Assembly: GCA_051362555.1 (NCBI GenBank)
Contig: CM120643.1
Location: forward strand, 3,658,001-3,722,000
Direction: 5' to 3'
Source of the DNA: Lingula anatina
Taxonomy: Eukaryota; Animalia; Brachiopoda
DNA: 64,000 bases
Part shown: positions 1-64,000 of the stretch, in pieces
Position numbering within the stretch: position 1 is the first letter of the stretch
Layout of the letters: every line of letters begins with the position of its first letter
Translations under genes and position numbers: made by a program
The notes under the pieces: generated by a model
Seen by the model: only the letters and a program-made list of their open reading frames with translations
Database searches by the model: none
Told to the model about the DNA's origin: nothing

Positions 1-699
1 GATAACACGATAAGTGGAAAACCATTTTACTTTTTGGCTTGAAACTTACAAAACTGATGAATATTCATAATCTGCAAGTCAAGTTCGAAAATCAGCATGA
101 TCGAGTCATTTTTAGGGCAGTTACGCTGTTTTTTCACTTTTCTTAGCATATATGCAACACCGATAACACGCTAAGTGAAATAACATTTTACCTTTTGGCT
201 TGAAACTAACAGAACTGATGGATATTCATAATACGCAGGTCAAGTTCGAAAATCAGCATGATCGGGCCTTTATTTTAGAAGTTATGCTGTTTTTTCACAT
301 TTCCTCAGATTCAATTATTAGGCATGTTAACAGTCTCATTATTTAACTAATAAGATACGTAAAAGTGTTTGTTTGATATTTCCTGCATCTTTACAACATT
401 GTTAATTGATTGTGTAAAAATGATGGTAAACTTGTTATCGTGTATTGTGTAATAAACTGTCAAAAATGGTAATAAACTCATCATTGCAGTTTGTCAGATT
501 CAATCATCCACTATGTTCAGAATCTCAGAATGGAGGAAATTGGACATTAAACACTGTTCTATTGATATTTTTCCCATCTCATCAATTTTCTTAGTTGGTC
601 ATATAAAATGGCAACAAACTGTTTATTTTGTTTTATGTTTAAAAAATGTTAAAAATGGAAATAAACCCATTTCAGAACAGTGCTGTCTTGTTTACATTT

Positions 700-1700
700 T
701 GGCATTTTTAAGATGTGACTTTGAAATTTCATGAGCCTGCAGACCTTTGCTAATCACATTTTCTGAATATTCATGATACTAATATTTTATGATTAAAAAT
801 TGATGGTCATTATGCTGTTAAACATTATGTAATATTGCATCAAAACTTAAAGAAACCCCTATTTTGGGCACTGCTCCCATGATGACCATTTAAGAAAAAC
901 CATGTCACTTACTGTTTTCAAACTTACAGGAAAGAAACATGGGGCTAAAATACAGCTTCAGTAGGCAATGCAGTCTGTTTGGTAATTTTTTTCTGGCAGT
1001 TAAACAGTTTTTTGTGAAAATTTAATTTTTCACATATTGGCATTTTCAAGGTGTGACTTTGAAGTTCCATGAGCCTGCAGACCTTTGCTAGTCACGTTTT
1101 CTGAATGTTCATGTTACTAATATTCTATTATTAAAAATTGATGGTCATTATGCTGTTAAACATTATGTAATATTGCATCAAAATTTGAAGAAACCCCTAT
1201 TTTGGGCACTGCTCCCATGATGACCATTTAAGAAAAACCATGTCACTTACTGTTTTCAAACTTACAGGAAAGAAACATGGGGCTAAAATACAGCTTCAGT
1301 AGGCAATGCAGTCTGTTTGGTAATTTTTTCTGGCAGTTAAACAGTTTTTTGTGAAAATTTAATTTTTCACATATTGGCATTTTCAAGGTGTGACTTTGAA
1401 GTTCCATGATCCTGAAGACCTTTGCTTGTCACGTTTTCTGAATGTCCATGTTACTAATATTCTATTATTAAAAATTGATGGTCATTATGCTATTAAGCAT
1501 TATGTAATATTGCATCAAAATAGAAGAAAACACAATTTTTGGTGCTGCTGCTATGATGAGCATTATGGGAAAACCGTGTTATGACTGTCAAACCTTTAAA
1601 AAAGAAACACAGGACTAAAATGCAGAATGAGTTGGAAAAGCAGTCTAATTGGCTTCTTTTTCTGGAAGTTATACATTTGAGTGAAATATTCATTATCTTT
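700..1700. repeat. ~338-bp tandem repeat (3 units) inside a larger dispersed AT-rich repeat
   Basis: Unit marker gagcctgcagacctttgcta at ~733 and ~1071, variant at ~1408. Region ~240-960 is re-copied at ~4116-4880, with related sequence near 52700-53260. Confidence 0.75.
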
Positions 1701-2445
1701 TTGGCATATTCATTGTGGGACTCCGAGCTCCCATGGACATGAAGCCGAATGGTAATCAAATTTTCTACATGTCCATGCTATTTATTGTCAATAATCAAAG
1801 ATTGGTGATAATTATTCTATAATTTATTATGTAATGTTACATCAAAATTGACAACAATATTTTTGCATTGCTACTGCAAACATTATGAAAAGAAAACTGT
1901 GTTACTTATTATTATTATTTTTAACTTACAAGTATGATTTTTAGGATTGGCATGCAGTTCAAATTAGAAAGCCAGGTCAATTGGGTTATCATTTATTATT
2001 GAATTTATGCAATTTTGTGTGAAATTTTCATTTTTCTCATTCTGGCACTTTCTAAGTATAAACTTGAACTCTGATGGGCCTGAAGCCTTATGCTTTTACT
2101 TTCGTCGTTGTTACCTGTTGTGCATAATTAAAATTTGATGTTGACTGTGCAGTAAAACATAATGTATTATTGCATCAGAATTGGTAGTCTCCTATTTTGT
2201 GCATTATTGTTTTGTGCTTTTCTTAAGATGTGACTTATGGGCCTGAAAGACCTTTGAGAGGGTCAGTCTGTTAATATTCCTTGGGTATCACATAGCTAAT
2301 TTCTGAGTTATAAAGTCATTTGCCTAATTGATAGGCCATTAAAGGAGATTACATAAAGCACACTTGTTGATATTTCCTTGTAAACTCCCAAAAGTTAAGC
2401 TCTCTGCTAGATTAATAATAAGGAAGCAGTGATAATTATGCAGGT

Positions 2446-2449
<4 letters not shown>

Positions 2450-2487
<38 letters not shown>
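2450..2487. repeat. (TA)n microsatellite
   Basis: Direct sequence. Confidence 0.95.
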
Positions 2488-2490
<3 letters not shown>

Positions 2491-2532
2491 CAAAGATTAA
2501 AAGTTTGAATGGCAGCTTCATTGAAATTATAT

Positions 2533-2758
2533 TTACCTCAGGCTCTGCCTAGGAGGTTATATTTTCACCCCTGTTTGTCTGTCAGTCATCAACATAACTC
2601 AAAAAGTTATGGACCGATTTTGCTGAAATTTTCAGGAACTGTCAGAATTGGGCCAAAGAGGACAATGGTTAGTTTTTAGTGGTGGTCTGGCTCAATAATC
2701 AACAATAATCAACAATTGCTGCCTTGGCAGAGGTCTGCACTCTCGGTGGATTTCTAGT
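2533..2758 (+). mobile_element. Short non-autonomous Helentron-like element (HINE)
   Basis: Sub-terminal inverted repeats ctctgcctagg (2543-2553) / ccttggcagag (2722-2732), GTCT-type microsatellite near 5' end, 3' end ...CTAG|TTT. Confidence 0.6.
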
Positions 2759-5346
2759 TTTGTTAGGTTTTCCTTTACAATTTTTTCTCAAACACTTGCA
2801 TTTGTGACTTTTAACTCTCATCTGCTCGAGGCTCTGCACATTTTCTGTATTTCCACATAAGCAATTGTATTGTTTTTTATGTCTTTAAACATTATATAAA
2901 ATTATTTTATGCACTGTCATCATTTTTCAAATATTGAGACTTTCATCATGTGACTATAGTCTCTCATGGTCCTGAAACTGTAATCTTATTGAAGGGGTGG
3001 ATTGAGACCATCTTCTGGGTCTTCTTGAAGACAGGTTATTAAGTTTATATTGACTGGTATCTATTTTTTTCTGTTGGAAGACCATCAAAATGGAGGATGG
3101 ATCAACATAGATACTTTGGAATACTGTCAGAAAATATCTCAGGGTCCGCTCCTGTTATTGACCATGTTACCTGTTGTGCATGATTAAAATTCAGTGTTGA
3201 CTGACAGTGCTATTATAAGCATTATTTATTATTGCATCAAAATTGACAAAATGACCTTTTTTTGCATCTTTATTTTCTGTTTTTTGTCTGTACATTTGAC
3301 AGCTTTGCTGCCTTGTTTAGTTCTTTCAGTTATATTGTTCTTTTTCCAGAGTACCCTTACCATGAAAAAGCAGGCAGTGAAAGACAGCACCAAGAGCAGC
3401 ACTATGTCTTATCCATGTGTACAATACATGATATGTGGCAAGATTTAGGACATTGTCAAATATTGTGATAACAAGAACCCATTCCAGAAACCCATTGTAA
3501 GGAGTAATCTGCATCTGGCATTGATAGTAAGAAGTCTTGTATGGGTATTATTGTTTTCCAGATAACAGTTATAGGTAATTTGCAACCTCTTACACAAACA
3601 ACCTCAAATCATCACATTTGCCTTTTAATGTACAGACACAGATGTGTCTGTACATATTGCCATCACCTGAGTCTGTCGTCGCCAATGCTGATGCCGATGC
3701 CATCGCCGTGCACTTTCCTTGTAAACAGGATAAGTGGAGGGCAGTTTTACTTTTTGGCTTCATATTTACAGAGCTGATGAATATTCATAAAACGCAGGTC
3801 AGGTTCGAAAATCAGCATGATCGGGCCATTATTGTAGAAGTTATGCTGTTTTTTCACTTTTCAGCATATATGCAACCCTGTAAACACATTTTAAGGAAAA
3901 CCGTTAGGCCTGTTGTCATGAAACTCACAGGAGGATTTAATCTTACTAAAATGCAGGTCAAGTTCGAAAATCGGCATGATCGGGCCACTATTTTAGTAGT
4001 TATACCCTTTTTTTTCATTTTTCAGCATATATGCAACACTGTAAACACAATATAAGAAAAACAGATATGCCAATTGTCATTAAACTCACAGGAGTGGTCA
4101 ATCTTACTAAAACGCAGGTTGACTTCAAAAATCAGCATAATCGGGCCATTATTGTAGAAGTTATGCTGTTTTTTCACAATTCCTCAGATTCAATTCTTAG
4201 GCATGTTAACAGTCTTATTGTTTTACTAATAAGATGCATAAAAGTGTTTGTTTGGCATTTCCTGCATCTTTACAACATCATTACTTGATTATGTAAAAAT
4301 GATGGTAAACTTGTTATCGTGTATTGTGTAATAAAGTGTCAAAAATGGAAATAAACTCATATCATTGCAGTTTGTCAGATTCAATCATTCACTAAGTTCA
4401 GAATCTCAGAATGGAGGAAATTGGACATTTAACACTGCTGTATTGATATTTTTCCCATCTCATCAATTTTCTTAGTTGATCGTATAAAAATGGCAGTAAC
4501 CTGTAAATTTTGTTTTATGTTAAAAAAAATTGTTAAAAATGAAAAAAAAAAAAAAAAACATTTCAGAACAGTGCTCTATTTGTTTACATTTTGGCATTTT
4601 CAAGTTGTGACTTTGAAGTTCCATGGACCTGAAGACCTTTGCTAGTCACATTTTCTGAATATCCATGATAATAATATTTTATTATTAAAATTGATGGTCA
4701 TTATGCTGTTATGTAATATTGCATCAAAATTTAAAAAAAAACTATTTTTGGCACTGCTCCCATGATGACCATTTAAGAAAAACCATGTCAGTTACTGTTC
4801 TCAAACTTACAGGAAAGAAACATGGGACTAAAATACAGCCTCAGTAGGCAATGCAGTCTGTTTGGTAATTCTTACTGCCAGTTAAACGTTTTCACATATT
4901 GGCATTTTCAAGGTGTGACTTTGAAGTTCCACGGGCTTGAAGACCCATGCTAGTCACATTTTCTGAAAAATCATGATACGTATATTTTATTATTAAAAAT
5001 TGATGGTCATTATGCTGTTAACCATTATGTAATATGGCACCAGAATAGAAGAAAACACAATTTTGGGTGCTGCTGCCATGATGACCATTATGGGAAAACC
5101 ATGTTACTTATGATTGCCAAACTTTCAAAAAAAGAAATACAGGACTAAAATGCAGCCTGAGTTGGAAAAGCAGTCTCATTGGCTTCTTTTTCTGGAAGTT
5201 ATACATTTTCAAAGTGTGAACTTGTTACACATTTTACTTACATTGGTATTACCTGTTGAGCATAATTAAAATTTGATGTTGAATTTGCAGTTTAACATAA
5301 TGTACTTTTGCATTAGAATTGACAGTAGCCTATTTTGTGCATAGTT

Positions 5347-7171
5347 ATTAGTACCACCAGCGTGTACGCTGGCGGTACTCATGGTTTTAGTCCCGACCCG
5401 TCTCGTACAGCTCCGCCGGCTCCGCCGGCTCCGCCGGCTCCTGCGGCTCCGCAGGATGACGTGGGATACGAGTCACCGTTACCGCTTCTCCTCCTAGACT
5501 GCAAGGACCTGTGTCCCCATCTCTTGGATTTAGGTCACATATAATCTCAACTTGAACCCCCAGGTTTTTTTGTCTCAGTTGGTGCATTGACCTGGGCATG
5601 ACGCTCTTTGAAATGCACCCTTGTCAAAAATTTTGAAAATTCAATGCTAAATATCTCCCAAACCGATGGAATTATGGGAAAAATTACTACAGATGGCTGA
5701 CCAAAAGTCATATGTGAGGATTTCAAATATGCCCTTGTGACCTTTGACCTTTATTTCAAGGTCAAACAGGCCAAAATTTTCTAAAAATGGGAATTTTTTG
5801 ATAGAAAATTTTTATTTCAGCCGATATTTAGAAACGAAACATATCTTACCTATAATATTATGAGCAGGTGTTACCCTTAGGGTCATCTTTCATTTTCGTG
5901 AGTTTGGGGTCAATCGGTGCATTTTCATGGTAGTAGCGGCCATTAGATGCCGAAACTGAAAATTCTCTCTAATTCTGGAACCGTTAATGCTAGAGACCTC
6001 TTGTTTTTTGCATTTTGTAGAACTTGTCAAGGGCAACACTGGGGGTGGTGTCCTTTTTTTTTGTTTTTGATACGGCTTAGGCATTGCACTATATCAAAAA
6101 GTTCAACATCCAAAATTCAGTGGTGAAAATAAAATGTGAATTACTCAAAAATTAGCAGAGATAAGCCCTTAGTTACTATTGAACTTGAATAGGAAGTCAT
6201 ATACTGATAATCTAACTGTGACCTTGAAATTGACCTTTGACCTACTTTTCACCATGAACTGAACTTTGCAAAAATTATCTCCCTTATATCTCGAAAACTG
6301 GCAGAGATATACCCATAGTTACTATTGAACCTGAACAGGAAGTCATATACTGGCAATCTAACTGTGACCTTGAAATTGACATTTGACCTACTTTTTATGA
6401 TGAACTGTACTTTGCATGTTTTCTGGCCTCTTTATCTCCAAAATTAGCAAGGAGATACCCATAGTTACTATTTAACTTGAATAGGAAATCATAGACCATG
6501 AACTGACCTTTGCATATTTTCTTGCCCCTCATATCTTCAAAACTAGCAGAGATATGCTCAGTGTTGCCCTTAGGTTTTCTCTTTTGTCAGCATATATGCA
6601 ACACTGATAACACATTTCAAGGAAAACCAAGACTTCGTTCACATGTAATGTCTATTTTCTATTTTCTATTTTCTATTTTCGGTATGTCTTATGATCACGG
6701 TCTGTGCACTGAATATCCCGGTGTAATTACTGGCAGCGCGAGCCAGTTACTTATAGTAACTTATAGTAACTGGCTCGCGCTGCCAGTAATTACGCGGCGG
6801 GATATTCAGTGCACAGACCGTGATCATAAGACATACCGAAAATAGAAAATAGAAAATAGAAAATAGACATTGCATGTGAACGAAGCCCAATAGGCCTATT
6901 GTCTAGAAAATCACAGGAGTGATCAATGTTAGGAAAATACAGGCCAATTGGAAAATCCGCTTGATTGGACCATTTTTATGTTATGTTTTTTCTTCTTTTT
7001 TTTTTTTTTGCATATTTTGAAAATTCTTGTTTATTGCATAGAGCTTGTCAAGGACAAGACTGGTTGTGGTGTCCCTTTTTTTTTGGGGGGGGGGTGGTTC
7101 CATTCGAATGCGCTTACTCCAGCTGGTGGTACAATATCCGGAGGCGGTATCGCCTCTCTGATCCTCTAGTT
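5347..7171 (+). mobile_element. Non-autonomous Helentron-like element with internal tandem repeats and a nested MITE
   Basis: 5' palindrome gtaccaccagcgtgtacgctggcggtac (5351-5378), (gctccgccg)n minisatellite, 3' sub-TIR gctggtggtac (7122-7132), 3' hairpin gaggcggtatcgcctc, end CTAG|TT. Confidence 0.6.
6631..6887. mobile_element. Fold-back (palindromic) MITE, PIF/Harbinger-like
   Basis: Almost perfect ~120-bp inverted arms (g[a/g]cttcgttcacatg...catgtgaacgaagcc), 3-bp TSD CAA on both sides. A diverged right half lies at ~47842-47965. Confidence 0.8.
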
Positions 7172-7675
7172 TCCTTTTTTTTTTTTTGTTTGTACATTTG
7201 ACAGCTTTGCTGCCTTGTTTTTTTTAATAATCACATTGCAAAATTATTAACATTTAACTATTTTAAGCCATGGAATTTGCAGTGTAATTTTTTAGTTTTT
7301 TAAAAGATATTATACACAGTCAAGTGATCAGCTTATCACAGATTTTTATTGTTGTTAAGCATCATTTGTACAAATTATAGAAATATTGGACAAGATTTGA
7401 CAAAATTATTAACGTTTAACTATTTTAAAGTCCTGGGTTTTGTCAGTCTTCAATGTAAATTTCAGTTTTCCCAAATATATTGTACCAAAAAACTCTTTTC
7501 ATTAGATACAGACAACTGAATTTAATCTTATCACAGATTTTTATTGTTTTTAAGCATCATTTGTACAAATTTCAGAAATAAGTGGCTTATATTCACTTGA
7601 AACCTTATAGAGAAGGTTAGTTGCTCATTCCATGCTAATCTATTTGTTTCTTTTCAGACCAGGCCCCAGCTGACC

Positions 7676-8229
7676 AAGAAGACCCAGTGAGGACTGAGGA
7701 CCCATGAGTGAGGGCAAAGGACTCATCAGGACTGGGACCCAGGAGTGAGGGCAGAAGACCCATTGAAAACTGAAGACCCAGGAGTGAGGGCAAAGGACTC
7801 ATTAGGACTGAGGACCCAGGAGTGAGGGCAAAGGACTCATCAGGACTGAGGACCCAGGAGTGAGGGCAGAGGACCCATTGAAAACTGAGGACCCAGGAGT
7901 GAGGGCAAAGGACTCATTAGGACTGAGGACCCAGGAGTGAGGGCAGAGGACTCATTAGGACTGAGGACCCAGGAGTGAAGGCAGAAGACTCATTGAAAAC
8001 TGAGGACCCAGGAGTGAAGGCAGAGGACCCATTGAAAACTGAGGACCCAGGAGTGAGGGCAAAGGACTCATTAGGACTGAGGACCCATGAGTGAGGGCAG
8101 AGGACCCATTGAAAACTGAGGACCCAGGAGTGAGGGCAAAGGACTCATTGAAAACTGAGGACCCAGGAGTGAGGGCAAAGGACTCATTGAAAACTGAGGA
8201 CCCAGGAGTGAGGGCAGAGGACCCATCAG
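7676..8229 (+). repeat. 39-bp minisatellite (~14 units), possibly exonised
   Basis: Unit gaggacccaggagtgagggcaRaggacYcattRRRact. One frame reads (EDPGVRAKDSLKT)n. Pyrimidine-rich acceptor tttcttttcag just upstream. Confidence 0.85.
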
Positions 8230-9343
8230 GTTGTTTAAGTACTTTTTCAGTGATTTTTCATTTCAAATTTTTTATAGATGATAGACCCAGAATGAACTGA
8301 TTTTAGATCCGTGAGTATTTTGAAACTATTAATGTCTATGATAGATGCTACGTGAACGTCTCTACAACTGATGAATGACCACTTCTGACTCTTTTTTGAC
8401 AATGACAATGACTGTGGATAATTAAAGGGATATGTCATAACACAATTACTTTCATACCTATATAATGCTGAAATAAGGTGATGTCCATTATTAAGCACTG
8501 TGCAACCACTAAACAAGATAGCTTTAAATACTTGTTAGGTGTATTGTATTGAAATCATTTTAAGGTTTGGACTATAGATAGGCACTAGCCCACATAATAG
8601 TTATAACTCCCTAGGAGTACTTCATACATGTTTACTTGTAGCATGGGATATGGGGGACCCCCCCCCCAAAAAAAAAAAAAAAAAATCAATATGTATACCT
8701 GGATCCCTCATTTTTTTATCTATGCCATATTACACAATTTTCTTTCTTTTTAGACCATCACATTTTTTCCAAAACAGAATCCCCTAGGAGAAAACGGTTG
8801 TTGTTTGGTATACTAATATTTTTCAGCTGAGGCCCAAGCTGACCAGGACCCATTGAGGACTGAGGACCAATTAAGAGAGGATACAGGAGGTTTGTAAAAA
8901 GGCACCTAATGTGATTTATGAGCAGTGGTAAAAAGGTCCCAAAATCACTGAAACTAATTTTTTCTATGAAATTGCAATGTTGCTGGACTTGTTGAGCACT
9001 TGGTTGAATTGACTGAAATCTTTCCTGAATGAGTTAAGTATCAGGTTAACACTTTAATATTATTGGCAAAACAAGTTAAATACCTCTCTCTTTTGTTAAT
9101 GTACTGTAAATAAATTGAGCTACTTGCATTATTCAATATTTTTTGGGATGGCTCATATTTTAATGTTTTGCTGTCCATTTGTAGATAGGACTGAGGAAGA
9201 GGATTGTAAGGCCCTTAATGGTGAGGGCCGAGTAGTATGAAAAGAAAAGGTAAGGTCCCTTCCTTGTCACTTAAATGGAGAAAAAACCTTTCATGCAGTA
9301 GGTATGACATTTCTTCTAAAATAATATTAAGTCAAAGACATGC

Positions 9344-9980
9344 CTGGTTGACTGGAGATGAAATAGACTTAGCCCATGGAATTTGATCAGATATGTTCCC
9401 AAAGGTAGAGGGCTTTCATGGTACTTGTGATCTAGAGTTTGTTAAAAATGGTAATTTCCTATCCACTCCCACTTCTTCATTTGTGCAGATAGTTAATCTG
9501 AAATCCCATTGGCTTACTCTTTCCAACATTAACAGCAATATTAGCAATTGTGTTCAAATTCCAGACTTAGCCCCAGATTGAAGGGTAAGATTGTTCAGAT
9601 CATTGCTTCATTGCTTTTTTCCAAGGAAATTGTTTTGGAGCATATAGACGTTCAGGAGCAAACTGGCAGAAATGACATGTGCTTTGGAACAAGACCCGAG
9701 GACTTCATTTGGGAGCAAAGGGCAATGAGGGAACATCTCAGCAAGTGTTTTGAAAGGGGTAGTTTGGAAATGTCCCCAAATAGATCAGAGAACCTCAACC
9801 ATACAAGACCAACATTGTCTAAATTTCCAATATATATTCATTGTAGACAGGTCTATGACAGACACCAGGACTGGATTGAATGTGAAGACTGCCTGCAATG
9901 GTTCCATGTCAAGTGTAAAGGGATCCAGTCATCTGCCCTGGAGAATCTACAACACACATTGACAGTGTTGCAACTGCTCT
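9344..9980 (+). pseudogene. Degenerate Ulp1/C48-like peptidase + PHD finger (transposon accessory-type gene)
   Basis: Pieces across frames: WLTGDEID, FVQIVN..HWLTLSN, VQEQTGRND, MREHLSKCF, then IYIHCR..WIECEDCLQWFHVKC. Has a stop and a frameshift, and lacks the expected DCG(L/V)FA catalytic segment. Confidence 0.6.
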
Positions 9981-12900
9981 TAGGGTGGTATTCTATAGAG
10001 CTGTAATCTGTCAGATAGACACATCATATTAGTTGGGGGAGATTCTTGCTAAGTGTGATCATTGCAATTAGCTTAAATGGCCGAGTTACTGAGGAGAAGG
10101 TATGCATGTTGGGCTTGCATGTTCAGTTTCTACTTAATATGCTATTTCTTAAGTTATTTTGCTCATTATAGATTACAGGGTAGCTAATAACATTCAGCAA
10201 TATTTGGCTTCACACAAGTCTGTTTTATAAAACAATTAAAAGATGACCCATGTAATCCTTTCATAAATTTATTATGACATTATTGAGAATATTTGTTCAA
10301 AAGTGTGATCAGAATAGTGATGACAGCAGCTGCAGAATTGTAATTTCTGACACTGAAAGCATAGATTAGAAGTAGAATGTAACTTGGAGACTCTGACAGG
10401 GAAAGAGCTTAAAACCAAAGTGACTTATTTTCACTGGAAACCATACAGAGAATGTTTGTTACTTATTTCATCTATGCGTGATTCTAGCATCAAAGGGAAA
10501 GGCTAGGCTAAGTTTGCTGATGTAGTTAAAGTAGGGCTACATTCCTGCTTGCATAATTGTATACTGTAGCAATAGAATTTATGAATAGAATACCTTTCTC
10601 TAAGTCATATGGTAACTAATTGTTAATTGCTTCTTAGTATACTGAAAATATTAGCTGAATAGTTTCATGTTAAGATATTGCATGTAGGTTTTACTGTACT
10701 TTACTTGGTTATGGTAATACAACAAATGGGGTGTTAAAAAATTTACACCCTGTCTCCTAACATAATTTTTGTAGTGTTCCAACAACAACCAATTGTTTTG
10801 TCCTTTTCAGGCATTTAAAAAACACCATGACCAAGCCAACGTGATTTTTTTGTTTAGATTTTTGAGGTTTTAAATGGCCATGACCATTCTTTTATGTGAT
10901 TTAGAGATTTTATTTGTGTCTGATTGTAGCTTTAAATTTGTTTCTGAAAATTTAGGTATTACTTTTGCCTCGTAAGCAATGTTAAAATAGTGTTATAGGT
11001 CCAACACAGTTGGTTCCAACTCTTATTATTACAGGAATCATGTAGATGTATTGATATGTGGATTATAATAATTGTATGTCTAGTGTGAAAAATATTTTAG
11101 TTTAACTTACACTATTTTACTTAGAACTAATAACCACAGTAATTATTTTTTACTTGAAACATTAGTTCATTGTGAAGTGTTAAAGTCAAACTATCTGGGA
11201 TTTAACATGCATAGATTCTCTTTGTAAGATGTCATCTGAACAGTAAAATATGTGTGTTCAGCCGTTTGCAATGTGGTTCCAGTCTCTACTTTATATCTGT
11301 TCAACAAGAGGTTGATGAAGTGTAAATGTCAAAAGGAATTTATTTATGGAATGGATTTGAATAATCTCTTTATTAATCATACCAATGCAAAAGATATTGT
11401 AGAAAATGTGTTTGAAGTGTTGGATATAAACTATAAACCACTGCTGTTCGGAAATCTTTTGAGACTGATCACTCTGTACCAAGGACAGCATAAACAGAGA
11501 CTGAATACAACAAACCATTAGTATCAAACCAAAGGACTGAAACATTTCCCTTGATCTTGCTTTACACTAGCTGGTGGTAAAGGCAATAGGTGTTTTCAAA
11601 CAGTCATGAAATCTAGGATTATGGTAAATTAAACATGGATCCTAACATGGATAATTATCTCCAAAGATAAAAACGTAATATATAATGTATTTTTTACTAT
11701 TTTTATGATGATATTCACTTCATATTTCTACTAATACATTGAAAGGTCAACCTTATCTAGTCAAATTTTTTCTAGACTTGTCAAATTATTGCCAATAAAC
11801 TCGACCAAATACCACCATTTAAGTATAAATTCAAGAAACAACTCGGGTTTCAGAATTAGAGGAACGGATAAGTGTATCAAGTTTGCGCCCAGAAATATAA
11901 TAAAGGTGCAGTTTTAAAGCTTTTTTTCCGGCTGATCGAGTGATTTATTTCATTTTGGGTTCTTTTGTTTCAGTTGTGTAAGAAGCTGGTTGTAGTAATT
12001 TGTATGCGTTACAGGGAATGTACAGAGCGACTTTCTCGCTTGTATGCATCTTGAAAAGAAAAAACAAAACACTATTTTTCTGACAAGTCTCTGTTGGAGA
12101 ACATCTGTTAACAACTTTTCGGGTGTCCATTCTAAAATATCAAACCACGAATTTGGAGGAGAAAAAGGAAGAACTCCTCCTTATATAGAAAGGTGAAAAT
12201 GCAATCAATGAAATTTTGGCGTAAGACATTGTCGTGTCCGACATAAAGATCAAAAAGATATTGAATGAGGTCACATGATGTAACGTGTAAATACCGGTAG
12301 TTCTCAAGTAATGTGGCCGCCTCTTTGTATACCGCCAAGGTAAAGAAATTAATTATACAATTATAAGTTTTTACAGTTTGCGTGGATCTACATAACATAA
12401 GAAACTAATATATAAGCAATCGGAATTGATAGGGGGGAGGAAAGAGAGAAAGAAGGAGAAGGAGATTGGGAGAGACGGGGCAGACTTGGATTCGAGAGTC
12501 AGCAGTTGGAGACTTCGCTTATAATATGAAGATACCGAGCGTCGACAAATAAATCATTTAACTGGTCATTATGTGGACTTGGTTTTTCTTTGGGCGACCT
12601 TACGTAAATCTGACACGAACCGTGGAATCTTTAGACTGCGTTATCCGCTAAGTGAGTCGAAAACATGTCCTATTTCGAGCCCACGTTTGAATTAAGCGTA
12701 AAAATGTTAAGTTTAGGACATGCATTCCATATGCATGAAAAGGTCCATTACAATATTGATTGACAGGAATTTTCTTAAATATGCGTATCTATATACATGT
12801 AGATGAATTAAACATTAGAAATTACTTACAATTCAAAGCAAACATAACCTGAAATCATGAAGCTCTAATTTGAAAGGGAGTTGGACATTTATCGTTAAAA

Positions 12901-15900
12901 CAGATATCACCTAAAAGTTAGCACCTTCCAGGAACGCGTTAGTAGCGGTTTTAAACAAAACTGGCATGGTGAACTTGAGGAGACGTCTGAGCTAAGAACC
13001 TATAATTTATTCGTTTGCATAACTCAGTTAAACTGATTCTTTATAAACGTTTTCTTATGAAGCACATTTGGGCCCATATGTACTGCTACATAAAAATAAA
13101 AATGTTAGATATACATGTACAAATCTTAGTCGCCACAGCTCTAATATTCAATACTTACGGTGCTAGAGCAATAGGCGACAGCATATTTTAATTGGGATGC
13201 TTTAATAATAATAACCTCATTCATTTGGGTTGAAAGTCTATGGACAAAACAAAATGGGTTGTTTGTGCAATAATCTAATGGTAATGTTTTAGATTGTGTT
13301 AAGCCGCATCGTGTCTTCTCTAACACAATCCCACAGTCAGTGCTATTATTATGTAAACCAGGTGAGCATTTTGGTGAGAGGTATTCAGATAGGACCAAGG
13401 TCAGTAGGAAGAGGAAGAAGCCTCATGTACCACATTGCCACACTTTCCACACGTAGACTGAAATTTTGGCACTGAGAATTGCTGTAGTTTGTTGTAAGTA
13501 CTGTATAGATGATATAAGGCAACACTGATCGGTTTATGTTGACGATATTTTATCAAAAAGTATGCATTTCCCACTTCAGGCGTAATGGCTCTTGGGTATT
13601 TTTATTGACATGAATCCCGAAATGAGCTTGACAAGTTAAACAACTTTTTATGTTGCTTTTTCCAGAAGAAAAGTATTTGCTCATAAAGAAGTGAGAAGAT
13701 TATCCAAAGGTCTGAACGCGTTATTCCGTCTTAAACAAAGCAAGACGACAAAGCAGATAACTACCGGTACATTCTCAGCTCCCAATGGGTGCCTTTTTTA
13801 TGACAGCGGCTTGTACACATGTATCCTGTTAATTAAAGTTAACTGACAATAAACAAGTGGTTTTTAAGAGAACTAACCCCGACCAGTAAAGCAAATGTAT
13901 ATTTGCTGGGCAATGTCGACCTCCCTTGACTTCATTTTTTTCCTGATTTCAATTTCAATTACATACCGTCCTTGATATTATAATCTGAAATAAAATGTTT
14001 CCATTATAATTAAGTGTTTGGTTTTAAAAAGATGAGCTAAAGTGCCAGCATTCGGATTACGAAATTATTTAAGTGTGGATGCATTGGAATAAAGTAATTG
14101 GTAGAATCATTCTGAAGAGGTTTTAATAAGCACATGTAGCAATAAAATGCTGAATTTATATCACACTACCCACAAAATACGCAAAATAATGTAAAACTAA
14201 GAAAGTCAAAAACCAAACAAGTTTGTTTATATTATTATGTATTTCACTTTGTCAGATCCTTAGATATTGTTATGAATTTTGTTTAATTTATTTCATTTTT
14301 CATTTAATTTCAGTGCCTCGTAACAACCGTCTACGATGAGATTGGACGCACTCCCAGAAAAGACATCAGATTCGTGTTAGCCAGCGCCTGCACCCATGTC
14401 AACGTTGTCTTGTGTGTCGAAGTTTTGCGTATAGTTTTGACTTGCAGTTAAAGTTAAAACTTGCAGGGTTGACATTTGATTTGGTTTGAAATGTAATATT
14501 TGCTTTGGGTTGTAATATTCTGCATCAAAGCGTGTATCAAATGAAGTGCAGCGTGTAACAAATGTTTTATTCATGGAACTTCTGATAAAATGGACCAAAT
14601 CCAAGGGTCAACTCTGCACGTCGCTGATTTATTATTATACATATGTAAATAGGTTGCAGTACAGCACTCTATCTGCACACGATGTTTTTATCATCGTTTA
14701 GAATCTTTTGTTCATAACCGCCAGTTCTCGAACCTGAAAAGACACTTTTAAAATTATCCTAAAACAAAAAAGTGCCTTGCTTAAAGGAATCTATGAAAAT
14801 AAAATTGATTGTTGTAAAATTATCATTAAGTGATGTGCAGGTAGAGCGCTGTAGTGGTACGACCGGTTGAATGTTTGATTGTAAAATTTTGTGTGGGCAA
14901 ATATGTAATAAGACGCTTTGTTATGCACTCGAAAATACATTTTTATTCATATTAAATTGGATATGGATACAAATATTGATTTTAATGAAGTTAACTTTAA
15001 AAAAATAAGTAGACTCGTGCGTAAAATGTATACTGGAATCTTCTCTTGGAAGAATATTTTACAAGAATCTTTTATTTGGAAGAAATGACCGAGATATAAA
15101 ACTACAATAAGCTGTTAACACTGTAATCCAAATTATGACACTTAAGAATTATCGGAAGTATAAATTGTGAAATGTGCTCAAGTTATTACAGAATTGCCTG
15201 CACGTATTAAAACGGGCCTTTCTAAAATTATAGATATGCGGTTATTGTTTCCCGCTGTTTTGATATGCGAGTAGTGTGTCTGATCTGTGATAGACCTATA
15301 GTTTTATTGCTGGGAGGGAGTAGAAATGTTTTTGTTTTCAGAAAATCAAACCAGGGTTTGTTTTTTTTTTTTCGAAATTTATATGTTTTTGTTATTTAAG
15401 AAGGAAAATTGGTTTTTTGCCTTCGTTACAAAGCGGAATTGTTAAGAGAAACAAAGTGTTTTATTTTGGCATGTGTACATGCAGGACTGGCATTTATCGC
15501 ACCCTTTTACAACTTGAAAAATCCTTATGATATTCTTATCGTTAACCACAGTTGTCGCAAAGCTTTTTTTGGGGGGGGGAGGGGGGTATCGGTATTTCCT
15601 AGTAATTGGACGAACTTTTGTAGACTGTCAACTTTTGCCAATCCTCTAAAAACAAAATAAAATCTTTATTGAATTAACATAAAATCTGCATACGTATCTG
15701 TTTTTATATTTGGTACATTGTAGTTTAGTGTATGATTTGGCCAGTTAATTGCCAATTTACTGACTTATTGTTTAAAATCCTTTGTTTTGTGGCATTTGTC
15801 TAATCAAATGTGAAAAATCAAAATTTCATCAGAAAGATGACACTTTGATTGGTAAGGCTAAAAGTTTAATAAAAAATAGGAAGTTCAGTGTTTTATTTAA

Positions 15901-17079
15901 TGTTTATCTTGTACTTGTCACTTTCTTAATTCTATATTTCGGTCGGGATCAAGGGGTGATTGAGAACAAAAGGCCTGATTAGGTGCCAGTCTTGCACGTG
16001 CTGTTGGGTTATTTTTGCTGAGTGTTTCTGAATCACTGAACACCAGTGACCGTAGAGTTATTTTAAGTAAACTTGTTTTTGCATAACCTTTTTAATTTTG
16101 TTTACGTAATATTGTTCTTAAAATGACTATTGACTGGGATAAGGTTGTAAACTGACCATGTCTTCATGCTGTTCTTGATTCGCACGGCGCATATATTTGT
16201 TCCTATTTTAAGATTTAAAGAGAAGAAAAACATATTTATTTATTTATCTATGAGAAAGCATTCATTAAATTTACAGAACTGAATAATGTTTGACTGCTGT
16301 TTGGTGTTTTGTGTAATCATCAGCATGGGGACATACAGTTAGTTGTGGGGTCATGAGTGTGAACCCGCGTGCGGGGAGAACGCTTACATGAGATCGTATG
16401 CATTTTGAATTTTCTATACTGTTACCACCCTTGAATTTGGATAAAAAATGTCCCTCGAGAAATTTTGGATCAGTCACAAGACAAATACATCAAATTCAAC
16501 TTTGAAAGATGGATGTAAAAAACATCGTCAAATCTTCAACATTCTCTTTTAACTCTGGGCAAAAAACTGAGAATTTCGTGTTCTGGTCAGTATTATGTCG
16601 TCTTGTATGCAGTGTTCTTGAACACTTTTTTAGAACCAAAATGATTGATCTTGAGCGACAATATTTAAAATGCATAGAATCTCCCACACATTTAGTTGTA
16701 GATAGTTGTTTTTAAGATTAATTTATATCTCAAATTGCGCAGTCGTTATGAAAATTACTTTTTATGTAGAGCCAAAACGTAATGTTCGGATTTTGTATAC
16801 ATCTGTATGGTGTAGTTGTTTGTATTTGTTATAATAAACGTACATAAAAGTTGTAATAGATGATGTGCAAAATGTCACATGTTTATTCTTGACTTTCTTC
16901 TCTTCAGCTCGACTTGAACCTTAGGTTTTCAACTCCTAGCTCACCCTTTTCTACTTTTTAGTCTGTCGCCTTACCTACTGAGCCACTGTCTCAGTTCGCG
17001 TTTTTCCTCATTCGTTTGATCCTCTTATAGTAGTTTGAATTGTTTATTTGGGTTTATTTTTGCAAAAGGTAATTTGCTG

Positions 17080-17160
17080 GGACCTAGAAGCGCCAGGAAT
17101 CGAACTGGGGACCTTCTGTCTCAGAGGCAAGCGCGTTACCTACTCCTCTAAGTGTTCCCA
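17080..17160 (-). other. Degenerate tRNA-like / SINE-head sequence
   Basis: Reverse complement has an A-box-like tagaggagtagg and B box gttcgattcc at tRNA spacing. Similar relics at ~16907-16993 and ~17240-17290. Confidence 0.4.
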
Positions 17161-17648
17161 CCCACCCTCCCCGTGTAGACTTTCTTCTTATAGTAACCAA
17201 AGAAAAATTCTAATAGCACCCCTTTGTAATTCCAAAGTGCCCGAGCCAGGAATCGAACCCCAACCCCAGGCTTTCACTGAGCCATGTAGCCATCAGGAAA
17301 AACACTAAGACATTTTGTATGTTCAATAAGTGTTTTATTAAGAGCAATACAAATTGCTTTTATGTATTCAAATATTTATAAAACATATATCTGTAAAATA
17401 TCAAAGTCTTCAGTCTTTTTATTACTACAAGTTAAAAAGCGTTCTAGTATTTAAAAGAATATTATGATATTATAGTATAATATTATGAAGTCTGCATTTA
17501 AATTCACTTGCAGGTGTAAAAAATATAACATTCTTATATATTCGACTTGACAAATAAACTATTTACCACACTAATGGTCTTATGTTTGTTCTTAATGACA
17601 AAAACAAAATATTTCAACTTCTTCAATAAAAATAAAAAAAAAAAAAAA

Positions 17649-17791
17649 CAATGGTGGATCTAGTCTCCGCCCTCCCCGAGGAGAGAGACCCATGACCCAT
17701 TCTGGACTCACATGATCAAGTTCTCAAAATATTCCATCTCGCTCCAAATGTCAACATCTGACCCCTTTAAAATGTCCTGGATCCGCCATTG
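17649..17791. mobile_element. Short TIR MITE
   Basis: TIR caatggtggatctag / ctggatccgccattg; no clear TSD. Confidence 0.5.
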
Positions 17792-20700
17792 TTTTTTTTT
17801 CTATATAATAATGACAATTATGAGATTTCTATTAAATGATCTGTTTAAAATTGCACGCTTTTTTCAGTCAAACACTTATTGTTGGGAGCAAAAAACGGAT
17901 ACGCACTTTCGTTACGTTTGGCAAAAAAAGTGTCAAAAGTCCTACATAAAAAAAAATATATATATAAACAACGTTTATACTAACAGCTATTGACAAACTG
18001 GAAAGACTAATGAACATTAGATAGTAAAATGAATATGAAATAAAAAAAATTCCTTGCAAAAACTACTTAGAGAACAAACTACATGTTCACTTATGAAATT
18101 TGGGCTAAAATCCAATGGGCAGATCACGATATTTCTCATATTTCCTATAGTCTACTACATCCATTTTCAATTAGAAAACAAACTACATTTACATGAAATC
18201 AGGCTTAAAATCCAAGGGACAGATAACGATTTTTCTCATATTTCCTACATCTATTTTCAATTCGAAAAAAAACCTTCTGAACATAATTTCGAATAAATTC
18301 GAATATACATCAATAATTTCTGCATCATTTGGTCGATAGAATGATGCTGTTAAGACAGAATTGCCGAAAACAGTTAAATTTGGAAAATAAAGCAATTTTC
18401 ATTCCCATAAATGTATTTGTTCAACAGATTAATGGCAAAAACATATATTTCAGGATAAAACGTGTACATATTTTACATTGTAAGAACTACGTTCAGAGAT
18501 AAGTAAAACACGAAAAAAGTGTCTTTTCCATCATATGAATGGTATTTACATGTACGAAATCAGCTTTTCAAGAAGGGATTTTTCTTGAATAGAAATGAAA
18601 TTTCTTAATTCTACATACTTCACCTGAGACAAAAAATAATCGATCTTGATTCGTAAAATGGCATCTCTTACTCAACAAGACAGCAAATACTCAAATTTCA
18701 AGAGACGATAATCCTTTTTTCCCTTCTGAACATTGAATGAGCGTAAGTCGTCTCATTTTTGATTTCAGTACATTTGGAGAATAAGACTGAAGTTAACTCA
18801 CGCCGCGGCCGGTAAAAAAAGAAATTAAGAATTCGACACCGGACTTGTAGAATTTATAAATGGATTTGATAATGTGTTCATTGGTGATTTAGGCGAAATT
18901 GTTGAATATTACAGAAAAATACTTGGCTTTAAACCGACATAAAATTTGTATATTTTTGCGTACTTAATTCGCATCTAAACTAGAAAGTCACCCCCTGCTG
19001 TCTTGCTGAAGAATACCACATATAGTACCATTTCACAAATGTCACGTGTGACAAACTTAACACTACGATAGTATACAACATACTTCAATACAATAAAGCA
19101 AGTTTTTAACTGATGACCATGTTTTCTGATATATCATTACGTTTTAAATATGTTACATATAATTAGCAAATCACCTCAAATTCCTGATGCTATATTGATA
19201 AAAAAAACGTAAAAGATTCCTGTGGACAAAGCGTTTTCAAACCCGTTCAGAACAGCATTTCGGGTCATCAGTTCGCCCCCTATGCATTGAATGGTTGATC
19301 TTATAACATGTCACGCAGAAATCAATACAACTACAATTTAGCTCACACATTTTATTGAAATGAAATGTTAAATCTTTTAAAATTTACGAATCTTGCCAAT
19401 ATTCGAAATGGAAGTGTATTACTATATCCCCTTAATACTTGAATTATGTTCTTTACTTAGGAAATGGATGTTTGTTACTATACCTATGACATATTCTATA
19501 ATTCCACTACCAACCGCTCACTAAATATCAACATGTCAATTGCCAGACTCTCACAAGACATTTCACAGCATTTTCCCCTTCTTGGCCATTTCTCACGGTA
19601 AACTTCCACTGCCACTACTATTTCTACCGACGAAGTTCAAAATACTGAACATGAAGTGCAACTGCATCTTCCTTTGTTTTATGAGACGTGATGAGATGAC
19701 GTGAAGGAGGAAATAAATGGTACGTGGGGAAAATGTTGGGAAATGATCAAAACCACTCTTAAGCTTTTCAAAAATAAATCACCAAATACCTAACATTGGT
19801 TTCTTAAAACGTTATATTGATATGGCTGAAATTACGATATTCGTATACTTAATATCTAAGCCGCCCTTCGCTCCACTTCCTGATCACTCAGCACTGAGGC
19901 AGTGACGTCTCCTTCCAGGCTGTCCATCCCATTACATTCATGGTAGGGGGAGGTGGCAGGCTGAAGTGACTGCCTTTTCTTTTCAACTCTCACCAATATT
20001 TTACGGATGGAACTTCATTTGTAATTTACAACATTAAAAATACATTGGACGACGTTTGTGTTCAGTATATTTAAAAAAATACCCGACGAAAATTAACTTC
20101 AGATCCTTATCAACCCCAAATTGAAATATTATGTAGGTCACTTGCTTTCTTGATATGACTCAATAAGGTCCACTGATTTGAATATCTGAGCAGTTTTTGT
20201 TGTTTGACCAAGTAGACTTTACGATAGAGACTGCAGTGTTTTGATTCTGATGCTGTCTCAACCATGATTGTGACGGAATCCACAAAATACCACCCCACTG
20301 TGTTAGTGAAGACATAACGCGAGGCGGGGAGGGGGGATAAAAAGTTCAGAAAGAAATTACCTAATAAGCCATTGAAAATGACATTATGATATTTTAGTTT
20401 AAATTAGATGTCGACGAACCATTCAATAGAGAAAGTTGGATTAAAAGGAAATATGATGAAATAAAACGGCACAAATATTATGGTATAAAAGGTTTGGGAG
20501 AGTCGGGGAAATTGAGTTTTGACTGCGTTCGGGTGTTTACTTGTTGTCCTTTAACTTTAACACACCAGGTTATACAAACTTTGACAACTTTTGTCTCTAA
20601 ATACCCTGTTCAGATTTATCTTTTCTACTTATATAACTACCGTATGTTTCAAGTATAGTAATTCACAAAGATGGACTTTGAATTCAAAGATGACGTCTAT

Positions 20701-23566
20701 TGAGAAAGAGCGACATTACTAAAAACGCAGCACTAGAAAATTAACTGGCAAAGCGTCAACGCTACGAAAGGAACTAAAATTAAAATAAGTTCCAGCAATG
20801 TATGCTGTTGTTATGCTAGAAAATCACCGTGACGTTATAATTTAGCGCTGATTTACTCTATCAAATTCCTCCTCTGAAATGTTGTCCCAATGAATAAAAT
20901 TGAAGCTTACAAACTCGTCTAATATGTCTTGAAGACAGCGATAAATGACAGAGGACGCTGATATGATCATTTTCATATAATTTCTCCGAAGTATCATAAT
21001 AAATTTTTTTAGATACTCAAAACTTTTTATACTGAATGCACATATTTCAAGAGTGTCCAAATGTCATGAATTTCATTTATATGAAAAAAGAGAACCATGT
21101 AACAGTGGTTACCGTACTTGAGGCCCTGCAGGCGATACATTTTTTTCTCTGGGAATTCACGTCGAGACGTTGTCTAGGATCGAGAAGCCGAAACAAGTGA
21201 AGCTAATTATTTGTACGTTATTACCTATTTATAATAACACGCTTTATATTAATGATCATGGGCCTATTTGATTAATACTTTTATCAAGCTTTATTATTTT
21301 CTCTCGTTGCGACTAAAATCATAAATCTAGACTCTTTAACGACAGAATATTTATGTATATCCAATTACAAGTTATTTTTGCAAGAAAGTGTTAAGACGGA
21401 CTCGAGCAAGCTGTAGTTATAACAACTACGGAAAGCAGAGCGTCAGGAGAGACGACACGTTCCATTCGAAGGAAAGGGGGACATGGGATAACCTTCGCCA
21501 AAAATGGTCCGATAAGTTGACATTTGCCCTTGGCCTGTATTTTAATACTCATATAAAAAGTGATTCTGTAAATTTCAGTATGATAAGTCACAGGGTTTTC
21601 CTTTTATTGCGTTAACAAATCTTACATTACAATGTATAACAGAAAAGTAAAAAAAAAAAGCGGGATAATTTAAGGAAAAAAGACCCAATATATCTGCCAT
21701 TTAATAGTGGACTGTATTTATCATAATATGAATTACTCCAGTAAGTTTGAGTATAAAAAAAAAAAAAAAAAAGAAAAAGCCACACGATTATCAATTTATT
21801 GCTATAACATTGAAATATGCAGGGCGACCACGACGGACGCAGGCGATAGCTTTACTTCTACAGCTATATCCACACATACATGTATACAAAACATGCGACT
21901 TTTGGTAGGCCCCAGTTAAATAAAGTTTTTATAACCGACTTAGTCCTTAGTACTTTTATTTGCAGTAACATTTACTTCTGTTGGAGGATATCTTCTTTTT
22001 GTCTTATCGCTGATAAAAAAATAATTGTCTTACTTGAAAGCTTAAATCAAATATTGAAATATCCCACAACATGAGATCTTTTGTAATTGCCCTTGTTTTT
22101 TCCCCTTTCTTTTAATATAAAATTTGAAATTTTCCTTGGTGGGATGGTGTACGTTACATTTAGTTCAATTTTGCTGAGAGGTTATAACAGAAAACTTAAT
22201 GAACTTTGTAGATTTACAGTGTATGATTGACATGTTTATATTTAGCACAGTGATGATTGATGGACAGGTGGGTCAGAAGACCACGTGACAACAGACTGTG
22301 CGTGCGGTGCGATTTAAACGGAGGAATATGTAGTCTGTGACTGCATACATACGACTGAGTGCCCAGATCAGTTTCGTTCAATACACTTTACAAATTTGAA
22401 GAACGTTTTCGCTAGTCCTCTAAATGACATTCTAATGTTTACTATTTAATAAAACTACATTATGAATTGAAAGACACTGTGCAATGTATAACAGAGCATA
22501 TTTGGAGTATTTTCTATAAATGACGACAAAATCTTTGTCAGTAGAGCACGTGTCATGTTGTTTGTAGCAGTAGATTTGCTAACTTCTGCAGTTTTCAGAT
22601 AAATATGAATTGTATATAATTTGTAAACAGAAAATAAACGGCGTTCACATCTTTGGGTTACGTTTATACTGGGACACCCTGTATTTCAATTTGTATCAAC
22701 CGAATACAATTTTAACTTCGGGTTCTGCGAGATAAGAGAGTAAAAAAATCTTCCTTTTAAAGGAAAAAAAATTGAATTAAAAAAAAAAAGAGAGTGTCTT
22801 TCCAAACACGTGTAGATTGTAACTGTGGCATTTCGTCTGACATAAACATACAAATGTGGATTTTTTTGTTATATTAATTGCAATAAATGAGAATTATTTT
22901 GTTTTCTACTAGAATATTTTTGTGTCCTACCTACTGTATATGTATCACTACATATTTAAGATACTGTATCCAAACACCCCGTTAACCCCGGCCTTAAAGA
23001 GACAAATTCCATTCCTGTACAAAACAGCGCGATGATTAATGTAGTTAAATATTCATGTATGTATGTATGTGTATGGAAGAGCAAGTATGGAAGATCATAA
23101 ACCAAATCATTTATTATACCAAAAGTTATAGAATATTCGCATTCCCCAAGACACCCTCAGAATTTTTATATTCTAAAACTTGTTTGAGCAAAGACTTTTA
23201 TCCCATGGACTCCCAAGAATTTAAATTTATAAACGTCAATACTTTAAACTTTATACTGATTTATCTTATGTTCTAATAATTGAATTCTTATTTTATGTTA
23301 TTGAACTATTTTAAAGAGCAGATTGATTTCATAATTTATTCAGTTAAATCTTCTTTATGTTGTTAGTAGATAATGTCATAATGTGTTTTAGTTACTTTTA
23401 TCACTCTTCTATAGTCCATGTAAAATCTAACTTATATTTGCAAGAATAAATATCATAATTATAACATTATGCTGGCCTGTGAGTGGCCAATCTCGTCTGT
23501 TGTCGGTGCCATGTTATATGTGAGCTTAGATACGTATTTTGTTTTATATGTCTTAAATAAATGTAT

Positions 23567-24157
23567 TTTCACTGGCTTCCAGTAAGAGAGAGAATTTTAT
23601 TTAAAATTTTATGTGTCATTTTTAAAGCAGTCACCGAGAATAAACCACTTTATATCTCAGAACTTATGAAGCAACATCAGCATGGAAGAGTTACCAGGTC
23701 TTCAACTTTTAGTCATTTACTTTTAGAACACAGTGTCTTAGAGAAAAAAGCTGGTAAATTTTACGGTGAAAGGGCATTTATGATATATGCACCCAAAGTT
23801 TGGAACACTTTACCCTCTGAAATACGAGCAGCAGGTGACATAGATACTTTTAAAAAGCTTTTGAAAACTCATATTTTTAGAATAGCCTATCAGTAGCTAT
23901 CATATAGTTAATTTTAGTTTTTAATAAGGTGTACTGTAATTTTATGATTAATTTTAAATGTTGTCACTTTAGGTTCTTATCATTTTAGAATATGAATAAT
24001 TGGTTCTTTAAATTAGTTCTTAGTCCTTTAAAATTGTAATGTGTTCTTATATTAGTATTGTGTTATCTAGCTCTTTTAAGTGAATGTTGTAAGGCGCATT
24101 GAGATTTTTAATGGAATGCGCCATAGAAAAATAAATTATTATTATTATTATTATTAT
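23567..24157 (+). mobile_element. 5'-truncated L2/CR1-group LINE (ORF2 C-terminus + tail)
   Basis: HWLPVRERILFKIL...RAFMIYAPKVWNTLP...FKKLLKTH; 3' stem gcgcattgag...gcgcc followed by (TTA)n tail. Confidence 0.8.
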
Positions 24158-25184
24158 TTTGAAGCCACAACCACTTTATGTGAGATTATCAATAATTGCT
24201 AACTGTACATATTAATTAAAGGATTCGAGAAAAGGACAGCGAAAGGATGGTAAATTGAAAAAATATTTGAACGCGCTAGGTAGCTGGATGTGACGTGGTC
24301 GCAGGGATCAGCCCCCCCCCCCCCCCCCCCCCCAGGGACAATCCTCCACGTCGGGGTATTACCCCCTGGACAACCGACCCCCGGACAATTCCCCCTGTAA
24401 TTAATATAATACTGAGAATAAACAATGTGACACTAAGAAAAATTATAAATGCCTGCCTTAGATCAAAATATTCACCAGGTAGAGATAGGGATAACAGATA
24501 ATCTCATTTATCCAGGAATCCCTTTGATGAACGTACTGTCACTCTTTGTTGTTTTAACCTCCCCCCTCCCCCCGTTAATCATGTTGTTAGCCTTAATGAA
24601 GGCACATCTCCAGGTAGAAGTGGGGTAAACAGATAATCTCATTTATCCAGGAATCCCTTTGATGAGCTGTCAGTTTTAATTGTTTCTTCACTATCCCCTA
24701 AAATCTCCACTGACAAATTATTTTTTAAAAAGAGACATTTTTTGTCAATCAATAATGCCTTTAAAAAATTACTTTGTACCAGAGCCAGCTGAGTGATGAA
24801 ATCAATTTGATATACTTTCTAGCATAGGCCAGCTAAGAGAATATTAAAAAAAAAAAAAAAAAAAAAAAATTCAGAAAAAAAAACAGGGAATGACTTTGAA
24901 TGTTGGGATGTGTTCATTGACCATTAGTAAGACTTGAAAATTTGTTGTTTACCCCAGTAAATTCATTTTTTGGCCAAAATGAACAGTTATTATCCCTCTA
25001 AGTTTTTAAAAGAACCCGTGCCCTTAATTATAGCCAGAGCAGATGCTTGAGAAAAGGTAACATGATATAAAAAATACAGGTTTTGGCTGTTCACGTGAAA
25101 ATTGCGTTGAAAGGGGTGTTTATTCTCTAGTATGAGGTTCCGCTTTTTATGTCATTTTTTCCTCGTAGCCTGAAATGCCGTTTT

Positions 25185-25194
25185 CCGCCATCTT
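25185..25194. promoter_or_regulatory. YY1-type motif (CCGCCATCTT) upstream of the FASTK-family gene
   Basis: Exact CCGCCATCTT match ~110 bp before ATG 25303. Confidence 0.35.
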
Positions 25195-25302
25195 GTGACC
25201 TGGCCTGCCGTTTCTACAAATGCGAGCTTGCCTCAACTGCCTCGTGGTCGAGGTGGAGGCCATGGACGTGTTCAGTACTGGGAACATTTTAATCATGTAA
25301 TC

Positions 25303-25651
25303 ATGTTTTATTCGGCACTGAGATATGTCTACCGAAGTTGTAGTCGACACAGTTTTGTTGGTAGAATAACTCAGTGTTTGGCACAACCCTCACAATGCCA
25401 CCAATCACAGCGATTTACATGTGCCGTCTCTCAACTACGAAGGCGAAGCCCTGACAAGATATGGGGTTGGTCGTTGGGGAGAGTTACCACTGGGACTGAG
25501 CTGTCATACTCTACTACAAAAACAATCAATGAATATGAGGGCATCATCAGAGACACAAAAATGCATTTTGAAAGAAACGCGAAGAGGTACCTCATTCAAG
25601 ATGGTAGGAGCGAAGGGGAGATTATTAGTGATTACGAGAACGGAGCTCATG
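25303..25651 (+). CDS. FASTK/RAP-domain mitochondrial RNA-binding protein, 5' part of first coding exon (interrupted)
   Basis: MFYSALRYVYRSCSRHSFVGRI... is Arg/Ser-rich and acid-poor like a mitochondrial presequence. It joins in frame to 43100 (CAT G|AA GCT GAA AAG). Confidence 0.65.
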
Positions 25652-26198
25652 AGGTAAGAGCACTCGCCCTGTAAGCGAGGGGTCCCGGGTTCGATTCCTG
25701 GTCTGGTCGGTGATTTTTCTGCACTCACCCCAAATCGCTACAATGGTGGCAGCGGTGTTGCGAGATAGGGCTCGCGTCTTTCGGCATTTGGGGGGGAGGA
25801 GTGTAGTGCCAGGGGCAGATAGAACCGGCCGGGTAGCTCAGTAGGTAAGAGCACTCGCCCTGTAAGCGAGGGGTCCCGGGTTCGATTCCTGGTCTGGTCG
25901 GTGATTTTTCTGCACTCACCTCAAATCGCTACAATGGTGGCAGCGGTGTTGCGAGATAGGGCTCGCGTCTTTCGGCATTTGGGGGGGAGGAGTGTAGTGC
26001 CAGGGGCAGGTAGAACCGGCCGGGTTCGATTCCTGGTCTGGTCGGTGATTTTTCTGCACTCACCCCAAATCGCTACAATGGTGGCAGCGGTGTTGCGAGA
26101 TAGGGCTCGCGTCTTTCGGCATTTGGGGGGGAGGAGTGTAGTGCCAGATGCAGGTAGAACCGGCCGGGTAGCTCAGTAGGTAAGAGCACTCGCCCTGT
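25652..26198 (+). mobile_element. Tandem TRIM array with a tRNA-like gene in the LTR (Helenus-type non-autonomous LTR retrotransposon)
   Basis: 191-bp unit = 132-bp LTR TGTAG...CTACA (25802-25933) + 59-bp internal region with PBS TGGTGGCAGCGGTG (tRNA-Leu complement; 25744, 25935, 26079) and PPT GGGGGGGAGGAG. LTR copies at 25652-25742 (5'-truncated), 25802-25933, 25993-26077 (47-bp deletion), 26137-26198 (broken). Confidence 0.85.
25827..25900 (+). tRNA. tRNA-Thr(TGT)-like sequence inside the TRIM LTR
   Basis: Cloverleaf: GGCCGGG/TCTGGTC acceptor (3 G-U), GCTC/GAGC D stem, CTCGC-CCTGTAA-GCGAG anticodon arm, CCGGG-TTCGATT-CCTGG T arm. A/B boxes intact, TTTTT follows. C33 is non-canonical, so probably a Pol III promoter module rather than a functional tRNA. 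Confidence 0.7.
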
Positions 26199-26436
26199 TC
26201 GTGCATTTTCCTACCTTCACCCGGTGTGCTCTCCCTGCGCGGAGAGCGCGCAATTACGGTAAGACTGCGCACACCAGGTGGAGAGCCCAACTTCCCTGCC
26301 TGATCCCGGTGAGTACAACTCAACCACAGCTACCGTGCAGACGTGTACGGTATAGACGACAAAAATAATCAGAATTGAGACACAATACACAGTGATCTAC
26401 AATCTCATTCCGTAAGTAGAACCAGTGAATACTTTA
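26196..26436 (+). repeat. 5' LTR of the gag-only gypsy element (first 5 nt missing)
   Basis: Identical by eye to 42859-43099. Followed by T + PBS TGGCGACAAGG (26438-26448; one mismatch to the tRNA-Ser(GCT) complement TGGCGACGAGG). Confidence 0.85.
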
Positions 26437-27039
26437 TTGGCGACAAGGCATTCGTAACTTGTAATTTTGCTGGCCTAAAGCTTAGTTTTCGCTGTGATCT
26501 AGCTGAAGGTGGATTACGCGGGAAATTCCTTTGTCTAACATCCTTTTGTATAATTGGGTGGAGCGGCGGTCAAAATTGTAGTTTCAATTTTGGATCATAA
26601 AGGTTACCGCTTCAGGAGACACTGGTATTTGTTGCGTATCTACTGTATTTTCAGTGCTTACGTGTGTGAATTGTGATATAAAGGAGATGTTGGTCTCATT
26701 CCCCTGTGTGTTGTTATCAAAGCTGAATTTACCACAAGACTGAGGTGCACACGTAATATTTTAGTTTCTTTGTTTCTTTAGTCTATTTGAAAGAATAAAA
26801 TATTGACTTTAGTGTTGTTGTTGATTATTCTTTTGTATTTTAGATAGGATTCTGAACAGAATTTCTGTCTAAATTCAAATTATTGCGTTGTGTGCCGAAG
26901 TCTTTCTTCCCCGAATTTGAATTAAATGTACGTTTTTGGATTCTATTTATAGTGAATTTCGCTATAAGCTTGGTAGTGTATTGTGCTTTGATAGGTGTAA
27001 TTATTTTGAATCAATTTAATTCTCGCTTACAAATGTACA

Positions 27040-28980
27040 ATGGCGAGTGCATCAAGGTTGCCAAGCAAGCGTGCGACTTACGATGAGCTCGTTACGCTGC
27101 CGGGTATAGGTCCTAAACGTGCAGAAAGGATAATATACGCTAGAGAGCAAGGGATCCCCGTGACCAGATCCAACATTTTGGAAATTTGTGGATCCAATAC
27201 CGAATCAAATAAAATCAAAAATTTCTCTTTTGGGGGTACTCACAGCAGTGAATTAGGATCTGAAGTCAACATGGGTGACCTAGACCCTAGCGTATTATCC
27301 ACTCAAAAAACTCATTACACAACTTCTAAAGTGACTTCCTACATTCAGCATGAAGGAAGAGCGGCTGCTGAGAGATATAGGGTGGAATTTGAAAAGATTC
27401 TCAAACTGGGTGAGAAAATTCAACACCAAGAACAAATTTCTCGCAGTAAAAATGTAAAAAACGCTGCTAATTATTCACCATCAACATATTCTAAATTAAA
27501 ATCTTGTTCAAAGTCACATTTTCACTCAGCTATTGACCCAAAATCTTTCACATCGCAGCCAGCCACTTTAGCCTCTGAATACGACATTTTTACTCTGCCT
27601 ATTGAGAGGCTGCATGCCAATAACAAAGATAAAAAAGTAACATCATCTGTGCATGCAAAGTCTCCAGGCCGCGTCATGAACCCTGATACTGTTACTGCCT
27701 TGCCGAATGGTAAGGACAGTAGTCGGCACTTTGCTCCGTCTGTCCATAAGGGTGATGTGAATTATGATCTGTATCAGTTTCATGTTCCTAAACCCGGACG
27801 GCGGCAACGACATGTTGAGCAAAATTTTGCCGATACAGTTCAACAAAATCATGATTACCGGTCTAGTTCAATAGGAAAACATTATACACGCCCTAGAATC
27901 TCGTCTCCCGTTTTCTGTGACGAACCACTAATTTATGAAAGGGATAACATTGAAAAAGAATACTTTCGGCTACCCAAACCAGAAAAAGTAGGTCCAAAAA
28001 GTAAAAAGGACAGAGTAGACCCCAGAGATTTACCTAAACAATTATCGTTTGACGGAAACAGTGACGACTGGGAGTCTTTCAGAAAAAGATATGAAAGTTA
28101 TCGCCAGATAAAAGAGTGGTCAGAAAACGAGTGTCTGGACTACCTTCTGTGGTGTCTTGAAGGCGAGGCTTTGGCCCTGTATAATAGCCATCTCAGAGCA
28201 AATAAAAATGTGTCGTACACATCTATAATGAAAGAAATGGACTTAGTGTTCGGGATTAAAAAACATCCCGATTCGGCTCGCCTGGCATTTCTTACTGCCG
28301 TTCAATCGCAAAACGAAACGTTAAACCAATGGCTGTGTCGCGTTTTGTTATTGGTCAGAGATGCTTATCCTGATAAATCCGAGTCTTTTAGGACAAAAGA
28401 AACAATATCAAAATTTTGTCAAGGCTGTATTGATCAGGATGCTGGGCGTTATACTAGTTTAAAGCACCCAGCAAGCATCAGCGACGCAATAACACATATG
28501 GTGGACTATCAACATGTTTGTAAACCCACGAATAGTCAAATACAAACAAGAAAAATACGTGAAAAAATTCAAATATGTTCTCTTAATCTTACAGCTAGAG
28601 AAAATCAACAATCTCCGTCTGAAAACGTTGAAAAACTAGCTAAGTCCATCATAGAGAAACGCGTCAGTCAGCAGCCAAAATTGAGCTCAATTCAATTTAA
28701 TTCAATGGCTGACTTGGAAAAAACGGTTGAACATTTGGTCAGGAAGTCCACACCTAAAACATCAAGTGTGTGTTTCTTCTGTAAAAGAAAAGACCATTTT
28801 AAAAGAAATTGCCAGAAATATAAAGAGTTCTTAAAACGAAAAAATACTGATAAAGAACTCGAAAAACAAGAGCGAGCTGATGACGCTGAGTCATTTAAAC
28901 ATAAGGTTCGAGCATCGAGTACATGTTCAAATACACCGTCTCAAATGCATGGCACAGAAAAACCTCACCTACTAAAATAA
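27040..28980 (+). CDS. gag: Gag with N-terminal helix-hairpin-helix, capsid-like region and CCHC zinc knuckle (646 aa)
   Basis: ATYDELVTLPGIGPKRAERII (ComEA-type HhH); FDGNSDDWESF...WSENECLDYLLWCLEGEA capsid motif; CFFCKRKDHFKRNC. Confidence 0.9.
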   Translation: MASASRLPSKRATYDELVTLPGIGPKRAERIIYAREQGIPVTRSNILEICGSNTESNKIKNFSFGGTHSSELGSEVNMGDLDPSVLSTQKTHYTTSKVTSYIQHEGRAAAERYRVEFEKILKLGEKIQHQEQISRSKNVKNAANYSPSTYSKLKSCSKSHFHSAIDPKSFTSQPATLASEYDIFTLPIERLHANNKDKKVTSSVHAKSPGRVMNPDTVTALPNGKDSSRHFAPSVHKGDVNYDLYQFHVPKPGRRQRHVEQNFADTVQQNHDYRSSSIGKHYTRPRISSPVFCDEPLIYERDNIEKEYFRLPKPEKVGPKSKKDRVDPRDLPKQLSFDGNSDDWESFRKRYESYRQIKEWSENECLDYLLWCLEGEALALYNSHLRANKNVSYTSIMKEMDLVFGIKKHPDSARLAFLTAVQSQNETLNQWLCRVLLLVRDAYPDKSESFRTKETISKFCQGCIDQDAGRYTSLKHPASISDAITHMVDYQHVCKPTNSQIQTRKIREKIQICSLNLTARENQQSPSENVEKLAKSIIEKRVSQQPKLSSIQFNSMADLEKTVEHLVRKSTPKTSSVCFFCKRKDHFKRNCQKYKEFLKRKNTDKELEKQERADDAESFKHKVRASSTCSNTPSQMHGTEKPHLLK

Positions 28981-28984
28981 TCAT

Positions 28985-30492
28985 TGCAGCAAAATCAACG
29001 TAGGGGCGTAGAGTGGGAGTCTGATCCTAGTATAGATCAAAATCCTGGGCCTTCAGGCAATTTTTCGTCCATTAAGTGGTCTCGGGTGTAGATCAGTGGA
29101 AAAGTGGACGTGGGCGCGCAGATTTCTGTAATGTCAGGGAGAGTGCATTGCGCGTATTTAATGTTAGCCACCAGTTTTTAGTTATATTGACCTACTATCT
29201 CTTGCTGCAGGGAATCGGAAATTTAGAAATACAGGTTTGCGACAAAATTTTGTGGTGAGATTAACTCTTGTACATGTAGCACCAATGAAAGTTGAAAATT
29301 GAATGCATATGTTCAGTACAACCTAAGTTTTCTGCAAATTGACGGAAAAGATATAGCGGGACGAAGGATTCACAGATCAAAGGAATAATAATAGCACTAG
29401 TACATATAGCGAAATGAAAAGAACAGTGGTATTCCCAAAATCGGAACATGATTCCATGCGAAATCTATAAACAGACTGAAAGGTAGTCTGGAAAGAAAAA
29501 GAGTAAATTGGGGTCACTGATTCAGAGAATGGTGCTGTCCAAAAATTCCGATCAATAAAGAAAACTTCATACGATAAAGTCATGTGGTAGCTACAGTAGC
29601 AAATGACATTTTGGAAACATCTAAATTTGATTGGTATTAACTTAGGGGGTGGATTGTAAAGTTAAAAAAAAAATAATAATAATAAAAAGCTGTGCCTGCA
29701 TTATCAGTTACAAAGCTGATGAGACAACATGTACCGATGTATATCGAATCTTAAAATACGCTTGTGGGATAAAACATACTAGTGGAGGTTTTCATTCACC
29801 CTCCTATAACTGGTAACATCCCTATAACAAGTGTACACCCGAACCAAGACCTAACTTGTGGGATTAAATTCTGCAGGGGTTTCAAGTGTTAATTCCCCTT
29901 ATTTCGAGAATATCCCTAGAACAAGTAACCGATTGAAAAGGACTAAATGTCACAGACTCTGAAGGTGGGTGGAAGCACTAAGGGCCCTTCAAGTGCCCCA
30001 TTCACTGGAAGACGTTTGTAAAACTAAAAATTAACACAAAACTACCGGTAGTATAACATCTTTCAAGACTCCAAACATCGGGAGTCCAAATTTAAATAAA
30101 ACCGCTGGTGAAGTTCACAATGGGCTAGACTCTTCGGGTTGCGTGTCTCTAGTAAAACAGGTTATCCCTGGACATCTGGAAGTGATGTTTACAGTATCTA
30201 AAGGGAATAGTGTAGAATCAAATTTAGAAGGGGTGTTTTCTAAATTGAAATATGTTTTTACTAGAGACAATTTTGATCTTGGTCGGTCTTAAGTCACTCA
30301 ACGTGGAAATGAAGCCGGGAATGCCGAATCCCTTAAATCGCTTATGCGGTGGATGCTTGCGTGTGTCATGCAGAAAGCATAGGGGGCATTGTTAACGGAA
30401 TGTTAACAACCGGATTCATACAAGGCTGACAAGAGTCAGTCTGTGTGGACATTAGCACCGGTGTTGAATAAGTAAACGTGACGTCACGGTGA
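28985..30492 (+). pseudogene. Decayed pol remnant (protease to start of RT)
   Basis: Homologous to the minus-strand pol: aaagtggacgtgggcgcgcagatttctgtaatg ~ KVDTGAQVSVM, KVGGST, and a W..APVL..RD-like segment at ~30447-30490; many stops and frameshifts. Confidence 0.75.
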
Positions 30493-30547
30493 AAAATTTC
30501 CAATAGGGAAAATTAAAAATATTGCTAGCAATTTCCTTAAAGAATTA

Positions 30548-31025
30548 GACTATCACTTTGTGATGTAGTTTATTTTTGTGTTTAAGAAAAATGGCTACAG
30601 TCTATTAAGATCAATTAATGGACTATAACTGTTATGTAGCTTATTTCTGTGTTAATTAACACATGACTACAGTCCATATGACTATCACTCTGTGATGTAG
30701 TTTATTTTGTGTTAATAAATCGCTACAGTCTATTGTGATCAATGGACTATAACTGTTATGTAGCTTATTTTTGTGTAAACACGTGACTACAGTCTAATTT
30801 GATGAAATTTTGAAAAACCGGGATCTTATTTTTGCATTCCATTTTTCTTTTTATTTATTTATGAGAATTTTTGGAACGGACTATCACTATATTTTTGGTG
30901 ATGTGACTGACTGGTGAATGAACAGCCTATCACAGTCTGTTCTACTGTTTATTTATTTTTTGTATTTTTTTTTCGGCGGACTATCACCTCAGTGATGTTG
31001 TTAGCACTAACAGCTAATGACAGTC
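30548..31025 (+). ncRNA. Six copies of a putative three-way-junction RNA motif in the 3' untranslated region
   Basis: GACT-[ATCAC/GTGAT hairpin]-[GTAG..CTAC hairpin]-AGTC at 30548, 30621, 30680, 30745, 30879, 30979, with compensatory changes. Duplicated at 42260-42737. Confidence 0.55.
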
Positions 31026-31320
31026 TGTACGAATATTTCAACTGGAATCCACTTTATTTTATTTATCGAAAGGAATTTTGAGTTTGTACATGGACAAACA
31101 TGTATTTATAAGTAGCTCCTTTCAAATAAAAGTGGGGGGAATGTTGTGTTCGTGCATTTTCCTACCTTCACCCGGTGTGCTCTCCCTGCGCGGAGAGCGC
31201 GCAATTACGGTAAGACTGCGCACACCAGGTGGAGAGCCCAACTTCCCTGCCTGATCCCGGTGAGTACAACTCAACCACAGCTACCGTGCAGACGTGTACG
31301 GTATAGACGACAAAAATAAT

Positions 31321-31375
31321 CAGAAAAATCACCGACCAGACCAGGAATCGAACCCGGGACCCCTCGCTTACAGGG
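31321..31375 (-). other. 3' half of the TRIM tRNA-like sequence (CCCTGTAAGCGAG...GATTTTTCTG)
   Basis: Exact reverse complement of 25858-25912. Confidence 0.9.
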
Positions 31376-31452
31376 AATAAAGTATTCACTGGTTCTACTT
31401 ACGGAATGAGATTGTAGATCACTGTGTATTGTGTCTCAATTCTGATTATTTT
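31376..31452 (-). repeat. Partial 3' LTR (R-U5-like part only) of the TatD element
   Basis: Reverse complement of the last ~77 nt of the LTR, ending ...TACTTTATT. Confidence 0.85.
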
Positions 31453-31477
31453 CAATTTTTGTTTTCCAAATTCCTGG

Positions 31478-33769
31478 TTACTCCCTTTTATACAAGGAAG
31501 TACCATTTTGTGTAGTGATTTTTAAAATATGAGAGACATCCACCCCTCTGTGCCCCGCCAATATCTCTGCCGTTTCATAGAGAATAAAGGGTGTTGAATG
31601 GCCCCCCTTTTTGCGAGCAAAATAGGGGGCATCTGACTCCAAAAGAAGTTTGGAGTCAGGCACCGCCCTAAGTGCTGCTAGTTGATTTTTGTTAAAGGTG
31701 GCAGCAACCCGGGTGAAACCAAAAAAGGTATTTGGTTGCTGCCTTCCCCAAATTTCGAGAAGGGCCTTAGTGCCTGTAAAGCAGTGAAAATGGATCCTCT
31801 GGGACTGCGGAACGCCACACAGTTTCAGATGAAACAAAAGAGATCTTATGGCGAACTCACAGTCTCCAGAGTCTCCCCTCACTCCCCTACAGTGCACAAC
31901 CAGGACATGCCTGGCCTCTAGAAAAGGCAGAAGTCTGTGGAGCAACTCAACCTGATCCTGCCATTTAGACATGGCTTCAGTGTGGTCAAAACCTACCTCG
32001 CCAAAAGCTGTTACTAGCGGCATCTTAACCAACTCTGAGAAAGCCTTAATTGCCTGGTCCAGATTGCCCTGAGAAAGCTTGCCGGCTAGCCTCGGGTGAA
32101 AACCAATAGCTACATACTCGATCCCAGACAGAGTGGAAAGATACCCCTTAGTAGGATATGTCTTGGGATCGCAGTAAATAGCTACAGTTCCCACCAACTC
32201 TACCTCTTTCCCAGAGCAAACAGGAAGCAAACCCTTAAGACCCTCTAACTTGCCAGAGTATGGAAGACCAAAGGCAGCCAGGGTTCTATCTAGATGATAG
32301 TGACTATCGAAAGCTTGCCTCCCTGACTTACTTTGTTCCCCCGCCTCCAGACAAGTTTCTGGCCTGGTGAACCCTTGAATCCACAACGACCTCTGCTGCT
32401 CCGTTATAGAAGCAGACAGCTGTGTCAGGACTCTCCAATCCACCAGGACCCCGACAGAGTTAGCTGGGTATAAGGTGAAACACACTGGGACCGGTTTATT
32501 GAGAAATTTACAGAAATTTTCCATGGCAGTAATTTGGATTGAAGAAAAAGTGCCATGGGCTAAATTTAATTTATCTGGAAGAGCCGAAATGAACTGGTAT
32601 AAAGTGTCCAGTTCTTTTTTAAAACCAAAAATGAAGAAAGTAAGCATCTCCAGTGCTTTAACCATTACACCCAAGATGTTGGGCTCAGGATTGGCGCGCT
32701 CATCAAAGATAGACGGGACATGCAGCCCCAGCGAATGCTGCCTGAGCATCTGCTCATTGAATTTCACCCCACACCCAGGGACCACACATTGCATCCCAGA
32801 GTGATCTTTCCTGGCCCTTTTGGGGTCAGGTCCAACCACTCCGGATGGTGTCTGGCTAGACCTTTTCGGTTCCCTGGTTGTAGGATGAGACAGCTCCGCT
32901 GACTCAACATGCCCATCCACCCCAGACTTTGCAGCAACCAACCCCTTGCCAGGTTTCTTACCACGCCTCCACCAAGGAGCTCTCTTCTTCCCCTTACGCT
33001 TACTGCCCCCCATGGGCTCAGATGGTACAGGCCCAGGAACAGGAACTTGGATCCCTGTTGGAGCAGCAGCTTCAGGGAGGTGTGAACCTGAAGAAGAGGA
33101 GATAGAAAAGTTAAAAGGGATGGCGGTATTTTGCAGCAGTGATGCGCCTGGCTTAGAAGCTTCCGGAGCAGCTGGAGGTTTCACGCTGGTTTCAGCATCC
33201 CTTGGGACTCCAAGAAGTCTGTCCTCCTCAATGGAGTCCAGACTGGAGTTGGGGTCGATGTTACTTGACCCCACACCAAGTTCAGCCTCAACCAATTGCG
33301 ATTCCACCTCCATAGGCTGGACCGAGCCACTCCCATCGACCACCTGGGAAATGAGTGTTATGTTTGGGTCCTTCCCAAGCCTGAAATCACGAGTTTTTTG
33401 TCCATCGTACTCCACGGAGGGAGCAGATTTCAAAACCCGTGCAGGAAGGGTGAAATTTTTGGGAAGGCGCCAAACATTCTTCTCAATCCAGTTTTTAGAC
33501 GCAAGCCCACTAGATTGTAGTTGGTAGGCCACTTGCTGCAACCATGCCAGAGACATGGCATACCTACCGGGAGCACGAAGCTCCTTTTTATAAATGGTAG
33601 CCATCCCAGCCACCAGTGTTTTGAAGTAGCTGCTGTGATCTTCCCCAGGCAGAGCCTGGGCCAAATCCTGGACAAACTGGGTTCCAGGGACATCTATAGG
33701 TGAACAATGCTGTAATCTGAGTGAAGTCTCCTTCACAACAGGTGCTACTTCCGTGATAGTATTGGCCAT
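31478..33769 (-). CDS. ORF3: TatD-family metal-dependent DNase with ~480-aa N-terminal extension (763 aa)
   Basis: TatD motifs FDSHYHLD, GFHP, FGEVGFD, VVHCR, HFHCFTG, LLESDAPYF in 31478-32315. Basic patch KRKGKKRAPWWRRGKK and C-x4-C..H-x4-H finger upstream. Confidence 0.9.
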   Translation of the reverse strand: MANTITEVAPVVKETSLRLQHCSPIDVPGTQFVQDLAQALPGEDHSSYFKTLVAGMATIYKKELRAPGRYAMSLAWLQQVAYQLQSSGLASKNWIEKNVWRLPKNFTLPARVLKSAPSVEYDGQKTRDFRLGKDPNITLISQVVDGSGSVQPMEVESQLVEAELGVGSSNIDPNSSLDSIEEDRLLGVPRDAETSVKPPAAPEASKPGASLLQNTAIPFNFSISSSSGSHLPEAAAPTGIQVPVPGPVPSEPMGGSKRKGKKRAPWWRRGKKPGKGLVAAKSGVDGHVESAELSHPTTREPKRSSQTPSGVVGPDPKRARKDHSGMQCVVPGCGVKFNEQMLRQHSLGLHVPSIFDERANPEPNILGVMVKALEMLTFFIFGFKKELDTLYQFISALPDKLNLAHGTFSSIQITAMENFCKFLNKPVPVCFTLYPANSVGVLVDWRVLTQLSASITEQQRSLWIQGFTRPETCLEAGEQSKSGRQAFDSHYHLDRTLAAFGLPYSGKLEGLKGLLPVCSGKEVELVGTVAIYCDPKTYPTKGYLSTLSGIEYVAIGFHPRLAGKLSQGNLDQAIKAFSELVKMPLVTAFGEVGFDHTEAMSKWQDQVELLHRLLPFLEARHVLVVHCRGVRGDSGDCEFAIRSLLFHLKLCGVPQSQRIHFHCFTGTKALLEIWGRQQPNTFFGFTRVAATFNKNQLAALRAVPDSKLLLESDAPYFARKKGGHSTPFILYETAEILAGHRGVDVSHILKITTQNGTSLYKRE

Positions 33770-33771
33770 AT

Positions 33772-33800
33772 CTGTAATAACAATGAAAAATAATTATTAG
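33772..33800 (-). promoter_or_regulatory. Candidate splice acceptor for a subgenomic ORF3 mRNA
   Basis: Minus strand CTAAT branch-like site, T-rich tract, then TTACAG 2 nt before the ORF3 ATG. Confidence 0.55.
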
Positions 33801-36800
33801 ATTTGACATTTTACACACTTGTATTTATCAATGTTTATCGCTTCGGTAGAAGTGACATTGACGCAGGATCCATGATACCATTCATGACAGTAATCACATT
33901 GAATCATGAATCTGCCCTGATAAGGCTCCCTGCAAATACAGTATGGTGTCAAATCTTCTTCCTCACTGTTACTCGAGTGCTGAAATTGTTCATCAGAAGC
34001 TAAATATTCTGTAATCCATGAGGGTACATTTCTGTCCCTACAGGGCATGAGCCTGTCATGGTTAATTACAAAGATTGCATTTTTTAGCTTCACTCGATAC
34101 AGATAGCCAGATAATTTCTTTACAATGATGGCGGGTCCTTTCCATGGTGAACACAATTTTCGTGATTTGCCTTTAGTTGTTGCTGTATCCAAAACATAAA
34201 CCAAATCCTTTTCAGCATAAGGTCTAAGCAGGATTTTAAGGTCATAGTCACGTTTCATGCGTTTTGAAGTTGTTTTTAAATTGGCTCTTGCTGTAATATG
34301 AGCTAATTTCATTTTTTGTACTAACTTTGAAATGTATTCACCATAGTCAGTTTCTTTTGATTTCAGATTTGGGAACATAATTTGGGCTGGAGTACTGACC
34401 TCCCTCCCAAGCATGAGCATATTAGGGGTATACCCCGTACTTCTGTTTACAGAAGCACGCAACGCGCCTGCAATTTGCTGGACATATTTATCCCATTCAC
34501 CCTGATTTTTACCCAAAAAACACCGTACGGCATCCATCAGGGTACGATTGAACCTTTCAACCTGTCCATTTGCAGACGGTCGGTACGGAGTAGTGCGTGA
34601 TTTGTGTATATGTAAGGCCCTACACAAATCCCCGAACAATTGACTTTCAAAATTCCGTCCCTGATCAGAAAAAAGTTGATAGGGATAACCGAACCTAGAA
34701 AAGAAACAGTCAATTGCTGCTTTCGCGGTAACTTCAGCCGTTTGAGAAGGCAACGGTACGCACTCTACCCACTTTGTGAATTGATCAACCATGACCAAAC
34801 AATGCTCATTACCTTTTGCTGTTTTAGGTAGCGGTCCCAAGAAATCAATATGAACCCGTTCCATCGGAGCACCTGCAACATATTCAGTCAGGGGGACTCT
34901 TCCGTAACACCCTTTTTTCTTATTTTTATTACAGATGTCACAACTCAGGACATAATTGGCTATTTCTTTGCTCATATGGGGCCAGTAAAATTTTTCTTTG
35001 ATTTTTGTTTTTGTTCTAGCCACTCCTTGGTGACCAGCTGAAGGGATATCATGATGTAACTTGAAAACAGAATTTTTTAATGATTCTGGGATGACTAATT
35101 TTAGATCTTTGCTTTCCTCTTCAGTTTTGAAAATGACTCCATGATGTAATTTGAATAATTCTTTATTCAGCCAGTAAGTTTTGGAGATTGGGCTTGATCG
35201 GAAGAGTGCACCCTGATCTGGGGTATTCCCATTGCATAACCACTCTCGTAAAATGTTAAGCTCAGGGTCTTTTGCTTGTTCAGTTTTTAATTTTTCCATA
35301 GAAAAACCCCAACACTGAGGAATATCCGGGTTTGGATTTGACCTCGCCTCCGGACCACACGCATTTATTTCTACATGAGATTCCTCGGGTTGCAGAGCTA
35401 CATCGGTAGAGAGGGCTACAATTTTATCTAGGAGACAATAAAAAAGATGTTCCGGACCCGTTTCTCGTCCCAGATTGACTGTATTTAATGAGGATGTTAG
35501 ATCGCGTTGACTTTTTGTAGATTTACCAGTAAATTTGGATGACAATTTTTTCTTTTCTGTTAAATTGACCGCTTCGTCGACGTCACCGAAAAAACTCCCC
35601 CAGTTTTCATGGGCTCTGACGCAATAACTACATCCTCCGCAAGGTAAATTTTCCGGCTTTATTCCCGCTATATACTCGTTACACGGTGCCAAATTGTCGG
35701 GTATTCTAGACAACGAATCAGCATTGCTATGCTTAGCTCCGGCACGATGTTGTACGATCATATTGAATTGCGAAAGCTCTTCTATCCACCTCGCGAGTTG
35801 ACCTTGAGGCTCCTTAAACCTCAGTAACCACGTCAGACTTGAATGATCGGTGCGAACGGTAAATATTCGGCCCAAAAGATAATACCTGAATTGTCTGGTA
35901 AATCTCACGATAGCCAAAAGCTCTTTTCGCGTGGTGCAATAATTCTTTTGTTCGGGAGTTAACGCGTAGCTGCCGTACGCAATTACTTTCTCCTCGCCGT
36001 TTTGCACTTGTATTAACTCTGCACCAATCGAGTGATTTGAAGCGTCGGTATCTAAAATAAACGGATCGTTTGCGTTTGGTAACGATAAGACTGGTGGTGT
36101 AGTCAATGCCGTTTTGAGCGCTTCGAAAGATTGAGCTTGATCTGGTCCCCATTCAAAGGCATGTTTACCTTTAATTTTGCTCAGAGGATGGGATATTTCC
36201 GCAAAATTTTTTATAAAAGTCCGGTGATAATTTGCCAATCCTAAGAACCTTTCAACGTCCTTAGAACAAGTGGGTTGTGGCCAAGAAGTTACAACTTCAA
36301 TATCCTTAGGGCTCATTTTCATGGTGTTATTAGAAACAATCCGCCCCAGGAATTCAACTTCTTTTTGAAACAAAACGCACTTTTTTGGCTTTAATTTGAT
36401 ACCGAACTGGCGAAATCTTCCCAAAGCCTCTTTCAAATTTTCTAAATGATTTTCAAAGGACTTCCCCATTACCAAAATGTCGTCCAAAAATGCCAAAACT
36501 GTTTTCCATGTCAACCCCTTCATAAGTAAATTGACTACTCGGGAGAAAGTCGCAGGAGCATTGGTCAAGCCGAAACCCATACGGACATGTTCGAATAATC
36601 CGTATTTCGTGATAAAAGCTGTTTTATGCCTATCTTCGGGTTTAATTTTGACTTGCCAATACGCAGAATTAGCATCTAACTTCGAAAACCAGATGTTTCC
36701 CGACAGCGTATCTTTGCAATCTTCCATTAATGGTAACGGGTACGTGTCTTTGACCGTGACATTGTTCAAGGCGCGATAATCGATGCACCATCGGACGGAA

Positions 36801-38545
36801 CCGTCACGTTTTCTTATTAAAACTGGTGCTGATGCCCACTCTGACGTAGACTCTTGGATGACCCCAGCTTTTAACATTTTTGTTAATAATGCCTCCTCTT
36901 CTTGAATAAAACACGCGGGAGTTCGCCGCATACGCGTTTTAAGAGGTTTGGCATTCCCGGTATCGATACCATGCTCGATGGCACTAAACCGACCAAGGTC
37001 ATACTCGTCTCTAGCAAAAACATCCTGAAATTCAGATAGAACATTCTTTAATTTTTTACTCTGAATTTTGTTTAAATTCCTCTTTGATGTTTCATAAACC
37101 ACTTTTACATGGTCAGGAATTTCTGATGATTTGCTAGCGACGCGTCCAGAAGAATCTAGTCCGGCGTGAACGTCACCAGCGATTTGTTGAAAATTCCGCA
37201 CCTGAGGTGACCCCTTTACAGGTGACTTGAAAATTTCGGTGTTAATTTTTTCTTCAACGAACCCCTTTCCGGCAGATGGGGCACTTACAGGGCCCTGAGT
37301 ACTTCCACCCACCTTCAGAAGTTGTTTACTTTTTGTGTCATTTTTAAATCGGGCACTTGTTTTAGGGATATTCTCAAAATTAGGGGAATTAACACCAGAA
37401 ACCCCAGTAGAATTTAATCCCACAAGCTTTGTCATATTTGGGTGCACACCTGTTCTAGGGATTTTACTAGTTCTAGGAGTGTAAATTGAATGCTCCACTG
37501 GTAAATTGAATCCCACAAGTGTGTTTGTAGAATCCCTACCGGTTCTAGGGACGGCTGATTTTACACGAGTAATTTCAGGTAATCCCACCAGTAGATCGGT
37601 AGTCATTGTCTCATCAGTGGTACTGACAACACGAGCGCTGGATTGGTCAATTTTAGTAGACCCCCCTCCCACTCGATGTAAACCGAAGTGCGAAACAGGG
37701 TTTTCTAAAATTTCCGAAACTTCGCAAGCCGTAGCGACCACATGACCCCTTTTTAATTTTTTAAATTGATCTGATGGATTTAAGAGGCACACGACTGGTT
37801 TTGATTTTTCGGACAAGACAGTTCTCGGTATTAGTAGTCCCTCTTCTTCTTTACCCTCGACGACGTATTTTTCTAACTTTTCGTCGATCTCGCACGTTAT
37901 TCTTAGTGCTGAATTTGGGGGTACTACTACATTTCGTGAAACGCTAACCCGAGCTATTTTAATGTCTTGTGCACGCGACTCCGTTTGCTGCATAGGTATG
38001 TCGCGCCCTTCTATTTGGATGTAACCCAAATTACAATGCACGCTTGCATTAAACTGGGCAATTAGATCGTGGCCTAACAAAAAATCGTCATGTATCGGCG
38101 CTACCAGAACAGATTCCTTGATTTCGAAACGATCTAGTTCGATGGAAATTGGCTCACAAACACGAGTTTCGATTTGTATATCCCCTGCCGCAAGAGTAAG
38201 ACTGTAATATTTCTTGAGCGATGGTTTATTTTTTATTTGCTCGAATATTTTTTCAGCCATGACAGAAACTTGCGCACCGGTGTCAACTTTGGCCATTACA
38301 TGTACACCCGCCACTACCAAAGGAACGAATGAAGATCGAAAAACCCCAAGTTCATCAATTACAGGATTTTGACCACATTCTAACTCGGAATGATGAGGAC
38401 GATGCAATGTTTCCATTACGGGGATAGTATTGTCAACGGTTCGTGTTTGAGACAATGAAGTCGCGATGGTTTCACCCGTTTTGTGACCGGTTTCAGTCGG
38501 GTTTCCAAGGTTACGGTCATTTCCCTTGGACCCTTCTAGTTTAAA
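33797..38545 (-). CDS. pol: Pol: aspartic protease, RT, RNase H, integrase, C-terminal PHD finger
   Basis: KVDTGA; APVLIRKRDGSVRWCIDYRALN, FLDD; LDTDAS, KELLAI, RTDH, NADSLSR; HHCC plus D-D-E (HIDF, FSDQG, QVERFN), WKGP; YCICREPY...CDYCHEWYHGSC...CVKC. Frame stays open back to the slippery site. Confidence 0.95.
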   Translation of the reverse strand, partial: FKLEGSKGNDRNLGNPTETGHKTGETIATSLSQTRTVDNTIPVMETLHRPHHSELECGQNPVIDELGVFRSSFVPLVVAGVHVMAKVDTGAQVSVMAEKIFEQIKNKPSLKKYYSLTLAAGDIQIETRVCEPISIELDRFEIKESVLVAPIHDDFLLGHDLIAQFNASVHCNLGYIQIEGRDIPMQQTESRAQDIKIARVSVSRNVVVPPNSALRITCEIDEKLEKYVVEGKEEEGLLIPRTVLSEKSKPVVCLLNPSDQFKKLKRGHVVATACEVSEILENPVSHFGLHRVGGGSTKIDQSSARVVSTTDETMTTDLLVGLPEITRVKSAVPRTGRDSTNTLVGFNLPVEHSIYTPRTSKIPRTGVHPNMTKLVGLNSTGVSGVNSPNFENIPKTSARFKNDTKSKQLLKVGGSTQGPVSAPSAGKGFVEEKINTEIFKSPVKGSPQVRNFQQIAGDVHAGLDSSGRVASKSSEIPDHVKVVYETSKRNLNKIQSKKLKNVLSEFQDVFARDEYDLGRFSAIEHGIDTGNAKPLKTRMRRTPACFIQEEEALLTKMLKAGVIQESTSEWASAPVLIRKRDGSVRWCIDYRALNNVTVKDTYPLPLMEDCKDTLSGNIWFSKLDANSAYWQVKIKPEDRHKTAFITKYGLFEHVRMGFGLTNAPATFSRVVNLLMKGLTWKTVLAFLDDILVMGKSFENHLENLKEALGRFRQFGIKLKPKKCVLFQKEVEFLGRIVSNNTMKMSPKDIEVVTSWPQPTCSKDVERFLGLANYHRTFIKNFAEISHPLSKIKGKHAFEWGPDQAQSFEALKTALTTPPVLSLPNANDPFILDTDASNHSIGAELIQVQNGEEKVIAYGSYALTPEQKNYCTTRKELLAIVRFTRQFRYYLLGRIFTVRTDHSSLTWLLRFKEPQGQLARWIEELSQFNMIVQHRAGAKHSNADSLSRIPDNLAPCNEYIAGIKPENLPCGGCSYCVRAHENWGSFFGDVDEAVNLTEKKKLSSKFTGKSTKSQRDLTSSLNTVNLGRETGPEHLFYCLLDKIVALSTDVALQPEESHVEINACGPEARSNPNPDIPQCWGFSMEKLKTEQAKDPELNILREWLCNGNTPDQGALFRSSPISKTYWLNKELFKLHHGVIFKTEEESKDLKLVIPESLKNSVFKLHHDIPSAGHQGVARTKTKIKEKFYWPHMSKEIANYVLSCDICNKNKKKGCYGRVPLTEYVAGAPMERVHIDFLGPLPKTAKGNEHCLVMVDQFTKWVECVPLPSQTAEVTAKAAIDCFFSRFGYPYQLFSDQGRNFESQLFGDLCRALHIHKSRTTPYRPSANGQVERFNRTLMDAVRCFLGKNQGEWDKYVQQIAGALRASVNRSTGYTPNMLMLGREVSTPAQIMFPNLKSKETDYGEYISKLVQKMKLAHITARANLKTTSKRMKRDYDLKILLRPYAEKDLVYVLDTATTKGKSRKLCSPWKGPAIIVKKLSGYLYRVKLKNAIFVINHDRLMPCRDRNVPSWITEYLASDEQFQHSSNSEEEDLTPYCICREPYQGRFMIQCDYCHEWYHGSCVNVTSTEAINIDKYKCVKCQI
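38505..38545 (-). promoter_or_regulatory. -1 programmed ribosomal frameshift signal
   Basis: T TTA AAC heptamer (38545-38539) directly before the gag TAG; the -1 frame is pol. Downstream GGTC/GACC and CAAGG/CCTTG can form an H-type pseudoknot. Confidence 0.75.
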
Positions 38546-40616
38546 TGAGTTGGATTCGTTATATCAGCCCGTGCTTGTTGTTTTTCAGCATTTTTTCTTT
38601 GTAAGAATTTTTTATATTTTAGGCAATTTCGTTTAAAATGGCCCTTTCCTTTACAGAAAAAACACACAGGTGTTGTTTTAGGTGTGAATTTCCGGACCAA
38701 GCGTTCAACCATAGATTCCAACTCTGCCATTGAATTAAACTGAATTGTATTCAATTTAGGTGACTGGCTAACGCGTTTTTCCACGATGGATTCAACAAGT
38801 TATATTTTAGGCAATTTCGTTTAAAATGGCCCTTTCCTTTACAGAAAAAACACACAGGTGTTGTTTTAGGTGTGAATTTCCGGACCAAGCGTTCAACCAT
38901 AGATTCCAACTCTGCCATTGAATTAAACTGAATTGTATTCAATTTAGGTGACTGGCTAACGCGTTTTTCCACGATGGATTCAACAAGTTGTTCTACATTT
39001 TCAGTTGGAAATTGCTGATTTTCATCAGCTGTTAGATTTAGAGAACTAATTTGTAATTCATCACGATTTTTTCGTGTTGGTTTTTGAATATGTGATGATT
39101 TGTAGACTTGCTGATAATCCACCATGTAGGTCATTGCCTCGCTGATGCTTGCTGGATGTTTTAAACGAGTGTAACGCCCGGCATCCTGATCAATGCAGCC
39201 CTGACAAAATTTAGATATTGTTTCTTTTGTTCTAAAGGATTCTGATTCATCAGGATAAGCATCTTTGGCCAATAACAAAACACGGCACAGCCATTTATTC
39301 AAGGTTTCGTTGGGAGATTGAACTGCTGTGTGAAATGCCAAACGAGCTGAATCGGGATGTTTTTTAATTCCGAATACTGAATCCATTTCACTCATTAAGG
39401 CTGAATACGTCATGTTTTTATTTGCTCTGAGATTGGTGTTATACAAAGCCAAAGCCTCGCCTTCCAGACTCCATAAAAGGTAATCTAGACACTCATTTTC
39501 CGACCACTCTTTCACTTGGCGATAACTGTCAAATCTGTTTTTAAAAGACTCCCAGTTTTCACAATTTCCGTCAAAAGACAATTTTTTGGGTAAATCACTG
39601 GGGTCCCCTCTGTCCTTTTTAGGTTTAGGACGTACTGGTTTTGGTACTGTAAAATATTCATTTTCACTTTCATCGCTTTCGGGAAGAAGTGGTTCGTCGC
39701 GGAAAACGGGAGACGAAATTCTATGGCGCGTATGATGTTTTTCTATTGAACTCGGCCGGTAATCATGTTTACGTTCGACTGTATCAGCAACATTATGCTC
39801 AACGTTAAGTTGCCGCCGTCCGGGCGTAGGAACATGAATCTGTGGCAGATCATAATTCGAAACAACCCGATGGACAGACGGAGCTGGTCGCCGACTACTT
39901 TCCCTACCAGTCGGTAAAGAAGTAACAGTCTCGGAATTTATGACACGGCCTGGAGGCTTTATATGCGCGGAAGAAGTTATATGATCTTTGTTATCGACAC
40001 GCAGCCTCTCAATAGGCAGAGCAAAAAGATCGTATTCAGGGTCTAAAGTGGCTGGCTGCGAAGTGAAAGTTCTGGGGTCCAAAGCTGAGTGAGAACGTAA
40101 TTTTGTTTTTGGTTTGATAAATTGCTGCTCAGTTGTTGATTTTGAACGAGCTTTTAATTTTAAATATGTTGGTGGAGAATAAGTTGCAGCTTTTTGAATG
40201 TTTTTACTGCGTGAAATTTTTTCTTGTTGATTAATTTCCTCACCCACTTTGAGAATTCTTTCAAATTCTGCCCTATAGCTTTCAGCAGCCGCTCTTCCTT
40301 CATTATGAATGTAGGAAGTCACTTTAGAAGTTTTGGGTTTTTGACTTTTTTCAGTGGATAATGTGCTAGTATCGAGGTCACCCACGTCGACTTCAGATCC
40401 GAATTCACTTCTGTGAGTACTGCCAAAAGAGAGATTTTCAATTACATTTGATCCAAGATTGGATCCACAAATCTCCAAAATGTTGGATCTGGTCACGGGG
40501 ATCCCATGTTCTCTAGCATATATTATCCTTTCTGCACGTTTAGGACCTATACCTGGCAGCGTAACGAGCTCATCGTAAGTAGCATGATTGACTGGCAACC
40601 TTGATGCACTCGCCAT
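38536..40616 (-). CDS. gag: Gag (HhH - capsid - CCHC), disrupted near the C-terminus by a 188-bp tandem duplication
   Basis: VNHATYDELVTLPGIGPKRAERII, CFFCKGKGHFKRNC present twice. Ancestral end ...THLN* at 38536, current stop at 38751. Confidence 0.88.
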
Positions 40617-40690
40617 TGTACATTTGAAAGCGAAAACTAAATTGATTCAAAATAATTTCACTTATCAAAGCACAATACACTACCAAGCTT

Positions 40691-43099
40691 ACCTACTGCA
40701 GCAAAATCAACGTAGGGGCGTAGAGTGGGAGTCTGATCCTAGTATAGATCAAAATCCTGGGCCTTCAGGCAATTTTTCGTCCATTAAGTGGTCTCGGGTG
40801 TAGATCAGTGGAAAAGTGGACGTGGGCGCGCAGATTTCTGTAATGTCAGGGAGAGTGCATTGCGCGTATTTAATGTTAGCCACCAGTTTTTAGTTATATT
40901 GACCTACTATCTCTTGCTGCAGGGAATCGGAAATTTAGAAATACAGGTTTGCGACAAAATTTTGTGGTGAGATTAACTCTTGTACATGTAGCACCAATGA
41001 AAGTTGAAAATTGAATGCATATGTTCAGTACAACCTAAGTTTTCTGCAAATTGACGGAAAAGATATAGCGGGACGAAGGATTCACAGATCAAAGGAATAA
41101 TAATAGCACTAGTACATATAGCGAAATGAAAAGAACAGTGGTATTCCCAAAATCGGAACATGATTCCATGCGAAATCTATAAACAGACTGAAAGGTAGTC
41201 TGGAAAGAAAAAGAGTAAATTGGGGTCACTGATTCAGAGAATGGTGCTGTCCAAAAATTCCGATCAATAAAGAAAACTTCATACGATAAAGTCATGTGGT
41301 AGCTACAGTAGCAAATGACATTTTGGAAACATCTAAATTTGATTGGTATTAACTTAGGGGGTGGATTGTAAAGTTAAAAAAAAAATAATAATAATAAAAA
41401 GCTGTGCCTGCATTATCAGTTACAAAGCTGATGAGACAACATGTACCGATGTATATCGAATCTTAAAATACGCTTGTGGGATAAAACATACTAGTGGAGG
41501 TTTTCATTCACCCTCCTATAACTGGTAACATCCCTATAACAAGTGTACACCCGAACCAAGACCTAACTTGTGGGATTAAATTCTGCAGGGGTTTCAAGTG
41601 TTAATTCCCCTTATTTCGAGAATATCCCTAGAACAAGTAACCGATTGAAAAGGACTAAATGTCACAGACTCTGAAGGTGGGTGGAAGCACTAAGGGCCCT
41701 TCAAGTGCCCCATTCACTGGAAGACGTTTGTAAAACTAAAAATTAACACAAAACTACCGGTAGTATAACATCTTTCAAGACTCCAAACATCGGGAGTCCA
41801 AATTTAAATAAAACCGCTGGTGAAGTTCACAATGGGCTAGACTCTTCGGGTTGCGTGTCTCTAGTAAAACAGGTTATCCCTGGACATCTGGAAGTGATGT
41901 TTACAGTATCTAAAGGGAATAGTGTAGAATCAAATTTAGAAGGGGTGTTTTCTAAATTGAAATATGTTTTTACTAGAGACAATTTTGATCTTGGTCGGTC
42001 TTAAGTCACTCAACGTGGAAATGAAGCCGGGAATGCCGAATCCCTTAAATCGCTTATGCGGTGGATGCTTGCGTGTGTCATGCAGAAAGCATAGGGGGCA
42101 TTGTTAACGGAATGTTAACAACCGGATTCATACAAGGCTGACAAGAGTCAGTCTGTGTGGACATTAGCACCGGTGTTGAATAAGTAAACGTGACGTCACG
42201 GTGAAAAATTTCCAATAGGGAAAATTAAAAATATTGCTAGCAATTTCCTTAAAGAATTAGACTATCACTTTGTGATGTAGTTTATTTTTGTGTTTAAGAA
42301 AAATGGCTACAGTCTATTAAGATCAATTAATGGACTATAACTGTTATGTAGCTTATTTCTGTGTTAATTAACACATGACTACAGTCCATATGACTATCAC
42401 TCTGTGATGTAGTTTATTTTGTGTTAATAAATCGCTACAGTCTATTGTGATCAATGGACTATAACTGTTATGTAGCTTATTTTTGTGTAAACACGTGACT
42501 ACAGTCTAATTTGATGAAATTTTGAAAAACCGGGATCTTATTTTTGCATTCCATTTTTCTTTTTATTTATTTATGAGAATTTTTGGAACGGACTATCACT
42601 ATATTTTTGGTGATGTGACTGACTGGTGAATGAACAGCCTATCACAGTCTGTTCTACTGTTTATTTATTTTTTGTATTTTTTTTTCGGCGGACTATCACC
42701 TCAGTGATGTTGTTAGCACTAACAGCTAATGACAGTCTGTACGAATATTTCAACTGGAATCCACTTTATTTTATTTATCGAAAGGAATTTTGAGTTTGTA
42801 CATGGACAAACATGTATTTATAAGTAGCTCCTTTCAAATAAAAGTGGGGGGAATGTTGTGTTCGTGCATTTTCCTACCTTCACCCGGTGTGCTCTCCCTG
42901 CGCGGAGAGCGCGCAATTACGGTAAGACTGCGCACACCAGGTGGAGAGCCCAACTTCCCTGCCTGATCCCGGTGAGTACAACTCAACCACAGCTACCGTG
43001 CAGACGTGTACGGTATAGACGACAAAAATAATCAGAATTGAGACACAATACACAGTGATCTACAATCTCATTCCGTAAGTAGAACCAGTGAATACTTTA
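40691..43099 (+). repeat. Direct duplicate of 28967-31325 (pol remnant, 3WJ array, PPT) ending in a complete 246-bp LTR (42854-43099)
   Basis: Offset 11712 bp; identical by eye except a 12-bp deletion at the left junction. LTR runs TGTTG...CTTTA. Confidence 0.9.
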
Positions 43100-44686
43100 A
43101 AGCTGAAAAGGACCTTGACGGAGTTCTACGGTATATATATGCAGTCGTTAGTCTTAAATGTTTGAGGGATTCGCCAAGATATCAAAACACTCATCTTCTA
43201 CAAGATGACAGGATATCATCAGCCCTGCTAACCATCATGAATAAAGGTTTGATGGAGGGAAGTGTTCCACGTCTGTTAATCGGATTGTTGGTAGTTGGGG
43301 TTTTAATTCAGCCATCTCCAGAAATCCTTCAGTTTTATAAGGAACTGGAGAGACACATGTCACAGGTATGGTCCGAATGGCATGTTGAGTCTAGGATAGA
43401 GGCCAGATACGGATGGTTACATCTGTCTTTACTACACAAGCAGAAATACTTCGAAGAGCAGATAAGGATTTTCTTGAAGCACTTGATGAGTGAGGCAGAG
43501 CTAGAGAGGAAAGAACTTGGAGGCAAAGAAACTCACTGGCTTGTTAGTGTTCTACACTCTGCAACATACTATTCTTGTGAACTGGGAGGAAAATGGGTGG
43601 ATGAAAATGATGTAAGACATTTTTTACAGGAGCTGAAATTCAACAGTGAATTCTCTGAGCCGAGAGAAGTGTACAGGTATGTCCAACTCTGTCATAATGT
43701 TGAATATTTGGTGCCCTCTGACATTTTATGGAAGGGGTTGGAGATTCTGCTTCGTGATGGAACTGAAGAATACAAGAGGCGTGCATTTCTGTGCATTAAG
43801 TGGATGTTGGGCTTAGCCCAAAAGCAGAAGTTGAATAAAGGTTTCATGGATGTACAATATGTTACAGAACTTGCTGAGATATTTAAGAAGCATGCATCTT
43901 TGTTGCCATTGAGAGAGCAAATTGGTATCACATGGCAATTTGGTGTAAATTATTATTCTGATCATGAAATGCTGTTGAAAGTTGCTGAGAACTTTGTGGC
44001 TAATGCACAAGATATCGATGGGGAGGATGGTTATAGATTAGTTCATGCTTACCTACGAATGGATTGCAATACAAATATTGCTTTTTTAAAAAAAGTGGTT
44101 GATTTAGTGCAAAACCAAAGGAGAAATGTCCCTCCTTTCAAATTGCTTTCCATTACTTGTGATTTGATGCGCTGTCATGGCTATTATGAAGTCTTCAGTG
44201 GAATACTTGATAGTTGTTTCCAGTCTGGTCTGATGAAAGAGGAATCATTAAATGTTATGAAGCCAAGAGGGTGTATAAAGATTGTGGAGTTGTGTGGAAG
44301 GTTAGAAATAGAGCAAATTGACAAGTATGTTAAGAAGATTCCACCAAGCCTTTACAAAGCAGATGGCATTCAATACTGTGCGGAAAAATTGAAAAATATA
44401 TGTCAGCATTCCTCAAAGAAGGCTGTTTTAGCAGCTGTACAGATGATTCTTGGTGGTCCCCACATGGCAAGAGTCACGCCAGTACTTTCCATATATCGTC
44501 CTATTGTGGAGTTCTGTTTGAATGACTTGAATGAGCCTGTAGACATGAAGCTGGTGCCCAGGGTCTTTGATGAAAATGGATTCCTCAAAATGGAAAACAT
44601 GTCTGCCTTGCCAGAAAGATGGAGAAGAATAGCAGTGTGGATTCTTCATGATGAAGATTTCTTTATCAACAAGCCAATGTTAACTG
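43100..44686 (+). CDS. FASTK/RAP-domain protein, 3' part of first coding exon
   Basis: Open from 43100 (AEKDLDGVLRY...). Leu-rich helical region, then RRIAVWILHDEDFFINKPMLTG (RAP start). Donor G|GTGAGT at 44687. Confidence 0.75.
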
Positions 44687-45407
44687 GTGAGTTAAAAATG
44701 TGGTTGTTGTATGTAGAGATAGCTTTAGTAAGCCCACCCTGCTGCCATGAGCAGCTTTGGGTTTTAACTAACACAAGCTTGACTTCTGTGTATTGAGCCT
44801 ATTTCTTCTAAATACTTGCTGGTTACCCACTGAGGGCCAGCTTATATAGCCATAACAACAATGGGGTACTGGGAATAACAATAGGGTACAAAGGACAACA
44901 ATGATGTATCAATAGAGAGTAATGTAGACAACTGACGCTTGTATAGTACACTTCTCATATTAATTCAACATATGTAAGTATCAAACTGTGCACCTGCCTT
45001 GTTGATTTCAATAAGCATTTTATCAGTAATACCTAAAGATGTTATTTGACTGTGGCTATGTACCCTTTTTTCTTTTTTTTTTTTTTCTTTTTTTTTTGGG
45101 GGGGGGGGATTTGAGTACTTTCTCTCTGTATGTACATGTCAAATAATAAGTACTAAACTCTTCCTCACTGAATCACAGCATGTAACTGTGGTATATATTT
45201 CCCAGGTAACAGTGTATTATCTCACACCTTAACAGAGGCCATCTAAATTTGAATGGGTTATATGTCTATGTGATAAAGTTTTGACATGAATAGGTTTTCT
45301 TTGTGTAAATATTAATATTTCAGTGCATTCAGGCACACATTTCCTCTTAGTAAGACATTGAAATATGTTTTACGTTAAACATTGATTTGGTTTTCTTTAT
45401 TCACCAG

Positions 45408-45549
45408 GTGTAGCAAAGGCTTACAAAAAATTCCTATATCAAGCAGGATACAGAGAGGTTCTAGAGGTGCCTTTTTTTATGGTGAAAGAGAAATCTGCAA
45501 GTTTGCACAAGTTTTTGAAGGAGGAATTGGAAAAAATCCCTCACATAAG
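45408..45549 (+). CDS. FASTK-family exon completing the RAP domain
   Basis: Acceptor caccag, phase-compatible; VAKAYKKFLYQAGYREVLEVPFF matches the RAP pattern (K.R.L...GY.V..VP(Y/F)); donor AG|GTAAGG. Confidence 0.75.
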
Positions 45550-46959
45550 GTAAGGAAGTAACACTATAATTTTTCTGAACAGAGTAATTCTTTAAAAATA
45601 TTGTGAAAGAGGTAGACGTAACACTTTGTGATATACTCTTATTGCTATTTGTACTTTTTCCTTGTTTGGGGGGGGGGGGGGTGCTGGTTGCTGCCTGTTT
45701 TGCACAAAGTAAATTTTTTTGGCATAACTAAGATAAGAATACAGAAATTGATAACTGACAATAAAAGTCATCTTTGTTTTGATATCTGGGCCTTAAAACT
45801 ATTTAACCATAATTGTTCTATAAATTGAGTTTACTTCATCATCACTGGGTGCCATCCACTCATAGCAGGTTGACTGTCATGGATCACCACATCTCTCAAA
45901 TACTTGAACTATACTTTTTTTTGACCTGTTTATTCTTTTATGTTGTCCATGTATGTTGATCTTGGTCTTCTTTTCAATGATTTCTTATTTACTAGTAGCT
46001 TTCTTTCCGGTAGCAATTGTTGCAAATGATCCTTTCAATTTCAAACCGGCCAAAATTTTGTAAAAATGGGAATTTTCTGAAAAAAAAATTGTGTGTGCCT
46101 TTTTTCAGAAACTACACAGACCTAAGCTGTCATATTATAATGAAGAGTTACTTTTACGGTCTTTTTTCATCTTCTTAAGTTTGAGGTCAATCGGTGCATT
46201 TCCATGGGAGAAGCAGCCATTTGGTGCCAAAACTGAAAACTCTCTTACACCAATTTTGGAACTTAAAATGCTGGAGACGTCTTGTTTATTGCATTTTGTA
46301 GAGCTTGTCAAGCCCAACACTGGAAGTGGTGTCAGTTTTTATGTACAGACACATTGACCTATTCTCTTCAAACTGATGAATATTTGTAAAATGCAGGTCG
46401 AATTAAAAAATCAGCATGATCTAACCATTTTTTTTCTGTACAGACAGATGTGTCTGTACATATAGCCATATGCACTTTCATTGTTATGAACCAGTAAACT
46501 AATATGAAAATTGTTTTACCTTTTATCATTTAGCACATAGAACTGATAAATATTCATAAAAACACAAGTGAAATGCGAAAATCAGCCTGACCAGATCATT
46601 CCAATTTTTTTATCCACCCTTATACAAATAAAATATATAAAACTCTTTTACTTTTTGTCTGAACTGATGAATATTCATAAAATACAGGTCAAGTTTGAAA
46701 ATCAGCCTTTTCAGACCATTTTTCAAAAAGTTATGCTGTTTTATTTTTGTTTTTTTGTTTTTTTGGAGGGAGGATATTTAATCCATGGTTATACAAATAA
46801 ACTGAAAACCATTTCACCTTTTGTCTTCAAACTTACAGAACTAATGAATACACGTAAAATACAGGTCAAGTTTAAAAATCAGTCTGATCAGACAATTTTT
46901 CCAAAATCTGTGCTGTTTTTGCTTTTTTTTTAGCATATTTTATCCACCTCGGATTTGAT

Positions 46960-47775
46960 TTTTATTAATAATAATTTATTAAGATTGCAACCCAGTGGGT
47001 TGAAGTTGTACATAGAATGTTTAAAAAAATTCATAATGATAATAAAATGAATATTTGCATGAATAAAACTGAGTTAAAAGACTGCTAACTGAACTTTAAA
47101 ATTATTGTACTTAGACTGCTAACTGAACTTTAAAATTATTGTACTTAGGATAAAAGACAGCATAATACTATTGGAAATTTAAAAGTGCATATGGAATAAA
47201 AGAGCATTGGAATCTGTCGGTCTTAAATTTTGGCACTTTGTATCTATTGTTAGATCTTAAAAGACGGTTGGAATGCTCAATTAAGATGTGATTCAATTTG
47301 TCAGAGGATTCAGTTATTTTGTAAAAGAAAGTTTTGCACAGATCTTCCCTTCGTTTTTCTAAAGTGCACATATTTGCTAGGTTCAGGGCTTCATCATAGT
47401 GTAGGTCAGGGAAAATAATTTTTAAAGCACGACTTTGGACAGTCTCTAAAAGTTTGCATTGCTCTATAGTTAGTCCTGGATGCCACACAGGGCAGGCATA
47501 TTCTAGAATTGAGCGCACAATACTTTGGTAAACTTGGATTAAGTCAGCAGGGCTGAGCTTAGCTCGCTTCAGTTGACGGAGGAAATAGAGTCTTGCACAT
47601 GCCTTTTTATATATATGACCCACATGAGTACCCCATTTTAGGTCATTGCTAATATGGATGCCCAGAAGTTTGAACTGTGTAACCTCACAGATTGGCGTGT
47701 CATTTATAACTATTGGTGGGAGGTCTGGTTTAGAACGCGTAAAATTTAGGGTCATGGTCTTGGTCTTAGGCATGA
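46960..47775 (-). mobile_element. 5'-truncated CR1-group LINE
   Basis: KLLGIHISNDLKW..H...KACARLYFLRQLKR...RSILEYACPVWHPGL; 3' hairpin ttcaaccc..gggttgc + AATAAA + (TTA) tail. Confidence 0.85.
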
Positions 47776-48402
47776 TAACGGTCTCATTATTGAACTAATT
47801 AGACAGTCATGTATATCCTGAGAATTAATTACAGCTTTGGAAGTAACTGGCTCGCGCCGCCAATAATTACGCCGCGGGATATTCAGGGCACAGGGACCGT
47901 GATTACAAAATACCGCGAATAGAAAATAGATTTTTAGAAAATAGACTTGTCATGTGAACGGGGCCTAAATCTTCAGGAGTTCACAAGTTTGAAAAAACAA
48001 CTTTTTGTCTGAACATAAATTCACTTTAAGGTGCATTTTTGGGGCTCATATGATTGAATGTTTTGGTAATATATTAATTTAATTAATTAATTAATTTAAA
48101 TTAATATGACTTCACATATTAATTGACAAAGTCCAAAGGTATGAATAGAAAAAAATATTGGTTTTGTGGACAGGTTGGATTGAAAATCGGACAGGTCAAA
48201 TTTATGAGCACCTGTCCAAAGGACAGGTGCTCATAAAAGTTAGTGTCTAGCCCTGATCAGTGATAATTATGTACTAATAATTATGCAGGTAAATGTTGCT
48301 TAATATTGCAAATAATTATACAAAAGAAAAAAATTATTTTGTGTAATGCTATCATTAATGCTATAGATGAATAAAATTATAAATTGTTAAAATTACAAGT
48401 TA

Positions 48403-49366
48403 GGCCACACTTTTTTATTTTTATGGATGACATCCTCTGGGTACCCCAAAATCGGTGCGAGAGGGCGAAAAAAAAAAAAAAACAGTCCAATAAAAAAAAC
48501 TGCTTAAGTAAAGGAATGCTGTCAGTACACAGCTGGAAACACAAATTTAACCACAGAAACACGTATCAAACTAACAATATGTCTTTATCCATGCTCTCAA
48601 AATATTAAAGCATTGTGAATACTTCGTAGAAATGTAAAAAAAAAGTCATGAATTGATATACTTCATATTACCAAATCTATTTAAGGTTATTTCATGCATT
48701 CATTTGGTATAGCAATCAATAAAACAAATATCAATCAAACAGTGCGTCTTTATTTGTAATCTCAGAATATTAAAACATTTTGAACACTTCACAGCAATGT
48801 TTAAAAAATGATGCAAAGATGTGCTTAATACTACCAAATCTATTAAAGGTCATTTCAGACCATTTTGTCAACTTCAACTCACACGAAGCAGCTAAACTGT
48901 CAGGTGACCTGTCCGACCTTCAGCCCACCAAATACCTCGATGCCCTTGTCGACCCTTTTTTCGCTACAGAAAACCTGGTATTAATGTGCTGCTTTATACA
49001 GAATGTCACAGAAATGTTTCGGCCGCCGCCAGCCTTTCGCACAATTGTAAAAAGGTGATATCTCCATGCCCAATATCAATGGCATACCAATCCAAAACGA
49101 TGGCGCCCGTTCTCTTGATGACTTTTATTGTTGTGTAATTTGAAAGTAATCCTAGAGATGAATTTGACAGCAAAGTGGCCGCATTTCCACGTGGCGAAAA
49201 TACGCATGCGCAGAAAGCTCATTTCCTTGCAAATTTAATAACAACGTTGACGACAACCGACTTCGTTGGGGGGGGGGGGCTTTTTTTTTTTTTTTTTTTT
49301 TTTGGAGAACGGGCGAAAATCCGTGCGCGCGCAGGATGTCATCCATAAAATTAAAAAAGTGTGGCC
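48403..49366. mobile_element. Non-autonomous TIR DNA transposon (Kolobok- or Harbinger-like)
   Basis: ~33-bp TIR ggccacacttttttattttatggatgacatcct at both ends, flanked by TTA. Confidence 0.75.
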
Positions 49367-49985
49367 TTATTCAAAACTCAGCTGCAAGACTGGTTTGTCA
49401 AATAAAGTGCAATAGTACACACCATATCACTCCCATTCTGAAAGGATTACACTGGCTGCCAGTGAAGCAGAGGATTGATTATAAAGTACTTTGTATTATT
49501 TTTAAGGCGATCCATACACAATGACCAAAATATATATATTTATCTGATCTTATCTGTTTTAACTCACCACGGCAGTCCACACATTTTAATACTGAGAATG
49601 ATTTTATTTTAGAATATTCTGTATAAGAGAAAGGGTCTCTCAAAAGTTATGGTGATTGGGCTTTTACAATCTATGCCCCCAAAGTGTGGAGTGCCTTACC
49701 AAATTTTATTAGAACAGCAGAAGACTTTGACAGTTTTAAATCCCTTCTAAAGACCCACATTTTTAAATCTGTCTATTGCTCTTAGATTTTTTTTATATAT
49801 TTTAATAAGATTGAGTTTTTAGTAGTGTTGATTTTAAATGGTTTCCAATGAGCGAGTTAGACTTAAATATTGTAGTCATTTTAACGATTTTAGTTACATT
49901 ATCCATTATTGTAAGGCGCCTTGAGGTAGCATGTAAGGTGCCATATAAGAAGCTTATTATTATTATTACTATTATTATTATTATT
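49367..49985 (+). mobile_element. Decayed L2/CR1-group LINE 3' end
   Basis: IQNSAARLV...HITPILKGLHWLPVKQRIDYK; APKVWSALP; stem-loop + (TTA)n tail. Confidence 0.8.
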
Positions 49986-50935
49986 GTTATGTATAACAGT
50001 GCCTTATTATCCTCAAACTCAGTGGAGTTATATTGTGTTAATACAACTAGATTAAAAGTTTGAACACCAGCTTTATTGGAATATTTTTTGTTATGTTTCC
50101 TTTTATAATTTTTTTTTTTATTTCAAACACTGACATCTTCAAGATGTGACTTTTAACTCCTATCCACCCAAAGCTCTGCACTTTTTCTGTATTTCCACAT
50201 AAGCAGTAGTTTTGGTATTTATGTCTTTAAACATTATGTGATATTATTTTATGTACTGTCATTATTTTTCACATATTGGTATTTTCATTATTTGAATTTG
50301 AACTCTCATGATCCTGAAACTATAATCTTATTGACCATGTTACCTGTTGTGCATGATTAAATTTTAGTGTTGATTGACTGTGCTGTTATAATCATTATTT
50401 ATTATTGCATCAAAATTGATAAAATGACCTCTTTTCTGTGTCGTTATTTTCTGCATTTATCTGTACATTTGACAGCTTTGTTGCCATGTTTTTACCTCAT
50501 ATTTGCTGTGTGGCTATATTTACTAAGACTGGTGCCTGTACATTTGCCAGTTTTTCTGTCTCTTTTCTTAAGCCCCCTTTACAATGGACGATGTCCTTTC
50601 TGCATCCTGTAGTACGGCCCCATTTGAAATTTAAAAAAAAATACGTTCTGACAACTGGCTGATCATGTAGCATTCATTTTGCAACCAAAGTGATGCTTGT
50701 GGCTCCTTTCTACAACCACAGCAATGCCAGTTTCATGGTTGCACAAAGGAAGCAGAAAGGACACTGTCCAGTGTAAAGGGTTTTAGGTACAATATTTTCA
50801 AAATTAACATTTTTCGGCTCTGTGTGGAGTTAAATAATTTTTATAATAAGGTGATAAGCATTTTTGCTGTAGAATACCGCATGGCTGTAGTGTTTCATCG
50901 TGAAATATTGAAGTTTTTCATTTGCTTTTTTACAG

Positions 50936-50951
50936 GTTACCCAATAATTAG
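50936..50951 (+). CDS. Probable terminal coding exon of the FASTK-family gene (R-L-P-N-N-stop)
   Basis: Strong acceptor tttgctttttttacag, phase 2 compatible, AATAAA near 51488. Confidence 0.5.
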
Positions 50952-51653
50952 GAGACCTTTGAAGTGCTTCCTGACAGCATTGAAGAGGATTTGATAACTC
51001 TCCACTGACATACAAAAAAAATGGAGCCAATGAAAGTTGAACAATAATCTGAAACCAAGTTCACTAGCTGTAAACTAGGCCTTTTTATTCTTGGTCTTGC
51101 TAGTAATATAAACAAGGACATATCATAATAGTGCATATGCATGGTTGAGAATCTTCACATGTGACTTTAAAAAATAATGAATTCTGTTTTCTTATATTGT
51201 CTTTGAGCACTGACATAGTGACTGACATTTGGTGTGGAGACAGTGTTAAAGCTACACTATTGGGGCACATTATGATTGTTTAAGAGGTGTGCAGGGGTGT
51301 CTTAATCACCCCCATCCAGGTTGGTCCTGTAATCACAGTAATATGGAAATTGAAAATGAGGCAAATGCTTGCAGAAGGGAAAATGTTTATGGTGAATTAT
51401 GTTGAATGTTCTGATGTTAGATTTGTTATTTCACTAATTGAATTGTTAGAGGTGTAAAGCATTATACACCTTTTTATGTTGTCTGGAAATAAAAGATGTT
51501 AAAAATATTATTAGAAATATTTCATTTAATCACTGTAGGTGATGACTGTCCTATAATGCATATTCATCAGAATTATATAAAATTGCTCAATGTCAGTAAA
51601 ACAACAGTAAAAAAGCCATTTTCAACCTAAAGGTTATTGAAAAGGTAAACTAA

Positions 51654-51869
51654 GGGCATATTCCCAGAGCTTTTAGATCGATCTATCCCCGCGGGGAGTC
51701 TCACTAGATTACTGTCAGATAATCTGGCTTAAATGTCAGTTCCGCCTACTACAAGCTGTAAGGGGGTAATTAACTTTCTTGCCCGCTCGGCTGACAGCTA
51801 TTTAGCATGAACCCCCAGGGAGTTAAGTCGATCTAGAGTAGATCAATCTAATCTCTGGGAATGGGGTCC
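51654..51869. mobile_element. MITE with imperfect TIRs (attcccagag/ctctgggaat); opposite-orientation copy at ~61527-61756
   Basis: Two dispersed copies sharing internal sequence. Confidence 0.65.
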
Positions 51870-53345
51870 AAGTAGTTGTGACATTTTGTCTCTTTTACTC
51901 ACAGTACACTCAAGAAACATAAGAAACATCAGATCAAATATGATGGGGAAATCATTTTCCAAATAGTAAACCTAAAGATGTACTAACAAAATGAAATGAT
52001 CCAAATTGAATAGTGTGAAATGGGTTATTGTCTAAACTCTGAAGATTATATAAGCTAAATTTTTTACTTCTAATACTAGGATAATTTTAAAAAATCATAT
52101 TTAAAAATGTCCATAAAAACTAAATGAAACAAAATACATAGAAAACTTTCTTGATTTCTTACACAGTAAATAACCATCTATTCTGAAGCCATCTCACATG
52201 AGGTGTTGCAGTTAAAGCAGCAGCTACAGAGGAAATGCAAAATCTTCAACAAAAAGTGGCAATGCATTTCAAGATGGTTTAACTAAAATATTATAAGAAA
52301 ACTATTTGAACTTATGTCTTCAAACTTATAGAACTGACAAATATTCATTAAGTACAGGTGGAGGTAGAAAATCCACTTGGTTGTACCATTTTTTTCAAAA
52401 GTTGTTGGTTTCTGTATTTACTTCAGTATAAATACAATACAGATACAGACATGAGCTTTTTCCATGGAACCACGGAATTTCTGCGTTTTTAAATTCAATT
52501 CCTAAGGCGGCCCCTGGACCCCTGGCTGGTTAGGTGTAGGGTCCCATGATAAATGTTTAGAGGTTTTTTATTTATTGATTTATTATTATTAATATTTTTT
52601 TTTTGAAACCTAGGTTTATGTCTGCAGATAACACCCTTTGAGTAAAAACTATTTGACCTATTCTCTTCAAACTTAAATGAATAATGTATATTACTAAATT
52701 AAACATTTTTCATAAAGTTAGACAATTTTGTGACCTTGAACTTCCATGTTCCTGAAGACTTTTTCCTTGTCACATGCCCTGAATATCTATGTTACCTGCT
52801 GTGCATAATTAAAATTGGTGGTGATTATGCTGTTAAGCATTATGTAATATTGCATTAAAATTGACAAAACCCTATTTTGGTCACTGCCACTATGAAAACC
52901 TACCTTCTACCAGGGCCACAGATTGCTTTTTATGTACAGACACAGATGTGTCTTATTTAAAGAAAACCTTGTTACTAATTATTTTCAACTCAAAGAAAAT
53001 ATTAATAGGACTGATATACAGCTTGATTTAAAAAACAGTAATTGAATTCTTTTATTTAAAAAATGCAGATTTTTGTGAAATTTTCATTTTCACTTATTGG
53101 CTTTTTCAATGTGGGACCTAGAATTGTCATGGACATGGAGGCACTCGCTAGTTGCATTTTCTGAATGTCCATGATACTTATAGTATTTTTATTAAAATTT
53201 GGTGCTGATTTTGCCGTTAGGCACTATGTCATAGCGCATCTAAACCACCAAAACCCTATTTTGTGCAACCTTGGTAATTATTATTATTCTCTTACTTAGA
53301 GATTCTGAAATATTCTATAGTACTTCAATACAGCTTGAGACAGAA

Positions 53346-53629
53346 CAGGGGCGGATCCAGGATTCTTTGAAAGGGGGGGGGGGGTCCGCGGATGTGAAGC
53401 CGACCATTCTCCCCCCCCCCCCCCCCCCCCCCCCTTCCAGTGGCGTGGGGTTCGGGGCCGGAAAAAATTGGTATTGTAGAGGGCGAATGGCACCATTTGG
53501 TACAGTTTAGAACTATGATTCAGCTAGCCAAAATTCTAATTTCAAGAGGGGAATATTGGTTATGATATATTTTTCAGAAACCGAAGGGGGGTCAGGACCC
53601 CCCTGACCCCCCTTCTAAATCCACCGTTG
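53346..53629. mobile_element. MITE (CAGGGGCGGATCC-type) with 5-bp TSD
   Basis: caggggcggatccag / ctaaatccaccgttg; CAGAA on both sides. Confidence 0.7.
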
Positions 53630-54330
53630 CAGAATACTAGTCTCATTGGATTATTTTTTTTATTTTTGAAGTAATGAATTTTGGGGGGTAAATTTTCATT
53701 TTTTATTTGGCATTTTCAGTGTGGGACCTACAACTCCCAGGGACCGAAGCGTGGTTATTGCTGAGTGAAAACTATATCCAAATACCGTTGGTATTTCACG
53801 GCGTCAGCACAAATTTTGAACGCCTCTACGGGGGCTATTAGTATCAAGATTTATTTCACTCCTCTCTCTACTTTTAAGTCTTAAAAAGAATTATCAAATA
53901 TTTTCCGTTAACAATTTCAGGAAAGTAAATAAACGCACTGCATGATGGAATTCGTTTATTAAAATCAAGTGATACAGCTTGACCAATAAAGTGTTTGTAC
54001 TCATTGTTTCTCCTGCTGTTTTATTAAAGATCTGTCTTTGCTACTAGTCTCTGCACAGAAACTGAAATAAAGCGGTTTTAGGTGTTATTTTATTATGCAT
54101 CACCAAACCGGAGAACAAGTTAGCTCAGCACCTGTGTTAAGAATTATATGAGCACATTTAGGACGAAAAAAGCCCAAGATAATATAGTTCACATATAATT
54201 TCAGTATACAGTGTGTAAAACAGACAAAATATTAGCTCTGGCGGCTTAGATGTCTGGCACGCCTACTGAAGCTGCTAAACGATAATTAATTACCCCCCTA
54301 GCAGCTTCAGTGGGCGTGACAGACATTTAA

Positions 54331-54626
54331 GGGACGGATGTACCCAAATATAGCTAAAAATCGTCATTTTTGGTTTTTTTATGTCTAATTTTTGGTTAAC
54401 AGAATAAATTTTTTACATTTTGAACAAAAAAAAAAAGTTTTTTCTGAGGATACTGATGCTGCACACATCGGCACCGGTGTCCCAATATTACGTTACACGA
54501 TGAAGTTGGAGCTGTGTTCCAAGCATAATTAGATATTTTGAAGATACATTAAATGAATATGACAGGAATAAAAAAAAAAGCTAAGACCTTTATTTAAGGA
54601 GAAAATCTCAAACCTACATCCGTCCC
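54331..54626. mobile_element. Kolobok-like MITE
   Basis: TIR GGGACGGATGTA / TACATCCGTCCC, TTAA on both sides. Confidence 0.75.
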
Positions 54627-57600
54627 TTAAGAGAGGGTTAATCCCCCCCCTCCCACTCACACACATTTTCCAATCAGCGGGGAGAGTATGTGATGAACTA
54701 ACATTGTAAACTTTCCCTCAGCTCCATGGCGTAAATAAAGAAGAAAAACTATGTGCTTGCAGCACTATTTCTACCCAGCAACCCAAGTCTCTACTTGAGA
54801 ACAATAAGTGGGTTACTCGTAGTAGGACAATTACCCACAAGAGGAAAATAGATAAATAATAAATAAACACACGATAATAAATCAAGTTCGCAATAATACA
54901 TATTTTGAATCCCAGGTCAAAATAAATAATACTTAGAAGGATTAGTAGCTTTTTTAAAGATAGGCTTAATGAATTGGCCATTTTTATAAACCACTGTTTT
55001 TTTGTGACAATTTTCAATGGTTACGTTTGGAGTGTCATTTCCGCTTTGACTTCGTCTGACATAATCAATTTTCACGTTAAATGTCCTCATGTCTACCTTT
55101 TTTTTAATCATCAGCCTGTGATGCAAACAATGAAATTTATCTCTAGCGTTATTATTTCAGTTTAGAGATAAATTGCAACTTATCATTCTTGCATGTAGAA
55201 AGCACTCTTTCAGTCTGATCTTAAAAGTTTCCGAACAAAAAATAAATAAATAAATGAAATAAGAGTCATTTCCAGCGCCCTGATCACATCACACATACCT
55301 AACACCATATTTATTTATTTCCATATGATAAGGACCGTAGGCTGAGAAAAATGTTTACAGGGGGATAGGGCCTTCCCCCACCCCCATCCCGCCCTTACAT
55401 TCTTCAACCACGTCAGTTCTTATCGGGGAGGGGGCTAATGTTCATTTCTTTACCCCTTACATATTTATGAACAACTTCGTGATATATTGCATTGAGGGCC
55501 GAGACCCCAGTCAGTCAACTTCAAGTGAGTTATTTTCTCGTTACCCCCCCCCCCCCCCCCCCCCTCCATCTTAACCGGTGATCAATTTGCACTGATGTCA
55601 TGTCTGCAGTCAGGCAGACGAGACACTTTTACTTGACATGGAACACCCCCTGACGTATTTTACTGATAAGGTTGGACCTAGAGGAGTGGTCAGGAACCCA
55701 TTACAGAGAACGACTTCTCACTGTCCTTGTTCATCCTTTAACTTTAGGTTTAACATACCATATCTCAAAACTTATATTATTCAATTGATATTTTCATTCT
55801 TACAAAATCAGTTGATTGTGGACAGAAATGTTGCTATTTTACAGAAAGAGCTTAAATTGTTATTATGGTGACGATGTGGTAAGTGTGCTTGTAAATGAAA
55901 TTAGCTAGAGGATTACGTGGGCTTCATTGCGGCAGTTGCCCCTCTCCCAAAATCTGGGCTTCATGAATATTTGAAGACAATGCACAAAATGATGATTTAG
56001 ACAAAAACGAATGACGGGGAAAAGACAACAATAAGCAAAAATTTCGGTATCTTTTATTATTACTTTTGGTGTTGGTGTTTTATTGTAGAAAAACAATCAT
56101 AATTATTTGTTTCTTTTTGTGTTAACTTTTTTTGCGTAGTATTCTACTAGTTTTTTTTTCGAAAATTCATGATAAAACCATGCTTACATTTTTTACAGGT
56201 CTATCACAAAGTACACATAGACAGAAAAACTTATAAAATAAAAGTCATCAAGGGGTGTTTCGTCAAGTCTTACGTGTAGCCGAAATATCGAAAAGGCCTT
56301 CTTCTTCCTCTACATGTAGATTACCTGTATCTAGCCAAGCACATGTACACCTGTATTTGAATAAGTACACATATTCTGTACATCAGCGAGTTTCCTAGAC
56401 ATGAGAAATTTAAGTAGTGGCAGCTGCAGACAGGTTTATAAAGTATATCTATGTATGGAATGTGATATTTGTTTGTTTAATCATAGACAACGTAACAACT
56501 TGACTTTGTTCAAAAAAATTAAGTAGGTAAAAAATCCAAATGTTGTGAGAATAACGACTCAAGACTTTACTTGTTGCTTATAGTTTATTTACAACAAACA
56601 GGCCTATTTTCCGCACTTAAACAGTAAGAGAAGACCAAAAAAAAAAAAAAAAAAATACAATTTGACACAACCCAAAAATTTAATTGTCTAATGTAAAATG
56701 TAATTTTGACACAAGAAAGGGCGGTTTTAAGTTTGAGCGTAATTTACTTGTGTATCACGAACATAATTAAAAAGCGCGTAATCGGATGATTATCAATTTA
56801 TACAATTGTAAGATGTCATAAAGTTTCCCCGTGAACTACCACGACGAGTGACCAAGAAGATTTTAAACTTTGAAATCTTTTTACTTCTGAATATTTTGAC
56901 TTTTATGCCTAGTTTTCGCTTTAAAAAAGAGAAAGAAAATATCCCTGTAAAAGTCACCTTTGTCGAACCAGATAAATAGAAATGCAGTCAAAATTTTAAT
57001 GGAAGCCTTAGACACGCATATTTTTACATCATAATTATAACCTAATATCTTAGGCGTGCGATTTTCACCCAAAAGCTGGGACGTATGCAGTGCATCTCTG
57101 CGGCGCGTTTACTATCTACATGTATGTTTCACTTGTGGAATGATTGTGTTAGTGCAGAAAATTTCTTTCCCACCAGATGACAACTGAAAACTTTAATAAG
57201 ATTTTTTTAAGCATCATTAATTATCATTAAGATCATCATCATTACAAATATCTGATATGAACATCACTTCCGGCCAGTCATATATTACTTCAAGGAACCT
57301 AATTTGCATATAAGAGAAAAAATGTATTTTTTCTGATTTTGGCTTGTTTCCAATTTTTTCATTACTTTCAAAAAGTAATGTCCCCTTAAGCTCACAAATC
57401 GGGACACTTTTGAGTCATATGCACTGATTGTAAATTGTGTAATTAGTAATATTTTTTTTAAATCACAGACGTGTATCACGTCTTCACTCCGCAGCCATAA
57501 AACTCGTTGATAGCTGCATGGGTATAAAAGTAGGTCAATTGCCTGTATAAAATTGCCATACGATTATTGATTTTTTGTGTGGACCGTTTTAAGGAGGAGA

Positions 57601-58904
57601 CAGAAGTGGGAGATATATCATTATACCAGCAAAACATTTTGGTTGCATGGGACTACTGAAAGGCAGAGTAAATTGCAAAGTTTCAAAGAAAAAGTAAAAC
57701 TAGGCTACATCTCCAGCTTTACCATGTAGAACTATATTAATATGCTACGTTTCCTCTGTATTTCATCTGACTCTCCCTAAAATTTTTCAGACCGCGTTAA
57801 CTGTTCAGCTCCCGGGATACGCGAAGCATCCAGCGTGGTGGCAGACGCTGAGCTCTGCAGACGGCACACTGCATTCACACAAGGGGGTAAAGGTTTTCTA
57901 ATGAAATGCTGTATTTTATTACATCTGACGAATTACGTGATAAAGGAAGGAAAATTGGCCTTTTTAAAATTTATGTTGACTAAGTGTAATACAAGACACT
58001 GATATTTCTTCTCATAATTGACAGAATAAAGAAACGCAGAAGGACATAACCTATCTCCCCTTACATGGCATATCCTATCTGTGAACTTATGATCTACTTT
58101 AGCATTCACTCCTACGAACGCTGAGTTTGTATAGTATTATAGAAAGGGGGCGTATTGGGGGGGGGGGGTAAATTTGATTTAACTATAGCGTTATGGTTTT
58201 ACTCATGTTTTACTCATGTTATATTTTATATAATTAAACATTTTATTTTAAAGAATAGACCTGAATTAAGAGCGTTGGCGACGGTTTTGTATCCAAACCC
58301 ACAGTTGTTGATTATGCTGGTCTGCACATTCCGTACTTTATTATAATTTTGATCTGATTTGTTTCTTTGATGATGATTTAGCTAGGACAAACAGTTTACC
58401 GACGTACAACTTTAAGCATTGGATTTGCTGCCCACCCCCCTCCACCCCCTTCGTGCTTGGCTGTATGTGTGTGTTTGCTTGCGGGCGCACTCACGTGCGT
58501 TGTATAGAAAAATAATTCTAACATTTCCCTCTCTCTTTGTTTTAGTAAGTCTTTCGATGAACACGAAAATCGAGTCAACACCTGTGCTTATCATACTTTA
58601 TGGGTACATTTGGGACAAGAAAAGTAAAGAGATGTAGCTACTTCGAGCACATATTTTAAAGCGTAAGTTGTGTGTGTAAAAGAGATAAAAAAATATTGTA
58701 TCGTAACCGCAAATATTTCATAGCGTAGTGGATGTAAAAGAGAGAAAAAATTGTACCGCAGCAGGGTGTTGTAAAAGATTTTAAATCCTTTAATCATTCT
58801 GAAAAATGACAGAAAAGGAATTGTGTTAAAAAGGAACCTGTCGCCGCTATTTACAGCACCTTTTTTTAAGATAATACATGTAACATGGCTATAGCAATAG
58901 TACA

Positions 58905-59420
58905 AATAAGATAAGATAAAGTAAGAATTTATTCAGCCTATAAAAATATTTAAATATAAATATCGGCAATCGTTATCCTTTGAGAGATAAAACTAAGATA
59001 AAACACTGGACAATAAAAAAATTATGAACTAGGCCTAAAAGTGTAATTAAAGAGAGACAAAACTACTTAAAACCATTTACTGCCCTTAAAAGTCAGAAGT
59101 CTACTATTGCTGGATAAAAAATTAAAAAAGATAACTTCCTGGGTGGGTGGGATCCCCACAATTCATTTTGTTGTTTTGTCCATTCTGTCTTTCAAGATAT
59201 CATCCAGTTGGGAGAGATCTCTCTCAATTATTTTACCGGTGGCGCTAATAACGTTGGGGTGTTTTCCCCGTTCCTCCACCGTAGCTACCAGATGCATTAA
59301 ACATATAATACTCTCAATATTACACGTATTTAAAAGTTAATTAAAACGGGCTCATTATCTGTAAAAGTTGCAAGCAATCTAGAAAGCCGTTTTTGTGTAA
59401 AGAAAGTTTATTTTCAAGTG
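58905..59420 (-). mobile_element. Highly decayed Rex/Babar-like LINE 3' end
   Basis: IESII...VISATGKIIERDLSQLDDILKDR relic; AATAAA + (TTATC)n tail. Confidence 0.45.
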
Positions 59421-60397
59421 AATTCCTAGGAGTTTGAACTATATATCTATTGTATTTAAACATGGACATATTGGAATATAAAACCAAAAGTGAAGTTATC
59501 AGTAATTGAACCGTATGGTAGGGTAATTGTGTGTGAGTATGTATGCGTGTTTATGTATTTGAATATAGTTAAAAGTTTGTGCCATGTATAGTTTATTTCT
59601 TTGGTTTAATAGAAGAAATAAATTTAAAAAAAAAAAAAAAGAATTTGATAAAAAATTAATTAAAAGAGTCCCATTGGGTATTTTGTTACCAGTTAAAGCC
59701 ACTGTTTATTTCCCTGAGATGTGTGAAATGTCCATATTATTTAGCGTGATCTACGAAGCACCTCATTCCTGTGGCTCGTAAATGCGGCTTTTTGTTCTTT
59801 GCCCTTGGTGAAATAAAGTCTTGTAATTTTCAGGATTTTCAACTAGCATTGTTGGTGTGATATACATAAAGTTTTGTTTACTGTGATTTGTAAATTAATG
59901 ATTTTATTTCCTGTGAACTGTGATCACCCCTCCCTAATAGTACCCTCAATTAAGAAAAGAAAGAAAAACAAAACTCATTTGATTACAAAAATTTAATATT
60001 TTATTGAAAAATTAAGAGAATGACATTTTGCAGGTTTTAACTGGCTTCTACAGAGGCAATGATAGTTCTGCATTGACGACCCTGAAAAATAAAAGTTGAA
60101 AATATTAAAATATTATTCAGTTAAAATGTGTATTCAGTTAAATATAGTGTAAATAGATGTTGACAGTAACTCTACAACCACCAGCTCTTTGCTACTATCA
60201 TATAATTACTGCTTTCATGTACTGTTTGACATAATTTTCCTCTAAAAAACTGAAAGCTTACTTAGTTATGATACCATCAAAACAAAGAGACAAACAAAAA
60301 GAACTTCTCTGTAAATGTATAATAAATGTATTCTTTTAAAAATACTGTTGACTTTTCTTCATTTCTTAATGTCTGAAGTGTTTAGAATTATTTAATT

Positions 60398-60430
<33 letters not shown>

Positions 60431-60793
60431 CATTTATGTTCGTGCCCTCTGTCTGAAGCAAGACGTGAACAGATTCAATACCCTCCTCCACCTAGATGGG
60501 CCGCTATTCTTTGGAGCTAAAATGTATAATACAATATTACTTACTAAGAGGCAAAAGTATAAAATGTTCAATAAGTCAGTGCAACATCATATTTCATGTA
60601 TGAAGCTTCAATGAAACACTTTTACCAGTATTTGGAATAAACAAAATTGCCAAGTATCATTTTAATCTGGCCAAAAGCACAAACTGTGTTGGCACAACAT
60701 AAGGAGAATGTGTGTGTGTGTGTACATGCACAATCACATTCCATCAGTGTAATAAATATTGACCCTACTATTCTATTGACCCTACTGTCTTAC

Positions 60794-61873
60794 CTCTCTC
60801 CTTCACGTCTGCTTTCACAGTTGTTGTGTCATTGATACTGACTGAAGAAAAACAGGAAAACAAATTAAACATTTCATACCTGTGCACAACAAGAATTCAA
60901 TACATTATTTAACATAGTCGAAAACCCATTCAAAGATTTAGATCACTGAACAGTGAATTTGAACTCAGTGTTTGTGCATGAGAGTCTCCCCCCTAAAGTC
61001 CATCTGTGTGTGTTTACATTTTTAAGTGTATTAAATGAATTCCCATTAAATTGTCCTAAACTTATTGTCTTACCTTTTTCTTTGATGCCCTCAGCATCTG
61101 ACACACTCTTTGTGTCTTTGATATTGGCTAAAGAAAAAATGATATCAAATAAAAACTTAACATTCCATATCTGTGCATGTTCAGATAGGATTCAGTATTA
61201 CAATTTATGGAAGACACATTCAAATATTTAAATGACTTAAAAATAAATGATCTTCTTAAGTATGCTAAAGACTTTGCTTGAGCAGCATGCTTGTGGTGTG
61301 TATGTGTGTGTATGTGTGTTTGTTAGTGTATGTGTGTGTGTGTTTGTTAGTGTATGTGTGTGTGCATGCATGTTTCATAAGTATATTAAAAATCATAACT
61401 ATTTTACTGAGATTCCTGTCTTACCTATCTGCTCAATACTTAGGGTCTTTACAAGTGTTACTTTGTTCTTGTCTTTCAGTTTGGTATCAAGTGAAAGGAC
61501 AGAATTGAATTTTCAAACAACACTATGGGTGTATTCCCAGAGATTTAGATCAATCCAGGGATTAAAATTTAGATCAACCTAACTCCCTGGGGGTTCATGA
61601 TAAATTGCAGTCAGACGAGCGTGCACCAAAGTTAATTAACCCCTTACAGCTTTTAGTAGGCGGGGCAGTCAGACGCTTAAGCCGGCCAAGCTGACAATAA
61701 TCTAGTGAGACTCCCCACAGGGATAGATCGATCTAAAAATCTATGGAAATGGGGTGTATGTGTTCAATCTTTACACAGCAAAAGCATTAATTTTTCAGAA
61801 GATAAAGTATCTCCTTAAGTCTGTCAAAGGCCAGACTTTGCTTGTGCAACATGCATGCAAGTACAGTGCCTTT

Positions 61874-61917
<44 letters not shown>

Positions 61918-62421
61918 ATGCACAATCACATGTCATCAGTGTCATAAATTGATACCTGTTCTATTGACCTATTCTATTCTATCTTACCTCTCTCCTTCAC
62001 GAGCTCTGTCACAGTAGTTGTTGTGTCTTTGACATCAACTGAAGGAAAAAATGGAACACAAATTCAACATTCCATGCCCATGCACAACAAGGATTCAATA
62101 CCATAGTCAAAGATGTATTCAAAGATTTAGATCACTGAACAGGGAATAAAAACACAATGTTTGTAAGGGGCGGGTCTTGAGAGATTTTCTGACAGTCTTG
62201 CAAATTATATTTGTTGATCCATCCTCCATTGTGGACTGTCTTCTGACAAAAAATTAAATCCCCATCAATGTAAACTTCTAACCATCTTGCGGAAGACCCA
62301 GAAGACAGCCTCAATTTGCTCCTGTTTGTGTCTGAAAGCCTGTTTGTGTGTGTGTAAATTTTTTAAGTGTGTTAAATGAACACCTGTTAAATTGACCTTA
62401 CTGTCTTCAGGGCCGTAGCCT

Positions 62422-62465
<44 letters not shown>

Positions 62466-63488
62466 CTGCCCCCCCTGGGATTGGAGGTGCAAAAAAATAA
62501 TCGCAAAGGTAAAAAAAAAATAATTGCAAAGTTGGTATCAATTCTGTGAGAAAATGCACTCATGACCACTAGACAATCATTCAACAATCTGTTTACAAAG
62601 GTGTACTGTTTTTAGCCAACTCAGTTCATGCCAAAAAGCTATCCCTCCCTTGGGAGCTATCCCCCAGGCAAAATGAACCCACAATTTCTAACTTCTGATT
62701 GAGCAATAAATAACAGTTAAAATGCACCAAAATTCAGTATTATACATAAAGTTTTTAAAAATTTTCCACACCGTGGGAGGGGTGACACACCCTCCCCCCT
62801 TCGGGGCTTCGCCCCCTCGTGTCCGCTTACTGCCCCCCCTGGTATTTTGCTCAGGCTACGGCCCTGGTCTTACCTCTCTCCTCGCTGCCCTCAGCATCTG
62901 ACACACTCTTTGTGTCTTTGATATCAGCTAAAGAAAAAAAATGATATTTTAATATTTTATAATTTAAAAATACAAACTTAACATTCCATATCTGTGCATG
63001 TTCAAAAAAGATTCAGTAGGCCCATTACACTTTGATGAAGACACATTCAAAGATTTAACTAACTTAAAAATAAATAAATTATCTTCATAAGTATGCTAAA
63101 AAATAGACTTTGTGAGCAACACGCTTGTGGTGTGTATGTGCATGTGTATGTGTGTTTGTTAGTGTATGTGTGTGTGCAAGTATATTAAAATTCATAATGA
63201 TATTATTGGACAAAGAAAAAGAGGAAGGCCAGTCAAACGATGGAGGGATGAATTAGATGACTACTGGAAGTCTTGGAAGAAGAAACCTTGGCCAAACTGG
63301 AAATCTGAGGCTCAGGATAGGAAACAATGGAAAAAGCATGCTGAGGCCTTTGTCCAACAGTGGAACACTATAGGCTCTAAATGATGATGATGATGAATGT
63401 TATTATTTTACTATGATTCCAGCCTTACCTAATTCCTCAATGCTTTGGGTCTTAACAATTGCTACATTATTCTCTTCTTTGGTATCAC
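60794..63488 (-). CDS. Series of phase 1-1 micro-exons encoding Thr/Asp/Glu/Lys-rich repeats (63429-63488, 62874-62927, 61988-62038, [61425-61490], 61074-61127, 60794-60841)
   Basis: Each is bounded by yAG and GTAAG, has a length divisible by 3 and is open in phase 1 (e.g. ADIKDTKSVSDAEGSEER, VDVKDTTTTVTELVKER). The 61425 copy has CAC in place of CAG. Confidence 0.65.
62408..62866. mobile_element. MITE with 5-bp TSD
   Basis: TIR cagggccgtagcct / aggctacggccctg; TSD GTCTT; empty paralogous site at ~61067. Confidence 0.85.
63205..63396 (+). mobile_element. RTE-clade LINE 3' fragment
   Basis: RKRGRPVKRWRDEL...AQDRKQWKKHAEAFVQQW, (TGA)n tail, imperfect TSD aatg[a/t]tattatt. Confidence 0.8.
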
Positions 63489-63866
63489 CTGAAAGAACAG
63501 AATTGAATTTTAAGTAATACCATTTATGTGAGTATGTTGAAGTATGTTGGAGACAGAGAGAAGCGTGTTAGTCTGTTAATCTGATTGTATTCAGTGAGAG
63601 TTTCCATGGAGTTAGTGCACATTAGCTAGGTCTCCAAATTCATTGCCAACAGCCCCTGAGGGTCCAGACTTGCACCCTGTGAGTCAGGGTGTTGTTGTTA
63701 TTTTATTTCATGAATCCTTCCTAAAAGATAAAAAATGCATCAAGTTGATTGAATAGAGCAATGGTGTGGACTTACCACTTGTGTGGACTTCAGGCTTGTA
63801 CATGTAGTCCCACTCTGGAATAAGATGGCACATTTATTTTTGTAAAAAAAAAGGTCTCATACTTAC

Positions 63867-64000
63867 ATTTTGTGGCTTAATGAATTTCCATTCTATATTT
63901 GAGCCCTTGGGCAGGAGAAACTCTGCCCTGAGGGATGGGACCCCCATATCAGTGAACCTTGACAGGTTCACACCTTTCTGGGGGTCCCATCCCCCGAGGG
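63867..64000 (-). CDS. Exon encoding part of a CBM20-like (starch/glycogen-binding) module; gene continues beyond the window
   Basis: LGGWDPQKGVNLSRF...LRAEFLLPKGSNIEWKFIK resembles LG.W.P..A..L...V.LP.G..IEYK(F/Y); donor GTAAGT. Confidence 0.55.

Follow-up and report, generated by a model that had tools for sequence, protein, structure and literature searches.

Two LTR junctions in the anticodon loop of a Helenus tRNA in Lingula anatina: probably a single faulty insertion rather than targeting

How does one tRNA-derived sequence come to be joined to a gypsy LTR from both sides, at its anticodon loop? The question is raised by a 64,000-nt stretch of the Lingula anatina genome (assembly GCA_051362555.1, contig CM120643.1, positions 3,658,001 to 3,722,000; hereafter the window), in which a 17.4-kb block composed of a TRIM array, a gag-only element (A), an inverted TatD-bearing element (B) and a duplicated half of A (A') lies inside one host exon (Table 1).

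Table 1. Features of the composite block and its flanks, in window positions.
Feature	Position	Strand	Remarks
Host exon, 5' part	25303..25652	+	residues ~1-124; multicopy Lingula ~700-aa protein family; tblastn of P0001-P0008
Helenus-1_LAn tandem array	25652..26198	+	from truncated LTR to 5' part of fourth LTR
Junction 1	26193..26198	+	tRNA 5' half CTCGCCC(TGT) to LTR nt 6; first 5 LTR nt absent; TGT common to both
5' LTR of A	26196..26436	+	nt 6-246 of 246-bp TG..TA LTR; then T spacer, PBS at 26438
gag ORF of A	27010..28980	+	N-terminal HhH, PNMA-like capsid region
Decayed pol remnant of A, AT-rich tail, PPT	28985..31141	+	remnant 43% identical (aa) to pol 344-582
3' LTR of A, nt 1-184	31142..31325	+	stops at 5-nt microhomology with inverted TRIM piece
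Helenus LTR, 3' part (tRNA 3' half, 55 nt)	31321..31375	-	inverted, cut before LTR end
Junction 2	31376/31375	-	LTR end + TT, then CCCTGTAAGCGAG (31375 downward); blunt, without microhomology
A-type LTR nt 172-246 + TT	31376..31452	-	borders junction 2
6-nt microhomology, B to A-type LTR piece	31447..31452	-	B continues otherwise in other animals
ORF3 of B	31478..33793	-	zinc-finger-like region + TatD DNase domain
pol of B	33797..38563	-	protease, RT, RNase H, integrase, C-terminal PHD
188-bp tandem duplication near end of gag B	38612..38989		2-nt microhomology; shifts frame
gag B and truncated 5' end of B	38751..40691	-	81% nt identity to gag A; without 5' LTR, PBS
Switch from B to A'	40691..40697	+	~7 nt also present in A, 12 nt upstream of A' restart; templated insertion
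Second copy of 3' half of A (A')	40697..43099	+	2341/2341 identity to 28985-31325
Complete 3' LTR of A'	42854-43099	+	clean end at TA
Host exon, 3' part	43100..44697	+	next exon at 45407

The TRIM can be identified as Helenus (TRIMp3): the unit is short, non-coding and built as LTR-internal-LTR, its LTR contains tRNA-derived sequence, its internal part has both a PBS and a PPT, and it matches Helenus-1_LAn, a published Lingula TRIM which, in the available part of its description, likewise has a 132-bp LTR and a 59-bp internal part (Kojima, 2024; PMC10886601). Compared by eye with the supplement of that paper, the internal part is the same, and 2 positions differ in the intact LTR. The array runs from a truncated LTR through an internal part, a full LTR (25802-25933), an internal part, an LTR with a 47-bp deletion at a 6-nt microhomology and another internal part to the 5' part of a fourth LTR, which stops in the anticodon loop. 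The same portion of the paper reports tandem arrays for another Helenus family and a 4-bp TSD for animal Helenus families, and contains no mention of elements inserting into Helenus (PMC10886601); in contrast to the published family, the array here lacks its two outer ends, where the 4-bp TSD would lie.

The sequence-only reading had joined two different gypsy elements to the tRNA. We found instead that the LTR at both junctions is that of a single gag-only element. This element is ~5.2 kb long, with a single gag ORF between its LTRs and a retained pol remnant. The piece at 31376-31452 is identical at 77/77 positions to the end of its 5' LTR and the two following bases (26362-26438), and the A-type LTR copies are identical at 241/241 positions. 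Element B shows the protease-RT-RNase H-integrase order of Ty3/gypsy pol, and is a truncated copy without LTRs, PBS or PPT of its own, all of which are present in its relatives L005, L007, L014 and L020. No LTR belonging to B was found in the 64-kb window, and the 750 nt preceding it align with LTR nt 1-172 no better than shuffled sequence does (local score 22 against a mean of 21.7). In other animals, the contigs of B (runs X1 and X3) diverge from the window at 31447, with 132 nt of other sequence beyond, and contigs of X1, X2 and X3 connect window position 31313, in the LTR, with 31452 on opposite strands, as in an uninterrupted LTR. We also considered that B might have an LTR whose U3 is its own and covers the TatD end, with an R-U5 in common with A, and rejected this, there being no PPT-TG in B and B diverging at 31447.

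The junctions themselves are as first described: the tRNA 5' half leads into the LTR (26195-26198), the LTR end leads into the 3' half (31376/31375), and the two halves reassemble one tRNA-Thr(TGT). They overlap by either 3 nt (CCC) or 6 nt (CCCTGT), the length being ambiguous because TGT is also LTR nt 6-8, and the overlap takes in the final base of the stem and the loop up to and including the anticodon. Were the second junction independent, it would overlap by 0-6 nt with a chance of 7/191 (3.7%), 191 nt being the length of the TRIM unit, and therefore we take the two junctions to be probably reciprocal. Neither looks integrase-made: on the left the LTR is 5 nt short at a 3-nt microhomology, and on the right it is 2 nt too long, an extra TT having been kept. 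The LTR end ACTTTA-T-TGG is found again in the relatives L005, L007 and L014, so the true end is fixed and the TT is indeed extra. Since the left junction begins at an internal TG, it could also be an integrase product at a cryptic LTR end. A role of the tRNA half as primer was rejected, as the PBS of A (TGGCGAC...) is, by eye, not complementary to the tRNA-Thr halves.

A single faulty insertion of A into a Helenus-1_LAn array, probably one that integrase did not finish, and likely copied later with strand switches into the 17.4-kb composite in the host exon, is in our judgement the likely origin of the locus. It is supported by the same LTR on both sides of the tRNA, by microhomologies at the other switches, by the lack of a target duplication in the host exon and by the clean LTR end at 43099. 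The microhomologies at the junctions are 3, 5, 6 and 6 nt long, with a per-junction chance of 0.006 for at least 5 and 0.002 for at least 6 nt, and LTR nt 172-184 overlap in a second reciprocal break pair. The halves of the host exon are contiguous in paralogues, no target-site duplication was found around the block, and empty-site contigs (X1, X2) have the exon without loss and without a 4-bp duplication. The locus junctions are known from the assembly alone, and an intact Helenus-A-Helenus donor was not seen in the four runs from other animals. Of the fallback in the earlier reading, one insertion later scrambled with a relative, the single insertion and the scrambling are supported; the switches, however, are microhomologies of 3-6 nt and not homologous recombination between relatives.

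From this one sequence, we infer the following order of events. A linear cDNA of A would first have been taken up where the Helenus tRNA was broken; the TT equals the spacer T followed by the PBS's first base, and may come from an end left untrimmed by integrase or from a copied 5' LTR/PBS border. The right end of a new A cDNA would then have been joined to the host exon by integrase, while its broken left end primed repair synthesis, from right to left, along the LTR-less body of B. Synthesis would have switched (6 nt) from B into the 3' LTR of the donor and continued for 132 nt, across the TT and the 3' half of the tRNA, before folding back (5 nt) to the opposite strand of that LTR; the whole of A and the Helenus array upstream of it would then have been copied and the host rejoined (1 nt). 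That the insertion lies in the anticodon loop we take to be chance. Aberrant retroviral integration, in the available part of a study of HIV-1 and ASLV, yields one normal end and another that is truncated and linked to viral DNA, which may lie in either orientation (PMC5041404). As at this locus, the truncated end of such one-ended integrations is joined via short homology to element DNA or to DNA copied from elsewhere; that case is experimental and concerns retroviruses with a blocked or mutant end, whereas the present one is reconstructed and concerns a gypsy element, an invertebrate genome and three donor elements.

Could the family instead integrate site-specifically in the anticodon loop of tRNA-Thr or Helenus sequences, with CTCGCCCTGTAAGCGAG as the candidate site? 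The reciprocal junctions and an overlap inside the 7-nt loop fit such a preference, Helenus has Pol III boxes, Pol III genes are known gypsy targets (PMC5911963, in the part available), and the PHD of the clade's pol and its nuclease ORF could guide targeting. Against this, a single event gives both junctions, both LTR ends at the tRNA are non-canonical (5 nt short and 2 nt long, with an overlap of 3-6 nt in place of clean processed ends and a fixed-length TSD), and the clean LTR end in the window, the third A-type end (43099/43100), adjoins the host exon and not tRNA. We compared contigs from four of eleven public runs (X1, X2, X3 and X9, leaving out X4-X8, X10 and X11), which differ from the window at fixed positions and come from animals other than its source. 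The complete lists of indels and joints contain none between the LTR and the tRNA 3' half in 4/4 runs. Among the 32 of 202 contig pieces listed, from contigs that drop rare variants, none spans 31375/31376, though pieces of 52-63 nt are included. Among the 24 of 80 loose ends listed, those in the tRNA have an intact 5' half in 4/4 runs, and the LTR ones (X9 at 31378, two contigs; X1 at 31376, two; X2 at 31142, two; X3 at 42854, three) are flanked by PBS or AT-rich sequence. Recurrence at a fixed tRNA position is thus not seen, given the host-exon flank and the non-tRNA loose ends among those listed. In 80 metagenome loci, ARAGORN found no tRNA (0/80) and blastn no tRNA-Thr match, but this says nothing on targeting, as the element contigs are LTR-collapsed or stop before the flank and so yield no TSD length. 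From the window and the four runs, we consider site-specific integration highly improbable. Equally doubtful, to our minds, is that this gypsy clade, with its TatD nuclease ORF and an integrase tipped by a PHD, genuinely though not exclusively favours the anticodon stem-loop of the Helenus elements that it also mobilises, the locus then being one damaged case of a parasite that inserts into its own parasite. Ty3, DGLT-A and Skipper-2, as tabulated in the accessible part of PMC5911963 (Table 1 there), also adjoin Pol III-type sequence as gypsy elements and insert at a recurring position just upstream or downstream of the gene; in contrast to them, the locus represents one event within the body of the gene, its ends are damaged, and the LTR's other flanks are non-tRNA. 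Anticodon-loop targeting would, if true, be a new targeting mode, and the evidence is against it.

Two further origins of the composite were weighed. Its junctions may have formed all at once, if Helenus, A and B RNAs or cDNAs were co-packaged in one virus-like particle and a chimeric cDNA, made by RT template jumps and end joining, was integrated by one good end. The three plausibly use one machinery (gag of A is 81% like that of B, and L007, of the TatD clade, has a PPT end, LTR start and 13-nt PBS identical to those of Helenus-1_LAn), and an untrimmed cDNA end would carry the TT; however, two reciprocal break pairs would have to arise independently (about 4% and 6%), two strand inversions are needed, and the Helenus array, with its three units and U3 sequence upstream, would come more easily from a genomic donor, which makes this route unlikely. 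Fold-back inversions with microhomology and identical duplicates are also typical of whole-genome-amplification chimeras, and the inversions and the 100% identical 2.3-kb duplicate seen here fit an amplification or assembly chimera, as does the absence of any locus junction in X1, X2, X3 and X9 among the entries listed. The block, however, is flanked by two halves of a single host exon that abut exactly, and it stops at a precise LTR terminus; a random chimera, which would have no reason for such a fit, is therefore disfavoured and in our view quite improbable.

Under the preferred reading of one faulty insertion, later copied, the locus offers a naturally occurring, well-resolved case of a complex retrotransposon insertion, stitched together by microhomology, that interrupts a host exon and leaves no target-site duplication, and it cautions that reciprocal junctions at a striking site can stem from a single event. 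Element A resembles the TR-GAG elements in being a non-autonomous LTR element in which gag is the only long ORF between the LTRs; those described in the available part of PMC4350172 are from plants and under 4 kb, whereas A is from an animal, about 5.2 kb long and retains a pol remnant. Troyka elements are present in brachiopods and have a 3-bp TSD, which matches the shorter overlap reading here, and CG..CG termini, in contrast to the TG..TA of the A-type LTR (PMC12440569).

Across a wider gypsy clade, pol is followed by a conserved TatD ORF; no description of this clade was found in the literature searched. The clade has TG..TA LTRs, and some members match Helenus-1_LAn in PBS, PPT and LTR start; it is therefore a candidate autonomous partner of Helenus, and a more durable lead than the tRNA junctions. 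Searches with the whole of ORF3, with search words falling in the variable N-terminus, gave no protein match, and a scan of viral_contigs found no relatives; a search with an ORF3 region matched 20 proteins. ORF3 of B contains a TatD domain (PF01026, E 2.3e-27, profile 1-253), and H489, H491, E590, H625, H659/H661 and D712, which we take to be the predicted metal-binding ligands of TatD, are invariant in 17/17 aligned rows.

Both tRNA junctions described by the sequence-only reading are real. At junction 1 (26193-26198) the tRNA 5' half runs into nt 6 of the LTR of a gag-only gypsy element (element A), with TGT common to both, and at junction 2 (31376/31375) the LTR end plus TT is bluntly joined to CCCTGT of the tRNA 3' half. 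The A LTR spans 246 bp (TG..TA), its end being placed by a clean junction at 43099 and by agreement with related metagenome loci (L005, L007, and L014), which also have ACTTTA-T-TGG ahead of the PBS. Thus, 5 nt are missing from the left end at the tRNA, and the right end extends through the spacer T into the first base of the PBS.

These junctions had been attributed to two different gypsy elements, but the tRNA 3' half is bordered by 77 nt that show no difference from the end of the A LTR. Element B, the inverted element, comprises gag, pol with a PHD finger, and a TatD ORF; no LTR, PBS or PPT of this element was found within the window. B contigs of two public Lingula runs (X1 and X3) diverge from the window at 31447, followed by 132 nt of different sequence, and at this point B and the A LTR piece share 6 nt of microhomology. 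The A LTR is reciprocally broken into a plus piece that extends to nt 184 and an inverted piece beginning at nt 172, and contigs of X1, X2, and X3 connect the two directly. An artefact of the window sequence is rather improbable. The simplest earlier arrangement is a complete A with TT at its right end, set between the 5' and 3' halves of Helenus. Were the second junction independent, an overlap of 0-6 nt would be expected in 3.7% of cases (computed), and thus one event likely lies behind both. A single event landing in 7 nt of loop within the 191-nt unit is a coincidence of a few percent, selected post hoc. Both gag proteins (27010-28980; 38751-40646) begin with a helix-hairpin-helix motif, and the PHD finger terminating B pol lies at 33797-33970.

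For the proposed targeting of the anticodon loop, contigs of four runs from three studies (X1, X2, X3, and X9), all from animals other than the source of the window as they differ at fixed positions, were compared with two stretches of the window. None of the 3 indels and 3 joints in these runs connects the tRNA 3' half with either terminus of the LTR, and none of the 32 contig pieces listed, of 202 and with sizes down to 52-63 nt, bridges 31375/31376. Loose ends at 31375 carry the intact tRNA 5' half in 4/4 runs. Among those listed (24 of 80 and 24 of 101, with flanks at one place merged to a consensus), the loose ends found at the LTR end lead into the PBS (X2, X3, and X9) or other sequence (two contigs each in X9 and X1), and those at the LTR start are AT-rich (two contigs in X2, three in X3); some may derive from LTR variants ~92% alike. 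Run contigs lose rare variants, and junction 1 lies outside both stretches. Element B occurs in 10 of the 11 listed runs. Within the window, the clean LTR end at 43099 provides an independent flank, which is not tRNA. Site-specific integration into the anticodon loop is therefore very improbable: the observation stands, and the interpretation placed on it is not supported. Known tRNA-targeting gypsy elements integrate beside the gene at recurring positions, according to the accessible text of PMC5911963 (including Table 1), in which the word "anticodon" is absent, and no matching paper emerged from our literature search for gypsy elements with target-specific integration at anticodons. Troyka was ruled out by its termini, as given in the accessible part of PMC12440569. 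In gene content, element A is similar to TR-GAG, though of greater length, judging from the available portion of PMC4350172.

Eight uncharacterised Lingula anatina proteins match the ORF right of the elements (50-89% identity). Their first ~120 residues align to 25303-25653 (tblastn) and the remainder from 43099/43102 onward, with zero residue gap between the two matches in three of them (P0002, P0003, and P0005); X1 and X2 contigs extending left of 43100 run directly into sequence left of 25652. Thus, 25652/3 to 43099 (17.4 kb) is a single insertion within one exon. Nothing was lost from the exon and at most 1 nt is common to both sides, so there is no target-site duplication. The interrupted gene (25303-25652, 43100-45562) belongs to a multicopy Lingula family without a Pfam match, and its C-terminus is, we presume, reminiscent of FASTKD/RAP proteins. 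An ARAGORN tRNA-Thr call at 25638-25709 is partly host exon, because the host/Helenus junction imitates the absent 5' arm.

Read from the right, the insertion begins with the clean LTR end and 2.4 kb of A that match the first copy at 2341/2341 positions. Across a switch carrying ~7 nt of templated insert, the B body follows in its own sense direction and then passes, at 6 nt, into the A LTR. The next 132 nt run through TT and the tRNA 3' half, after which a fold-back at 5 nt leads into the whole of A and the Helenus array, ending with 1 nt to the host. Microhomology has a computed chance per junction of 0.6% for 5 nt and 0.2% for 6 nt; three junctions with 0-2 nt are little informative. Chimerism of co-packaged cDNAs would also join such pieces and seems unlikely. 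The composite is consistent with one-ended integration of element A DNA, after which repair synthesis with template switches would have assembled it, although we infer the order and enzymes; one-ended integration followed by such synthesis is likewise described for aberrant retroviral integration in the accessible part of PMC5041404. The locus is an unusual yet explicable rearranged insertion.

The TRIM unit (191 bp) consists of a 132-bp LTR (TG..CA), in which a tRNA-Thr(TGT)-like gene lies, and of 59 bp of internal sequence containing PBS and PPT; it matches Helenus-1_LAn in the accessible supplement of PMC10886601 (compared by eye). The array begins within a tRNA; in the third LTR, 47 bp are deleted at a 6-nt microhomology. 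The remaining Helenus breakpoints (25652, 31321, and this deletion) all lie outside the anticodon loop.

A TatD ORF preceded by a Cys/His motif follows pol in many gypsy elements on marine-animal-associated contigs (loci L001-L026, L043, L049, and L058). Relatives of this ORF3 occur in Lingula, Mercenaria, Dreissena, and further sources; 158 representatives reach E<=1e-30. Among 80 of 107 metagenome loci examined, 22 match the ORF3-specific region ahead of the TatD domain. In 15 of these, pol lies on the same strand, whereas the remaining 7 have <=836 nt upstream; 3 more loci have pol with that region unmatched. Many of the remaining loci, matching the TatD domain alone, may be ordinary cellular genes. 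The putative metal ligands of the domain are invariant. No description of TatD in LTR retrotransposons was found in the literature searched, as far as accessible (without Repbase and subscription journals). TatD-clade elements agree with Helenus-1_LAn in the end of the PPT and the start of the LTR (TGTAGTG), and L007 also in a 13-nt PBS, which on sequence comparison makes this clade a candidate autonomous partner of Helenus-1_LAn.

Features of the window and TatD-clade regions compared with it
Feature	Position	Strand	Compared with
TatD DNase ORF with upstream Cys/His motif, 3' of pol (element B)	31478-33793	-	
ORF with ALKBH8_N Pfam match	47168-47794	-	
ORF with PHD match	9545-10006	+	
Dispersed repeat families, ~338-bp and ~160-bp	within 1-8300, 46000-53800		
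38/39-bp tandem array	7659-8273		
88-bp inverted repeat, 99%	6633-6885		
TatD-clade regions	L007 5096-5370; L020 1038-1290; L014 2230-2570		window 25790-25950

The ALKBH8_N and PHD ORFs are, at a guess, probably fragments of other mobile elements. The A-type LTR at 42854-43099 and the LTRs of L004, L005, L007, and L014 terminate in TA, not CA, and are followed by a one-base spacer and then the PBS; those of L020 and L026 terminate in CA.

Follow-up and report, generated by a model that had tools for sequence, protein, structure and literature searches.

A TatD-family nuclease gene carried downstream of pol by a lineage of Ty3/gypsy retrotransposons in Lingula anatina and other marine invertebrates

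Organization of the locus

The window analysed here is a 64,000-nucleotide stretch of the Lingula anatina genome (assembly GCA_051362555.1, contig CM120643.1), and it contains two gypsy retrotransposons, one lying within the other (Table 1). The inner one, referred to here as the TatD element, has the Ty3/gypsy order by Pfam, with gag (capsid, CCHC) followed by protease, reverse transcriptase, RNase H and integrase, and it carries a third open reading frame (ORF3) whose ATG is 27 nt downstream of the pol stop. Its 5' LTR is missing and the LTR remnant after ORF3 is 77 nt only. The outer one, sister element A, has an LTR, PBS and PPT with no clean TSD, and the two gags are ~80% identical. The TatD element sits inverted inside sister A, with perfectly matching copies of a 2341-bp stretch on either side, and the duplicate at 40697..43099 abuts its truncated 5' end. 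A DNA contig from another run departs from the window sequence ~30 nt past the ORF3 stop, and the 3' junction in the window is therefore probably a deletion, the normal 3' end of the element probably being longer than the one seen here. A preliminary description of this DNA had placed GTGAGT and GTAAGT splice donors in the LTR; both are present, at LTR positions 114 and 217, but the full LTRs in the window are those of sister A. We infer that the two elements use the same LTR family.

Several other features of the locus are of note. The region 26196-43099 is rearranged, with the 2341-bp duplication, the inverted inner element, a 132-bp inverted LTR/TRIM piece, the 188-bp duplication and microhomologies at the junctions, and this reflects either template switching or an assembly artefact. 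Two ARAGORN tRNA-Thr(TGT) calls fall inside the 191-bp tandem unit (25638-26195), and the gypsy LTR of sister A starts at the anticodon loop of the tRNA-Thr-like stretch. By its layout, rather than by comparison with a published consensus, this unit looks like a Helenus TRIM, which likewise combines a short LTR with tRNA-like sequence, PBS and PPT; at least three Helenus families are described in Lingula (PMC10886601). Targeting of tRNA sites by the element family was considered and set aside, as relaxed ARAGORN searches of related loci gave noise and the idea is unsupported beyond the window locus. An HhH motif opens gag in both window elements (40480-40616 and 27040-27170), and is present in two of six related gags scanned (L026 and L029). 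Finally, a 564-codon open frame with no Pfam match (43100-44796, plus strand) begins directly at the end of the outer LTR, and is probably a long host exon that the LTR has interrupted or come to adjoin.

Table 1. Features of the TatD element, sister element A and adjoining sequences (window coordinates)
Feature	Coordinates	Strand	Basis
191-bp tandem unit: tRNA-Thr-like stretch, PBS-like and PPT-like motifs	25638..26195	+	
Sister element A: decayed, deleted pol; no ORF3; partial 3' LTR	26196..31325	+	
Sister element A 5' LTR, followed by PBS	26196-26436	+	
Sister element A intact HhH-gag	27040-28980	+	
tRNA-Thr-like repeat, 3' half, inverted relative to adjoining LTR piece; 5-nt microhomology	31321..31375	-	
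Last 77 nt of LTR family, joined 27 nt past ORF3 stop; contains GTAAGT donor 31402	31376..31452	-	
ORF3, 763 aa, intronless	31478..33769	-	ORF list, Pfam, AlphaFold; ATG 33769, stop 31478
ORF3 TatD barrel, aa 484-761, group II HxH	31487..32320	-	Pfam, structure comparison, alignment
ORF3 family-specific domain, aa 325-470: C328/C333/H345/H350 finger and helical bundle	32360..32797	-	
ORF3 basic NLS-like patch, aa 256-275, 11 K/R in 20, inside disordered linker	32945..33004	-	
ORF3 N-terminal helical domain, aa 10-98	33476..33742	-	confidently modelled (AlphaFold)
Predicted branch point, pyrimidine tract and CAG acceptor	33772..33800	-	sequence, conservation; exon start would be 33771
pol, 1588 open codons: protease, RT, RNase H, integrase, C-terminal PHD finger	33797..38563	-	ORF list, Pfam
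188-bp perfect tandem duplication disrupting gag 3' end	38612-38987	-	
gag: N-terminal HhH, PNMA-like capsid, CCHC	38751..40616	-	ORF list, Pfam
Perfect 2341-bp duplicate of sister A 28985-31325, complete LTR at end	40697..43099	+	

ORF3 encodes a multidomain TatD protein

TatD_DNase is the sole Pfam family matched by ORF3 (E 2.3e-27, above the cut-off), and the AlphaFold model has four parts: an N-domain (residues 10-98), a disordered linker (110-323), a finger and helical domain (325-470) and a barrel (484-760). The barrel aligns with TatD structures at Z 24-26 and an rmsd of ~3 Å over ~245 residues, and non-TatD amidohydrolases score at Z ≤17, save for one archaeal TatD-like chain. The motifs DSHYH (488), FHP (557), GEVGFD (590), VHCR (625), FHCF (661) and ESDAP (711) are all in place, with the metal and catalytic residues H490, H492, E591, H626, H662, E711 and D713; the N-terminal HxH together with the Glu, His, His and Glu-x-Asp that follow assign the protein to group II. 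The 763-aa TatD frame with a full motif set directly after pol is thus as first described, and so is its N-terminal extension with a basic NLS-like patch and a C2H2-like finger. The finger is invariant or nearly so in homologues (C328 in 126/126 aligned rows, C333 in 130/131, H345 in 133/134 and H350 in 139/139), and the patch, judged by its composition, would be expected to direct nuclear import.

Two domains of ORF3 have no Pfam match. Foldseek returned nothing at E≤0.001 for the N-domain and middle region (residues 1-479), with the middle domain scarcely covered, and the best VIA match (Z 8.7) was to generic helical repeats only, with no specific fold match. No hydrophobic N-terminus, signal peptide, membrane anchor or fusion-protein fold characteristic of env was found in ORF3, and its sole hydrophobic stretch (residues 365-383, KD 1.9) is a helix within the globular middle domain. 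A DEDDy/RNase D domain is also absent, Pfam and fold searches leading to TatD alone.

Origin of the TatD domain

An ORF3 profile matches 119 TATDN2-type proteins at 116-271 bits (median 141), compared with at most 72-86 bits for bacterial group II proteins, 37 for TATDN3 and 28 for TATDN1. The ORF3 domains form a single clade (SH-aLRT 96 and 99 in trees of 115 and 42 rows) whose sister clade consists of animal TATDN2 together with unnamed metagenome TatDs (SH-aLRT 94 and 98), these being quick trees with at most five bacterial outgroup rows and no TATDN1/3 rows. ORF3 thus lies outside the cellular TATDN2 clade and does not group as an orthologue, and the middle domain is present in none of the 119 TATDN2-type proteins. 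We infer one ancient capture from a TATDN2-like eukaryotic gene.

A Lingula anatina protein 96% identical to ORF3 over 181 aa is annotated in RefSeq as 'putative deoxyribonuclease TATDN2', and the name would fit an ORF3 that is a retrocopy of host TATDN2 or a neutral passenger beside pol. However, the true Lingula TATDN2 (P0238) is placed in a different clade, and a topology uniting ORF3 and spiralian TATDN2 is rejected (p-AU 0.023, quick tree). This explanation, to which we give almost no weight, is refuted by the linkage to pol, the co-phylogeny and the dN/dS ratios described below.

Linkage to pol and spread of the family

We fetched 98 related loci, of which 96 match ORF3, 44 with the family middle domain and 52 without it. 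A same-strand pol is present in 27 of the 44 loci with the middle domain, and in 20 of the 21 that have at least 600 nt upstream. Among the loci lacking this domain, pol is found in one of the ten with at least 600 nt upstream and in two of the 52 overall, and both of these carry the family N-domain. The linkage set includes duplicate or near-duplicate loci (L030/L092, L019/L086 and L009/L085), and many of its members derive from few sample series. The related pols are mostly ~45-70% identical to that in the window, and the linkage of TatD to pol in other copies, which had been put forward as a test of the finding, therefore holds in many diverged elements. In the 19 elements where both regions gave one long match, the integrase and TatD trees have 9 of 16 splits in common with no conflict at support ≥95, and distances are correlated (Mantel r 0.77, with none of 5000 permutations as high).

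At E≤1e-30 the ORF3 profile retrieved 810 cluster representatives, the best 150 of which were examined, and the middle domain is present in 156 of 348 proteins collected. Twenty of the family proteins were looked up, and those with a named source belong to Lingula, Pecten, Ostrea, Mya, Diadema and Strongylocentrotus; other searches yielded further named homologues in Mercenaria, Mactra and Dreissena. The sea-urchin proteins of ORF3 type fall inside the same clade as the window ORF3, and from the tree the named database proteins are presumably linked to pol as well. IMG/VR holds no relatives of ORF3 or of the integrase-PHD region.

There are three other observations on the distribution of the family. 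One contig (L020:1-2700) has integrase-PHD and ORF3-TatD in one 900-codon frame; this fusion may be a lost stop codon, because an acceptor-like site still precedes a Met there. Family members, most of them with gypsy pol, were also found in bacterial genome bins (L081-L092; eleven contigs in two Sedimenticola bins and one in a Nitrospinota bin), and the family proteins P0009 and P0324 carry the name Ca. Thiodiazotropha; all of these are probably contamination of the bins by DNA of animal hosts. In Mya arenaria the P0092 cluster has 13 members at ≥90% identity with distinct gene ids on several chromosome-size contigs, six of the members being 824 aa long, and it is a recently amplified family annotated as host genes.

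Conservation and selection

Conservation was assessed in 162 sequences, redundant copies among them, in which the middle domain is present and the barrel nearly complete. All seven metal and catalytic residues are kept in 144 of them, with E711 present in 162, D713 in 155 and E591 in 152. An ORF3 kept as a non-catalytic binding scaffold might be proposed from the 18 of 162 homologues in which at least one active-site residue is missing, but the active-site residues are 91-100% conserved among sequences that are only 30-50% identical, and we consider a scaffold very improbable. From its sequence, ORF3 is very probably an active enzyme. Elsewhere in the protein, the linker is fast-changing, and a CCHC appears as an extra module in 2 of 37 long homologues.

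The dN/dS ratios for four ORF3 pairs at dS 0.18-0.23 are 0.08, 0.21, 0.20 and 0.13, and those for six closer pairs (dS <0.1), with few changes, are 0.18-0.51; saturated pairs were left out. Neutral evolution of the TatD frame, named in the preliminary description as an outcome that would count against it, is thus contradicted by purifying selection (dN/dS 0.08-0.21). Of many read variants in the window ORF3, 53 are listed, with four synonymous and four non-synonymous ones in the TatD part, a sample too small and selected to bear on this. ORF3 is almost certainly a real and selected cargo of this lineage.

Transcription and splicing of ORF3

The env ORF3 of errantiviruses and gypsy elements is made from spliced subgenomic RNA. 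The TatD ORF3 resembles errantivirus env in sitting after pol with a conserved acceptor just before its ATG, and differs in encoding an enzyme that bears a basic NLS-like patch and has neither signal peptide nor fusion fold. Upstream of the ORF3 ATG in the window, a CTAAT overlapping the pol stop is followed by a pyrimidine tract and a CAG that ends 2 nt before the ATG, so the acceptor first reported at this position is present in the sequence. Under a strict rule, 13 of 27 pol-linked loci have a pyrimidine-rich YAG ≤3 nt from an ATG and within 300 nt past the pol stop, and under a relaxed rule 22 of 27 do (two of the relaxed hits are not at the ORF3 start), against backgrounds of 39/3823 and 177/3823 ATGs respectively. 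Loci L026, L029, L090 and L091 have no acceptor, and that of L028 is 8 nt from the ATG. In the window LTR and in L026, the PBS is preceded at 26 nt by a GTAAGT donor, and L004, L014 and L090 have such a donor ≤250 nt from a PBS-like site; the PBS-like site of L006 has none nearby, and five other loci are without a clear donor/PBS pair.

Seven raw RNA runs labelled as the same species were mapped to the window. In run X17, whose orientation was set by 205/205 LTR reads, reads span the entire ORF3 at a mean depth of 7.7 sense and 1.7 antisense, with a depth of 5.4 at the end of pol; the lack of a clear step between pol and ORF3 counts against a spliced mRNA. In run X15 the sense depth is ~1.4 on ORF3 and ~0.4 on pol (68 reads), and cover is patchy in the other runs. 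Several runs show splicing from the LTR donor at 31402, but onto exons unrelated to the element, and no LTR-to-33771 joint is among the joints listed in the seven runs, for which depth is ~5-7 at best. Reads spliced from the donor (31401-31407) to such unrelated exons number 175 in X17 and 45 in X19, and the donor usage suggests that solo LTRs act as first exons of host genes. The original proposal that ORF3 is translated from spliced RNA has indirect support from the recurrent acceptor, the use of the donor and the sense transcripts, whereas an LTR-ORF3 junction is absent from those listed; expression from a spliced mRNA is likely.

Possible roles of the ORF3 nuclease

Enzymatic ORF3s other than env are already known in retrotransposons, and TatD as such a cargo appears to be the new part. 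The closest known case is that of the bdelloid elements Juno and Vesta, LTR elements in which the ORF3 position is occupied by a DEDDy exonuclease or a GDSL esterase, with functions described as unproven; the exonuclease is non-env and apparently catalytically intact (PMC5408684). The folds differ, DEDDy in the bdelloid elements and a TIM-barrel TatD in the Lingula-type ORF3. Moreover, the DEDDy frame is reported as family-specific, gained at least twice and without significant departure from neutrality within a genome (PMC5408684), whereas the TatD ORF3 probably reflects one old capture, is co-inherited with pol under purifying selection, and has named members in three phyla. No paper on TatD cargo in retrotransposons was found in the literature listings searched; repeat libraries (Repbase, Dfam, GyDB), the majority of subscription journals and the supplements of bioRxiv preprints lay outside that search and may contain such elements. 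The Troyka paper mentions neither PHD, DNase nor nuclease. 'Selgy' was rejected as a name for the lineage, as only plant elements were found under it.

The preliminary description had proposed a nuclear DNase. The assignment as a TatD nuclease stands, but the restriction to DNase is too narrow, as the nearest relatives of the domain are in the TATDN2 clade. The roles put forward with it, namely trimming of cDNA, processing of targets and destruction of immunostimulatory DNA, are conjectural. In humans, TATDN2 acts in the nucleus on RNA hairpins, both as a 3' exonuclease and as an endonuclease; it is mainly an RNase, and it removes the RNA strand of R-loops with a requirement for E593 and E705 (PMC10711561). 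DNase activity is therefore only one option for the ORF3 domain, which is sister to TATDN2. Human TATDN2 E593, E705 and D707 occupy the same motifs as ORF3 E591, E711 and D713, and the two proteins share a group II HxH barrel, equivalent Glu/Glu/Asp motifs and a long N-terminal extension (PMC10711561; PMC12709183); TATDN2 N-termini often have an NLS (PMC10085689). Unlike cellular TATDN2, ORF3 is intronless and mobile and has the C2H2/helical domain. TATDN1, TATDN3 and the E. coli paralogues TatD, YcfH and YjjV have the same fold (Z 24-26) and metal site as ORF3, but their profile scores place them further away, and they are cellular enzymes with a single domain. They act as exonucleases on ssDNA and as endonucleases at AP sites (PMC10085689), and the TatD fold thus does not fix the substrate.

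We propose that ORF3 acts in the nucleus, where the nuclease, translated from a spliced message, would remove RNA:DNA hybrids that the element gives rise to, a reading that we place only slightly short of an even chance. The TatD gene is retained after pol, passes down together with the integrase and is transcribed. An env-style subgenomic mRNA without the PBS would result from joining the LTR donor, 26 nt upstream of the PBS, to the acceptor that precedes the ATG by 2 nt. The basic patch would bring ORF3 into the nucleus, the C2H2/helical domain would bind nucleic acid or a partner, and the barrel, by its kinship with TATDN2, would strip the RNA strand from hybrids, either R-loops formed where copies are transcribed or hybrid remaining in cDNA. 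Removal of the hybrid RNA would raise transposition. That an RNA:DNA hybrid is the substrate, which we argue by analogy, is plausible but somewhat less likely than not, and the RNase H domain already present in the element's pol counts against it.

Alternatively, ORF3 could be a DNA-repair-type enzyme, either an ssDNA 3'-5' exonuclease or an AP endonuclease, that trims cDNA ends or cleans integration gaps beside the PHD-targeted integrase. Such activities are those of other TatD enzymes (PMC10085689), the L020 fusion puts ORF3 in frame with integrase-PHD, and several gags of the lineage have the HhH DNA-binding motif. Nonetheless, TATDN2, the nearest characterised relative, prefers RNA (PMC10711561) and the fusion is seen in only one contig of 27, and we regard a repair role as unlikely, although it is the most serious competitor. 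A little less likely again is a counter-defence nuclease acting on the element's dsRNA, small-RNA triggers or stray cDNA so as to pre-empt silencing or innate sensors. The cleavage of RNA hairpins by human TATDN2 (PMC10711561) would suit such a role, as would separate expression of ORF3 as an accessory gene, the rapid change of its linker and its added modules (CCHC in 2 of 37), and a silencing-related role has been considered for the bdelloid DEDDy ORF3 (PMC5408684); purifying selection on the TatD domain argues against it.

Accessory genes that retroelements keep for long periods point to host barriers to be overcome, and with a nuclease intact across three phyla, R-loops, integration-site repair and nucleic-acid sensing become testable as limits to transposition in marine invertebrates. 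Existing annotations need correction: in Lingula, Mya, Mercenaria, Ostrea, Pecten, Dreissena and sea urchins these frames appear as host genes called 'TATDN2' or 'YcfH-like' or as uncharacterised ones, and in genome bins where animal DNA is probably present they are given as bacterial TatD. The family is also a source of many natural TATDN2-type enzymes and of two domains without a Pfam match. We tentatively suggest, while still rather doubting it, that these elements are an undescribed PHD-gypsy clade that uses a TATDN2-type nuclease as an R-loop resolvase or anti-silencing nuclease on its own copies. If so, a TATDN2-type R-loop nuclease would have been taken from an early eukaryotic host, and the clade would have well over a hundred diverged members across brachiopods, molluscs and echinoderms.
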